Of a stretch of 64,000 nucleotides of DNA, positions 1 through 64,000 are shown one piece after another. The translations under genes were made by a program, and so were the position numbers. Numbering within the stretch: the first letter of the stretch is position 1; the number at the start of each line of letters is the position of its first letter. Source of the stretch: Tubiluchus corallicola (lineage: Eukaryota > Animalia > Priapulida); assembly GCA_030141605.1 (NCBI GenBank), contig JAQGDQ010000178.1, positions 248,001 through 312,000 on the forward strand. Reading direction: 5' to 3'. The notes under the pieces are model-generated. The model was given only the letters and a program-made list of their open reading frames with translations. It was not told the DNA's origin and searched no databases.

Positions 1-388
1 AACCCATTGCATAAAAAACATGTGCTGTACCTCTCAGTTCAGGTGTGCTAGCTTGTGACGAACTACATACGTTCGACAGTTCATGCATGAGCACAGCGGT
101 AAATTTGAAATTTAAATTTTTATCTTGAAACTTGCCTAGTTTTAGTACAACACACTGAATATTTTACAGTAGCACAGTACTTCCAATTTTCACTTTCGCA
201 AACATATGCAACCCACTCGTGGAATATTTTTTCTGTTGAAAATTATGTTAGTTTATCATCGATAGTTGGGCGCGCCCATCGTTAATTAAGTTTTTAATTT
301 ATAATTTAATTATCAGAAACGCTTTTGCAGTATTAATTGTGTTAAAATGTGTACTTTTTATCGTACTTGAAAATGTAGTAGTATATAT
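1..388. mobile_element. Dispersed repeat (non-autonomous element), copy 1, truncated by the window edge
   Basis: Collinear high similarity to 10193-10580 and partially to 55080-55230. Confidence 0.75.
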
Positions 389-473
389 ACTATCTATATA
401 TACTATACTTTATATATACTAGCTTATACCATCTTAACTATGCCATCTTTCAGGTAGGTGCTGCTACTAAACT

Positions 474-3400
474 ATGTGGACCTCTTTGCTGTTACCATTG
501 CTACTAGCCATCTCGTCACTGACAACAACTAGCGGCACCACATTGTCATCAATGTTGTCAGCGTTTCCATCAAGACAAGCATCAGCATACACCTTCAACC
601 AACCACAACAAGAACAGCAACTACAGCGTGAATACAGTTATGCAGTTTCACAACCACTGATTTACGTTGGAGGTAATAAGTGTATAAATATACTGAAGCT
701 TTAAAGCACAAGAAAACTCTCTTCGTAAATAAAGCTCAAAAATTTGTTTTGAAATTTTACATCGCTTAAATGCTGTCTTATTGCACACAGAGCTTGGCTG
801 TATAAAACCTAAAACATTAAACTCCGCGATGACAGCTAGGCGCAGCTATTTTAATGGAAAGTCATTTGAAACATGTTTTACAGTGAGTCAGTGGTGCTCA
901 CTGGGTAGTGAGTCAGTGGTGCTCACTGGGTAGTGAGGCAGTGGTGCTCACTGGATAGCGAGGCAGTGGTGCTCACTGGATAGTGAGGCAGTGGTGCTCA
1001 CTGGATAGCGAGGTAGTGGTGCTCACTGGATAGTGAGGCAGTGGTGCTCACTGGATAGCGAGGCAGTGGTGCTCACTGGATAGCGAGTCAGTGGTGCTCA
1101 CTGGATAGCGAGTCAGTGGCGCTCACTGGATAGTGAGGCAGTGGTGCTCACTGGATAGCGAGGCAGTGGTACTCACTGGATAGTGAGTCAGTGGTGCTCA
1201 CTGGATAGCGAGGCAGTGGTGCTCACTGGATAGTGAGTCAGTGGTACTCACTGGATAGTGAGTCAGTGGTGCTCACTGGATAGTGAGTCAGTGGTGCTCA
1301 CTGGATAGTGAGGCAGAGGCATTTTACCAGGTGAAGCAAACATTTTAAATTATTAAGAATTTTGTTTTCCAATTATATAACTCAATTCAAGCAAATAAAC
1401 GTAGTTTTGAGTAATATAATTATGCTGGAAACGTTTTTTTCGGGATGTATTTGAAAATTATTATTTCTCCTGCCAAATATCATAAGCTAAAATACTCTTA
1501 CCTTCTCTTTAAAGCTTAGTTCATTAATTTGTCATTCAAATCAGAGATGTCACCGCTTTAAAAGGTAAATCATATTATGTTGGGATATGTACATGTGGTT
1601 TTAATCTTAATCAGTGTGTGTCGTTACGTAGGTTAGGCATTGTAGAGCTATCTTCTGGTGGACATGTGTGCTGTGTTTGAAAATGCTAATTTAAGAAAGT
1701 GCCTCAGTAAATGTTAACTTGCAGTGGAACATTTCAATATAAACTAGATGGTTTTCGAACAAAGATTTTGTGACCCTCAATTGATCTCATCTTCAACTCC
1801 TTTTTCAAAATGGACACTACCCATTAGTTCGAACCTGCCTTATAAAAATGCAAATTCAGCAAAATGAATGTAAATTCAGAAATGAAATCTAGCTACACAT
1901 GAGAACCAGCACAAAAGAGCGCTTGCTTCTTTTTTTGACAGCAATAATAACACACGTTCAATGTTCTTTTCTAGATGGCGCAGATGTACGTGGTGAAGAC
2001 ACATACTTCACTACCACATCTTACGGTCCTATTGCATCTGGGAGCTTGCAAGGTCAAGGCTCAAAATCACAGCGGCAGTCTTACACAAGATCAGGGCAAA
2101 GCAAAGGGAAATTGTACAGTACAGATGTAGCAGCAGCAACACAGCTAGCGAAGAAGTCGAAAGCATACGAGTATAAATACAGGTATGAGACACAGTGAAA
2201 CAAAAGGGTGTAAAACGATTGAAGGAAAACTATTTTAAGCAACGAAAGAACTCATAGACTAGCTTGGACGTTGAAAATTACATCAGTTATGGCACTGAAT
2301 CTGTAACGCACACTATCACTGACTGTCATAAAAATATACTTTCAAGGGTGTGTAGTCCAAAAGGAGGTTTGAAACAACAAACAACAAACTCTTCACACTT
2401 CGCCTCTTCTTATTTTGCCTTACCACTTTCAGTTCTCTTATATATATATATATATATACATAAATTATTATTTCTCCAGTATTTTAGCCACAATGAACTC
2501 TTTAAACGCATAACTTTGTTAATACTGTTATTATCTTATTAAAACTAAGTGGTTTTCTTGTTTCAGGAATGGTCACACCTACTATCAGCCAAGACTTCTT
2601 TACTCATATGATGTAGAGCAACCTATATGGGGTTATGCGGATGCAGCCAGTACTCCATATGGTGCCGACACCAAAACTGCACCACAAAGACAAATTGCTG
2701 GTAGCAATACCAGAGGTCTTGCTGAAATATCACCTTTGTTTGGTGATGCTGCAAGCATTATCATCCGAGAAACACATAAAGACAATCAAGTTCAACATAC
2801 TGGACAAAACATAAACTACCTCAGTGAACGTCCAGCACAATATGACGCAAAGTATTTTGGCAAAGGGACATTCCCACAAATGACAAGGATAAATGCTCAA
2901 CAGCTGCCAATTGTTGAAGCAGTTTCATTGCCGCAAACTAGCAGAAGCAATCTTTCATGGGAGAATCAGCCAGTAATTGAGTACGGTAGCATTAACCTTC
3001 GAAATAACAGAAAGAGTGAAACTGCACAGAGAATATTGTCTTTGGCTGATGCCGAGCCACCAGCCAAAATTAATGTACCAAACACAATCCTAACGGTACC
3101 TCAGCAGCAATCTGCTTTACCAATCCTACTTAATAGTGAAGAAAATCAATTGGAGGCATTGGGTCCATCATTAGTCAAGTTTGTTCGACCTGAAATTTTT
3201 GGAACAATGCAACCAAGGCACACATCTCAGTTAGTTACTGTCCGTGGCAACGTGAACGTAAATGTTGGTGTTAGCACAAGCCCACACACAAGCAGATTAT
3301 ATTTACCAGAAAAACAATATGCTGCTAATACTAAAACAGTTGAATATCCACATAGAGACATAAATTCAGTTTTTCCTTTATCTGCTGGAGTTGTAGGAGA

Positions 3401-5498
3401 CAGTAGAATACAGAAGCTTCCACAACTGCCAAAAACCGAATTTAAAAAGCTAATTATCCCTAGCAGTACAATCCAGCCACAAAGGTTTGATAGTAGCAAA
3501 AACAGCCTTGGAGAATTTGCAAAAAGTTTGTTTCATAGCGGCATTGCAAGTAAGGACATAACTGGTGCATTTATCGACATAATTAGTGGAAAAGTGACAG
3601 ATGAAGAAAAGCGGCTCAATATTCAACGTCCAAGCCAAACTACGAATTCTTTGGGATCTTCAAATAGTAGAATAAACAACATTTTTGGTGCAGTGGACGA
3701 AAAGCTATTGGGGTCACCAAGAACTAGAGCTACAGCCCAAACAGTCGAGCCAGAATTTGAAATACAAGACAGAAGGCTAAGAATTTATAGGATTGATGAC
3801 CAAAATACCACCCATATATTCCAAACTATAGAAGATGATTTTCAGCATAGCAACAGAGATGATCTCCAAATAGAAACAGATAAAGCCCTTGAAGATGTAC
3901 TTCTCCAGTTGGAAATAACGGACAGAAATTCAAATCCCAAACAGACAAAAGCAAATGATGATGACGGCTCCAGACAAATAGGAATCCATTTGCCTAATTC
4001 TCCACAGGAAGTGCCAAGATCAACTCCATTTATAAAAATCCGATTTTCATCTGTTCCAGTTCAAGACCAACAAAACGAAAGTACAACAGACACTGAACGA
4101 ATGCAACCATCCAGCAAGGATCCATTAAGACCTACTGGTAACAGACAGGAGCAGCAGCCACAAATTATGCCAAAATCACAAGAAAGAGAATCACTCAGTT
4201 CATTCAGTGAGAAAAGTGTAAGTTCCAATAATTACAATCTTCACAATGGTGAAATTGATGAATCTCAGGAACGAAATGAGGAAGTAATTACAGATCACGA
4301 GAGATCAGTGCCGTACGCAAATAATATAACATACAGACCATCAATTATAGAAAATAGTCAAAATCTACACTTCCCAACCAGCTACATTCAACCATCAGTA
4401 AACAGAAAGCAATTTAGTACAACTTCTGCTATAGCTTCTTCCAATTATAATCCACAGGGTATTCCCAATAACAAAAATTTCTTCAATGTGCAAGTTGATA
4501 TAGGACATGCACAGGATGGCACTGCACAACAGCAAACAACAACTGACACCCAAAGAAACCTGCAGAGTCTAACAAACAATAACTCTGTAAGACGAACGAA
4601 TGGTGGTCTCGGATCATCAAATTCATTTCTTGATCCAAGTAAGTTAACAAATGGTTTTAACACAGAGAAATTGCAGAGAAATATTGCTAACCTAGGCATC
4701 AGCAATACTGAACTCAATAGTCTGGGGTTTAGGAAGAACTTTTTATCTGGTTTGAGAAACAGTGCTCCAAATGCAAGACAAGTTGTAACAACAAATGCAG
4801 AGGTAGACTTTGGCACACCTTTTATTGCAAGTTCAGCAACACCACCAAGTGTAAAAAACATTGAGGACACAAAAAGAGACATTTTTCACACCATTACTGC
4901 ACCTGGCCAAAATGTCGTTGACAGAAATGGACAACTGATTGTTGGAATAGTGAAAAGAGGTTTTGATAATGGAAATCTTAACCCACAAGCATCAACACTT
5001 TTTGGCAACAAGATTCAGTTAAGACAGAATATTCTGAATAGAGAAACGTTGCCAAACTACAATCTCATCGACAGAAGACAAGCTTCTGAGCCAAACACTG
5101 AATTTCTGGAATCAGCCCAGGCTGTTAACTTAGGAAATGGCATTGTTCGAAATTTCTACACTGTGAGAAACCCAATCAGGCAATCTAATCAGATCAGCAT
5201 ACGGGATACGTTTGATTCCTGGCCAAATATCCAACGAGTAGGTAACAGTCAAGGAGGTCACTACTCAAGCAGTCCTGGTCGCACATTAAACAACCCTTTC
5301 ACAGCTTCAGGTATAGGCAGACTGCCAAATGGCATTAGTGGTAGTTCCAATAACAATAGGGCCGGCAATTTTGGCAACACAATAGTAAGCCACGCATTTA
5401 GTGGGCTGCAAAACTCAGGTGGTATTGGTAGAACATTCAGTAGCAAATACCAAAATATTCCAGTAAGAAATCAAAACAGGTATCACGGTTGGTCTTGA
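474..5498 (+). CDS. Secreted protein, family member A (~1112 aa): signal peptide, shared ~86-aa domain, long low-complexity N/Q/S/T/G-rich tail
   Basis: Spliced model join(474..672,1975..2182,2567..5498) keeps frame (3339 nt) with GT/AG sites: G|gtaata 673, ttctag| 1974 (alternative same-phase acceptor at 1941), AG|gtatga 2183, tttcag| 2566. Hydrophobic N-terminus MWTSLLLPLLLAISS. Domain YFTTTSYGP...YEYKYR|NGHTYYQPRLLYSYDVEQPIWG aligns with the two neighbouring genes. Acceptor at 453 implies an upstream UTR exon; AATAAA near 5907. Confidence 0.85.
882..1316. repeat. 25-bp minisatellite, ~17 copies, in an intron of member A
   Basis: Unit agtgag(t/g)cagtggtgctcactggat repeated head-to-tail; internal agtgag/ctcact dyad. 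Confidence 0.95.
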
Positions 5499-7055
5499 AT
5501 TTCTAACTAGTTGGATAATCTTGATACAATTATTGAGTAAGAAACTAAAAATACTCAAGATTTAGATGATTGTACTTAAATATCATTAAGTGAGGAGGAG
5601 ACAGGCTCACCAAAAAGGCTTATCTTCCATAACACAATGCACAGTAGTCTGCACTGCTGTCACTTGCCAGCAAATTGTCTTATAAAACAAGACAGGAGGG
5701 AGAAACATTAAAAAAATACTTTAGAAACTCAAAATTGTTTAACATTTTTTGTGCTTAATGTAAAAAATGATTGGCAGCAAGTAAATAATTATGTAAATAT
5801 TGTTAATTGTTATAGTTGATAAGATGTTAATAATAATATGAATTCTGTTAGCAATGGTTGCTTTAAATTGGTGTGACGTTTTTTTTATATTTGAAAACCA
5901 AATGTCAATAAATGATGTTAGTAATAAATACACTTATGTCACGTGATTTTGTTTTTATTTACGTATGAAATGCACAAACAAACATATGTAACACACTCTA
6001 TGCACAAACAGAGTGTATATTAACATTGACAAAAGACATGTAAAGGTTAAGGGTGCTTGATAATTAACTAACCCTAACATCTGATCAAGTTTTGATTGAA
6101 CTTACTAAGGGTGAATTTAAGGCCTAAATTTCAGTTTAGCTTTCCTTCTTGCGAAAATATAATAATAAATAAATAAACAATAGATAAATATTATGTATGA
6201 AAAGCAGGTGAAGAAAATAAAGAAAACGCAAAGAGGGAGATGTAGAAAAAAAGAGAGGGAGAGAGAGAGAGAGGGAGAAGAAATAGACAAAAAGAAAAAC
6301 GACAGAAAGAGAAAACGTGGATAATAGGATCAGGATCAAGCAAGGACAAAGAGAATAAGGTACAAGAAACAGTAAGTAAATAAAACAATAAAACCACTGA
6401 AAATGTCGATCGTGCAATAATTTTGAACCGCTCTGTATGTGTAGGGGCCGCACTACAAAAGCTGTGAATTCAGTAGCTTGGGCTGAGAAACAACTCAATC
6501 ATCTTTGCGTGGAGAAAAATAACTGAAGCAAACTTACATTGAGATAACAACTCACAAAACATCTTACTAATGTAAACTATATTTTTATCATATAATAACA
6601 TTTTTAATAAATAAATTAATCTAAAATAGAGACAAGTTTCATAATTTCTAGCAAACCCATTTTGTAAATGTAAATTTTAATTTTTGTAAATTGTAACTAA
6701 TTAGTATTGTAACGTTGATTAATTTTAACGCGGTGCACGATACCAATCACTTTGATTAACACGTGTCAAAGAAAACTACAATCAGACTGACTACTCGTGG
6801 AGAAAGTGACCAGCAGTGGCGTGATTAATTTCACTTTCTAGGATACTAATCAGTTTAGTGAGAAGACAACGGAAGCTGACAGACAAGTGGGTCAATACAG
6901 TCACAAGACAATGCGAATTTAGCGTCTGTCTGATCAGATCTGAAGGTCAAGTACGACCTCGGGTGCACGTTGATCATAATTGCATGCTGACCAGACCGAG
7001 GACATGTTTGTATAAACAAATGGGGAGTGACAAAGGTACAGGGGAGGGAAAACGA

Positions 7056-7313
<258 letters not shown>

Positions 7314-8064
7314 ATCATTACGTTACGTCATAAATATTCGAAACGTCCATATCAATGAGAGAAAACTTTTTTGCCACCACTTAATGGATGTTAACAAGGT
7401 ATTTTCATAAAAACAGCTTTAAAGTAACAACCTGACCTTTAATGAGCAAGACATTGCAGACTGCAGAGATGACCGCCCCAATCACACCCAAGTGGATTTA
7501 CGATACGATTTTGTAATATATTAAGTGCGTACAGCTTAAAAGACAAGAAAAGGGGTACCTGAAGTAGGTTTCAGAAAAATTGCCTTAAGAAATTATATCA
7601 CTTTACAGCAATTTTATGTGTATATCATACTCGCATTGAAAGGAAGTTTTGTTTGTTTTCATTTTAAATGTTACGTGACGTCACTACGCAAAAGTAAATC
7701 AGACGGAGAAAAGGCAATGTTAAATTATGTCCCAAAAAATCTCCATGCAAATCTATATTACTTAGCATTTCGCTTACCTGTTTGAAAGACTTATGTAACA
7801 AGAAAAGAAAAGTTTTAATTATTTAAAAAAAATTTACCAATTCACCAATGGTAAAATGGCGCTGACTCACCTTTCAGGGTGCACCACCCAGTAACCAAAA
7901 ATGCATTTTTAATCTTATTCACAAGATACAGTAATTTAAAATTTTAGTCGCTTAGTGAAGTGGGCACTACGAATGCTCTGATTAATTTTTCAAACTTTAC
8001 ACAATGTTATCTAAAGTTGTTTCAAATGCCCTGTCGTCGGGAGTTTAAATTTACTACTGTTTTT

Positions 8065-8068
8065 GCTG

Positions 8069-8133
<65 letters not shown>

Positions 8134-8167
8134 ACTGCTACTGCTACTGCTACTGCTACTGCTACTG

Positions 8168-8234
<67 letters not shown>

Positions 8235-8245
8235 CACGACTACTA
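8065..8245. repeat. Compound (CTG)n/(CTA)n trinucleotide microsatellite
   Basis: Direct reading; grades from CTG through CTGCTA to CTA. Confidence 0.97.
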
Positions 8246-9018
8246 TAATTTAGACAATTAACAATGAGAAAAAAGACTACCTCCTTACAATAAGAAAAAG
8301 ACTGCCTCCTTGCTTAACTCATAAAATAAGGAGTCTAACTAATCCAGGGTGGTGGAAATCTATTGCTAACTTGAGGAGGTAGCATAATAAAACGCCCTAA
8401 GCTAAACACAACAGGTGACACATTTTCTTATCTCATTCATAACAAAACTAAAAAAATATTCACGCTTTCTAGTGCAAGATACTGGGCATTTCAGCTAAAT
8501 CACACACTAGATATTTCCCAAAGTTGTGCTGCTAGATGAAGACGACCTTCACTCAGCATTCTCGGTCAGCAACAATTTGACCGCAAAATCGTTACTTAAG
8601 TTCATGAATAACCAAACGTAGGCAGATGCCTCAGGTACGCTAGAAGTAGTGAAAGTAGGATAAATGGAACAATCATCAACAGTTGTAATTAACTCCTAAC
8701 TACCCTCACGCAAGTGGACACAAATAGGGCAAAACCACGCAATGTCGTTACATCACTAAACTCCAGCTCAAATGGAACCTATTGCCCGCAGATTTACGAA
8801 ACAGGGTGCGTTCTTGGAAAATAGAATTGAAAAGATGCATACCAAAATTCGAACAGCTGCCTGACAAAAGCAGTAGAACACCATGCTTCTGTTTCTCCTA
8901 ATGGACATGCCACTCCAAAAGAGGCACTAGTACACGACAGAGGAAATCAATTGACAGCCTGTAATTACTGCGGTTCGCTGGAAATTTTTTTCTGGGTCAT
9001 GAGGCAATGGATGACATT

Positions 9019-9024
9019 TATAAA
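9019..9024 (+). promoter_or_regulatory. Putative TATA box of family member B
   Basis: TATAAA about 90 bp upstream of a strong donor (|gtaagt, 9114) that would splice a short UTR exon to the ATG exon. Confidence 0.5.
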
Positions 9025-9326
9025 GCAGTGACAGTGACAGTGATGGACGCCACAATAGGTTGAGTATTACACAGTGAAAGTAGCAGGAACAGATTTGACT
9101 ACAATACTGATTTGTAAGTTTACTTAGTTAACTTACTGCACACTTACATTACGTTTTATATGTTATAGTATTTTAACTTAGTACTGACTTTACACTAGTT
9201 GCATTTGTCTCAAATGGCTGGTTAGCGATACCGGTGAAATCACGACTTCTATGTTGTGATTCAGTGAAGCACATTCAGTGTACAACACACTTAAACAAGT
9301 TTTTATTATTTAATATTGCAGGCAGG

Positions 9327-11256
9327 ATGAATTCTCACCTGGTAATTCTACTATCTGTCCTTGGTGCAGCGTACAGTACATATGACAGCAGTGGGACAGA
9401 TGGGTACTTAAATGCCCCATCAAACTATGGAACAGCTCAACAGGTGGTAGTGCCTGCACAACAAACTATTTCTGGAAGACAGGTAGACTTGCAAGGTACA
9501 CAAGTAGTTGTGCCTGACAAAGTAGTTGGTGCTGCAAGAACCGTATCACCAGAGTATTTTACTACCACCCGGATAGGGCCAGTAGCCAGTGGAGGATTGA
9601 CGGGATCTGGAACAAGGAGCAGCAGCTTGTCTTACAACAGACAAGGTTCAGCCCAGGGAAGCTTGTATAGTAGGGATCAAGCTGACGCATCTGAAACAGC
9701 ACAGAAAACCAGAGGCTACAGCTACAATTATAGGTGAGACGGTTGTGTAATTTCATAAGGTTCATAATATTTTTTCTACTGCACAATGCATTGGGTTTCT
9801 CGAATCCTAAACAGGGTAAAGCCACATTATGACAGAGTGCCGTAAGTATTGGTTTTGCAGCTGTATACTGAAATGTAAGTTAAGTCGTCAAACTTAAAAG
9901 CAAACAATCAAAGAAAGCAACTTCAAAGAACACAGAGTTATTGAAATTCACACTTGCACAGTCACTGTCACTGTGCTTGCATCGTTTGTTTGCTTCAAGT
10001 GTTTTCATAACTGTAGGTCAAAACAATCCACTCTTTAAAATTTTGAAACGAAATATACTATTTTTAAAAAAATGACTTATGTGAAAGAATTATTGACACA
10101 CAAATACAATTTCACGTTCGCGGGACTAGTTTTTCGCTGTTACTTTCATTCGCCATTTGCTAGTTGACGGGCACTAGCGAATGCATTTCGGAAACCCACT
10201 GCACAAAAACATGTGCTGTACCTCTCAGTTCAGGTGTGTTAGTTTCTGACGAACTACACACGTTCGACAGCTAATGCGTGAGCACAGCGGTAAATTTGAA
10301 ATTTCAATTTTTATCTTAAAACTTACCCAGTTTTAGTACAACACACTCAGTATCCTACAGTAGCACGTAACTTCAATTTTCTCTTTCACAAACACGTGCA
10401 ACACGCTCGTGCAGTACTTTTGCTGTTGAAAATTATGTTAGTGTGTCATCAATAGTTAGGCATGCCCGCCATTAATTAAGATTTCAATCTATAATTTAAT
10501 TATCAGAAACGCTTTTGCAGTATTAATTGTGTTAAAACGAATACTTTTCATCGGACTTGAAAATGGGGTGGTAGTATATGAAAAATCATCCTGTTTTCCT
10601 TTAATGGAGCGTTTTCTTGCAGAGAAGGCCATCAGTATGCACAGCCGAGGACACTCTACAACTACGACCTCCAGGAGCCAGTCTGGGGAGTAGCAACCAA
10701 AGCCGAGGTTTATAGAGGAGATGGTGGGGATGCTGGCCTCACAGTTGACAATTTGGGCAGCAGCAGGAGCACTATTGGCGGCGGTTTGGGAATTGGAGGA
10801 GGTTTTGGCCGTGTCTCAGCTTTGAGTGGAACATTACGTACAGGAACCTCTAGTGCCTTGACTACTGGAAAAGGACTGTCTCTCGGTAGCAAAATCGGTA
10901 CTGGAATAGATCAGCTGAGAAGTGGAACAACCGGACTTCACACTGGAACAGTTCGCGTAACTGGAAGAACAGGCAGCGCTGGATACGGTAGCGGCATCCG
11001 TGCAGGAAACACGGCAGGTGGATACGGTAGCGGTATCCGTGCAGGAAACACGGCAGGTTATGGAGCAAATGTTGGCAGATACAGAGGCACTCCTGGAATC
11101 AACGGTCCCTATCAGATATGGGCTTACCGAGACGCTGTTCAATCGCAATTTGGAAAAGGTAGCAAGCCATGTTCTTTCTACATCGGTGGCCCATGCAGTG
11201 GAATGGAATTAATAGCAGGTGGTTACGGTGTCCGGCGCATACCAGTGATATGGTGA
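9327..11256 (+). CDS. Secreted Gly-rich protein, family member B (346 aa)
   Basis: join(9327..9733,10623..11256)=1041 nt; AG|gtgaga donor 9734, ttgcag acceptor 10622. Signal peptide MNSHLVILLSVLGAAYS; shared domain EYFTTTRIGP...YNYR|EGHQYAQPRTLYNYDLQEPVWG; Gly-rich tail with 2x GYGSGIRAGNTAG. Probable non-coding exon ending 9113 (|gtaagt) spliced to 9322. Confidence 0.9.
10193..10604. mobile_element. Dispersed repeat copy 2, inside the domain-splitting intron of member B; ends in ...ttttcctttaa (TTAA end, Kolobok/piggyBac-like by inference)
   Basis: Matches 1-388; terminal gaaaaatca..ttttcctttaa also at 55205-55228. The element may extend left to ~9894 (ttaaaagcaaaca). Confidence 0.7.
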
Positions 11257-13770
11257 TCTGTTTCAATATATATGTATCCACAACGAAAGAGCTCAAAAAA
11301 CCAAAAAGGTCTCAAACTTGCTGCATGTGTTTCGTTATGTTTAATATTAAATAAGTAACAAAATAACCAAAGCTGGCCTTGTGTGTGTCACAAATGCTTA
11401 CATGTGTAATTCGTATAATTCAGGGTAATAATCCAGAAATACTGGTAGACTGTTGCAAACTTTTTTGTATAGAATCTAAATAATCAGTGATGCCTATAAT
11501 GTAGCTGTGATTTCTTTTTACATTGCATTTGTAAATAGCTTTTTAATGAATTGTTAATAAAACGTTATTAGTTTTTTGCAGAAAACATGAATGATGCTGC
11601 ATTAATTTCCAGATCAACAATAATTATTAGGTAGCCAAACAAACGCTCACTAAAAAACTTCCGATAACAGAGCAATAGCAAGTGCTGCATTAAAACATGT
11701 AGATGTGCTTACATTAAAAAAAAACACCCAAACAATACAACATAGCTAATACAAAGAGCATCTAATTAATATTGAAATAAATTAATTTGTGTACAAGTTG
11801 ATTCAAAATAAATATAGTACATCGAATGTAACATGAGAGACATTTTTTCATTTAACGCAATTTTCACAACAGTTTGAGTTATAGTCACTAAGTCTAATTA
11901 TTCACAAAGGCAATTAGACTTTTAACCAGTTTATATAACATCAAATTTAAATTTCAGTATTTTCTAATCATTCGTGCAGATGCTGGTATAGAAAACAAAA
12001 GATTTGGATGTTCACAAGCACTTCTAATAATAACGCTGATCATAATTGCAACAGTTTTAAACAGCATGAACTTGGCCATATATCTGTGAGAGATACGAGC
12101 TTTTTGAATTACAGAAAGTGTTTAAAAATTAATTTTTTCTTTCAATTCAAAAACTGGGGTACACCAACACGACAGAGTTTTTCACTTTTAAAATATCCTA
12201 AACTTAGACTGTTTCACGTGCGAAACTAGAAGAATTATACCTGTTACCGTTATCATTTTACAAGAAGTGCAAGAACTAATGTCATCAGACATTATGACCA
12301 ATTACACTTAGAATATTTAGAAAACGCCAATAACTGAGATAACAACGTTTAGTATAAGCTCCAACACACTAAACTGGCCCTAATAACGTTTTGTATCGAG
12401 CAACCAAGTTGCAACGTAATGAACTCATATAATTATTGTCTAGGCTGACATTTCTTATTAATTATACCGAACCCTCATACTAAGGGCTCCTGTAATTGTC
12501 TGGTTAACGGGTAATCAGCCGGGTAAGACGAGTAATGAAAATTTCCCCTATAGTAACACACATATATAACAATAATGAATATGGGGAGTGCTGGTTTAAT
12601 CATAGGATAAATATACAAAACTTAAATGCAAAATAGCAGTATATTGCGGCTAATCAAAGCCCATAACAACAACAAACAACATGTTTCTCTGCTTCAATAA
12701 TGAATGGCATCTAATTCCCTAATATACAGTAAACAAGAAAGCAAATAAGTAAGTAAATAAGCAAGCAAATAAGTTAGTAAGAAAGTAAGTAAATAAGTAA
12801 GCACGTTAGTAAGTAAAAATTTATTATATCCAAAATGAAATTTCGTGGTTGCAATAAAATGAGTAGACTCAACAATACACACCCTTCCAGAATAAAACAA
12901 CACACACATTCCTACATTCACGTTACCATACACATTATGCAAAAGTATACAAAGAAAAAATCTACTTACGTACTTCCCCCATAAATTAGTGAACGTCACA
13001 TGAGTTACTCCTTGCGCACTCGTCTTGAATATTTTTACTACTGATGTATTTTTGCGATAATTGCATAGCGTGACATAAACTTACTGTAAACTAGAAACTT
13101 ACTTCAAATAAACTAGAATAACTATCTTCTGTCTGGCTGGGAAAATATTCTTTATACCATTATTTTACTGTTTAATACAAACCAAATTAGCATATATTTC
13201 AACACAGGTGTAGTGAAAAACAGAATTTTTACTTAATGTTAGCAAAGCTTCACCCCCCCCCCAGCTTGACCGGCCCTAGCCTGAAGCCCTATTGACTTTT
13301 TCGCATCCGGATGCTACATAAACGTCATTTTATAAATATTAACGGCTTTAAATACTATGCGCAAATAAGTGAAAATTCTATAAGCCTTTCATTGAAAGTA
13401 ACCATGATGTAGCCCAGTCCAGTGACATTCCGGTTCTGCATGTGGGAGTGAAAAAATGACCGTATGTGACAACAGGTACAATAACAAAAAAGCCAACATA
13501 GGGCAGTTATAGTTTAATTCAAGGTTAGACACAAAGGAAACACGTTCTTATCTTGTTGGAACTCCGCAATGTACGAATGAAGACTCTATACACCGATGCC
13601 TTCCATATATGCATACCTGTGGCACAACTAAAACTTTTCTCATTATCAATGCTAACCATCTAGGAGGAGACACCGGACAGCGTCTTGGCTATGGTTGCAT
13701 GTATACATATCCTGCCTCAAAATACCAAAATGCAGTAAAGAACTGTACAGAACAGGTAATGAACCTGTGT

Positions 13771-13816
13771 GGTGGTCACTCGTCCGTTACCTACAGGCCC
13801 TGCATTGCTTAACTTA
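13771..13816 (-). mobile_element. 5S rRNA-like segment, probably a decayed SINE remnant
   Basis: Minus strand aagttaagcaatgcagggcc...ggacgagtgaccacc resembles the 5S internal control region (AAGTTAAGCA...GGATGGGTGACC); rest of 5S not evident. Confidence 0.4.
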
Positions 13817-14244
13817 GTTAACTAACTTAACCAAGCATGCACAGTAATCACTCAGCTATTCACTTGACACCCAATCGCGAAAAACACTTGTAAATGGTCC
13901 AGGTAGGACATTAATGTAAACTAATACTGTATCTCCACACAGAGAAAATGCACTAAAACAAAATGCTGATTTTCTATTGATATTATTGCATATTTTTAAG
14001 TGAACATTTAACTATCCAATCTGCACATCTCTGCAAATCTGCAAATTCATAGAAAAAGACTGCTGTTGCTGACACCTTGATTTACACTGACAGGCAAATC
14101 TGTAGACCAAATAAATCAAAACATAGCAAAGCAAAAGTAAGCCAAATTCATATTAATTCAAATCACCTCCCAGCAGTGACACCTGTTGGTGAATAATTGT
14201 TTGCAAATGCCCTTAATGCCTTACTAAGCTGTAAATCATCTGAC

Positions 14245-14721
14245 TAGCCGGGCCACATTAAACTTTCCCGCAATTCCTGCGGGCCACAGGCAGTTTGATC
14301 AAGGAGCCAAGTACAGTAAGGCCTAATAACGATTTTTTTGCATCCGACCTGCTTACATCATTACTACTACACTCAAGAAACTATTTTAGAAGTTATTAAA
14401 ATTTATATTACAAACCATATATTTCTACTTTCGGGACAGATAGTGGTAATTTCATTACAATGCATATTAGTAATGTGCATCACACAGTCTGTGTTGTACA
14501 GTGACATTAAGCTACAACCGTCTTGTAAGGGTTAATGGCATCCGATCTAGTAGAAAAAACTACCTGCACTATCTTTGGGATCGTGGCACGGACTTCAGCT
14601 GGATACACTCAATTAATCGCCTGGGCCGCACTTTCATTAGGTTGACAAATCTCCTCGCGGGCCGCACAAATTCTCTCGGCGGGCCGCAAGTGGCCCGCAG
14701 CCCGCAATTTGCACACCCCTG
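14245..14721. mobile_element. hAT-like non-autonomous element remnant
   Basis: Repeated gcgggcc(g/a)ca subterminal motifs, ending tttgcacacccctg; the other terminus was not found. Confidence 0.45.
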
Positions 14722-15917
14722 CTGTAAAACATGTCACAGTGACATAGCTTACGTTGCACCCCCAAAACCTACCATTTCCATTTGAAACTAACTCCGAATT
14801 TTTGTTACACCAACTAATAAGTTCTATCAGGTAGCAAAAAACCAGCGGAAGTTTTGATTGCAACATAACAGAAGTTTTAAGTACACAAGTCAAAAGCATA
14901 AATGCCAGGAAAAATTTCATATGTCACTAATGCTAAAATTTACAGCATGTTCTCTATGTATCCACAATTTTCAATACAAAACTAAATAAGGCATTCTTAC
15001 AAAAAGCTGGTACAGGTTCTCACTTCTTTAATGGCTCAGCACTCACCAATTTAATGGCTCTGTGCGGTTATTGTACTCGTCCCCGAATTAAGTAATTCTA
15101 GATACCATAGTGCAGAGGATAAAATCCCCTTGCTTCTTGACAACAAATCTTTATCAGTGCTTTTTTATCTTTTTGACGTGAACTGGTTGATTTCTTTATT
15201 GTTTTGCTGTCATGTACTGAGTCCTTTAAATACGTTGATGTGGCCATTTTTCAAACGATGATTAGCTGACATTGTCCCAGCATTTAAATTCTTAACATAC
15301 AAAAGTTTTTCCGCCATAAAGCTCTACCCTTCTTGTCTATTTGACAGCAGACCTCTAGTCAAAAGCTAATGTAATATGATACCACATTTTAAAATTTCAA
15401 CTTTGTAGGGCAATTGCTTCTAAAGATACTATAATCTCAATATTGTCACATTTTTTATGCATCACCAAATACGTTTACATAATTATTTTAATCCTTGTAA
15501 AGAATAAGATGACACGTTGCCATTCTGACATTTGTGTTTTCTGATGAACAGTCACACAGTCACAATTTAATGATTTAATATAGCTATGTATATTATCTAA
15601 CTGCATTAAATATAAAAGTCAGTAAACTCATGAAATTATTTGCATCAATTTTATCTTTATTATTTCTGAATTATATACAACATATAAATATAATATTAGT
15701 TAGAGTACAGCTTTAAAGAGAGAAATAAGGACAGTTATGTGTAAAAAGCAATTGCATCACTCACAAGGCCACAATATATTATACTACTAACACTAGATTC
15801 CAGGTGCCATTTGGCAAAAGAAAGAAAATTCAAAAATTATTTTCATTAATGTCATATCAAATAGTATTGATTTCACGTGGGCTTTCCAAATCTTGATTGT
15901 CAAATTCGTCCATCTTT

Positions 15918-17521
15918 TTAATAGGCACGACCATAACCGCCACCACTGCCACCACCTACGATGGCAGCACCTCCAGTACGGAAACCAGCAGTTCCAGAAC
16001 CAGATGCAGCGCCCTCACCTCTGTAGACAGACGGGTTGTCAGCCAGACCCCAGATATCTTCAGTGATGTCATAGGAATACAAGAACTTGGGCTGCTCATA
16101 GTTGTGTCCTTCCCTGCACATTTACACAAACGATGTTTTAAATGTCAGCAAAGAGTTAGAAAAGTTAAAGCAAGATTCATTCTTACATTAAAAACGAATC
16201 AAACTAATGAAAAATCATCATGCAACAGCTAATGAATCCAATAAATTAGGAAAATCTACTAAATAATGATAAAACAGACAATTACAAGTAAGTGGTAACC
16301 AGATGTAAAATTTTAAGAATACTTAACATTTGCTTTTCCCTGTTCTAATAAATAAGTTAAGAAATAAAATAACAAAAATAATTATATCTACACTAACCAT
16401 GAAATAAATATGACCTTAGTGATTTGTAAAAGGTGAGAATTCTGACCTTAGCATTGCATTTCAGTTCAAAAGAATCCCAAGAGCAAACTTGGGAATTGTT
16501 TGGTTTTGATACATTCATGTTCGATTTCCCGGTGACTAACATAACCCAAATTCAAAATAAGAGAGCACAATGATACAACAGCACTGGTAAAATTTTGTTT
16601 TAGCACATTTCTAATCTCTAAGCTTCTTAAAAGTCAACTTAGTCATAAATTAGTGAAAAAAAACAGAAAATATTTTACATAAACATGCCACATTTTGCCT
16701 TACTTAATGTTGGATTTGGAAAGCTTCTAATATTTGACAACACACAAAAAATGCCTATTAATTCAATGACAGTGTAAGTCCCCTGCAGAAAAATTGTATA
16801 ATATTATGTAAAATGTAAGTTTCTGTAAGTTGTATTTGTTTCAAAATTGATATAACGAGACTCCAAGGAGTTCTGAAATGAAATTATTCTATTGTACATA
16901 CTCTAATAATAAAAAAATTTATAAAACCGCGTTGCAGAAATACACACAGGTCAGAAAATAACAGTGAAATGTACAGTTGTTTGAAATTCTTATCATTATT
17001 GCTGAGAAACCTTACTGGCTAAAGCCAGGTAACCTAAAAGTATAAAGTGTTAATCAAATTGTAAATTATGTAAAGAAAACCAGCAATGAATGCTGCACGT
17101 CTTACCTGTACTGATATTCATAGGAACGAGTTTTCTTGGCATTCTCGGTTGCTGATGCCTGGTCTCTAGAGAAAAGACTTCCACTTGCATCTCCCTGTCG
17201 AGTGTAAGAAAGGCTGCTTTCCCGGGACCCAGAACCCCTCAAGCCCCCGGTGATTTCTGGTCCAAAACGAGTGGTAGTGAAATACTCTGGTGCTTCTGTA
17301 GCTCTGACCACTGTCTGACCACCAGAACTACCTCCAGTTACCACCTGTCCTCCCAGCTGGCCAAGGTTGTGCACACGGGCCACTGTCTGACCACCAGAAC
17401 TACCTCCAGTTACCACCTGTCCTCCCAGCTGGCCAAGGTTGTGCACACGGGCCACACGGTTTCCATAACCAGTGGCATAAGCACCAGCTATGACAGCAAA
17501 AAGAAGAGCAAGGACCTTCAT
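15918..17521 (-). CDS. Secreted Gly-rich protein, family member C (203 aa)
   Basis: complement(join(15918..16113,17106..17521))=612 nt; AG|gtaag donor, tgtgcag acceptor. Signal peptide MKVLALLFAVIAGAYA; 72-bp tandem duplication (VARVHNLGQLGGQVVTGGSSGGQT x2); shared domain EYFTTTRFGP...YQYR|EGHNYEQPKFLYSYDITEDIWG; ends GGGSGGGYGRAY. UTR intron ~17530-17984. Confidence 0.9.
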
Positions 17522-18060
17522 AGTAGAACCTGAAAAAAATGAATCGCAAGTTGAAAAATTGTCCTTAACTCTTTTGTTCTTAGTAAAATAAATAATGATA
17601 TTACTGAAATATAATCAACTAAAAACTAATAAATGCTAATACATCGCAGCTTATTGAAACAATAGGAACTACAATATTCAAAGCTTTATGATAAACGTAA
17701 GTGACGTATTTTAAAATACCACTTCCTTAGTTCAACAATGGCTTTAAAGAAAAACTGCTAGAGAATTCAATAAACTTGAACTAATCTAAATTTAAGTCTA
17801 AAAGAAAAAGGAATTACATGAACAATAATCCAATAATACAAGAAAAGATCCAATAATATTTTTATAGTAAAATTACTTTGCACAATTCATTGATGAATAG
17901 CAAAAATCAACAAATTGCAATAACAATGCTAACTAACTAACTAACCAAGAAAAACAATCTCAAGAAAGTGAAAGTGTTTCCTACCTGTGCAGAAAGCTGG
18001 AAGAGTGCTGGATCTGTGAGCAGGAGCAGGCTGATAGTGTTAGCCAACGCAGTCCTCCCT

Positions 18061-18067
18061 TCTTATA
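18061..18067 (-). promoter_or_regulatory. Putative TATA box of family member C
   Basis: TATAAGA on the minus strand ~75 bp upstream of a CAG|gtagg donor at 17984, mirroring the layout of member B. Confidence 0.45.
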
Positions 18068-20049
18068 CCCTTTCTTCGCTGACTGACCCACTTACATGGT
18101 CAGGTGTCAACCTTGAGACAGACTGGACACTGGGCAGTTTAACACTTTAGGACTTGGCAGCATCCTTGAGGTGCTGCATTGTCTGCGAGTTGAGCCCAGC
18201 ATCCGTGCTCTAGGCAATCGCAGCATCCTTCAGAAATGTCGGATTGTTTGATGTTGGGCAACTTAGCAACAGCGCCAGGCGTTTTGCAACTCATTTCAAT
18301 GCAAGCCAAACATGGTAACAAGACCGTGTTAACAACAAAATTCACTAATATCCACACATATGCTTTATATTATATACAAACCATTACATATATGCATATG
18401 TGGTTGTTACATACCTGGCTAAAATGTTTAACTTTATTAGACTGTCAATCATATATGTTCAGTTTTATTCGTAACCTGTGCAATTCATAATTTTATTATG
18501 CTAACGTAATTGGATGTTTAGAGAAAGCATGGCAGGATTTTAAATCAGATATTTTAGGCTTATGAAGCTTAATTATTGTAACTGCATACCTTGCCTGTAC
18601 ATAAGTAACATAATTTCAATGTTCAGTATAACTTAAAAAATTACGTATTTTTGTATACTTGTTTTTTTGCTGAACCATTTAGCTTTAATCATTATATCAC
18701 GCGCTTAATTTTATTAATATTTATATAATCGATAGTCCTGAGCGTTTATTTCACTAAAATACCCACACTTTAATAAAAATATTATTACTATTGTACAATT
18801 TTGAGGCATCTAAGTAAGAAACAAATTCACGTCCTTTCATATTATAGTCTAACGTATCGTCGAACAATTAACCGCCAAACTCACACCGTCAAAAGCAATT
18901 AATAGCGTCGCAGATGAAGCAAAATCTGTCATTTGTGAAACTTTATTTTTCCAGCTTTGCTGAATAATAAACGTGCTGAATTCTGTCTCACGCAAACTCA
19001 TCCTGCGCCGTGTGCGGGCTCGGTACAACAAACTGCAATCAGATCAATAAAAAGAAAATATTCTGGCACGTATCATCTAACAAATGTTTGCTGTGATACT
19101 CGTACGCAAAGATACTTCATACGAAAGCTGTCGAGTGCGCGCAATTTTTTGTGTGAAACGGCTTGCGTCACACGGTTTGCTCCATGCAGATTTTTTCGCT
19201 GTGTTCGAGTCGATCAGCGTAAGTTTATACATTCAAGCTTAAAATCAACGCCAAAGCGAATCATAGACAAAAATTCACGCACTTCAATAAAAATAAACTA
19301 GTCTGGCATGCGAAGCACGGATTACTCGCTTATTGAGCCTTTTCTGCCCAACGACATGGATATGTCGTTTAGAACAACATTTACTATTGTCATGGATCCA
19401 TTTTGTCGCAAAAATTTAGAATACGGAGTAAGGATATTGTGACATCACAATATTAAAACCCGAAAAACTTATTACATGAAGAATTAACAACAAGAACATA
19501 ATCATCATCATGGCAAAACAAGCCTCTTCATAAACGACAAACCTAAACCATTCACTAGAGTAACGAATGAGACAGATGTGTATTAGGACCAGAACCTGGC
19601 TTTTTATCAAGCTCTAAGATGAGACATTGAACCAGTATACGTGCCTTGCCACGTTCGGATGTGAATATCTCCTCATCTAACAAGTAAGCTGCCGGAATCA
19701 GGCAAGCTTTTAGGGAAAGTACTGAACCTGGCCACCTATTCATTCACTACTCAGCCTCGATGACGCATATCTTCGGCCCCAAAGCACACGCCATGACAAC
19801 TAGTCCATAGGAGAAGCTTTTGGTGCAGGCTGAGTAAGTAGTTCTCTAATAACACAGTGCTTGCCTCTGTATTATATATACAGTGCTGCCTCTGTAGTCT
19901 CTGTATTATATATATAAACTTTACCTATTTTGAGTGGAGTAACATACAGTAATATTACTGATCAAGTATTTTTACTGTATGCAACAAATACATTTTAGTT
20001 GAAAACAGACACATACAATTAGTTCGTTTGAGAATACAATTACACATTT

Positions 20050-20150
20050 TTAATGTGTAGTCTCTTTTTTTAAATGTGTAGTCTCTTTTTTAATGTGTTG
20101 TCACTTTTTTAATGTGTCGTCTCTTTTTTAATGTGTAGTCTCTTTTTTAA
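20050..20150. repeat. ~20-bp tandem repeat (aatgtgtagtctctttttt), ~5 copies
   Basis: Direct reading. Confidence 0.85.
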
Positions 20151-21259
20151 CGAAGTCGCACATGGCGAGACCAACATTATCCCGTATTCATGCGCCACCT
20201 AAAGACCTAATTTGCAGTGCAGTAGCTTAAAATGTGAAATTTTACTACGTGGTGAAAGAGAATGTAAGCGATCCAACGTCGCTTCATTGAATTTCAGTTC
20301 AGACAATCAACTACATGTCTAGAATTTGCATTGTCAAAAATTAACGACAACCTTGGCCCTATCCCCAACATTGTCTAAATTAAATACCCTAAAGATAGAC
20401 AGACCCTAAACATAGATAAAGGAATGCAGTAAACGCGTAGAGCATCAACACAGCAGCGGGAAGGAAAATTAGAATCTTTACAACCATCATAAAACTGTAG
20501 ATTTAAGTAATAACACAGAGACAGATACGCGAATCTTTACAACCCATACGCGACTAAACAGATATAAAATAACTTCATTTTATTCTTATAGATGTGACTG
20601 CATTTTCTATGGTTCAAATTTCAAATTTGGTTTACGTACAAATTGATTTACAGAAAACATGTACGACAATAGTGGTACAAACAGACGGTTACAGTAATGC
20701 ATTATTAAGTAGTCATATAACCAACAGTAGTCATGTCTGTGGACATTGGTATTAGCTGACTATAATTATTTTACACCTAAACACGTGCAAGACATAATTA
20801 TACGGCAGGAATGAGAACGAGTCACAGAATAATTGAAGCAAAAACCTCTGCTGTTACTGGTGTTATAACTAAGCTTCGCATAATAACATGTTTTTTACTG
20901 ATTACGGAATTTCAAACAGACTTGCTTGCTAATCTTGTCATCAAGACTCATTTAGAACCGTTAAGATTCATTAAATCGCTAGCTGTGTGCGTTAAAGACG
21001 CAATATTCAATGGTTAACTGGTGCAAAAACTATAGTTTAAATTCTACTTTCAATTGCTCCATTTCACGGGACTCAGACAAGCAGACTAGCTATCAGGGGG
21101 AATTTCTAACTGTTGATTTTATTATTAATTGGCTCACAGGTTGCTTGGCTAATTGCTGTTTTATTATATACTAATCAGCCTGGGGCGACGTAGCGTCTTG
21201 ATTATATGTAAAAAATAATAAATAAATATATCTTTATAAAAAATACGTTCATTACGTTG

Positions 21260-22660
21260 TAACCTAGGGCACCAAATTTTGAGGGAGGCAGATTTTTAGG
21301 GGTTTGGTGTTTAAAAATTCTTATATACACTCGGAAAATGCAAATTACTTTATGTAAAGATAAAGCTTGTATTTTATAGCACATCAAAAGCAGTTACTGA
21401 GGTCGCTCTTATATATAAGCACTATAACAAGTAAGTTCAATTATTAAATAAAAATAGTACAACACAAACAGCTGTACAGCGTGCAGCCTGCTTAATTATA
21501 AGCGCTATGCCAATATGAGTAATTATTAATAATAATCATGTAGGTACTAGGTAATAGTGCTACTAATACACCACAAGTAATTGTGGAATGGTTTTTATAT
21601 ATAACAACCATAAATCCATAAGAGACATGGGCCGGGCTGAACTGATCAGCCTGAGAACACGTCTTGTTTTGCACACCCCCCCCCACGGTTTCGGTATCAT
21701 TTGAATAATCAGTAGTCGCGGGAATTATTTGGTCAGTTATTCAAGTTTCAAATTAATTAATGAATAAATCAGTATTTGGTTGTCTAGTTAGTCAGTCATT
21801 CAATTATTACTCACATTAAAACAAAGCTGAGGCCGCTAGTCAACCAGACTCAGTTAATCAAGTCAAGTAAGGCCAATGGCGACTCAGGATAATGGGCTAC
21901 AGAGAAGGTGAAGATATGAATGCACGTTTACAAATATAGAATTCGCATAGCTAATTTGTGAAAAATTATATGTTCATGCTCTTCTTAAGTCGAATGAGTT
22001 TTTTGATACAACTACGAAAATTTCACAGACAGTGAATCCAAAAAAGTGGATTTATCGCCAGCCGTCCTGAATCTAGGAGTGTTCAAGGCAAGACTATCAG
22101 AAGCAACAGAAAAACGAGTACTATGAACAAATTAGTAACATAAGAATTTAAAAGCCTCTGACGAGGAGGGATTTAAGAGGTCCCAAAAGCATAACCACCT
22201 ACAGAAACATCGATAAAAGAAGCCTAGATATAATATAGCAGACACAGACTTTCAAGGGACTCCAGAGTGGACCCAAGATTGCTAGATTAACTAAGTCTGG
22301 TAGACTAGCGACCCCAGCTTTCTCTTTATTACTATGCTGATTTAAATCTTCAGTCAAGTCACTAGATCTCGGCCCATCTCTATTATGGATTTATGGTTGT
22401 TTATATTGAGAACCAATGCAGAATTACTTGTGGCATATTAGTAGCACAACTACGCAGTATCAACATGGTTATAGTTAATAATTACACATATTGGCATAGC
22501 GCTTATAATAAAATAGACTGCACAACTGCTTGTGGTGTAGTATTTTTATTTAATAATTGAACTTGATTGTTACATGGCGCATTTTCCGAGGAGAGTAGCA
22601 ATTTTTAAACACTAGGCGCCTTAAAATTGGCATCCCTCAAAATTCGGCGCCCTGGGTTAC
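21260..22660. mobile_element. Long diverged inverted repeat / foldback-like element
   Basis: 21260-21635 is approximately the reverse complement of 22370-22660 (e.g. agggcaccaaattttgaggga vs tccctcaaaattcggcgccct; ttataagcgctatgccaatatg vs catattggcatagcgcttataa). Confidence 0.7.
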
Positions 22661-25200
22661 AGGCTAATGAGCCAATTTCTTGTAAACATATTTTCATTAA
22701 CAGCAAAGCTGATGTAAAGACCTCAGACATTTTGTCTACTGGTAAATACGTTCCTGACTGAAGCAACTGTCAAGTGGCACTGAACGACTGGCTAGCTGAC
22801 ATTTAGGTCTGGCAAAGTGATAAATGAGTAAAATGCACGATTCACTGCATTAGAACCTTTACTATTAAACAGCAATTGTCGAACACAACAAGCAGTACCT
22901 TTTAAACGATCACATTGACTTGAAGAAACCTCTGCAAACTCTGGGATGTAACCCGGAGAGTTCTCTTTTAACTGTTTTATTACAACTATTTTGAATCTTA
23001 CTGTTACTGATAGACTGGATGCTTGGACTTGCATGGAAGGTTCTATGTGGAAAATCCGGCAGAAAAAAACAATGGCACAACTGGCATTGGGCACAATTTA
23101 TGATACCATCTTTTTTGCAATAAAGAAGAAATTACTGCATTATTACCTTTAGTAATTAGGATCTCATTAATTTTCTGCATGCTCGCAAATTGCATAAAAG
23201 TAGAGCCTTAGCCTTTGACCAAAATAGCTTAGGAGTAGGGAGGTGCTGCCACCTATTGGCCGAAAATAAAAAAATCATCACTTGAAAAATAATACTAATT
23301 CTTGCCTAAAGTATAAACGAAAATACAAATCTAGCCTGATCTGGTCTAACTTAGTCTAATCTCATCTAGAACAACTCAGTCAAGTTATATCTAATTAAAA
23401 GACAATAGTAATGTAACCCAGAGTAATCCAAACTAACACATCTATTAGCTCTATAGTTGAAACTAAATGATTTTAAACTATTTTCAGCAGGAATATCAAG
23501 GATTGCAAGGAAATTTATACAAGGGCACCATACATGTAAATAACATACACATCATTGAAACATACTAACGAAGCACCAATAGTAGACAGTTCAAGTTGTT
23601 TAACTCCACAGCAAGGAAAGTAGATTTCATTCTATGAAGTTAGTTAAGCATATACCAGATCTTAATCACTACAGTTAAACTCAAACAGCATTAAATACTT
23701 CCAAGTATTTTGTGTATTTGAAATACCAACTATCACTGATATGAAGTGGTAGCAACTACTAGCTAAAAATCCACAAACTGTAAGTTTTTGAAACACCATT
23801 TTTTCCTTCAGATATGAACTGAATCAGTAACAAAATATTATATCAAGCTTTTCAGCATATACATTTTTGAGTGTTTGCATGAATTTTACATTATTGGCGT
23901 GACTGACTCGAAGAAATCAGTGCACATTACTTACTTCAGTCCTGCTTAAAAGACAATTACAGCGTACTTTGTGAAGTTTCAGTTTTACATGACAACAGAA
24001 AAAAAGACTTTCTGAAATTTTTAAATTTTTCTTGGTTATCTATATAAGGGGAAACCAGCTGTGAAGGTGTCATTTCCGAAAAGAAAATCGGAACTTGATT
24101 TCACGCATTTTGCTCGTTAGATGACGCCAGTGAAATACACGCCCAAATTACGACTGCATTTGCATTTGGTAATCACATGCCACATTTCGCTGCATAGCAT
24201 TGTTCACAATTTCAGCATCGTAGAGAAATAACGTGGTAACCAAGGAAGCCATTACTAGCACAGTTGTTTAGCCTGCATTTTCGTTGTTTAGCCTGCATTT
24301 TCGTTGTTTAGCCTGCATTTTTCCGAAGTTTCACGAACAAAACTGAACAAAATATTTTGGGGGATGTTGCAACTTTGAGACCCGATTTCATTAGAAAGGA
24401 AGACATGAAATTTAATAAAATTAGTGTCAAATTTTAAGTTATTGTTAGATTTTTCAATTAAAGACTTGTCTTTACGTTGAATTTGACTTTTAAAAATTAA
24501 TGCTACTAAAACAGGCATAAAAGACAAAAATTTGATGATCTGTTACATCAGTGATCAATTCCTGTTCTTAATTAATGCCATCAGAGCAACAACCAACCAC
24601 ACAGATATATTACTATATTAATTTGTTACCACAGGTATTAAGTTATAAACTTGAATTAAGCTGCACGACAGATATGAAGTTTTATTTCACGCATTCGAGC
24701 TTCATTCATCCTTCTCCACTTACAGCTTTAGTAAATACTGTTAAAAATCTTATTTTATATTTAATACCATATCTATTACAGTACATCACAGACATGTTCA
24801 AAATTAGTTTTGCAGTGGAGTTTTGCAAGAATGTCACCGCAAACTTCACAAAGAGAACAGACACTGATCGTAAAAAGTGCGATTTATTCCAATTTGAAAG
24901 CAGACACTCATCATAGAAATCGTCATTTCTAGAGACGCATATAAAAAATCTGCCGAATTATATGTCAACATACATGTCACACTTACAGCAGATAGTGATT
25001 TCTAAAATGCAGTTTATACAGTAAATGTAAAAAAGTGATGTCCATAAATGTCGGTCCTAAAATTCAAGCTTATTTAATACAGACAGCAGGTGTCACCACA
25101 GACCTCAAATGTACGGAAGGCAGTGATCATAAAAACGCGGTGTCTCGAGATAGATACAAAAGAGTGTTGTCAGCAAATATTAGTCTAAAAATTCAAGAAT

Positions 25201-25550
25201 ATTTAGTATCATAAACAGACAATAGAAGTCACCACTAAGACCACCTAGAGGCAGCGGGTATAAAAACACAGTTTCTAGAGAAATATAGGATATAAAAGTT
25301 GTCCACAGTCTTAAAATTCAAGCTTGTTTGGTATAGTAAAGGGGACTTAAGGCTTCCCAGGGCTAAGCGACTGAAATTTAGTATCATAAACAGACAATAG
25401 AAGTCACCACTAAGACCATCTAGAGGCAGCGGTTATAAAAACACAGTCAGTTTCTAGAGAAATATAGGATATAAAAATTGTCCACAGTCTTAAAATTCAA
25501 GCTTGTTTTGCATAGTAAAGGGGAATTCCTAGGGCTAAGCAATTGAAATT
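25201..25550. repeat. Tandem duplication of a ~175-bp unit
   Basis: tttagtatcataaacagacaatagaagtcaccactaagacca starts at ~25202 and ~25377, near-identical; diverged similar sequence at 25060-25200. Confidence 0.85.
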
Positions 25551-25618
25551 AACAAAAAAGAAAACAACTCACATACAGAATGAAAATTTCAGACATTTTT
25601 TTCTGTATTATTACTCAC

Positions 25619-28191
25619 CGATTTTGGACACCAGTCGAGGTAACTTCTTGTTCTCAGTTTTTTCATCCTCAATAGGTAGCTCAGTGTCATTAGAATTGAA
25701 TTTCTCTTCTGGTGTACTACCCCTACTTGCCTGGTCATGCTCTTCAACAACTGCTGGTGACAACTCTAAAAGATAAAGAGATCAAGATGTATTTACCAGA
25801 ATTTTACAAAACAAAAGCTACTCCTTAAATGAAAGGCAAAGCTTTGTAGGAAGTTTGGCTTTTTTCTATAACTGTGAAAAATGTTAGAATGATTTAGTAA
25901 CAAAAGTGTGCTAAGCACCCCATTTAAATGTCCCGATCACTTCACACTTGGGCATTTCAATTTTGAATGCCCATTCTGCCACCAATGACGTCTTTCATGA
26001 CTTGAAGAAAAGTAGTGCACTGTTCTATTAGTTTCCATTACAATAATAATAAGTTTTTGCAAAAAATTAGACAGCTAATTTTGTGATATTTTTGCATTCA
26101 TGAACATTAGGTAAGTTACGCAAGCTTGAACCAGCTTAAGCAGCAAAGTGTTTATTAAAAGTCAAGATGCACTTATGAAGAATCAGGAAGTCCACCAGTT
26201 ACATCATAATTTTCATGTAAATGACGGCTACGATGGCCCCTGAAAATTTCTTTACAGCGGTTGTATAGATTAACCAGTTTGAGTGATAACAAGTAAAATA
26301 AATCCAACATGCTAAGTGACTAGTCCTTGTTTTTAAATTTAAATAGAAATTATTACTATTAGAAAAGTGCATATTGCCTAGTATGGAAGAACTGCTTTCT
26401 TTTTTCCATTGCTTAAGTATAATAAAAGCCTTGACTTTCATGCACACATTCAATATTTTGTGACTTTGAAAACTGTGCTAGTTGCTATATATGTTTCTAT
26501 TACTCTGTCTGTTGGAATGTGGCTATTTACAGTTAGTGGTGGACCAGATTAATTGATTTAAGCTTTTATTTCTAATCATTGTTTATTTTTCAGTTTTGCC
26601 AATGCAAATCGATTGAATTACTCCGCACCACCCCAAAATCAAAATTATTTTGATCTGCAAAATCTGCAAAAATGATATGACAAATATAGCTGTCACTGTA
26701 GCAGAATCAAGTAATATGGCATTACTTTTGCAATAAAGCAATGAACATCTGGCTTTCATATGTGATTAAAGGCCACCTATCTATTATAAATGTATCAATC
26801 ATGGAAATACAACCAACGTCCCACCACTATTTATAATTAGGAAATAAATCAGATTTTCTCTGGAAGCTATTAATGTTTTTCCTTATTTTAGTTACAGGCT
26901 ACACAACCATGACAAGCTCAGTCTAACATTTTACGCTCATTAGGCAACCTTTTACATGTTAATTGCCTGAATTTTTATTCATTTTAACTATTCTTGTCAT
27001 TAAGAATCTTTTATATTTATCTAGAACATACTAGCAAATTACCTCAATCAATTTAGTCTCAGCCTAGAAAACTATTATAACTGATATATTGATTTAGAGT
27101 TCAATCTTGCCCCACTCGTCGGATATAATATGCTGGCTGCCAGTCGAGTGTTGGAATCTAGCACAGAAAGAGCGGGTCTATACAAGAAAAGCCCTAAGCT
27201 TCATAGGCACATCTTTCAAAGAACTTACTAAGTTAATAGATGTCACATAGTGTGCAGACAGATCTAGAGATCTCTCACCTTGACTGTTTTATTTGAAACT
27301 TTGAAAAAAGGGATTTAGAGACATTTAACCAGGCGCATGCTGCCAAATCAAACATTTCTATGCAGCCAATTTAAAAATCATCATTTTCCTTGGTACAATT
27401 AAACATCTACATGTATTTAACCATGGTACGCACAACGATTAGCACTGAATGAAATCACACCATTTTATAAATAGTATAAATTACAGATAGTATAATCAGT
27501 TTTATACAACCGAAAGGGTAAAAATCTTGACATCTGCTTAGGTATTTGTAACAGTAAAGCCACTAGGAGGACAAGCTAGCAAGAAAGAACTGAAAGCGTG
27601 TAGCCCATACTGTACAGACACACAGAATGCAAACAGTTTACAACAGAGACCATGGCAAACTAAAGTATGAAAGTTTATATAAAAAACAAGCAACATTATC
27701 TCATTATCTAGCAAATCTACATTAAATTAAGAAGTAGTACTCATTTAATTAGCCATTGACTATTTGTCCACTATTACATAGCACTTGTAAAAAGGCAAAC
27801 TTAAACAAAATATTCAGTAATTCAATGCAAGCCAAAACTGCACTGCATTTTCATATTAAGAGAAACTTTATATCCATTGGAATATCACACAAGAACTGGA
27901 TTTTGCTCCACCCATGCTTTCAAGTGCACATTTTAATTAGCCATTGACTATCTGTCTAAGATTACACAGATTTTGGAAAAATTTTATTTTGACTGCTCAA
28001 GAATAGTGACAGCTGCTGAAAGTCTGCAACAAATTTGACGACTAAAGGCTTGGTCTCCTTTTAATCTACTTCACTACTTGAATGCAATTTCAATTACGTA
28101 CGTGATTCAGTTTCTGGATCTGCAGACGACTCTTTCTGACTAGTTTCCGTCATGTCCACCTGCAAATGATGCTGCCCTGTTTTCTCCATCA
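25619..28191 (-). CDS. Two putative coding exons of an unidentified gene (acidic, probably disordered)
   Basis: Exon 28102..28191 (ttttttag|TG ATG..., MEKTGQHHLQVDMTETSQKESSADPETES, C|gtacgt) and exon 25619..25765 (cttttag|, LSPAVVEEHDQASRGSTPEEKFNSNDTELPIEDEKTENKKLPRLVSKI, G|gtgagt) are phase-compatible. No family recognised; other exons not found. Confidence 0.5.
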
Positions 28192-28429
28192 CTAAAAAAC
28201 AAAAAAGTATTGCCACATAAAACCATAATTGTTTCTAGTCCTGAGTATTTTCAATGGGCATGTTCTAAGTTTGGCATGCTAATTAAAGGAGCACAGCATT
28301 AGTTTAGTTAACAATATTATGACTACATTCTGCAATTACAATTATTACAATTGTTACTACGATATTACAATTATTAACATGTCTCCAGGTAGACATGCAA
28401 TAGAATGTATTACAGTAAGCATTAAATTG

Positions 28430-28461
<32 letters not shown>

Positions 28462-28699
28462 CGGTGCCGCTTGTAACAGTATATAATGTAATGCAATTGA
28501 GCCAAAGTTTTTGATACATGCAACAAAACCTTTACAACTTAATTCAAATACCATTAAAACAGGGTTTCAAAAAGAGACATCAGACAATCATTTTGGAATA
28601 AATAAATTCACTCAAGGCTCATTTTTCAAGTGTCTCGCGATTTCAAGACAGTTGTAATTTTTCATACTGCAACTATTTCCGAAAAACTTGCACAGGAAA

Positions 28700-29110
28700 G
28701 CAAGAATGCTGGCTCATCTACACATCTTGTTTAAAAACTGATTAAAAAAGAGCCTGCAGCTGCTCTGAGACAAAAGAATTGTCAGTCTCATACAAAAGTA
28801 GTCCTGATACAGACTATGTTCCTTACTGTCAATGACTTAGGCAACTAGAAGTACATTCACCAGAAGGATGAGTGCCAATTTAAAACAGCATTTCAAAATC
28901 ATCAAGGGATTGACAAAATGAATGTTGGAAACTTCTTCACATTTAAAAGTAACAGGAGGACCATGCGACAACTGTACAAGAAAAGAGCAAATATGGGTTT
29001 TAGCAATAGGCTATTTGATCTGTGGAATGGATTACCCAAAAAGGTGTGAAAGCCATTACAGGTAATTAATTTAAAAGGACCATCCAAACATATGTTATTG
29101 CTATTGACAG
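28700..29110 (+). mobile_element. Decayed CR1/L2-group LINE ORF2 3' fragment
   Basis: Broken translation FKIIKG..FFTFKSNRRT..LYKKRA..FSNRLFDLWNGLP..FKR matches the C-terminal motifs of CR1-type ORF2 (FKI.KG, FS.R...WN.LP). Confidence 0.65.
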
Positions 29111-29262
29111 CTGTGACAAAATTGTTTGTTTTCCAGGTAAACATACAGTGTATAGAATGTCGGCTACTACTAGTAAGGATAAGGATGAGTGGATCAAGTG
29201 CATCAAGTAAATTTGATGGAATTTTTTTACTTCTGATATTGTGATCGATATTGACGATATTA

Positions 29263-29717
29263 CCGTATTTTCCCGTGTATAAGAGACCCTTTTTTGCTCA
29301 GAATTTTCACTTTAAAAATCAGGGGTCTCTTATACATGGGAGTAAGTCTTTTCAATAAGATGCATAAATTGTGACACTAATGATTTTAAAGAAATAAGTG
29401 CTCTACAACTGTTTTGCATGTCGCGTTCGACTATGAAGCGGTTGTAAGCAATACAAGCATCGTGACACAGGCATTATCTCCTCGTTTTCTCTTTTCCTGT
29501 TACAGGTTTGCAGGTACGCACTTTAATATATACCAGTACTCTTTTTCTACAACACATTAACTGGTTTTATTTTGTTTTCAGTACCGCACTGAGTTGAAAA
29601 AAGTTGTACTCTACCCTCTAAAAATGTCCGTCTGAAAAAACTTTTTTCCAGAATTTTTGCCTAAAAATTGAAGGGGTCTCTTATACACAAGGGTCTCTTA
29701 TACACGGGAAAATACGG
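29263..29717. mobile_element. MITE, Tc1/mariner-pogo type, with perfect 27-bp TIRs and TA target duplication
   Basis: TA|ccgtattttcccgtgtataagagaccc ... gggtctcttatacacgggaaaatacgg|TA; extra internal gggtctcttatac motifs at ~29322 and ~29674. Confidence 0.9.
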
Positions 29718-32700
29718 TAATTAGCAGACGTATTGTAAGATACTACTGAATTACATTTTTGTAAATAAAACTGTTTGAAACGAGTGTTTCGCTAGAATCT
29801 TACTAATCGTTACGAGATATATATAGAGAGATTTGTACGATAAAATCAAAGAATAATGGACCAGGACAATTAACTTGGTGGGTCGTGCTGTGAGATTATC
29901 TGAAGACAGTCCACTAAGTTATTAAAGCTTTCCATGAATCAATTTGATCATCGGAGAAACCAAGAAGAAGAGAATGTAGACTGGATTCATGGGAATCAAG
30001 TTTGCAAACACCAAGCTACCATCCTTAGCCACTAAGGTTGAGATCGTTTAAACATTTAACCTAGTAAGTAAGTTTATTAGTTTATCACCATTTTTAAAAC
30101 AGCAAAATACATAACTAAGAGATTTATAAATCTGTACAACATACAATAATATTACAAAGTGCAAAAGTAATTATTGATTAGTGGTGAAAGGGTGGAACAG
30201 TATTGACACGTGCTAACTGATGTAACCATTGTCTGGTTACGAAACTAACCGAAAATCACTGTCTGTTTAACCATTACCTTCCTTTACATTTTAACACAAT
30301 TTTTACATCACACATAACATTAAACATTTAGAACACTAGGTACTATACTAACAAGGCTTTTACAAGGGAAATTCCCATATTTTCTCTTACTGCGCATGAT
30401 CGTCCTGGCAAAATCATTGCACTACTGAAAACAACACACGGAGTCGCGGACCTGTAGCAACACTAACTCAATGTGCTTTATCGTTTGTTGTGCATTAATA
30501 TTTGGAGTTTGAGAATGTGGTGATTCTAACATGACAAACTCTGAAAGTTTATGTACAACCAACGATGCGTGAGTAAACATGCCATGATTCGGAGGGGGTA
30601 ATTGTGTCGCAGTGTTTCTTTACAAAATTTTGTTTTCAAAAACTTTTTCAAACATTCAAAATGGTTCGCAACTTATTCACGTACTGAAAACATACTAAGA
30701 AAAGTGAATTTCTATGATTATGTAATAGGGTTAGAGCTAGGTAATTTCTTCATATTAATTCGTATATGTGATCGATATTTTACCATATGTATGATGTCAG
30801 CGGGAACTCATAAACTGTTAACCGACTACAATTAATAACATTTAAGTAAAACGCTTAATTAAAAAGCCTAACAATCTCAACTTTATTAGCTACTTGATAC
30901 AGCATGATGTCTGTTATGCTTTTTGTTCAATGACTATTCTATCATTATTGTGATTATATATGAAATGTGCAAATGCCACAAAAGGTTGAATTGTTAAAAG
31001 AGTGTATTATATAACCCAGTTTTGAGTTCCACACACGTGGTTACCAAAATTAAATCTGTAGCAAATGCAAACAATGATAGGTATGCTGCAAACGTGAGTT
31101 AAAGACAAGGTACACAGAAGAGGATTCTCAAAAAAATATGCAAAATGAAAAACAACATTGCGGCTAACTATTTGGTTGTACTTCAACTTCGAAGACACAC
31201 ATTGCGAAAAACTACTTTTTTTCAATAATAATTTCTGTTTGCATTAATTAAACCATTTTTAATTCTTATTAATCTGTTAGTTAAGTCAATACTGTGCCAT
31301 TTCACAGTAAAATGCGGCAATATAATTATGATGATTACATTTTCAAGCTAGCTGCAGGCAAGTACCAAAGACAATTCTCTGCTAGAGGTTAATATTGTGT
31401 TGCAGTACATTACGACGATATGAACACAATTGGGATCATCGTGTCGGATTTGAGATCGTTAAAAAAATTATTACAATTTCAATTGTTCCGTAAAACGAAT
31501 TATGCTCACCAGTTTACTTTTACTTTTTTAGGCTTTATTACAACGAACTTGCGATATCAAGCTTCAACAAAATACTACAAAACTAGTTTAAATCTTAGTT
31601 AAATACACATCGTGGGCAATTATAAAAACTGTTAAAACTTTATCAGCAAAATACTTTTTATCGTCATCATAGTATTATAGCAACAAACTTCTATGTTATC
31701 ACTCCGAATGAATCAAGCAGGGAAATCTTCGATTTTATTTTCAAACTTCAGGCTGCGAAGAAGCATACTTTTTTGCAAGCGAACTACAAGCGCAACAAAA
31801 CAAAAGCATAAACAAAATACTATACACGTAGTGGAAGGGAGACAAAGAAATCAAATAGACTAAATTTGTAAAAGATATTTATCATAATATTATTTAATTT
31901 TATTTCATTATTATGTAATATTTACAGTATAGTTTTAAATTTGCAACAATAATAAAATGTATTAAAACTTAGAGTGAAATTATATAACAATTACATGACT
32001 AGAACGATAATAATTATCAGTTCAGTCCAGCAAAGTAGTCTGAAAGTAAGATTTTGCAGATTATATAATTGAATAAGTGTTTCCAATTACTGTTTTTTTC
32101 CCTTAAATTCAACTTTTGTTTTGTAAATTAAGTTACATGTATATTCATTTCTCTGGATTATATAGAAAATGTCATAATTTTAAAAATTACTACTGTTTCC
32201 TAAATTAAACTGATAACATTAATGCCCACCAGTGTTTAAAAAATCTTTTTATCTATATTCGGTAAAGGATAGCAGACTAGGTGACTTTATAGTCTTTTCG
32301 CTATCCTTTCTCTAGTTCTAGATCTATCTATACATTTTAACCATTTTTCAAAATTCATTAGAGATTCTTTTATTAATCATGTTTTATTGCAACACTATAA
32401 AGAGATAAATAAATTGAAATTGAATTCATTGAATAAACTGAAGAAAGGTGGAAAATAGAAGTAAACGATAACATAATTATAACTGATTGTAATTAACACT
32501 CTAAACAAAGTGTTGACAAAGCAAAATCTTAAGAATTACTTATTGTAACACTTGCGAACTTTATATTAGTTATTATGATTCAAGTTGTTATAACTAATGT
32601 TCAAACATTTGCAATGTACATAACTTTAATGCTGACTATACAATTTGAAATGTGTTAGCTTGGTTAACGTTTTCATGTTCTTACCAGAAGTTACGAATTT

Positions 32701-33170
32701 TATTAATCTCTGCATTGCAATTTCCTAATCAGTACTTATGATTCTATATGAGTCATATAGATTCGTTCTGCTTCTGTGACGAGGGAATGTAGTAGTACTA
32801 GATTAAGTTACGCATGTACAAATGTGCACAACTTTTTACCCGATCGCTGGTGAACATTCACTAATTATTTGATATTAATAAAGTTCACTATTTTACCTTT
32901 ATTTATGTGTGAAGCATAACACTACAGAAGTAAGCAGTGCCACACAATGCAGTTACTACCAGTACACTTACCACCAGTCACCATGGCTGCAATTAGCGCA
33001 ACTGCCATTTTCTCTTTAGCACCAATACCAAACAATGGCGTCAATAACTCATCTTCCCCATAACAACAAAAAAGTTCAATAACTGGCTTTAACATTATAT
33101 AAGTATTTTTCCAGCTCTGTACTCTACAGTTATATAATCGGGTCATATAGTTTATATATATATATATATA

Positions 33171-33266
33171 TGTGAAAATAGCCTGTAGTGTAGGACAATA
33201 TTTTATTTTGTGAAAACAGGCATTAAATAAAGGTAAAGGTGTCCTACACTACAGGCTATTTTCACA
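33171..33266. repeat. 96-bp hairpin with perfect 27-bp arms (mini-MITE-like)
   Basis: tgtgaaaatagcctgtagtgtaggaca ... tgtcctacactacaggctattttcaca, next to a (TA)n run. Confidence 0.85.
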
Positions 33267-35164
33267 GACGTATTAAAAATAATAATAATTTATCTATTTA
33301 CAAATAATATAAAATTAAATACACACACATCACCATTTACACACGCGCACCTGCTGCATTCTCGCGCACATGAATGCACACATCTATACTCTAATACACA
33401 CGATCACTCATTCATTCTCTCATGCACGCATTCACTTTGGCTAAATTTTACACCTATTACAATTACATGAAGGTGGTTTGATGCATTTTTAAATGCACGA
33501 AATAAATTTTAAGTAATACAAAAATGAGAGAGTCAATGAATAACCAGCTAGTAAAATTGAATTTTTAATTTTGGACAATGGATAATTCCTCTTTTGTGAT
33601 AATAATTAAGATTGCGCAACATATTTCTAAGACAGGGATTTTTCAAGTTTAAGAAAGTGATTATCCCGGTTTATCACCGTTTCCCACGCCTTATAACAGT
33701 GAAATAGCACACAAGAATAGGACGAGTTTAGTTGACATAGAAAAATCAACAAAAAAGTCTCCGTCTGACGAAGTGGTAAAACAATGTTTATAGAACCTGC
33801 AGACGGGCAAACATCTAGATCAGACAATTAAGCTAACGTTACAGACAAATTTTGCATCTGTCTTTCGCAAAAATGTGCTTCATTTTTTGTCCCAGGCGGG
33901 CCCATCCGCCCTTTGTGCAGGCTCGCTACAACAAAAAAACTGTATCAAGCGAAACCAGATGACACCAATAAAAAACAATCATTTTGTCACGTGTATTACA
34001 TGTTGTTTACTGTGGCTACCCATTTAGCTTGCTTGCTTCATACAAAAACTGCCGCACACGGGCAAACCTTACCTGAGATGAGTTGCGTCTGACATTTTGC
34101 TACAGACAATTTTTTAGCATGTATGACTAATGTAATGGTACTGCAACTGACGGACTGGAGGTGTTACAACAAAAATGACGACAGAGAGAACAGCAACAAC
34201 AACAACAATAACAACATAATGTAATAATTACATAATTTTTATAATAATATTAATAATAATGTAATATAATTGACGAATATTTTAATTTAACGACAACCAT
34301 CAGTCAAATTTCTGGCATCAATCACTATTAACTTAATTCCTTAACATATAACCAATTATAATATTTAAGCATAAACGAGTGTCTTATCAATATATGTTAA
34401 TAATCCTAATCATTTGAGTAGATCTTATAACTGTGCAAACATACTTAAGAATAAATCAGCAGAGTCTTAAAATCTTACGTATTATGTTATTCAAATCTTA
34501 TGTTTTGAATATAGCTTAAACTTTTATACCTCAAAAAGGCGGATAAATAACAAAAACATTAAAATGTAATACAACAAGTAAATAATAATTATTTAAAAAT
34601 AATTTTGGTTACACTGATTAAAGGTAATCTGTAAAATAAGCTACATCTATCAAAGATATAAAATTGTGCATGCATAAACAATATAATAATTATTTAATAT
34701 ATGTAGTATAATATTTTTAATTATATTATAAATAAGGATTTCGATCGATTTTTTTTTGTTCATATTTGTATTGTTGCCTCAATCATTTAAATTACTTTTC
34801 TCATGTCTAGAACAGAAAATTTTAAACAGTAGAGTTGATTTTATATATTTGAATACAGAAAAGTATACTTGGTGGTACATTTCTGCTTTTCATACAGTTG
34901 TTGGTTATCTGTCACCCAATATTTATACTTATACTTCTACATTTATACTAAATGTCATACTTAATTCGTAACTATTGAACAATCTCTTGTATAATATTTT
35001 ATTTCTACTTTCACTTTTTCTCAACTTAAATTTCTTCCATTGCTTCTAAAGCATTTTTCTTTCCCCCCTCCCCCCCCCTTTTCTTCGTTTTTCAGGAATG
35101 GTATACGTATCCAATCGTTGTTACGACTTTGCCGCCAGTTCAGTATTTAACACAAAAATTCCTA

Positions 35165-35290
35165 AAGCTCAATATATTGAGAAACTTGTTCTTTGCTTTA
35201 ATAAGAGCCGCATTTTTCAATACTAACCAATACTGCCCATCTTCAATAACAGGTCTAGCAGGCGTGTTGAACATTTGGCTTGTCGTACTA
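35165..35290. repeat. Dispersed repeat; inverted copy at 62575-62700
   Basis: ttttcaatactaaccaatactgcccatcttcaataacaggtctagcaggcgtgttgaacatttggcttgtc is the reverse complement of ~62578-62650. Confidence 0.85.
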
Positions 35291-36129
35291 TCAAGTTCTC
35301 ACTCAATAATGTGATCATATAGTAATTTTGCCGTATCGAGTGATCTTGAATTAGTTGATATTTTAGAGTTTAGATTCGCTTATCGATCGCTTTCAGGTAA
35401 TTGATCGGATATCGATTACCCGACTCCGAGGGCTTTAGTTAAGTCGCTAAAGCAATGATCTTGTCCTACACGACTTTCACTTTGACCTTGCGTTGTGAGT
35501 CAGATCTTTATCCCTCAAGTTTACAAGCTTAGCTCCCGCAATTGAGCTCTTATGTACAATGCGAATCTCCTTAAGTTCGTATCTAGGATTTAGTGGTGCG
35601 AATGCAAGTTACCGTTAGCGCTCCAATCATTCACGAACTCAGTGTCTGCGTTAATAAAGTGAACAGACTTTATTGAACTTACAGTTACAATTTAATCACC
35701 TCTGGTTCCAATACAAGATTTGGTCTTATATGCCGATGGGCGTTTACAACTAATGCCTAGCTCCAGAGATGATGCCATTCACTTAATGACTTACAGTATT
35801 GATCTGATGCACTGAAGGTGCTTAATTCATACAACGTTACGATTACAGCTATTCAGATACCAATACAAAATATATAAGTTGAAACACTTAACTTGTGGAT
35901 TGTATCACTACTAAGTGACCTTTCCATTTATGGTCTGTATGCATGAGTGTGACGTACCTTCCAATAGGAACTTGCATGTCTGGTCATGTGATTACAGCTT
36001 TACTCTCCCAGGCATGCAAGTTTCAGTTGATCTAGAGACAGCATTGAGAAAGGATGCAAAATTTCTACTGTAAAATATCATATTGCTAACTTTATGACTG
36101 TTTGTTCAATTTTGTGATTGAGGTGAACA

Positions 36130-36930
36130 TTGTATACGTTTTACAATAAAATGATTGCAAGTTCTTGCTCTTAGCGTGAATAAATTTTGCGTTAATCATG
36201 CATTCAGGGGAGAGCTGGGTCGTCTCCCTCTTAATGTAGGTGCTACAATTAGGACAATGAAATACTGGCTTAAAATACTGAGATCTCCACAAAATACATT
36301 GATATACCAAACCTACGAAGAAAATAAAAATCTTTTTAACCAAAATACGGGATGTTGCTTACAATTTGTGAGAAACATTTTACGTAATTTGGGCTTTTCT
36401 GATATTTGGGAACAGCAAGGGGTCGATCAAACCAAATTTTTTCTACATGCTTTAAAGGAGAAACTACAAACAAATTGTAAAGTTTACTAGAAGGAATGTA
36501 TTATAAAAGAAACGGGCAAAGCAGGTGAAATTACGAACCTATACAAAAGTTAAGCAAGAATTTGAAGCCAAAAAATGTCATTCTTTTTTACGTAATCAAG
36601 TACTAAGATCAAACTTTATGGAACTGAATATCAGTTCTCATAACTTGTATATAGAAAAAGGCCGACATTGTACCTGTTAACAATCGAATACGTAAACAAT
36701 GTAATGAAGGAAAAATTGAAGCTGAAATGCATTTTGTACAATGCTTTATGTAAAAAGTACTATGATTTAAGGTTAAATTTATACAGTTCTATTGTGAAAA
36801 TTTTTCTTGCTTTTATTAATCAACCTATGGAGCAAAAATTTGTTTTGCTGTTAAGAGGTAGTGATTTTGAAATGACAAATTTTGTGTTAAGATTTTTTAC
36901 TGAGCGTCTTAGAAAACGAAATTTACAAAA
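36130..36930 (+). mobile_element. Decayed non-LTR retrotransposon ORF2 C-terminal fragment
   Basis: Frameshifted translation RGELGRLPL..IRTMKYWLKIL..ILRNLGFSDIW..ISSHNLYIEKGR..KIEAEMHF..CKKYYDLR, motifs typical of invertebrate LINE ORF2 3' ends. Confidence 0.75.
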
Positions 36931-37319
36931 TTCAGCTTACCTGCTGTTTTATTTAGTAATGTACGATCTTCATTATCTACAATAATTCCTACGCTTCACT
37001 TTAAATGTATGTTACCATTTTGTAAAATGTAATTTTAATATAATACAAGGTTCTGCAGAGCAAATTTGTTGGAAAATGTAATTGCAATTCTAAAATTCGT
37101 TGTGTACTAAACTACGCAATATAACATAACATAATATCATGTAATTGTGGTATTTAACCATTGTAAATATCGTTTACAATTGTTGTTGTCGTTGTTGTTG
37201 TCATTGTTGTTTGTGTTGATGATTATATCCCATGTGTGGTGTTTTTTCTGTGTAGTTTTTTCTTCATTGTAATGTATTGCATTGTTTATGTAAATTTTTT
37301 GTAACTTGTAATTGCATTT

Positions 37320-38230
37320 GTATGGATTGTAAATCATCCATCATTAAGTCTGGATTGTAAATCATCAATAAGTATTGATTGTAAATCAGCGATAAGTATG
37401 GATTGTAAATCATCAATAAGTATGAATTGTAAGTCATCAATAAATCTGGGTTGTAAATCATCAAGAAATATGGATTGTAAATCATCAAGAAATATGGATT
37501 GTAAATCATCCATAAATAAGTCTGGATTGTAAAACATCAATAAGTATGGATTGTAAATCATCAATAAGTATGGATTGTAAATAATCGATAAGTCTGGATT
37601 GTAAATCATCAATAAGTCTCTGTTGTAAATCATCAAAAGTATGGATTGTAAATCATCAATAAATCTGGATTGTAAATCATCCATCAATAAGTCTGGATTG
37701 TAAATCATCAATAAGTATTGATTGTAAGTCATCAATAAGTATGGATTGTCATCATTAAATCTGGATTGAAAATCATCAATAAATCTGGATTGTAAATCAT
37801 CAATATGTCTGGATTGTAAACATGAAATAAGTTTGGATTATAAATCATCAATATGTCTGGATTGTAAATCATCAATAAATCTGGATTGTAAATCATCCAT
37901 CAATATGTATGGATTGTAAATCTTCAATAAGTCTGGATAGTAAATCATCAAAAAGTCTGGATTGTAAATCATCAACAAGTGTGGATTGTAAATCATCCAT
38001 CAATAAGTTTGGGTTGTAAATCCTCCATAAGTATGAATTGTAAATCATCAATAAATATGGATTGTAAGTCATCAATATGTCTGGATTGTAAAACATCAAT
38101 AAATCTGGATTGATTGTAAATCATCAATAAGTATCGAATTGTAAATCACCAAAAGTCTGGATTATAAATCATCAATAAATCTGGATTGTAAATCATCAAT
38201 AAGTCTGGATTGAAAATCATCAGTAAGTCT
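37320..38230. repeat. ~24-bp minisatellite (tggattgtaaatcatcaataag(tc/ta)), >35 copies
   Basis: Direct reading; lies just upstream of the duplicated cadherin unit. Confidence 0.95.
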
Positions 38231-38926
38231 CATAATTTTTTTAATTTATAATTTTGAAGGCACGTTTTCTGATACCTACTTCAAGGATATTGGCTCACCT
38301 TTTTATCTTACATCATTCTCTATTCTTTTTTGCCAATCAATTCAAAAACTAGGTTTCACCTGAATGCAGATCTACATAACATGAACTATGATCTATGAAA
38401 GGCGGAATTATTTTCAGTGTTTGTGTGTCTGCTCGCTTGTTTGATATGTGTTCGGTTTGTTCATTTGCAGTACTGCACTCGATTCTGTTAAAAAAACTTG
38501 TCAGTGCAGTTCATAATTCTTTTTAATATGTAATCCTACATTCTTAAGGGTCAGTTGCTGTGATTAAATTATGACATCTGAAAAAAGACAATGGATAAAA
38601 ATGTTAAACAATGTCACAGTATTGTTAATTATATACAGCATTATAGTTCTGTATCTATACAGTAGGTCTGGAAATCATTTTCACAGCATTGTGTGAAGTC
38701 AAAGAATGTGAAAAAAACAATGATCAGGAATGGAATGTCTACCTGGCTAGCTTAAATAAAGCGCAAATTTGGAGGACAATTAGAAAAGTGGGAAAAGAAG
38801 GATATCACAAGACGGTGCAGAATTGATCACTTGAGCTATTCTTGTATTACTGTCGTAGCACTCAGTGGAATGTTGATTTGACATACTTTGCATTACTCAA
38901 AGCGGTATTCTTTATTTAAGACAAAA

Positions 38927-40861
38927 ATGCATTTCATCGTGCATGATCATGTTTGCCGTACTTTCACTGGCAAAGCTGTGGCCAGTATTTTGCACAATAT
39001 TGTACTTACCATGATAGTTTTTCTTGGTTTTGTAGTCCTGGCTTCTTCAAGAATAGATACAACTCGGTGCAATGACGTAATGAAATCGCAGTATTATTTA
39101 ACTGTTAAGGACAATCGTGAGCCTATGAAAGATGTTACTAAGTTCTACGGTAAAAAAGATGGTATTACTTTCTACTTTATAAGATTCGAATTAGTGGAAG
39201 ACCCAGCACGACTGATTGGTTTGGGAAGCTCAGAGAATGACAGATACACATACGCATTCAATTTAGTTATTATAAGGTCTGTAAAAGACTATCTCAGAGA
39301 ACAAGATGACCAACCCTTAAGCTGGACGGCGATAGTCAAATGCTCTTCAGAGCTACACCAGGAGGAATTGAACATAAAAATTAAAGTTACTATAGAATCA
39401 GCGAATGAACACCCACCAAGAGCAGCACCGGGAACGCAAGATAGGTATCCTGTCTCAGAAAAAGCTAAGATTGGAACAATGTTAGCAAGTTTTGTGGTGC
39501 TAGATGACGATGAGAATGCTCCCTACAATTCTTTTTCAACGTGTTCCATCAAGGGCAATAATTCCAAATTTGAAGCAAAAGCAAGACCCAGTACCAACAA
39601 TTGTGAGATTTTCTTGCGCAAGAAATTAGATTATGAGCAGCAGTCGCTGTATAAGGTCGAAGTTACGATGCTTGATGCAGGTGTTATTCCAAAAGAAGGC
39701 ACACATGTATTCACTTTCGATGTAGCAGATGTCCATTTCAATCCTGTATTTGATGCAGAAATGTATTACGCCACTATAAAAGACAATGACCCAGTAGGGA
39801 CGATAATAAATGTCCAGCCAAACAGAATTTCTGCTGTCGACGGTGAATCGGGCAAAAGTGATGAACACATAAGATACAGCCTGGTAATTGGAGGTAAACC
39901 TTTTCAGTTTGTCAATGCACATAATAAAGAAACGCCAGAGGAACGTGTAGGGGACATAAAAATAATAGGAATGATTCGAGAACTCGAGTATTTCATGCCA
40001 CTCAAAGCCACTTACGTGAAGGATGGCGAACCCGAGTACTACACTGCAATGACAGGCATACACATTACAGTGCAAATTCAAGGACCACCCCCTAGATTTA
40101 CTCAAAATTTGTACAAAGCTACAGTTGTGGAAAATCTTCCTGAAGGACGGAGGGTATTGGTTGTCCAAGCCAAAGATTTATCCCGGACAAACATCCCGGA
40201 GTTTTCTTATAGTCTGAAGACAAAGACTGGCGAATCAGTAAGTGAGTTTACAGTGGACGGCTATAATGGTATAATAACAGTTACGAGAAAACTGACTCCA
40301 GGAGTCCATGTTTTTGTTGCAGTGGCTGCAAATGCTGATGGGTCGAGGGAGGCTGACGTTGAGGTGACCGTTTTGGCAGAAATTAATGAGAATCCAAAGT
40401 TCTCAAAGGACTTTTATGATTTCAAATTTGCGAAAAACGTTTTGGTCGATGATGGCGTTAATGCAGTAAGTGCAACACCTGCAGACGTTGTTAAGTTTAG
40501 AATGCTTACTATGCACGAGTACTTTGTCATTGAGTCTCCTCAGCAGGGAATCGGCATCATTACAGGCACGGATATGATGATAGAAACTTTGCCGTTGGGA
40601 AAGTACAGTTTAGTTGTCCTTGCCTGCATAGATGGAAATGTAGCAATTGGTGAAGATGAGTTGTGCAGTGCAGTTGAAGTAGAGGCCACTGTAGTAAAAG
40701 AGATCGATAATTGGATAGAGGCACTGCGTGATGATTCAACGACTAGCTACAGCATGAACGAAGTTCTCATACTCGTAGCTTTTGATTTGGTTTTGTTTGG
40801 CATCGTATGCGTCCTAACCTACATGATTATTATGCAGCAGCGATACAAAATGGGAACCTGA
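38927..40861 (+). CDS. Intronless cadherin-repeat single-pass membrane protein, copy 1 (644 aa, ~5 EC-like domains, very short cytoplasmic tail)
   Basis: ATG 38927 (aligned to the paralog start); N-terminal hydrophobic segment; cadherin motifs NEHPP, VSEKAKIGT, LDDD, LDYE, DAG, NPVF, ENLPEG, EINENPKF; C-terminal TM VLILVAFDLVLFGIVCVLTYMII then MQQRYKMGT*. Confidence 0.9.
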   Translation: MHFIVHDHVCRTFTGKAVASILHNIVLTMIVFLGFVVLASSRIDTTRCNDVMKSQYYLTVKDNREPMKDVTKFYGKKDGITFYFIRFELVEDPARLIGLGSSENDRYTYAFNLVIIRSVKDYLREQDDQPLSWTAIVKCSSELHQEELNIKIKVTIESANEHPPRAAPGTQDRYPVSEKAKIGTMLASFVVLDDDENAPYNSFSTCSIKGNNSKFEAKARPSTNNCEIFLRKKLDYEQQSLYKVEVTMLDAGVIPKEGTHVFTFDVADVHFNPVFDAEMYYATIKDNDPVGTIINVQPNRISAVDGESGKSDEHIRYSLVIGGKPFQFVNAHNKETPEERVGDIKIIGMIRELEYFMPLKATYVKDGEPEYYTAMTGIHITVQIQGPPPRFTQNLYKATVVENLPEGRRVLVVQAKDLSRTNIPEFSYSLKTKTGESVSEFTVDGYNGIITVTRKLTPGVHVFVAVAANADGSREADVEVTVLAEINENPKFSKDFYDFKFAKNVLVDDGVNAVSATPADVVKFRMLTMHEYFVIESPQQGIGIITGTDMMIETLPLGKYSLVVLACIDGNVAIGEDELCSAVEVEATVVKEIDNWIEALRDDSTTSYSMNEVLILVAFDLVLFGIVCVLTYMIIMQQRYKMGT

Positions 40862-41093
40862 CTCTAATAGCCTATTGTTTGCTGCCAACTTCAATAATTG
40901 TCACCTTTGAATGTTATAATAATTTTTTACACACAATTTCCTGTCTGTTTCTTTTTTAAAAGAACGTTTTAATTTTTTCTTGCTCATTTTTCTATTTGTT
41001 TTCTTTTTTAAAGGAATGTTATACTTTTTTCATGCATGCTTTTCTGTCAGTTATCTTTTTTTAAAGGAATGTTATAATTTTTCTGCACAGTTT

Positions 41094-43686
41094 TTACTCT
41101 TTTGCTTCTTCAAACATTTTTGGAATTTTCGCCTTAATCTTTTGTTTTAATTCTTCTGCATCTGCCATAATCTTTTTTGGAAACACAAATTTGGAAGTCC
41201 GCCTTGATACATTCTCGTCAGCCGCTTTTTCTGTGACCTTTCCTTCTTTTGCATCTACTATTTTTTTATTTATGTCTACTACAATGACGTGCGAATTTTG
41301 CTGTCTCTTAGGTGAAAGAGTGGCAGCACCATCTGCTTGTTTTACCTTAGCTTCATAAATCGGAATTACTTGTGTTGTTGTCATGGTCGTAAGACTCGGC
41401 ATGTTTTTAGCTCTCTTTTTCTTCTGATGATTTTTTCCTGCATAATGTGATACTGCGTGTACTTTACTAGTAAATGTTACTTGACACAAGGCACAGTAGC
41501 TTATATCTTCTTCTTCGTTTTCTTTGCATCTCTTGCTGCTGATGCTTAACCTGTTCGTGAAACTTTCCTCTTGATCGACTAGATGACCTCTCGGGGTGTC
41601 CTCGCACGCCATCTTTCTGTCGCTTGTAGTTTTTCCCAAAGCGTTAAGATTCACTGTTAATTGATCTGGGGTAAAACTGTGATTCCGAGCTTTCATAAAC
41701 TCTCCTATTTCCTTCAGATGCTTTTTAGCAGCTTTGTGTTGCTTACCGTAGTAATGTTGTATCGTATTCGTTTCACCCGACATCGTTACTCTGCACAAAG
41801 AGCAATGATTTTTTACTTGTTCTAAGACATCGCATGCAGACTCTTTGTGATGATTAATCACAACTTCGTTTGTTAAAAATCGACTTGAAAAAGTGCTTGT
41901 ACTTCCCGTTTCAGACTCGGCATTACGTGTTACCAAATTTATCACCTTATTAGAAAATAAAAAATAATTCTACACTAAGTATTTCAAGTGTTGAAGTGAC
42001 AGTGTTGTATCTTAAAAAATTAAATCAATGTCTAGTTAGTATTGTCATCTGGTGACACTGTGTGAAAAGCATAATCTGCATACATAATTATATAATAATA
42101 AATATTTGGCAATTAAATTTAATAGAGTCTAAGACCGAAAAATGTGAGCAAAAAGTTATTTTCGGACGTTTTTGCAAGTTCTTTTTGTCAACGTAAGCAG
42201 TTGTATGCAGGTATTCGTTCCGGTCCATGCGTGCGTGGAAGCAGGTAGAAGATGCGGTGGCCACTGCTTTGTTTTTTAGGAGACGCCAGGTCTTTAAAGT
42301 GTCACTTTCCGGGAGAAACCACGCGAAATTTCACGAAACTGGTGCTACTAAAAGAACCAATGAAAAAGTTTTTGGAGCCATTTTGAAAAGAATAAGTACA
42401 TTTGTACGGTGGTAAAGAAAAACAATCTACAATATGCAGAAAGTTTTGTACACAAAATTCCAGTAAACTGCAGTGTGATGTGATTTCCCACAAAAAAGTG
42501 AAACGGTGGTTCTATTATTTCCACTAAGCAAGCATATGAGATTCTTGCGCATTATTAATCACTGATGAGCAGTTCTAATAGCATTCGTCAAATCGTCATG
42601 CTATTCTGAAAGTTTCAAAATAATACCGATGCAGTTCAGAATGCTCTTGTGAAGTTTTCCTAGCTTTTGTTCAAATTAAGAAGCTACTATAAAGGGTTAT
42701 CTCTTCAGTCAGCTATAATTATTTTTTATTTCTCAGGCCAATAAAACCAGTTTTTGGCCTGAGTTAGGACCAGTACAGTGACAGAACACTGACGATCAAT
42801 TCTGAAATAAGATTAATTCTGAAATTGATCAAACAAGATAAATACTGAAAAAATTTGAGTTGGCTTGACTGAAAGAAGTCAATTCTTGTCTAATTTATCA
42901 TTTATTTTCTACACAAAAAGAGTACACGAAGAACACATCACGCAAAATCGAACAATACAAAAACCCTGGCAAATAATGTTACTCCACTTAATCCTGCAAA
43001 ACACTTATTGATAATGAGTTGAAATGAGAAGCAGTTATGGAAAAATCGGTCAGCTTGGTCAACTTACTGGCATCAGTGGTGGGGATGCTAACGCTAGCTT
43101 TTTCCGATGTTTATCGCTCACTATGTGTTGTTGATAGGGAGTTGGTCCACTGAATGACTTACAGCAATAGTTGCAAGAGAAACTTTCCATCTCGTGGTGT
43201 TTTTCTAGACAATTCTGAAAAAGATCAATTTAGTTCATTCTTCGTGTCCTGTTTGTGCCGCAACGACATTTTCTTCATGCGTGACTGTCTACTTAGTGAC
43301 AAGCGTGTTCATCCCTTTCATTAAGCCCAAATTCAGGGAAATGATTAGAATGCTTTTCTATTTTTTTTTATTCGTTTTTAATTATTCAATTTTAATTAAT
43401 TAATAAGTTTTTAGTTATTCGAGGCCTTAAAACACAAGAAGAATCTCCACTGACATGAAGCTTAAAAAAATTCGTCTTGAAATTTTATACCACTTACCTT
43501 AGCTTCATAAATCGGAATGACTTGTGTCGTTGCAATGGTCGTAAGACTTAGCATGTTTTTAGAATTCTTTTTCTTGTGATGGTTTTTTCCTGCATAATGT
43601 GATACTGCGTGTACTTTACTAGTAAACGTTTCTTGACACAAGGCACAGTAGCTTATATCTTCTTCTTCGTTTTCTTTGTTACTTAG
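41094..43686 (-). CDS. Matrin/U1-type C2H2 zinc-finger protein (ZNF385/ZNF346/ZMAT-like), 5'-incomplete, at least 3 exons and 4 fingers
   Basis: Phase-0 exons 43498..43686 (YCALCQETFTSKVHAVSHYAGKNH, AAG|gtaagt), 43068..43214 (tttttcag|, CNYCCKSFSGPTPYQQHIVSDKH, CCA|gtaagt) and 41094..41945 (HCSLC..HYYGKQH; YCALC..HYAGKNH). All fingers are C-x2-C-x12-H-x5-H. Start exon not located. Confidence 0.75.
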
Positions 43687-44441
43687 CTAAAGTAGCTTGC
43701 ACCCAGCATTTCTCACCAATGATAGCGAAATGTGTCCCCTCACCATTTAGGGACCGTTTTTAACTTCAGATTTGCAACTCAGTAAATTTATTCGACTTAC
43801 CTAATGGCTTACACTCGGACTTCTTTCTTTTTAATATATTACACAGTACACATGTAGAAATTTAAATTTTTACTAAAATTTAATGGCGGCACAAGTTTAC
43901 AAGATAAGACGAAAGTCGAAGGAGTTAGTGAGTCATGAACAGTACGAGTGGACTTTGTAACTTGAGGTAATATTCGTTCGAATCGAATCTACGCGCAACC
44001 ACAATGCATATAATGGCGCAATCGACCACCAAAAATAAAGGTAACGTGATGTCAATTTTAGGCAGGCTGCCTGAACTTCTAGTCATTTTCGTACGCGTAG
44101 CGTTAGCACCCTAGCATTATGCAAGACATCCGAGAGACCACTGAGCACAACTTCGTTTCTAAAGTGAACCGAGCAGTTACTGAAAACAAAACTGAAATAC
44201 TTCCACAAAATTTGTTGAAAAAAGTTGCATTTGTCTTTTACGTGTAGACAAAATTTGTGAATGACCGTTTGTTGTTTTTACGGCTCCTTAGGGGGTGTTG
44301 ACTTGTTGCTCCCTAGGGCTGCGCTCGATTTATAGATATGTATTAATTTGGTATAAACCTATTGCTGGTGAATTGGAAATGGACGTTATACTGACCAATG
44401 TACATTTATTGCCCGGATCAACATCTCCCATGGGCCCTGAT

Positions 44442-44447
44442 NNNNNN
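44442..44447. other. Assembly gap (6 N)
   Basis: nnnnnn in the sequence, 6 bp before the start of the second cadherin duplication unit. Confidence 1.
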
Positions 44448-45134
44448 GGCAAGTATAATTTTGAAGGCAAGTTTTCTGATACCTACTTCAAGGATATTGG
44501 CTCACCTTTTTATCTTACATCATTCTCTATTCTTTTTTGCCAATCAATTCAAAAACTAGGTTTCACCTGAATGCAGATCTACATAACATGAACTATGATC
44601 TATGAAAGGCGGAATTATTTTCAGTGTTTGTGTGTCTGCTCGCTTGTTTGATATGTGTTCGGTTTGTTCATTTGCAGTACTGCACTCGATTCTGTTAAAA
44701 AAACTTGTCAGTGCAGTTCATAATTCTTTTTAATATGTAATCCTACATTCTTAAGGGTCAGTTGCTGTGATTAAATTATGACATCTGAAAAAAGACAATG
44801 GATAAAAATGTTAAACAATGTCACAGTATTGTTAATTATATACAGCATTATAGTTCTATATCTATACAGTAGGTCTGGAAATCATTTTCACAGCATTGTG
44901 TGAAGTCAAAGAATGTGAAAAAAAAACAATGAGCAGGAATGGAATGTCTACCTCGCTAGCTTAAATAAAGCGCAAATTTGGAGGACAATTAGAAAAGTGG
45001 GAAAAGAAGGATATCACAAGACGGTGCAGAATTGATCACTTGAGCTATTCTTGTATTACTGTCGTAGCACTCAGTGGAATGTTGATTTGACATACTTTGC
45101 ATTACTCAAAGCAGAGTTCTTTATTTAAGACAAA

Positions 45135-47069
45135 ATGCATTTCATCGTGCGTGATCATGTTTGCCGTACTTTCACTGGCAAAGCTGTGGCCAGTATTTTG
45201 CACAATATTGTACTTATCACGATAGTTTTTCTTGGTTTTGTAGTCCTGGCTTCTTCAACAATAGATACAAGTCGGTGCAATCAGGTAATGAAAGCGCAGT
45301 ATTATTGGACTGTTAATGACAATAGTGTGCCTAACAGTGGTTTTACTATATTCTATGGTAAAAAAGATGGTATTACTTACGAACTTTTAAGATTCGGATT
45401 AAAGTCAGACTCAGGACAACTGTTTGGTTTGGGAAACTCAACGAATAACAAATACGCATTCAGTTTACGAACCACAAGGTCTATACCAGACTATCTCAGC
45501 ACTCAAGATGATCCACCCATCTTAAACTGGGTAATAAAAATAGAATGCAAATCAGTCTCCCATCCACAGGAAAAATTTGACATAAATGTGAATGTTTCTA
45601 TAAAATCACTGAATGAACACCCACCAAGAGCAGCACCGGGAACGCAAGATAGATATCTTGTCTCCGAAAAAGCTGAGATTGGAAGAATGTTAGCAAGTTT
45701 TAGGGTGCTAGATGATGATCTGAATGCTCCCTACAATTCTTTTTCAACGTGTAACATCAAGGGCAATAATTCCAAATTTGAAGCAAAAGCAAGACAGGGT
45801 ACCCACAATTGTGAAATTTTCTTGCAAGAGGAACTAGATTATGAGCAGCAGTCGCTGTATTATGTTACTATTACGATGCATGATGCAGGCATTATTCCAA
45901 ATGAAGGCACACATGTATTCACTTTCGATGTAGCAGATGTCCATTTAAATCCTGTATTTGATGCAGAAATGTATTACGCCACTATAAAAGACAATGACCC
46001 AGTAGGGACGATAATAAATGTCCAGCCAAACAGAATTTCTGCCATCGACGGTGAATCGGGCAAAAGTGATGAACACATAAGATACAGCCTGGTAATTGGA
46101 GGTAAACCTTTTCAGTTTGTCAACGCAGACAATAAAGAAACGCCAGAGGAACGTGTAGGTGACTTAAGAATAATTGGAAAGATAACAGAACTCGAGTATT
46201 TCATGCCAGTCAAAGCCACTTACGTGAAGGATGGCGAACCCGAGTACTACACTGCAATGACAGGCATACACATTACAGTGCAAATTCAAGGACCACCCCC
46301 TGGATTTACTCAAAATTTGTACAAAGCTACAGTTGTGGAAAATCTTCCTGTAGGACGGAGCGTATTGGTTGTCCAAGCCGAAGATTTATCCCGGACAAAT
46401 ATCCCAGAGTTTTCTTATAGTCTGAAGACGAAGACTGGCAAATCAGTAAATGAGTTTACTGTGGACGGCTATAATGGTATAATAACAGTTACGAAAAAAC
46501 TGACTCCAGGAGTACATGTTTTTGTTGCAGTGGCCGCAAATGCTGATGGGTCAAGGGAGGCTGACGTTAGGGTGACCGTTTTGGCAGAAATTAATGAGAA
46601 TCCAAAGTTCTCAAAGGACTTTTATTATGCCAAATTTGCGAAAAACCTTTGGGCTGATGATGGCGTTAATACAGTAAGCGCAACACCTGCAGACGTTGTT
46701 AAGTTTAGAATGCTTACTATGTACGAGTACTTTGTCATTAAGTCTCCTCAGCAGGGAATCGGCATCATTACAGGCACGGATATGATGATAAAAACTCTGC
46801 CGTTGGGAAAGTACAGGTTAGTTGTCCTTGCCTGCATAGATGGAAATGTAGCAATTGGTGAAGATGAGTTGTGCAGTGCAGTTGAAGTAGAGGCCACCGT
46901 AGTAAAAGAGGTCGATGATTGGATAGAGGCACAGCGTGATGATTCAACGACTAGCTACAGCATGAACGAAGTTCTCATACTCGTGGCTTTTGCTTTGGTT
47001 TTGTTTGGCATCGTATCCGTCCTAATCTACATGATTATTATGCAGCAGCGATACAAAATGGGAACCTGA
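45135..47069 (+). CDS. Intronless cadherin-repeat single-pass membrane protein, copy 2 (644 aa)
   Basis: Collinear paralog or allele of 38927..40861 with the same motifs; AATAAA at 47374. Confidence 0.9.
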   Translation: MHFIVRDHVCRTFTGKAVASILHNIVLITIVFLGFVVLASSTIDTSRCNQVMKAQYYWTVNDNSVPNSGFTIFYGKKDGITYELLRFGLKSDSGQLFGLGNSTNNKYAFSLRTTRSIPDYLSTQDDPPILNWVIKIECKSVSHPQEKFDINVNVSIKSLNEHPPRAAPGTQDRYLVSEKAEIGRMLASFRVLDDDLNAPYNSFSTCNIKGNNSKFEAKARQGTHNCEIFLQEELDYEQQSLYYVTITMHDAGIIPNEGTHVFTFDVADVHLNPVFDAEMYYATIKDNDPVGTIINVQPNRISAIDGESGKSDEHIRYSLVIGGKPFQFVNADNKETPEERVGDLRIIGKITELEYFMPVKATYVKDGEPEYYTAMTGIHITVQIQGPPPGFTQNLYKATVVENLPVGRSVLVVQAEDLSRTNIPEFSYSLKTKTGKSVNEFTVDGYNGIITVTKKLTPGVHVFVAVAANADGSREADVRVTVLAEINENPKFSKDFYYAKFAKNLWADDGVNTVSATPADVVKFRMLTMYEYFVIKSPQQGIGIITGTDMMIKTLPLGKYRLVVLACIDGNVAIGEDELCSAVEVEATVVKEVDDWIEAQRDDSTTSYSMNEVLILVAFALVLFGIVSVLIYMIIMQQRYKMGT

Positions 47070-49327
47070 CTCTAGTATTCTATTGTTGGCCGCCAACTTC
47101 AATAATTGTTACCTTTGAATGTTATAATAATTTGTTACACACAATTTCCTGTCTGTTACTTTTTTAAGAGAAAGTTTTAATTTTTTCTTGCACATTTGGC
47201 TATTTGTTTTCTTCTTTTAAAGGAATGTTATAATTTTTTTATGCATGCTTTTCTGTCAGTTATCTTTTTTTAAAGGGATGTTATAATTTTTCTGCACAGT
47301 TTTTAGTCTTGTATCTTTTTTTAAAAAATGTTATTTTGCACTTTAAACTTGTACTGTACTTGTACTGATACCCAATAAAATTCCATAGAAGTATTTTTTA
47401 TGGAAGTGTGCAATTTTTGACAAAGTTCCAGGTAGTCAGACTATGAACGAAATATAAGATAACAATTTAAAGAAATTAAAGATAACAATACGTATCACAA
47501 ACTATCGATTATCATATCAATACTAAAAAAATTTTTATCGTTGTCGTATCTATATTTGTTTAGAATATCCTCATCACTTTGAATTCAGTACGAATCGCTT
47601 TCTTTTATAAGAGTTTTTCTTTGCTTGTCAGCACCACTTCTGTTTCAATATCATCATCATATGCCCAACACATCTATTGTAGACATTGGGCAGGCAGAAT
47701 TCTAAAATAAAAGAAATCTGCCCTAGACAGGTAAACGCAGCAGTAATCCAGCAAGAAACTAGACACTGTTACACCAGTGGCTTGTCAGCACCACTTCCGA
47801 TTAAGGACCACTGCCGATTCGGTTTCAATGAAGACTCAGTCATTGTTGCTATTGACAATAGCATCAGTCTTCAGTCAGTTTAATAACGTGCGTGGATGAC
47901 AAGTGCCCTATTTTAAAGGCATTTTCCCAGTTATGCACTGACATAAATAAACTCACATGAATGGAAATGCTTTAACTTCGCAAAACTCAAATCCAGCCGG
48001 ACAGGAAAAAACTTTTGAGTTAGGCAATGTTGACCATTTCGCAGCATGAAACATCTAAACTCTCCTCTAGATGGCAAGATAAATAGAAGATGGAAAATCA
48101 ACCCTTCTGTACACAATCGAGAAGATTTGATGACAGTTGCATAAATAGTAACAAATTATGTAGTGAAAAACGATTTTTGATCTTACAAAAGGACAAGTAC
48201 ACAACACTGTTAAACAATACGACAGTGTGGCTACCAAAGTCTTGCAGTGTGTATGTAGTTCAATTATTCAATCAGCCGGAAGACGATACTGTTTTTGAGT
48301 TGTAGTAAACTTTATTTTTCTAGAGTATAAATTGCATTTTTGAGTACGGCAATGTAAATTACATGTATTTTGATTAAATAGACCATATTTTTTATTCAAG
48401 TCATATATTTTGAGTCTGACGATGTTTTTTGTAGGAAAAATGAAAGATTTCTTCTGTTCTGCTGAAATTCTTTGAGTTAGGAGAAAGAATGGGATATGCG
48501 ATTTTGAGTTATACTGAGTTTACTGTAGTCTTGAAATATTGAATAACATACTTTTAAAAGTCTTTGACGACATATTAGAAGGCTAAAAAATAGATAAGAT
48601 AAATAGAAGGCAGAAAATCAACCCTTCTATACAAAAATGACGAAATTTGATGACAATTACATAAATAATAACAAATTGTGAAGTGAAGCACGAGTTTTTA
48701 ATGTCCAAAAGGGCACTTGCTGTTGTTGTCATTGTTACTGCCATGTAGCAGCAAATCAGCTAGTTTACGTACAACTGGAAAGAAAAACACAACAAAGATG
48801 TCAAAAATGTCACAAGGTCATCAACTAAAGGTCACAAATTTTGCGTGGTCGAGGTCATCAACTGAACAACATCAAATGTACCAGGTAAAGGTTGCCAGCT
48901 AAAGGTTGTGAAATTTTACTAGCTCAGCATTGCGAACTAAAGGTCACGAAATTTTACGAGGTCAAAGTCATTAACTAATTTTCACAAAATTTTATCGGTC
49001 ATTTGCGAGGTCAAGGTCGTTAACTAAAGGTTATTCATTGATTTATTTTCATGTATTTCAGGAATGGATATGAAAACTCCGCTATCCTTCAACTTCTTTC
49101 AAGTCTTTCGTACGGCGTTTACAATCGAGAAGACGCATGTGTCCAGCTGAGTGCTGTTGACATGCACTCTCTTGTGATCAGGCATTCCTTATTTCTGTAT
49201 GTAATGCAAGACGTGTCAGAAGAAATAAAATCAGATGTTAAAAGTGATGTGCCCATATATATTTTCCTTGTTTGTCTCTTCTCTCTTTTCTCTTTCTTTT
49301 TCATTCTTTTCTGTTAGCGAAAATATA

Positions 49328-50575
49328 CAATAAGTCCTCGCTTAACGATGCTAATGCACTTCAGCAAAATGCGACGTTAAGTGAGACATCGTTAAGCAGA
49401 ACCAAGCCTTCCGTAGAAGGTAATGTAAAAGAATTTATATACCTTCCAGAAGCCAAAACAATGCTGCTTAAAGCATACGCATCAGACGTTTAATACATAT
49501 TTCTACCTCTTACTTTCTTTCTACTTGCTTAAGATACAGGGTGGTGGAGTTTTGCTCGTTAGTCCACATCCTGTGGTTATTTTATATGGCTGAACACCAA
49601 GTTTGGGGTCAACCTGTCTTTGATGGTACTCGCATGCAGTGAGATGTTTTATCACAAAGACAATAGTTTTGTCTACTTTTGTTTATTCGTTGTTTGCTGT
49701 GATGACACTATCTTGACATTCCAAGAAGCAAGTGTTTGGTAACCATATTTCCACCTGCAGAATAGGACCCAAATTCTCACTGAAAAGTAGTGGAAAACCA
49801 GTCGAGGACCAGTTCACCTGGACCAATGGTCTGTCTGTTCGTCTGAACTGAAGTATCTGTTTGTCACCCTGCAAAAGGATGATATCTAGCTTCATTACTA
49901 GGAGTCTGAGGCAACCAGGCAAGAGTTCAATCTCGAGGCAACCAGGTACGAGTTCAACCGCTGGATTTCTGGAGCAGTTTTAAAGCGTGGTCCATGCAGA
50001 GGCTGGATTGGTGACAATTGGCAAGGAGTTGCTGGCAAGGACGTGACTGACTGCTGGAGATGTAAAGCCGATGTGGTATGGTTGGATACTGAAGAGCGTG
50101 GTGGATAGATCCAAAAACCTGATGAGAGACAGAAGCGTAGCCGGCCAACGTTCCTTTTGGGGAAATTAGGTATTGTTCGAAATTGATATCAATTCAATTT
50201 TGCTATCATTGCTTTACTGATTAAATTCTAAATCTAAATATTAGCTTTTAGTTCCGTTTTCGTTCTGATTAAATAATTTGCACGTGCATACAGGTGTTTC
50301 ACCAGTGACACGGATTCACGTAGCCTACACAAATGAATGATTATCCTGTAAATTTGGCATATAAAGGTGACGGAAACGCTCGAGAACCCTTAACACAGTA
50401 CTCTGATTTCCTAACGTCCTGACTTAATTATTACACGGCGTCACAGTAATATAAAAAATGGCTGTGAGTCAAGTAAAAATTGTCATTAAAATGAAACGTG
50501 CATAGTAAAGTGAGAAAAAGTCGTCGTTAAAACGAAACGTCGATAAATGGGGAGTCATTAAGTGAGGAATTACTG
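49328..50575. mobile_element. Tigger/pogo-like non-autonomous DNA transposon in a URB1-pseudogene intron
   Basis: TA|caataagtcctcgcttaacg ... cattaagtgaggaattactg|TA imperfect TIRs; left ~160 bp repeated at 59409-59570. Confidence 0.6.
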
Positions 50576-52072
50576 TATAGCTATACTGTATGGGACATTG
50601 CTAATGTGGTAATTAATGTTTATACCATTTTTATGGTGAATTTATGGAAATGATTTTATCAACACATTTAGTGGTATATGGCACTGTGTTTAAGGTGCCT
50701 GTTGTAAAGATAGTAAAGAAACGGTACTTATTTTACCTCTGATTTTATTTTTGGTTTTCCATTTTTTATTTTTGGTTATTTGCCCCAAATATGTTAAACC
50801 ATTGGAAACTTGATTTTTGCTTTGACCAGTTAATTTATGAAATTATCTGATCTATAATCATAATCATAACCGTAACCAATATGTTTTATCTGTTAAACAA
50901 GCAAACAGAAATTTTTAGTTAAACAGGTTCAACATTAATTAACTTTAATTTTGCAAAAAATAAGAAAAACAAAGTAGTAAATAGGTGCATCTTTGCCTCC
51001 TTGTCTGGCTCAGACCATTACGGGCTCGCGATTTACATTTTTCACGGTGTAAACCTTAAAATTTAATCCAGCTCAAGTTTCTAGAGGAATTTTTAACCAA
51101 CAAACCTCTCTCTGCATTATAAATACAAAAGTGTGCAAACTATGTGATTAAAATTTGCTGCTTAGTGTATAACGTATTTTCTTTTAATTTCAGCTGCACT
51201 TGTAACCTTGTTGATTGTTCTGACAACAGTGATTCCCTCTTGTTGCAAATTGTTGTTCTTCACGATCTTGTTGAGTGCATACAGTGACACCTTGCGGAAA
51301 ACTGATCAACTACTGATGCAATTGATGCGGCTCTACGAGAAGGCAGGTTGCAATCTTCGTGATTATCTATAAGTTTATTTCGTCTGTTTTTAGCTCTACG
51401 ATTCCTGTACTGGTTAGTCAATATGGGAAATCTTCTATTGACTTGAGACGCTTGTCACATTGCTAAGCAATTATGATACAGAGAAGTCTTGAATTCAAGC
51501 TAAATTTAGCACTAACTATAAAAGTTTTACTATTTTTGTTTATTTAGCCTAAATATCATAATGCATTAAAACATACATTAAATACGTTAACTCCTTCGTC
51601 ACCCGTAAGGTAACAATTAACTTGATTCTTGTTTTTTTACGTTCTCTTGTCATTTCTTGTTATTTTCTGTATTGACTGTACCTCATGAGCACCAATCAAG
51701 TACAATCAAAATATAAGCACCAATCTAACCTTTATAGAGTCTAGCGCCGCTCTCCTGCCTATGATCAAACAGTTTCATAAAAATTACACATTTTTTCCAG
51801 TGGCAGAGTTAGGTTCTATTGTTAGAGGGAGCAAGTACAGAAAGAGAAAAAAGCACTGTGACATGTACCAAACAATTTTTAACATATTGATTATACATTT
51901 TAATTTTGTGTTTTATCAAAACATGGGAAAGATAAAGTTTTAATCGGAAAGTACATTATTGTTTTTTTTTGCATTTAAAACGCAATAAAAAGTTTTACAG
52001 GAAGCTCAAAAATCTCAACACGTAATAAAAACACATAGGTTATTTAATCATTTTAATTTCATACATAAAATG

Positions 52073-52593
52073 CAGGGACTCAATTTTCCGCGGATATGCA
52101 GAGTTCCGAGTTTTTGGAAGACCAGTAGTGCCATTTTTGTAAATCGCGTAAATTCGTTGAGAAAATTTTTACGGACCCAGTACATTATTTCACAAGCTGA
52201 GCGCTAGGTGGCAGGCCGTCACTTTGTTTACATCCCGTACATCAGTGTAACCACGTGTATATCTCTATGTATAAAAATATAGAATCAATTGTGCGTAGTT
52301 ATTTGAGTCATTCGCAGACAGTTTTTATATACTTTTGAGTAGGAGCGGCCAGTACTTAGGCGTTTTTGAGACAATTAGGTATCATGTATCCTTGATAGTT
52401 GGGTATTTTCAATTATGCATGAAACAAGGTAATTGATATTTTAAGTACACTTAGAGGCTCTCTATGGTCACAAAATTGCAATTTGTTGCTGGCTCCAAGG
52501 GGGCTTTTCCCCTCAACCCCATTGGGAGCCTAGGTGGCCCCAAAACCCTCAGCCTGTTTCACAGTTTTTTGCAATTTGTCATTCTCATCCCTG
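52073..52593. mobile_element. Possible hAT-like MITE
   Basis: caggga...tccctg ends flanked on both sides by aaaatg; internal GC-rich patch. Confidence 0.35.
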
Positions 52594-53989
52594 AAAATGA
52601 TTGCAAAATGAAGCATGTGTCATGAACTAACTACAACCGTTTCGTTCGTCTAGACTTTATTCTAGCAAAGTATTCTGTTACTTTGTTATTACTTAATTGA
52701 CAGCACGCCCTATACTAGACATTCATGTGACAAGAATATATTATAATGATTTGATTTGGGGTAATTTGATTCTTAGTTCATATGGGCAATGGAATAGGTG
52801 GGAGAGCTGTTACTGAATTAAACTTTGCCCCCACAATTATTAAGCCTGTTAGCTTTTTCAATCAAATAATCAAAAATTACAATCATTAACAAGTCACGAG
52901 GAATTATATTATAACATCTATACTGGCAGGTACAATCACAGAATCAAATAACATAATTATTATCAATACTAAAATTGCACTGTACTGAAACACAGCGGAA
53001 CAATTAGCCTGGCTAGCCCACAGGTCTAAATGTTCAAGGTAGACCTGTCTTACACAGCTTAAATACAGAAAACTAGAACACTATTAATGTAAAAGGTCAT
53101 TCAGAAGTAAATAAGTACAGTAAGATTAGAGGGAAATTTAAGCTTTATCAATGCTATAACAAGCCTAAAAAAGGGAGGGAATGAGATTAAAAAATTATGA
53201 AAGAGAGATGAGCAAGAAGACACAATATAATATCTAAAAGTCAAGTTAATCACTGCGAAGTAATTAAGGCGAACTTCGCGAAAGTTCAGTCAGTCAACAT
53301 TGACAAATGAATTGCAGAAATGCACGCTCATTTAAAAACGAGTGATGCAGGTTGATTCTGTAAAGACTCCATTGTTGGAAATTTTGAAAATCTGCTCCGT
53401 AGAGTGACTACTTTTCTTGTTCCTCCTTTATCGGCTCTGCCTCTGCTCTTTTCCACAACGGATAGCAGTAAAGTAGATTTATGCGTAGGACATTTTGCCT
53501 GTCGCTTAATTTTTTTTACAGTTTTGCAGTTTGCAGCAGCAAATTGAAACAGTACAGGTTCACATACTAGGTACCATTTAGAATGTGATTAGAGAAACGT
53601 AACATTTATCTGTTCTGCAGGCCATTTGTTTGGGGCCCCGCGGCGGTGGAGCACTACTCGACAACGAAAACCCAAGAACCATCTCTTTTGACGCGGATGT
53701 GCATGGACGACGTGCTGGATCTGTTAGATGCCCACAAGTTGTTGGAATCGGCCATTAAATTTCCTCTACAGCGGCGACTGCTGGTATAAACATTTTTATT
53801 GAAAATTGCAATCGAATTATTCTTACCTGGGAAATGACACCCTGCTACCTGCTTATGAGTTTTTTCTCCAGCTGCTTATCTGTGGAACGCTTGAGCATGG
53901 AAATCAGAAAACTGTTTTTTTACAACCACAATTGCTTAAAGAAGGATAATGGGAGGTCCCTGGCAAATTCTTTTTTAACACGTTTTTAT

Positions 53990-54290
53990 CTAGTTGTATT
54001 GCTTTTTTGTTATTATTGTTATTGCCATCTTTATTGCTATTGTTATTGCTTTTGTTTTTTTATTATTTTTGTTATGTATTAGTATTGTTTTTTATTATTG
54101 TTATTGCTGTGTTTATTCCTATTGTTTTTGCTATTGTTTTTTATTATTACTGTCATGTTTATTGCTGTTGTCATGGCTATTGCTTTATATTATTGTTATT
54201 GTCATGTTTTTGCTATTTTTATTGTTATTGCTATGGTTTTTTACTATTGTTTTTTCATGTATATTGCTATTGTTTTTTCAATGTTATTTT
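53990..54290. repeat. Degenerate (TATTGT/TATTGC)n low-complexity tract
   Basis: Direct reading. Confidence 0.85.
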
Positions 54291-55079
54291 ATCCAAGAGT
54301 TCACGGTAATTTGCAGGAAGAAAGAAATCATTATGGTGTTGGTTCCGCTTAAGATTTATACGACCCTGGATTCTTCCTGCCTCTGTTCAGCAATCTTCTG
54401 GAACCGGGTTAGTAGGACTTTACCGTACCTACTTTGATAGTTTGTCGTGACTGAGTCGATTCGTTTATTATGTCAAAGACAGAAATTGACAGTGATCTTT
54501 GTCATTCTTCATGTCGTTCACATTAATTTCTTAAGTAGGCTTTTGTTCCAGCGATCGATGATGATCGTGAAAAGGTCAAAGGTTAGGTGTATTAGACAAC
54601 GCATTTGTGTACACCTGGCAACGCCTCACACCACATGCTTTTGTAATAGTAACAGTTTTAACTGCTAGCTAGAACCTTACCTAGTTCATTTTTTCTTGTT
54701 CCCAAGCAAGATCTTGCTAGAAAGTCACTCTACGCACAGACTAATGCATAGTTAAATCCATGTAAAACATCTGACATTACTGAACTAGTCCGGCAGATGG
54801 CTGTGCTTTAGCCACATATCACGTGAAGGTTGTAGTTAAGATGCGTTGCTTTGGTACACTTTGCCTTTGACCTACAGCAACTGTGTGTGCACACAAAGAA
54901 ACTGTGAAAAGACTTATTAATGATAACAGTTTATAAAGTAGCCTTTTTATATAGTTCCTAGCTTTGCAGCTTTCAAAGTTTCCAAGCTTTGTACTTTAAT
55001 TTTCGCTTTCACAAATATTTGTAACACTCTCATGGAATGTTTGTGCGGTTGAAATTTATGTTTATTTGTGATGACATCC

Positions 55080-55228
55080 ATAGTTGGGCTCACCCGTCAT
55101 TAATTAAGATTTTAATCTATTATTTAATTATCAGAAATGCTTTGGCATTACTATACGTATTAAAATGAATACTTTTTACCTTAGTTCAACAGGGGTAGGG
55201 TATGAAAAATCAACCTTTTTTCCTTTAA
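55080..55228. mobile_element. Dispersed repeat copy 3 (3' part only)
   Basis: cattaattaagattt..tttaattatcagaaa.gcttt...gaaaaatca..ttttcctttaa shared with 10450-10604. Confidence 0.65.
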
Positions 55229-55992
55229 CATACTGTTATTTTCCATGCAGGAGTGGAAATCATATTGTTCTTTCCATCCATAGCTGCTTCTCTGCGGAAC
55301 TGCATGATGTGTATAATTTATTGTTAATTTTCCTGCATTGGTGGTTGTCAACTGTCGTAAGTTTGCCAAAAGCAATGCACTTGGCTTCACTATCGCGGCA
55401 CTGAGCAGCAAAGATGGTCACATGAAAGCCGCGGTGTCAGCACCTCCAATGAAAGGGTGCCTCCAATCATTGCGGTGTTCGTATCGAAGGTTGCTCAACT
55501 TGTGTTCCACCCAGGTGAATAGATTTTTTGGCCATCGTGATTATTTTTTCGCTAAACTAGTGACAAAGTTGAAACTTGATTAACTTTTGCAAAGTTTTTG
55601 TGCTTCATTCATTAGCTTATTATTTAAATAAGTTTTTTTGCTACTGATAGGTGGCTCTGATTGACCGCGTATTGACTAGTCAGAGAACTCAGCCCCAGAT
55701 TGGCAAAGCCGTCTCTATGTTAACGACATTATAGGCTTATTGACGGTTTTTATGAAACCTGCTTTAGCCATGCGGGCTGATATCTCGATTCAATGCAGCA
55801 TAGAGATCACAAGGTTCTGGGTTCGAATCCTGGTTCACTCACAATTTTTAGAGCCTTCTTCCTTCTATGCTTAACTGTTGATTATCGCTGTTATTGTAGC
55901 AGCATTGGACTTCTTGACACCGTTATGACATGTTGGAATGTTCCAGCTTACACTGGCATCATCATTAGTTGTGTTACTGTGTTAAGTAGCTT

Positions 55993-56172
55993 TCTAAGTT
56001 AGTGTTTAACTATCAGAAACAGTTTACTAATTATTATAGATAGTAACTTTCCAAGTTAATGTTTAACTATCAGAAACAGTTTACTAATTATTATAGATAG
56101 TAACCTTCTAAGTTAGTGTTTAACTATCAGAAACAGTTTACTAATTATTATAGATAGTAACTTTCCAAGTTA
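55993..56172. repeat. ~59-bp tandem repeat x3
   Basis: aagttagtgtttaactatcagaaacagtttactaattattatagatagtaac repeated three times. Confidence 0.9.
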
Positions 56173-56659
56173 AGTGATGACCCAAAATGCGTTTTGGCAA
56201 ATGAAATTAACAAGCAATTCATTCCACAATATGGCGCTTTATTAGGAGTTAATAAAGGTTTATTAGGAGCCTACTGCGGATTGCGGATTTTGACTGATGG
56301 CTTATGGTAGGCAAATCTCAGTTGACAGAAGACTATGGATAATCTGTGTGAGAGAGCCCATTAAATAATATACGTTCACTTTTCACGAGGCGGCTTTTTC
56401 TCAGTAACAATTTTCCTTGATGGCTTAACTAATTAACTAATTAGTTCATTTCTCATTTGTGCATTTTGTTCACTTTCATACAGCATAAGTAGGAAAGGGA
56501 GTGGATGTTCGCCTTCTTAGCTGAGGGTCTCCGGATCAGACTCGACTTTCGATTGGCTGAGAAGAGGCACCTTTTCAAGCTCTTATTTTCCTACATGGAT
56601 TCTAGCATTGCAGATAAGAAGTGTCAGGTATTTCATTCCTGGCTTCACTGTGTCTTGTT

Positions 56660-56995
56660 ATTTGTTAGAAATACAGTAGACTGGCTTCTTTTGTTAGAAA
56701 TGCAGTAGACTGGCTTCTTTTGTTAAAAATACAGTAAACTGGCTTATTTTGTTAGAAATACTGTAGACTGGCTTCTTTTGTTAGAAATACTGTAGACTGG
56801 CTTCTTTTGTTAGAAATGCATTTGACTGGCTTCTTTTGTTAGAAATACAGTAAACTGGCTTCTTTTGTTAGAAATACTGTAGACTAGCTTATTTTGTTAG
56901 AAATACGGTAAACTGGCTTCTTTTGTTAGGAATACTGTAGACTGGCTTCTTTTGTTAGAAATGCAGCAGACTGGCTTCTTTTGTTAGAAATGCAG
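56660..56995. repeat. 29-bp minisatellite, ~11 copies
   Basis: tttgttagaaata(c)agtagactggcttct repeated. Confidence 0.92.
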
Positions 56996-58679
56996 AGTTA
57001 TCATTTTGGTTATCAGTGACACTTGATTTGATTTTCTGATTGGGTAAACAAAATGTAAAAACTTTTGTGCTTACGATCCTGAAAGAGTTAAATTTCTCAA
57101 TTCAAGCTTTCGTATTTCTAAAATACAACCCAGAATTAAAGCTCATGTACTTTGCTCAAATCTGATCGTAGTTTTATTGATTTTTGTCTAACTTAGTAAA
57201 TGTTTTTTTATGGATCCGCGTTGCAGGTAGTAGAAAGAACTGGACTAACGGAATGTGCTGCGGATGAAGTGGAGGCCTGCCTGAGACAACTACTTAACTT
57301 GTCACGAGTAAAACTCATCACTCAACCATTGTTGATTTTCTGACGAAGGTCTTTTCAACCCTTGTGTCCAATCCTTATTCATACTGTGACAAGGTATGTA
57401 ATATTTAGATTGTAATGGTGAATTACTCGTAGTGAATTTTAGCAGTATATTATCACAGATATCTCACGAACGCAACTGTTTTACAAACGGTAGTTGTAAA
57501 TGCTATCATTTAAGCCGGGGGGGGGGGGGGGTTACATGACTTTTTTGACTATCCAAAAATTTCTAAGGCCAACAGTAGCCAGTTATGCTTGTAAAACTTT
57601 GCAAAAGCTTGACAAATTGTCATAAGACATTTGTGGGTGTTCGCCTTTGTTATAAATAGGTAGCTGCTTCGGCTTTTAAGCAACTAATGCATAATTAAGT
57701 AAAGTCCACACGAAACAACTAAAGTTACTGAACAGATGCGGCAGACGACTTTGCTTTACCCAGATGTCACATGACGGTTGTAGTTAAGACGCGTGCGCAA
57801 AGCCAAAGGAAAAGTATTATTCTTTCAAATCAGTCTTTTAGAAAACTTATAAATGTTTAAAATTTGTTGCCGTAGTCTCAAAATTCCACATTCAACTTCG
57901 TCAAATTGTCGCAAAGTTGCCTGCACGCATGTGAACGCGTCCTCAATTATTTGTGATGTTCGTCAGCAAATTCAAAAATTTATGAAAACTTGGAGAAGAT
58001 CTTAAGATGCTTTAGAGACCGCTACTACGGCTTTGCGACCATTCTTCAACATTTTGGCAACGTTTTGGAGAACCTCAGCTGACCCGCACTTCTTTTTGCA
58101 GAAATTTTGTGAGATAGTCAGGAAACGAACGCAATATACACACGCGCAAATGTCGTGTAACATTCGCCTTCTTGCATAAGTGTCACAGAAGTCACCAAGC
58201 ATGTGTAAACATGTCGTCCAACACTCTAGCAATTTTCGTTAGAGAAAAAGCCTAAATTTGGCAAAAAGCTGGCGAAAATTGCGCGAAATTATATAGAACT
58301 TCACACGAATGATTTGAGACGAAACGTATCTGGGAGAATTTTTTAGAGACTGTTGTACTTTGATCTCCGAAAAAGATGTAAAGATTCCTTGAAACACTTG
58401 AAGAATTGCTGTAATGATTTGCCATGAAGATTTTAATTGCATTCTGTTCCTAAGTGTTAATACATCTCATTAAAAATAACGAATGATTTAAATCCAATTA
58501 AAATGTTTTCGTTTGAATGTACTTATATAATATAATTATAAATGTTTATTATTGGTGTAATATTCTAATTTTACAATATCGTCTGTTTGTTGTTTGTGTG
58601 TTTGACTTGTTTATTACTAATGTAATTTTGTAATTGTTTGCAGTTTGTTGCTTGTAATTATTTCTAATCTATTGAATCA

Positions 58680-59175
58680 TATGTATATATAATAATAGGA
58701 TTTATAATATAATATTATAATAATATATAATATTATAGTATATAATAATAATATATAATAATATATATAATATAATATAGTGTAGTGTAGCGTAGCGTAG
58801 CATAGCATAGCATAGTATAGTAATATAACATTATAATATATAACAATAATATATAATAATATGTATAATATAATATAATATAGTATAGCGTAGCATAGCA
58901 TAACATAGCATACTATAGTATAGTATAGTACAGTATAGTTTAGTATAGTATAGTATAGTATAGTATAGTATAGTATAGTATAGTATAGTATAGTATAGTA
59001 TAGTATAGTATAGTATAGCATAGCATAGCATAGCATAGCACAGCACAGCACAGCACAGCACAGCACTGCACAGCACAGCACAGCACAGCACAGCACAATA
59101 CAATACAATACAATATAATATATTTTAATATGATATAATATGATAATATAATGATTTATAATATAATATTATAAT
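58680..59175. repeat. AT-rich and pentamer (TATAG/CATAG/CACAG)n microsatellite
   Basis: Direct reading. Confidence 0.95.
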
Positions 59176-59408
59176 AGTATTTTCTTAAATGCCATCCCAG
59201 CAACCCTAAATAGGCTATCTCAAAACTTCTGTCCTGAATTTATTCCTGAATTTTTCAATTCGTAGATTATTGAAATAATGGCTGAAGGTGCTGCTACCAG
59301 AAATGACGAAGATGGCGTACATATGCTCTCTGCTAACACCGTCACTTTGACCTTAGATGGTAAGGCCTTGCTCCACATAAGGTTTTTGTTCCTGCAGTAC
59401 ATGTTATA

Positions 59409-59570
59409 CAGTATGTCCTCGCTGAACGACGCCAATGCGTTCCAGCAAAACGCGGCATTAAGCGAAGCATCGTTAAGCGAAGCATCGTTAAACGAAGCCA
59501 AGACTGTCGTAGAAAGTAATGTAAAAGAGTTGAGATACATTCCAGAGGCAAAAATCAATGCTGCTCTAAA
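59409..59570. mobile_element. Left end of a second Tigger/pogo-like element
   Basis: TA|cagtatgtcctcgctgaacg..., similar to 49328-49480. Confidence 0.6.
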
Positions 59571-60744
59571 AATGTGAATTAAATGTTTTGTGAGCTTTAT
59601 TCAGATTTCTACTGATTAATTTCTTCCTGCTTATCTGAACCTACCCATCTTTCTTACCTTCTTAGGTATCTAACTTAGGTAGCTGTTTCTCTTTCATCAC
59701 CGCTGAAGCCTACGCAGTTAGCTGATAGACACTGCATAGCAAAAGCCAAGCCCTGGTGTGACCTTGAGACAATTATGTCTAGATACTGGTTGCTATAGCA
59801 ACATGTTGCCGGCAAAATTCCTTGCGCCCAGGTGCCTGGAGGTTTATAAATGGCAAATAGATCTTGCTTGATACAAACAGCTTTAGCACTTAGCAGTCAT
59901 GAAATAGATCCATAGATAATTGTTGCACTGCTAGTGTGTTTCTTTGGAACAGAATAATGCAACAATACAAGCCTTTGCTTCTCTAGCCCACTGCAGTACA
60001 ATTGTTCTTTTATGGTAACGATAGTTTATGAAACATAATAATTTAATACAGTATGACTGTTTTGTCCAGTTTGTCTGTCTGCATGTTGTAACCCATAACC
60101 AATAAAAATGATGAACACTTTGGTAGAGGTTGATTTCCTTTATTATCAAAAAAAGAAGAAGTGAAGCCGGTGCAGAAGGGGGTGGGTTTCAACATAAATT
60201 GCAGTCTGAAATAATAAAAGTAAAAAGTAACACTTAGAACTTAATAATTCACTAAGGTTTAACAGTTTAGGAACCTTTGTTCAGCAGGTATGGTAGAAAC
60301 ACACAAGTTCCGCAACACTTCGTTCTGCACGCATCGTAGATCGTCTCTGCCTGGCAGTTTGACAGAAAGGATTGAAGCACGTGGTGTGAATCAAGCATTC
60401 AAAGAACGAATTGTCCACACAATTCAGCATACAAAGAGCTTGCTTATAACAATAGCAGGTTGCAGTCGTATGTTAATGCAGGAGCGTATAATAGACTTGA
60501 TTCACTACTAGTTAGTGTACATACAACAATCTCCAGCTTAGTGTCACCAATCCACATGGTAAACAGATTTGGCATTAGCAGCAAGAACCTTTAGGCAAGC
60601 AAAGACATCTGCATTGCATCTGTGATTTCACATATACGAAACATAAGATGTTATTATTGTACTTCGCTATTCTTTAATTTTTTCGTCGAATTTCATAATT
60701 TTATAAATCCTGTAATCTTTAACTGTCTCACCATCTCATTACTC

Positions 60745-61240
60745 TCATGGACTCGCTAGTTTCACAGACTCACAAGTCTTACGGACTCACTAGTCTCACA
60801 GACTCACCAGTCTCACAGACTCACAAGTCTTACAGACTCACTAGTCTCACAGACTCACCAGTCTCACAGACTCACAAGTCTTACGGACTCACTACTCCCA
60901 CGGACTCACCAGTCTCACAGACTCACAAGTCTTATGGACTTGCTAGTCTCACTGTTTTGCTAGTATCATGGTTTCTCTGGTCTCACTAGTCTCACGAACT
61001 CACTAGTCTTGCAGTCTCACTAGTCTTACGGACTCACTAGTCTCACGGACTCACAAGTCTTACGGACTCACTAGTCTCTCAGACTCACTAGTCTCACGGA
61101 CTCACTAGTCTCACGGACTCACTAGTCTTGCTGTCTCAGTAGTCTCACAGACTCTCGAGTCTCATGTACTCACTAGTCTCACTGACTCACTAGGATCACG
61201 GACTCATTAGTCTCACAAAATAACTAGTCTCACTAGTTTC
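60745..61240. repeat. 17-bp minisatellite (gactcactagtctcacg/a)
   Basis: Direct reading; unit has dyad symmetry around ctag. Confidence 0.92.
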
Positions 61241-62104
61241 ACTGTGTTATCAGATGCATTATCGTCATTCTAACAAATATCTAACAAATTAAATATTAGG
61301 CTTTGGTTAAGTGCTTTGCATACTGTTTGTTGGTAGGAGTGAGCATTCTCTGGTTCTCTACCAGAAAGTGAATTCGAATCGAATCGAACTTCAATATTTC
61401 GAATTTGAATCGAATTCGAATTGAGACTGAAAGATTCCCCGTCAAGTTTTCGAACCACCAGTGAAAATTCTTCTTGCAAAGATCATGCATATTACTCGAT
61501 TTTGTTCTACAGTAAAACCATTAATTCGTTTAAAAATGTGCACGGAAATCACAGCTAAATTATGCTGTTGTTTCAAACGTTCTAATGATAAAGAACGTAT
61601 GTAGTTGAAGTGCTGAATTATTCGAATCTGTAGTTTTAGATTCGATTCTAATTATAACTAAAAACCTCTTTTGAATCGAATCCGAACATTCACCCCTACT
61701 TGTTAGTTATCATATGCACCAAAAATTTCGTTATGTCCGTAATCGGGAGTCGACGGAAAGTATCTGGACATTGATTCGGGGCGGAAGGTTCGACTACTCT
61801 GATTACAGTTATGGTTGTAAACACAGCTTGTGTGGGATCTTGTTTTAATAGTTTTCATTGCTATTAATTTCTATGAAATAATTGGAAAGGCGCTCAAACT
61901 ACACAAAAGTTTTTCCACCAAGATTTCATTTTTCGATTTAAATTTTGATAAACAGAGTTTTAAGTAGAGAGCCCTACTTAAGTATTTAATAGTTTTAAGT
62001 TGAGGAATTAGCTAAATCTTACGTAAATTCTATCCTATATAAAGAAAATTTTATCTAATTTATTTATGTATTTAATTAATTTATTGGGAAGTAATTCACA
62101 ATTC

Positions 62105-62400
62105 CCCAAACCCTAGCTGTAATCCCAACACTAATCCTAACCCTAATCCTAATTCTAACTATAACCCAAACCGTAATTCTAATCCTAACTTTAACCCTAA
62201 TCCCAACCCTAATCCTGACCATAACCAAAACCCTAATCCCAACCCTAAGCCAAACCATAATTCTAATCTTAATTTTTCCCTAATCCCAATCCTAAACCAA
62301 ACCGTAATCCTAGTCTTAACTTTTACCATAACCCCAATCCTAACCCAAACCATAATCCTAATCCTAACTTTTACAGTTATCCAAGCCCTAATCCTAAACT
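62105..62400. repeat. Degenerate hexamer tract (CCCTAA/TCCTAA variants), telomere-repeat-like
   Basis: ctaatcctaaccctaatcctaattctaac... with a 6-bp period. Confidence 0.8.
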
Positions 62401-64000
62401 GCTTCACGAACTAATTTCTTGGTTGTTTGGAATCGTTCACTTTAGCCCGTTACTGTAATTAATTTATTATAAAATCAGGTTTATTGAATTATTTCAGCAT
62501 CGACACTGATTACATCCAGGATGAGAAAGCTATATTGGAGTTTATGTACTGAAATCATACTAAACAACACAGATGTATGACAAGCCAAATGTTCAACACG
62601 CCTGCTAGACCTGTTATTGAAGATGGGCAGTATTGGTTAGTATTGAAAAATGTGGTTCTTATTAAAGGAAAGAAGAAGTCTCTCAATATATTGAGTTTAT
62701 TTTACTGTTATCGCTTAAACTTGGAAAAATAAACAAAAGAATTAGCAAAGAACTGCCTATAAAGCTCAAATTTAAAATATACTACCTCTGAATAGAAATT
62801 TTCAGGCGTGGTGGTTACCGACATTCACTTGAAAATCATGATGTAACTGGTAGACTTCGTGACTTTTCGTACGGGCTTCGTGGCTTTCCATGAATGCACG
62901 CTGCTTAAACTAATTCAAACTTCTGCAGCTTACCTAATCTTCATGCAGAAGTATTATAAAATGAGCTATCTAATTTTTTCCTGAAAATTTGTTGTACGTT
63001 TCACGAAGATTGAAAGTGCGCTACTTTTCTTCAGGACAAATGGCGTCATTGGAGGAAAAATGGGTATTGAAAATGGGAGCGCCAAAGCGTGAAGTGCTCG
63101 CGACTTTAAAGTGATTTTACACGAAGTTCTTATTACAGTCTTATTACTATATCCTTCTAACATTTTTCGCGAACGTTGAAATACGTCCGACTTCCCAGAA
63201 GACATGGCCTTTCCTTTTAAATGTAGCGTTTTTGCGTAGGCGTTGAAATGCTCCCTGAGTGTGTGTTTGTGTGTCATACCACAACGCCGTGTTTATATTT
63301 TCATTTTTCTACGTTCCTTAGGGCCTGTGACTAGTGCTTAATCGTGTTCTTTTCTCCACAGTCATCCATCCTTGCACTAAGTAGGCGGTACATTGTGTAA
63401 CTGTTGCTGCTTTGTCATTTAGAGATCAGCTCTGTTCAGTCGTTTGTGGAACAACTGCAAGTCGTAGTCCAGCACCCGGGGTCCGTGTGCACGAACCATT
63501 TGCACGCTTTTCGGTTGCTGCACCGCCATTTGCTTCGGTATGAATACGCTGCCGATGAGGAAGATGCCGGGGTTGCCATGGAGACGAATGCTGCTGCACC
63601 GGGGATTGAAGGAATGATTGCGGGATGGATTTTAACTTACATGAACTGCATTGGTAGCATTCTGTCTGGGAGTAAAACAAGGAAACGTGAAAGAGTCGTA
63701 GTTGATGACGATGATAATGGCAGGGATGATGCTGAAGATGATGATGTTTTGGGTCTGGCTATAAAGGACTGTCAGTTTTTGTGTGAACGGGTTTGTACGA
63801 TTTTTAGCTTTTTTAAAATTTCTTAAGAAACCGTCAAAATACAGGGTGGTACATAATTCTTTGCTAGGAGTTTACAACAGTGGTTCCCAAATGTTTGTTT
63901 CCAGAACCGCAACCCCACGAAGAACATAATCACATGTTATACTAATAAAAAGCATTTATTAATTTTAACTTACTGTTCAACAAATTATTGAACAATGAGT

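Follow-up and report, generated by a model that had tools for sequence, protein, structure and literature searches.

An 84-residue domain conserved at every second position in a predicted secreted protein family of priapulids, a candidate cuticle core

Introduction

Several structural proteins of extracellular materials pair a conserved core with variable or low-complexity arms. The corneous beta-proteins of reptiles and birds and the A and B chorion proteins of silkmoths have a fixed-length polymerising beta core, variable Gly/Tyr arms and genes in tandem clusters; insect eggshell proteins similarly have a conserved core with Gly/Tyr arms, and silk fibroin packs by its Gly faces within the beta-sheet block. 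Insect cuticle proteins consist of a signal peptide, GGX or AAP(A/V) repeats and a conserved domain (PMC12426002), and an R&R-like domain of squid is described as binding a chitin oligomer through aromatic and polar residues (10.1101/2020.01.08.899344).

Priapulids are regarded as a living proxy for early moulting animals, and their decay-resistant cuticle makes up most of what is preserved in the Cambrian record (PMC5011709); scalidophorans moult their cuticle and carry chitinous scalids and teeth (PMC5011709, PMC4021568). Full-text literature searches, including one by six RefSeq accessions, in a corpus that mostly leaves out subscription journals, returned nothing, as judged by listings and abstract openings, on the family described here or on priapulid cuticle proteins.

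Gene models in the window

The window (the whole stretch of DNA analysed, 64 kb) has about 35% GC and reads as animal-type DNA with spliceosomal introns and many repeats. It contains three spliced gene models, A, B and C, with the following features:

474-672, 1975-2182, 2567-5498, plus strand: gene A, spliced model, open translation of 1112 aa
474..672, plus strand: gene A coding exon 1, signal-peptide-like start with hydrophobic core
1975..2182, plus strand: gene A, second coding exon; columns 1-60 of the domain begin at 2004
2567..5498, plus strand: gene A coding exon 3, domain columns 60-84 at 2567-2639, then a 952-aa tail
9327-9733, 10623-11256, plus strand: gene B, spliced model, open translation of 346 aa
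9019..9113, plus strand: gene B, TATA-like box (9019), then a first exon, putative and without coding sequence, up to a GTAAG donor (9114)
9327..9733, plus strand: gene B, first coding exon with a signal-peptide-like start; columns 1-60 of the domain begin at 9555
10623..11256, plus strand: gene B, second coding exon; columns 60-84 of the domain reach 10695 and are followed by a Gly-rich GYG tail with two Cys
17521-17106, 16113-15918, minus strand: gene C, spliced model, open translation of 203 aa
17985..18067, minus strand: gene C, predicted TATA-like box at 18067 and initiator-like TCAGC at 18034
17985..18067, minus strand: gene C, putative non-coding first exon up to a GTAGG donor (17984)
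17106..17521, minus strand: gene C, first coding exon with a signal-peptide-like start and a 24-aa duplication; columns 1-60 of the domain begin at 17284
15918..16113, minus strand: gene C coding exon 2, domain columns 60-84 at 16113-16041, then a short Gly-rich tail

The promoter-like elements and non-coding exons of genes B and C are predictions from sequence. All four introns of the models are GT-AG, and translation stays open at the lengths that the initial annotation had given (203, 346 and about 1112 aa). Gene A probably has a first exon to the left of the window edge, since an AG acceptor lies just upstream of 474. Contigs of run X1 pass through the introns without splice joints, which is the behaviour of genomic DNA and is silent on expression; reads of run X2, conjecturally RNA, matched repeats or nothing and are equally silent.

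The shared domain and its intron

In all three genes an ungapped, Cys-free block of 84 aa runs from YFTTT to WGxA, with 45/84 residues identical between A and B, 46/84 between A and C, and 56/84 between B and C; the similarity of its first half between genes is far beyond chance (tblastn E 1e-13 to 1e-24). The initial annotation had described an ungapped, Cys-free block of 86 aa, a length reached only by counting a PE that precedes the block in B and C; its 45 residues shared by A and B stand, over a denominator of 84, and its 58/86 for B and C holds only with PE added. It had further called the flanks unrelated, which is correct apart from some 10 residues past the block over which B, C and the relative P0004 remain alike (B/C 61/94). 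A six-frame profile scan of the window recovered the six exon pieces and no fourth copy of the domain (next best E 2.7). Divergence in the domain amounts to pN 0.27-0.34 against pS 0.81-0.90, and the domain is under purifying selection.

The proposal that an intron splits the domain was borne out: the same phase-2 GT-AG intron follows column 59, inside the Arg-60 codon of YxYxYR, in all three window genes. Among 27 database rows, 15 carry the block unbroken across this junction in the same register (G62, Q67-P68), or 18/30 rows when the three window genes are included; these relatives are predicted gene models, not transcripts. Another eight of the 27, every one of the 7 Logan ORFs included, stop exactly at column 60, which is what a raw ORF entering an intron at that point would show, and in the remaining four similarity is lost at the junction. 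The junction pattern of the relatives lends independent support to the splicing of the window genes.

Relatives and their names

The profile search that had been suggested for this domain was run with HMMER and a profile built from 7 rows; over 1,835,955,588 representatives it yielded 28 matches at E<=0.001, of which 25 are true domain carriers. The three long multi-stretch repeat proteins P0029-P0031 (E 7e-8 to 4e-4) were rejected as compositional noise. The sources of 20 of the 25 relatives were looked up, giving 13 RefSeq models of Priapulus caudatus and 7 unnamed Logan ORFs; a cluster listing and a final search together added three P. caudatus members. All 16 named relatives belong to P. 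caudatus (Ecdysozoa, Scalidophora), the records being predicted gene models, and the closest share up to 60/84 residues with gene B; over 60 columns, identity between a window gene and a database record does not exceed 70%. Going by these relatives, the window probably comes from another priapulid or scalidophoran. The family is multigene, with at least 16 P. caudatus members, and has so far been seen only in priapulid records. Matches of the 7-row profile to the representatives included no named arthropod, nematode, tardigrade or spiralian relative; given the 7-row profile and the small number of scalidophoran genomes (PMC10280001), the range of the family within Scalidophora may be wider, and remote relatives elsewhere are possible. 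Of 1158 candidates in a word-indexed search with the first half of the domain, a single one proved to be a relative (P. caudatus XP_014678922.1), the same search with gene C exon 1 alone found none among 907, and two metagenome scans produced 92 and 617 pattern matches, none of them confirmed. The tree is resolved in few places (3/27 branches starred) and does not unite the window genes in one group; gene A and P0012 pair with 94/81 support, just under the bar, and no orthology is claimed. P0027, represented by its second half only, was excluded from the tree and from the column statistics.

The named relatives carry keratin-, loricrin-, elastin-, fibroin- or FUS-like labels, names that reflect only the arms; the shared domain is unannotated in the P. 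caudatus records (e.g., XP_014678922.1, XP_014664989.1, XP_014667205.1). As family assignments these labels were rejected, for no intermediate-filament rod, RRM or other family domain was found in P0004 or in the 8 matches of the last family search. The domain had been called unrecognised, and it indeed has no match in Pfam, NCBIfam or PDB: the 30 alignment rows matched no Pfam family, P0004 matched none at E<=5, and precomputed Pfam domains are absent from the 8 matches of the last family search, while the best PDB sequence matches (E 0.14, 0.27 and 1.5) were rejected as chance.

A signal-peptide-like start (Met followed by a hydrophobic core, by a hydropathy heuristic) is present in 27/30 members, in keeping with the signal peptides first read in A, B and C; two of the other three members, both labelled partial, have a hydrophobic core at an internal Met, and by the same heuristic none of the 27 signal-bearing members has a later membrane-like stretch. 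The arms outside the domain are of low complexity (Gly/Tyr-, Ala/Pro- or Ser/Asn/Gln-rich) and of very different lengths, with GYG in at least 2 copies in 10/30 members and AAP/APA in at least 2 copies in 2/30. Of the tails that the initial annotation called Gly/Tyr-rich, those of B and C are Gly-rich, with 25.8% and 35.0% Gly, and that of A is not, with only 6.2%; the 952-aa tail of gene A, rich in Ser, Asn, Gln and Thr, is unlike the other arms and counts against the assembling cuticle core favoured below. Judged by sequence, the domain is real, undescribed and tightly constrained, and defines a large family of predicted secreted proteins in priapulids.

Conservation at every second residue

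In the 30-row alignment, columns 1-9 form a [YF]FTTxxYGP cap, and columns 13-59 show a strict alternation of conserved odd columns (G13, G17, G19, [RK]21, [FY]27, [RK]29, G31, A33, G35, L37, D41, A43, A45, E47, A49, K51, R53, Y55, Y57, Y59) and mostly variable even columns; the part encoded by the second exon contains G[HY]xYxQPxxLYxY and [IW]G. An alternating Tyr pattern had been remarked on before; the alternation extends far beyond the Tyr run, and its course over columns 13-59 is new here. Invariant columns in four sequences are 19/28 odd against 2/27 even (p=4e-6); none of 1500 column shuffles matched the alternation score of the best segment, with the choice of segment allowed for, and the alternation recurs in the 26 sequences that were not used to spot it (0.81 vs 2.34 bits, odd vs even columns, p=4e-7). 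It is present separately in columns 13-30, 31-40 and 41-53, and weakens in columns 1-12 and 61-84.

The odd face consists of 20.6% Ala, 20.4% Gly, 13.3% Tyr, 10% Arg and 8.3% Leu; this invariant face is thus about 41% Gly+Ala, with Tyr and fixed charges of both signs (Arg/Lys/Asp/Glu), and fixed aromatics lie on one face (F/Y27, Y55, Y57, Y59, H/Y63, Y/W65). On the even face Ser, Thr, Arg, Ala, Gln and Glu predominate, and Val/Leu/Ile make up about 2%. On the odd face, genes B and C are identical at 28/28 positions of columns 13-67, against 56/84 overall. Pro is absent from columns 13-60 (0/1440 residues), as is Cys, and the fixed length first noted for three genes extends to the family, alignment A4 having no internal gap before column 90.

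A beta-strand with one constrained face gives period-2 conservation without Pro. Here the period of 2 holds its parity across some 47 residues, with no indel. Small globular domains do not usually show this, and it suggests very long strands, or turns that keep parity, locked in one register. The conserved face is not hydrophobic, unlike that of the usual buried sheet, which counts against the beta reading.

Structure prediction

Structure prediction, also part of the original proposals, produced AlphaFold monomers in two runs, with pLDDT 38 and 54, pTM 0.15-0.17 and no strands. Both runs placed one weak helix at about columns 41-53, where helix propensity is 1.15 vs 0.81 for strand. Conservation in columns 41-53 repeats every 2 residues and not every 3.6 (power of 12.1 at 180 degrees and 0.37 at 100 degrees; p=0.0004 by shuffling), and the predicted helix is at odds with it. 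Foldseek and VIA searches with the second, low-confidence model found nothing, a result of little weight for such a model. An Atlas feature search with the P0004 domain gave no usable match; with P0006 the matches listed were arthropod low-complexity clusters, one of them pupal cuticle protein-like, at 0.75-0.81, which is the chance range and provides a lead only. Covariation over 30 rows yielded no consistent strand register; for a hairpin register by volume, charge and mutual information two encodings disagreed, and none is claimed. A register centred on Gly31, in which R21-D41, F27-G35 and L25-L37 pair attractively, was rejected at z 2.0 and fourth rank.

Discussion

With a probability of roughly 0.5, the domain serves self- or co-assembly in the cuticle: the secreted proteins would contribute a core of long beta-strands that stack face to face into fibres. 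The epidermis would secrete the domain proteins, and the core, which may have no stable fold as a monomer, would gain its beta structure on assembly. The invariant face would then pack in one register on the same face of other copies or of paralogues; such face-to-face packing would explain why this face is nearly identical between paralogues while the other drifts among polar residues. A Gly/Ala face with fixed charges of both signs would suit tight sheet-to-sheet packing, and its near-identity between paralogues could allow different members to join one polymer. The Tyr/His/Trp-rich end (columns 55-84) might offer sites for chitin stacking or cross-linking, and the unrelated Gly/Tyr-, Pro/Ala- or Ser/Asn/Gln-rich arms would fill the matrix and tune its stiffness by tissue or stage. 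Among the materials proposed in the initial annotation, an ecdysozoan cuticle is favoured over chaeta or tube, because 16/16 named relatives are priapulid; similar sequences would also be expected of an egg coat or a gland secretion, and the cuticular location is what we infer from these sequences. The domain family is a good candidate for the main protein of the priapulid cuticle. A more specific form of this proposal is tentative: priapulids may possess a scaffold of their own, an unbroken beta-ribbon of about 47 residues (about 16 nm fully extended) whose Gly/Ala face is common to dozens of paralogues and which co-polymerises into one fibril with interchangeable arms.

A cuticle role is also compatible with a domain whose main task is to bind chitin: as the priapulid counterpart of R&R, it would fold into strands on the chitin fibril, with its invariant face on chitin and its arms as matrix; the difference lies in what the conserved face packs against. 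The fixed aromatics on one face speak for such a module, and the poor monomer models fit the example of an R&R-like squid domain that is reported to fold only on a chitin oligomer (10.1101/2020.01.08.899344). However, a face of about 41% Gly+Ala with both charges would better suit protein-protein packing than a neutral sugar surface, and the R&R motif, the six-Cys pattern and any Pfam chitin-binding family are missing; this alternative appears rather unlikely. The same assembly core could instead operate in a non-cuticular extracellular material (egg envelope, gland adhesive or mucus), as the core and Gly/Tyr arms of insect eggshell proteins would allow; one species has at least 16 paralogues whose arms differ greatly, and AAP/GYG motifs occur. 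Both features recall cuticle families and argue mildly against a non-cuticular material, which we consider improbable. The helix that both AlphaFold runs place at about columns 41-53, and its propensity of 1.15, speak for a small globular fold of the ordinary kind, acting as an interaction module, yet conservation there follows period 2 and not 3.6, mean pLDDT is at most 54, and neither a hydrophobic core nor variation in turn length is seen, which makes such a fold very improbable. Long alternating Ser/Thr-rich strands are typical of the stems of aerolysin-like pores, but a secreted oligomeric beta-barrel pore of this kind is scarcely credible here, with no Pfam or PDB match to aerolysin or ETX-MTX2 families, Gly/Ala/Arg/Tyr where the outward face should be Val/Ile/Phe, no receptor domain, and low-complexity arms.

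As an assembling cuticle core, the family would be a concrete candidate for the main component of the priapulid cuticle, and its profile, applicable to kinorhynch, loriciferan and nematoid genomes, is relevant to the question of whether the cuticle of ancestral ecdysozoans was based on R&R-type proteins or on others. A shared beta-ribbon, if true, would give the ecdysozoan cuticle a third known solution, next to CPR-chitin in arthropods and collagen in nematodes; a co-polymerising ribbon, if true, would be a new self-assembling protein material. The short, Cys-free, non-repetitive core is easy to express and, if it assembles, offers a new template for protein materials. The domain assignment also corrects 16 RefSeq models that were misnamed or uncharacterised.

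Comparison with known systems

The initial annotation had set the domain apart from the arthropod R&R consensus, and the searches agree: G-x8-G-x6-Y-x-A-x-E-x-GY-x7-P-x-P, as given in 10.1101/2020.01.08.899344, had 0 matches in A, B, C and P0004 in strict or relaxed form, and PF00379 (Chitin_bind_4) matched 0/30 alignment rows at E<=1. The six-Cys pattern of peritrophin-A/CPAP (ChtBD2) occurs in 0/4 proteins, the domain being Cys-free. Tweedle, CPF/CPFL, CPCFC and CPLC gave no Pfam match (e.g., PF11018) in the 30 rows, and the insect-family motifs C-x5-C and KPEVxFxxY (PMC12426002) are absent by eye from alignment A4.

Like the arthropod CPR proteins, the family is large and predicted to be secreted, with one Cys-free conserved domain, low-complexity arms (GGX/AAP in CPR), a proposed beta structure and aromatics on one face; unlike them, it has an 84-aa core that alternates without a break from column 13 to column 59, its invariant face is rich in Gly and Ala, and the R&R motif is missing. 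The core-plus-arms design would be convergent with CPR proteins. The cores of corneous beta-proteins and chorion proteins are Val/Ile/Pro- or Cys-rich, whereas here the core has neither Pro nor Cys, and its variable face is polar. With the suckerins (PMC9999432) and silk fibroin, the family shares a stretch of small residues, putatively beta-forming here, next to amorphous stretches rich in Gly and Tyr; the beta modules of suckerins repeat, span 10-15 aa and are bounded by Pro (PMC9999432), whereas each protein here normally has one non-repetitive, sequence-specific core, conserved between paralogues. The domain, a member of none of these groups, likely works in the manner of the core-plus-arms design of CPR proteins, suckerins, corneous beta-proteins and chorion proteins.

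Divergent and unusual members of the domain family

Six of the database relatives of the 84-residue, Cys-free domain (P0014, P0023, P0025, P0032, P0033 and P0034) form a well-supported subfamily in the domain tree (support 98/95), in which two conserved columns are altered, with Asp replacing L37 and Ala replacing G13; despite these changes, both the domain length and the every-second-residue conservation of columns 13-59 are kept. This subfamily includes LOC106809623 and LOC106809624, whose locus numbers are consecutive. In Priapulus caudatus XP_014678922.1 (P0004), the second-exon half of the domain (columns 60-84) was present again at the C-terminus, and in P0027 this half was fused to a protein that, judged by eye, is LRR-like; these two arrangements represent either exon duplication or gene-model errors.

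Repeats, sequence variation and neighboring genes

Features of the window
1-386 and 10193-10579, with an incomplete copy at about 54991-55228: interspersed repeat
882-1320: 25-bp unit repeated in tandem, gene A intron 1
around 14233-14721: another high-copy element, in the B-C intergenic region, recognized by depth and loose ends in run X1
17308-17455: exact tandem duplication of 72 bp, gene C
38247-41101 and 44454-47310: tandem duplication of 2.86 kb, copies 92.5% identical
41097-41969 (-): ORF, flanked by the two cadherin copies, that encodes two zf-met C2H2 fingers
56493-56705 (+): exon matching NopRA1 (PF16201), E 1.6e-8

The first two copies of the interspersed repeat share 86% identity; one lies just 5' of gene A and the other inside the gene B intron, and the very deep coverage in run X1, a sequencing run that behaves as genomic DNA, indicates a high-copy element. 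Among the differences listed between run X1 and the window, five fall in gene A exon 3 (2567-5498; three silent, two missense) and a single silent one in gene B, at 11073; for these exons, no indels were listed and no stops were found. Within gene C, the 72-bp duplication produces a 24-residue repeat that precedes the domain.

Each copy of the 2.86-kb duplication carries one intronless cadherin-domain ORF of about 650 residues, and both ORFs end C-terminally in a hydrophobic stretch followed by a very short tail. NopRA1, the family matched by the exon at 56493-56705, is URB1-like.

What the first reader, a model, noticed from the sequence alone, without database searches (positions are those of the whole stretch)
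38247..47380. Twin intronless cadherin genes with a hypervariable first domain: candidate self/non-self recognition locus
Seen: two 644-aa ORFs whose ~680-bp upstream non-coding DNA differs at only about ten positions, yet protein identity (hand count) is ~50% in EC1 (61/~120, with three in-frame indels that cancel in length), ~83% in EC2 and ~93% in EC3-EC4. The distal coding DNA is far more diverged than adjacent non-coding DNA while both frames stay intact. Known: membrane-distal EC domains set cadherin/protocadherin binding specificity, and allorecognition receptors such as Hydractinia Alr1/Alr2 vary most in their distal domain. Inference: diversifying/balancing selection or domain-restricted gene conversion generating recognition specificities (allorecognition, gamete recognition, neuronal identity or pathogen evasion) in a non-classical, nearly tail-less cadherin family.
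Basis: partly seen in the sequence, partly recalled or inferred. Interest (0 to 1): 0.88.

Follow-up and report, generated by a model that had tools for sequence, protein, structure and literature searches.

The report
Variable-tipped cadherin-like gene family
Two neighbouring genes of an unidentified animal encode cadherin-like membrane proteins with nearly the same stalk but very different outer tips; read data show at least six tip versions in one sample, so this is likely a family of gene copies whose tips were probably pushed apart by selection to bind different partners, and not shown to be a self/non-self locus.

Summary
Two intact 644-aa ORFs are 55% identical in the distal domain (D1), 83% in EC2 and 93% in EC3-4, with 1% divergence upstream.
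Three corrections. (1) The 1% baseline misleads: synonymous sites (dS 0.07-0.10) and the 3' flank (7%) show older copies with a recently homogenised 5' flank. (2) D1 omega is about 1.8: nominally significant by counting, not by maximum likelihood (p 0.10-0.12); its first two thirds give omega about 3 (post hoc), its last third dS 0.48. (3) These are not twins: one sample holds at least six D1 versions, and about five recur in a second study. That fits stable paralogs better than hypervariable alleles.
A 6-N gap lies at copy B's left edge, so an allelic or misassembled pair is not excluded. EC2-4 are true cadherin repeats; D1 could not be shown to be one. No relative above about 30% identity was found. 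Best reading: a lineage-specific, almost tail-less receptor family with a shared stalk and variable tips, analogous to clustered protocadherins. Binding partner, expression and organism are unknown.

The parts
38927..40861 (+). Copy A CDS, 644 aa: signal peptide (about aa 1-41), variable D1, EC2-EC4, domain 5, hydrophobic anchor, 8-aa tail
   Evidence: PF00028 E 1e-17; hydropathy
39050..39421 (+). A distal domain D1 (aa 42-165): variable tip; Cys48 and Cys139; DYLRE and NEHPP motifs; probably a degenerate cadherin repeat, not shown
39422..40402 (+). A EC2-EC4: true cadherin repeats, calcium motifs partly lost after EC2
   Evidence: (59, 12 and 33 bits; 0 of 200 shuffles each reached these)
40403..40720 (+). 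A domain 5 (aa 493-598), beta-rich, Cys567/Cys580; no profile match to cadherin repeats
40763..40861 (+). A hydrophobic anchor (aa 613-636, with Asp620; Ala in B) and an 8-residue tail
45135..47069 (+). Copy B CDS, 644 aa, same layout
45258..45629 (+). B distal domain D1; 86 substitutions and 12 gap bases against A over 378 columns
38247..38926 (+). A upstream homology, 99% identical to B's; likely recent conversion or crossover tract
44454..45134 (+). B upstream homology; its first ~37 bp (like A's) belong to a dispersed repeat also found at 7560-7597
44442..44447 (.). Run of 6 N at B's left edge; no listed contig bridges it
40862..41101 (+). A 3' flank, 7% diverged from B's; homology ends where an antisense zinc-finger ORF begins; no AATAAA until 41956
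47070..47379 (+). B 3' flank with AATAAA at 47374
37323..38230 (.). 24-bp satellite (37 copies) abutting A's upstream homology

Best explanation
A and B are likely two paralogs of a multi-copy family of almost tail-less cadherin-like membrane proteins that share a conserved stalk (EC2-EC4, domain 5) and carry strongly diverged tip domains, which were probably diversified by selection so that each copy would bind a different partner. Shown: the domain layout, the divergence gradient, purifying selection on EC3-4, at least six D1 versions in one sample, and a patchwork of divergence along the unit (1% in the 5' flank, dS 0.10 in D1 aa 42-120, 0.48 in aa 121-165, 0.07-0.09 in the stalk, 7% in the 3' flank). 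Inferred: gene conversion or unequal crossover recently copied about 0.8 kb of 5' flank and signal peptide between A and B and shuffles pieces of D1 among copies; selection favours new tip surfaces. With an 8-residue tail the protein would act as an adhesive or specificity subunit on the cell surface, not as a signalling receptor on its own. I favour a paralog-encoded code for cell-cell or gamete contact, as in clustered protocadherins or sDscam; the partner is unknown.
For: Divergence gradient and omega: (D1 omega 1.7-2.3 by counting, Fisher p 0.05-0.003 depending on kappa; aa 42-120 ML omega 3.1-3.2, p 0.02-0.03; EC3-4 omega 0.36-0.38; 21 codons with 2 or more changes in D1). Both frames and both D1 cysteines are kept through three indels. 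Family: in run X2, five contigs other than B overlap B 45567-45636 with 20-43 differences each, at depths 165-197, like the exact A (232) and B (175) contigs and the unique DNA between them (178-213). Four of the five differ from B in ways A does not. Variant letters listed for family copies: D1 22 replacement / 4 silent vs EC3-end 17 / 13, p 0.04. About five D1 types recur in run X3 of another study: records 24~16, 23~15, 21~12, 20~4 and the A-like record 17. A and B have unrelated DNA beyond 240 bp downstream, and the DNA between them is also present in X3 (2 differences in 1693 bp). Precedent for specificity domains escaping homogenisation in a cadherin cluster: PMC4978886 (passages).
Against: The ML test of omega > 1 over all of D1 is not significant (p 0.10-0.12); the significant sub-window was chosen after seeing the data; the last third has omega 0.8. 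Without letters equal to the other window copy the family tally is 11/3 vs 11/10, p 0.16, and it uses only the 64 coding rows shown, out of 848 and 194 rows in the two tables. The N gap sits at B's left edge and no listed contig bridges it; the depth unit (one or two chromosomes) is not calibrated, and the tool warns that summed depth is no copy number. How X3 is related to the source sample is unknown; if it is close kin, shared types say little. D1 has no sequence or fold assignment. Domain 5 and EC2 also have omega near 1, which fits general relaxation.
Confidence: 0.45

Rival explanations
1. Relaxed constraint plus patchy gene conversion: an older duplicated family whose distal domain drifts almost neutrally, while recent conversion makes the flank look young. 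No new binding specificities.
For: Whole-gene omega 1.04-1.09; D1 ML test p 0.10-0.12; dS 0.48 in D1 aa 121-165; omega near 1 in EC2 and domain 5. Run X3 shows a 509-bp deletion removing a start codon and much of D1, and X1 holds a diverged copy with 10 gaps, so some copies decay.
Against: In aa 42-120 dN is 0.31 against dS 0.10; frames and cysteines are intact after three indels; EC3-4 are under purifying selection; replacement excess among other copies' letters (weak).
Confidence: 0.2
2. Escape from, or decoy against, a microbe or toxin: the tip is an exposed surface domain, like the fast-evolving tips of the microvillar cadherins CDHR5 and PCDH24, and changes to avoid or soak up a foreign ligand, not to encode self.
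For: High dN among young copies (dS below 0.1) is typical of arms races (own knowledge). The tail is too short to signal. D1 has a cysteine near its start and one late in the domain, as the strand A-F disulfide of CDHR5/PCDH15 EC1; PCDH24 and CDHR5 tips are poorly conserved across species (PMC8691648, passages). Weak in-register hit to PCDH15 8e51_C, E 0.003.
Against: No ligand or tissue evidence; the PCDH15 hit ranks 40th of 54 and was not recovered with shorter queries; that paper's main text has no occurrence of 'positive selection'.
Confidence: 0.2
3. A and B are deeply diverged alleles (or haplotype-specific copies) of an allorecognition or gamete-compatibility locus, placed in tandem by the assembler; balancing selection keeps many D1 alleles.
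For: B's homology starts at the N gap; 1% upstream divergence is allele-like; contigs of the upstream DNA shared by A and B have twice the depth of each D1 (350-374 vs 175-232); the flank contigs of X1 and X2 end 7 letters past 44441. The A-like contig of X3 has 7/375 differences vs 2/1693 in flanks. Alr1/Alr2 also sit in a 41-gene family (10.1101/2022.03.04.482883, abstract), so a family does not exclude this.
Against: Six or more versions in one sample need at least three loci if it is one diploid; about five types recur in a second study, whereas Alr2 has 137 distinct domain-1 protein sequences (PMC8282982, passages); divergence stays at 7% for 1.7 kb on the 3' side but falls to 1% on the 5' side; the 3' neighbourhoods are unrelated; no signalling tail.
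Confidence: 0.15

Closest known systems
Clustered protocadherins, especially the single-exon beta cluster (PMC4978886, passages) and coleoid cephalopod PCDH arrays (PMC9068888, passages)
   Same: Tandem paralogs with the ectodomain, TM and short tail in one exon; gene conversion homogenises some parts while specificity domains stay diverged.
   Different: Five domains, not six; variation peaks in the most distal domain, whereas in cPcdhs EC2-EC3 vary and EC1 is more conserved; only 21-30% identity to protocadherins; degenerate calcium motifs; 8-aa tail; copies much younger (dS about 0.1 vs 0.28-2.84 in the two table rows seen).
Hydractinia Alr1/Alr2 and the 41-gene Alr family (PMC8282982 passages; 10.1101/2022.03.04.482883 abstract)
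   Same: Type I surface proteins most variable in the distal domain, in a family with pseudogenes and conversion.
   Different: Ig folds, one exon per domain, ITAM/ITIM tails in several members, over 100 allelic domain-1 sequences; here cadherin repeats, one coding exon, no tail, and D1 types that recur between two studies.
CDHR5 / PCDH24 / PCDH15 tip-link-type cadherins (PMC8691648, passages)
   Same: Short ectodomain (CDHR5 has EC1-4), tip with a cysteine pair, poorly conserved tips.
   Different: Described there as single genes compared across species, not as young tandem families; their long tails are recalled, not checked; homology of D1 to their EC1 is not shown (one hit, E 0.003).
Chelicerate sDscam/mDscam expansions (PMC5775551, abstract)
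   Same: Lineage-specific burst of shortened adhesion receptors by duplication.
   Different: Ig superfamily; sDscams use alternative promoters and 5' cassettes.

Membership tests
Cadherin superfamily | At least two consecutive extracellular cadherin repeats | tested here: met
   PF00028 E 1e-17, 2 stretches; EC2, EC3 and EC4 beat all shuffles against a 4380-domain profile; all listed Foldseek rows for the ectodomain model are cadherin-repeat structures
Cadherin superfamily | The distal variable domain is itself a cadherin repeat (EC1) | tested here: inconclusive
   No Pfam cadherin or PDB hit; 1-2 bits against the EC profile, reached by 14-18 of 200 shuffles; hhalign places the last 31 columns in register at probability 2.7%, score 15.0 vs best 14.5 of 25 shuffles; AF2 pLDDT below 50. 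Length, position and the DYLRE/NEHPP motifs suggest it.
Cadherin superfamily | Canonical calcium-binding motifs at each linker | tested here: not met
   LDYE and DDD-type motifs only in EC2; no DxNDNxP-type linker in either copy; the EC3-4 linker has no acidic residue (sequence)
Classical cadherins | Catenin-binding cytoplasmic domain | tested here: not met
   The ORF ends 8 residues after the anchor; no Cadherin_C hit. A spliced tail exon was not tested by RNA.
Clustered protocadherins | Six EC repeats with a protocadherin-type EC1 (PF08266) | tested here: not met
   Five domains; no Cadherin_2 hit at E up to 10 for D1; identity to protocadherins 21-30%
Clustered protocadherins | Tandem paralog array with domain-restricted conversion and divergence | tested here: inconclusive
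   Multi-copy and mosaic shown; physical clustering beyond A and B, and across the N gap, not shown
Clustered protocadherins | Isoform-specific homophilic binding and neuronal expression | not testable with these tools
   Needs assays and RNA
Alr-type allorecognition locus | Extreme allelic polymorphism at single loci | tested here: inconclusive
   About five D1 types shared by two studies argue against; 7/375 differences in the A-like contig argue for some polymorphism; kinship of the samples unknown
Alr-type allorecognition locus | Genotype predicts fusion or rejection | not testable with these tools
   Organism not identified; needs crosses
Alr-type allorecognition locus | Ig-superfamily ectodomain | tested here: not met
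   EC2-4 are cadherin repeats; D1 fold unresolved
PCDH15/CDHR5-type cadherins | EC1 with a strand A-F disulfide | tested here: inconclusive
   Cys48 and Cys139/138 kept in both copies; the bond and the fold are not modelled with confidence

The most novel reading that the evidence does not exclude
This is the core of a cadherin-based self/non-self (allorecognition or gamete-compatibility) complex in an invertebrate: a cluster of tail-less cadherin-like genes whose tip domains are both paralog-diverse and allele-diverse, reshuffled by gene conversion, a cadherin counterpart of the Ig-based Hydractinia Alr complex.
Probability: 0.12. Interest if true: 0.85.

Novelty: new variant of a known kind. 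Interest (0 to 1): 0.52.

Why it matters
Animals have repeatedly built recognition codes from arrays of adhesion receptors with variable ends (protocadherins, Dscam, Alr). This looks like another independent case, built from a degenerate five-domain, tail-less cadherin with no close relative in the databases searched, and caught while the copies are young (dS about 0.1). A and B differ mostly in about 55 tip residues, so one domain-swap assay could test whether the tip sets binding specificity. If the tips also vary between individuals and predict compatibility, it would be a cadherin-based allorecognition system, which five listing-level searches did not show in print.

Tried and rejected
No whole genome is held for this window, so copies could not be counted in an assembly. 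Homolog searches: the full-length A search gave 60 hits at 21-30% identity, with only the 7999 best candidates scored; the D1 alignment gave 0 of 37 candidates; the representatives search gave 3418 hits, the 150 listed all 1655 aa or longer at 25-30% identity; none of 6 window proteins is in the collection exactly. The Atlas placed A among chordate cadherin clusters without naming a family; it gave no answer for D1 or for a neighbouring protein. D1 folding failed twice (pLDDT below 50; 37), and fold searches with that model are uninformative (no E <= 0.001, best Z 4.6). The homodimer prediction of D1-EC2 gave no verdict. Expression: no RNA holder listed. Exact B letters are absent at several D1 positions in X3, but also in X1 of the same sample as X2, so this absence was not used. 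I first read the loose ends at 44454 as the upstream DNA of other copies; searches show they belong to a dispersed repeat, so that was dropped. A small excess of depth just left of the gap may be a contig crossing it; it is not listed, so it was not counted. The organism could not be placed: a neighbouring secreted-protein family has one unnamed homolog. Earlier-findings look-ups gave nothing on this locus. A GPI anchor instead of a TM helix was considered (short tail, small residues upstream, Asp620 in A) and is not excluded.
Full report
What is there. The window is AT-rich animal-type DNA (29-41% GC in 2-kb bins; 'animal' is inferred from the cadherin repeats and gene content). Two ORFs of 644 aa lie on the + strand, A 38927-40861 and B 45135-47069, inside a duplicated block 38247-41101 / 44454-47310 of 92.5% identity. 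Each has a hydrophobic N-terminus (likely signal peptide, about aa 1-41), five domains of about 105-125 aa, a hydrophobic segment at aa 613-636 and an 8-residue tail. No whole genome is held.

The observation.

Is it a cadherin? EC2-EC4 are. Pfam PF00028 hits at E 1e-17, a profile from 4380 cadherin repeats scores EC2, EC3 and EC4 of both copies above all 200 shuffles, and the ectodomain model matches cadherin structures. D1 and domain 5 do not match that profile, and D1 could not be folded. D1 has the size and place of a repeat, a DYLRE/DYLST motif, an NEHPP linker and two conserved cysteines placed like the EC1 disulfide of CDHR5/PCDH15 (PMC8691648, passages; one weak in-register hit to PCDH15, E 0.003). 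I treat it as a probably degenerate repeat. Calcium motifs are partly kept around EC2 and lost further in. No relative above about 30% identity was listed, so the family looks lineage-specific, within the limits of those searches.

The baseline. The 1% upstream divergence is not the age of the copies. The proximal CDS has dS 0.07-0.08, significantly above the upstream value (p 2e-6), and the 3' flank differs at 17 of 240 sites. A 387-bp identical run upstream would not occur at 7% divergence (6e-13). So about 0.8 kb of 5' flank and signal peptide was homogenised recently (conversion or unequal crossover, inferred), or A and B are alleles whose coding parts come from different copies. Inside D1, dS is 0.10 for aa 42-120 and 0.48 for aa 121-165, which suggests pieces of different age.

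Selection. For D1, counting gives dN 0.34-0.36, dS 0.16-0.20, omega 1.7-2.3 (Fisher p 0.05, 0.01 and 0.003 for kappa 1, 2 and 3). A pairwise codon ML model gives omega 1.8 with p 0.10-0.12 against omega = 1; aa 42-120 give 3.1-3.2 (p 0.02-0.03, window chosen post hoc); aa 121-165 give 0.8; EC2 0.9; EC3-4 0.36-0.38 (p 0.011-0.014). Variant letters of other copies, from the rows shown (40 of 848 and 40 of 194 rows; 64 coding rows used), are 22 replacement / 4 silent in D1 and 17 / 13 in EC3-end (p 0.04); without letters equal to the other window copy, 11/3 and 11/10 (p 0.16). Positive selection on the tip is suggested, not proven; strong purifying selection there is excluded.

Not twins but a family. 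Four runs from two studies hold the locus. In the deep run X2, the unique DNA between A and B lies in contigs without a substitution at depth 178-213, the exact A and B D1 contigs are at 232 and 175, and five further contigs overlap B 45567-45636 with 20-43 differences each at depth 165-197. Four of them differ from B in ways A does not. The fifth has the same count as A (20) over the aligned part but overlaps the exact A contig by more than a word length, so it is probably another type (inference). That makes at least six, probably seven, D1 versions in one sample, hence at least three loci if the sample is one diploid. I rely on distinct overlapping contigs, since the tool warns that summed depth is no copy number. 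Run X3, of another study, holds counterparts of about five types (records 24~16, 23~15, 21~12, 20~4; A-like record 17), with one private letter among the rows shown and a private 509-bp deletion that removes a start codon. Its A-like contig differs from A at 7 of 375 sites against 2 of 1693 in flanks (p 1.6e-4), which may be real polymorphism, another paralog or a chimeric contig. The kinship of the two samples is unknown.

Alleles or paralogs? For paralogs: unrelated 3' neighbourhoods, asymmetric divergence, the spacer present almost unchanged in the second study, recurring D1 types. For alleles or a misjoin: the gap at B's exact edge beside a dispersed repeat, allele-like 1% upstream, no listed bridging contig, and an uncalibrated depth unit. 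I put paralogs at about 70%.

How it likely works. A shared, partly calcium-free stalk would hold a variable tip off the membrane; copies arise by duplication, exchange flanks and pieces by conversion, and some decay. New tip surfaces are probably favoured. With no signalling tail, the protein would be an adhesive or specificity subunit (a GPI anchor is not excluded). I favour a paralog code for cell or gamete contact (0.45) over drift with conversion (0.2), escape from a microbe or toxin (0.2) and an allelic allorecognition locus (0.15). Binding, expression and tissue are untested.

Comparison with what is known. It works like clustered protocadherins, where EC2-3 escape conversion and set specificity and the beta cluster is single-exon (PMC4978886, passages), like cephalopod arrays made by whole-gene duplication (PMC9068888, passages), and like Alr2, whose domain 1 is most polymorphic with 137 known protein sequences (PMC8282982, passages; Alr family of 41 genes, 10.1101/2022.03.04.482883, abstract; sDscam, PMC5775551, abstract). 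It fails membership of the classical cadherins (no catenin tail), the clustered protocadherins (five domains, no PF08266 EC1) and Alr (cadherin, not Ig). Searches (listings and abstract starts only) showed no paper on such a family; the library lacks most subscription papers, supplements were not read, and with the organism unknown the search could not be keyed by name.

Verdict. A real, undescribed-looking, lineage-specific family of variable-tipped cadherin-like proteins: a new variant of a known kind. Interest 0.52. The allorecognition reading stays open at about 0.12 and would deserve 0.85.

Noticed in passing
window 1893-2198 (+), 9327-9737 (+), 17102-17521 (-): Three small, probably secreted paralogs sharing a ~60-aa C-terminal domain that starts with YFTTT and ends in a Y-x-Y-x-Y-R motif; no Pfam family above cut-off for the three; one unnamed homolog, P0211, 54% identity.
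   Followed up: partly
window 2523-5498 (+) and 10582-11256 (+): A long low-complexity ORF and a Gly-rich ORF share a 32-aa N-terminal motif (59% identity), each preceded by homologous DNA (1-386 ~ 10193-10579); possibly structural or cuticle proteins with a spliced first exon. No Pfam hit.
   Followed up: partly
window 41094-41783 (-), fragment at 43494-43678: A 229-aa ORF with a zf-met C2H2 finger (E 5e-9) replaces A's distal 3' flank on the opposite strand; a 93% identical 185-bp piece of it lies 2.1 kb away beside a very high-copy repeat.
   Followed up: partly
window 37323-38230: 24-bp satellite, 37 copies, directly upstream of A's homology block.
   Followed up: no
run X3 laid on window 44978-45488: A contig joins across a 509-bp deletion that removes a start codon and the first part of D1: a likely broken family member seen only in that run.
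   Followed up: no
run X1 laid on window 40245-40925: A 1042-letter contig with 116 differences and 10 gaps: a more distant or decayed family member.
   Followed up: no
window 40785 (A aa 620): A has an aspartate in the middle of its hydrophobic anchor where B and several other copies have alanine.
   Followed up: no
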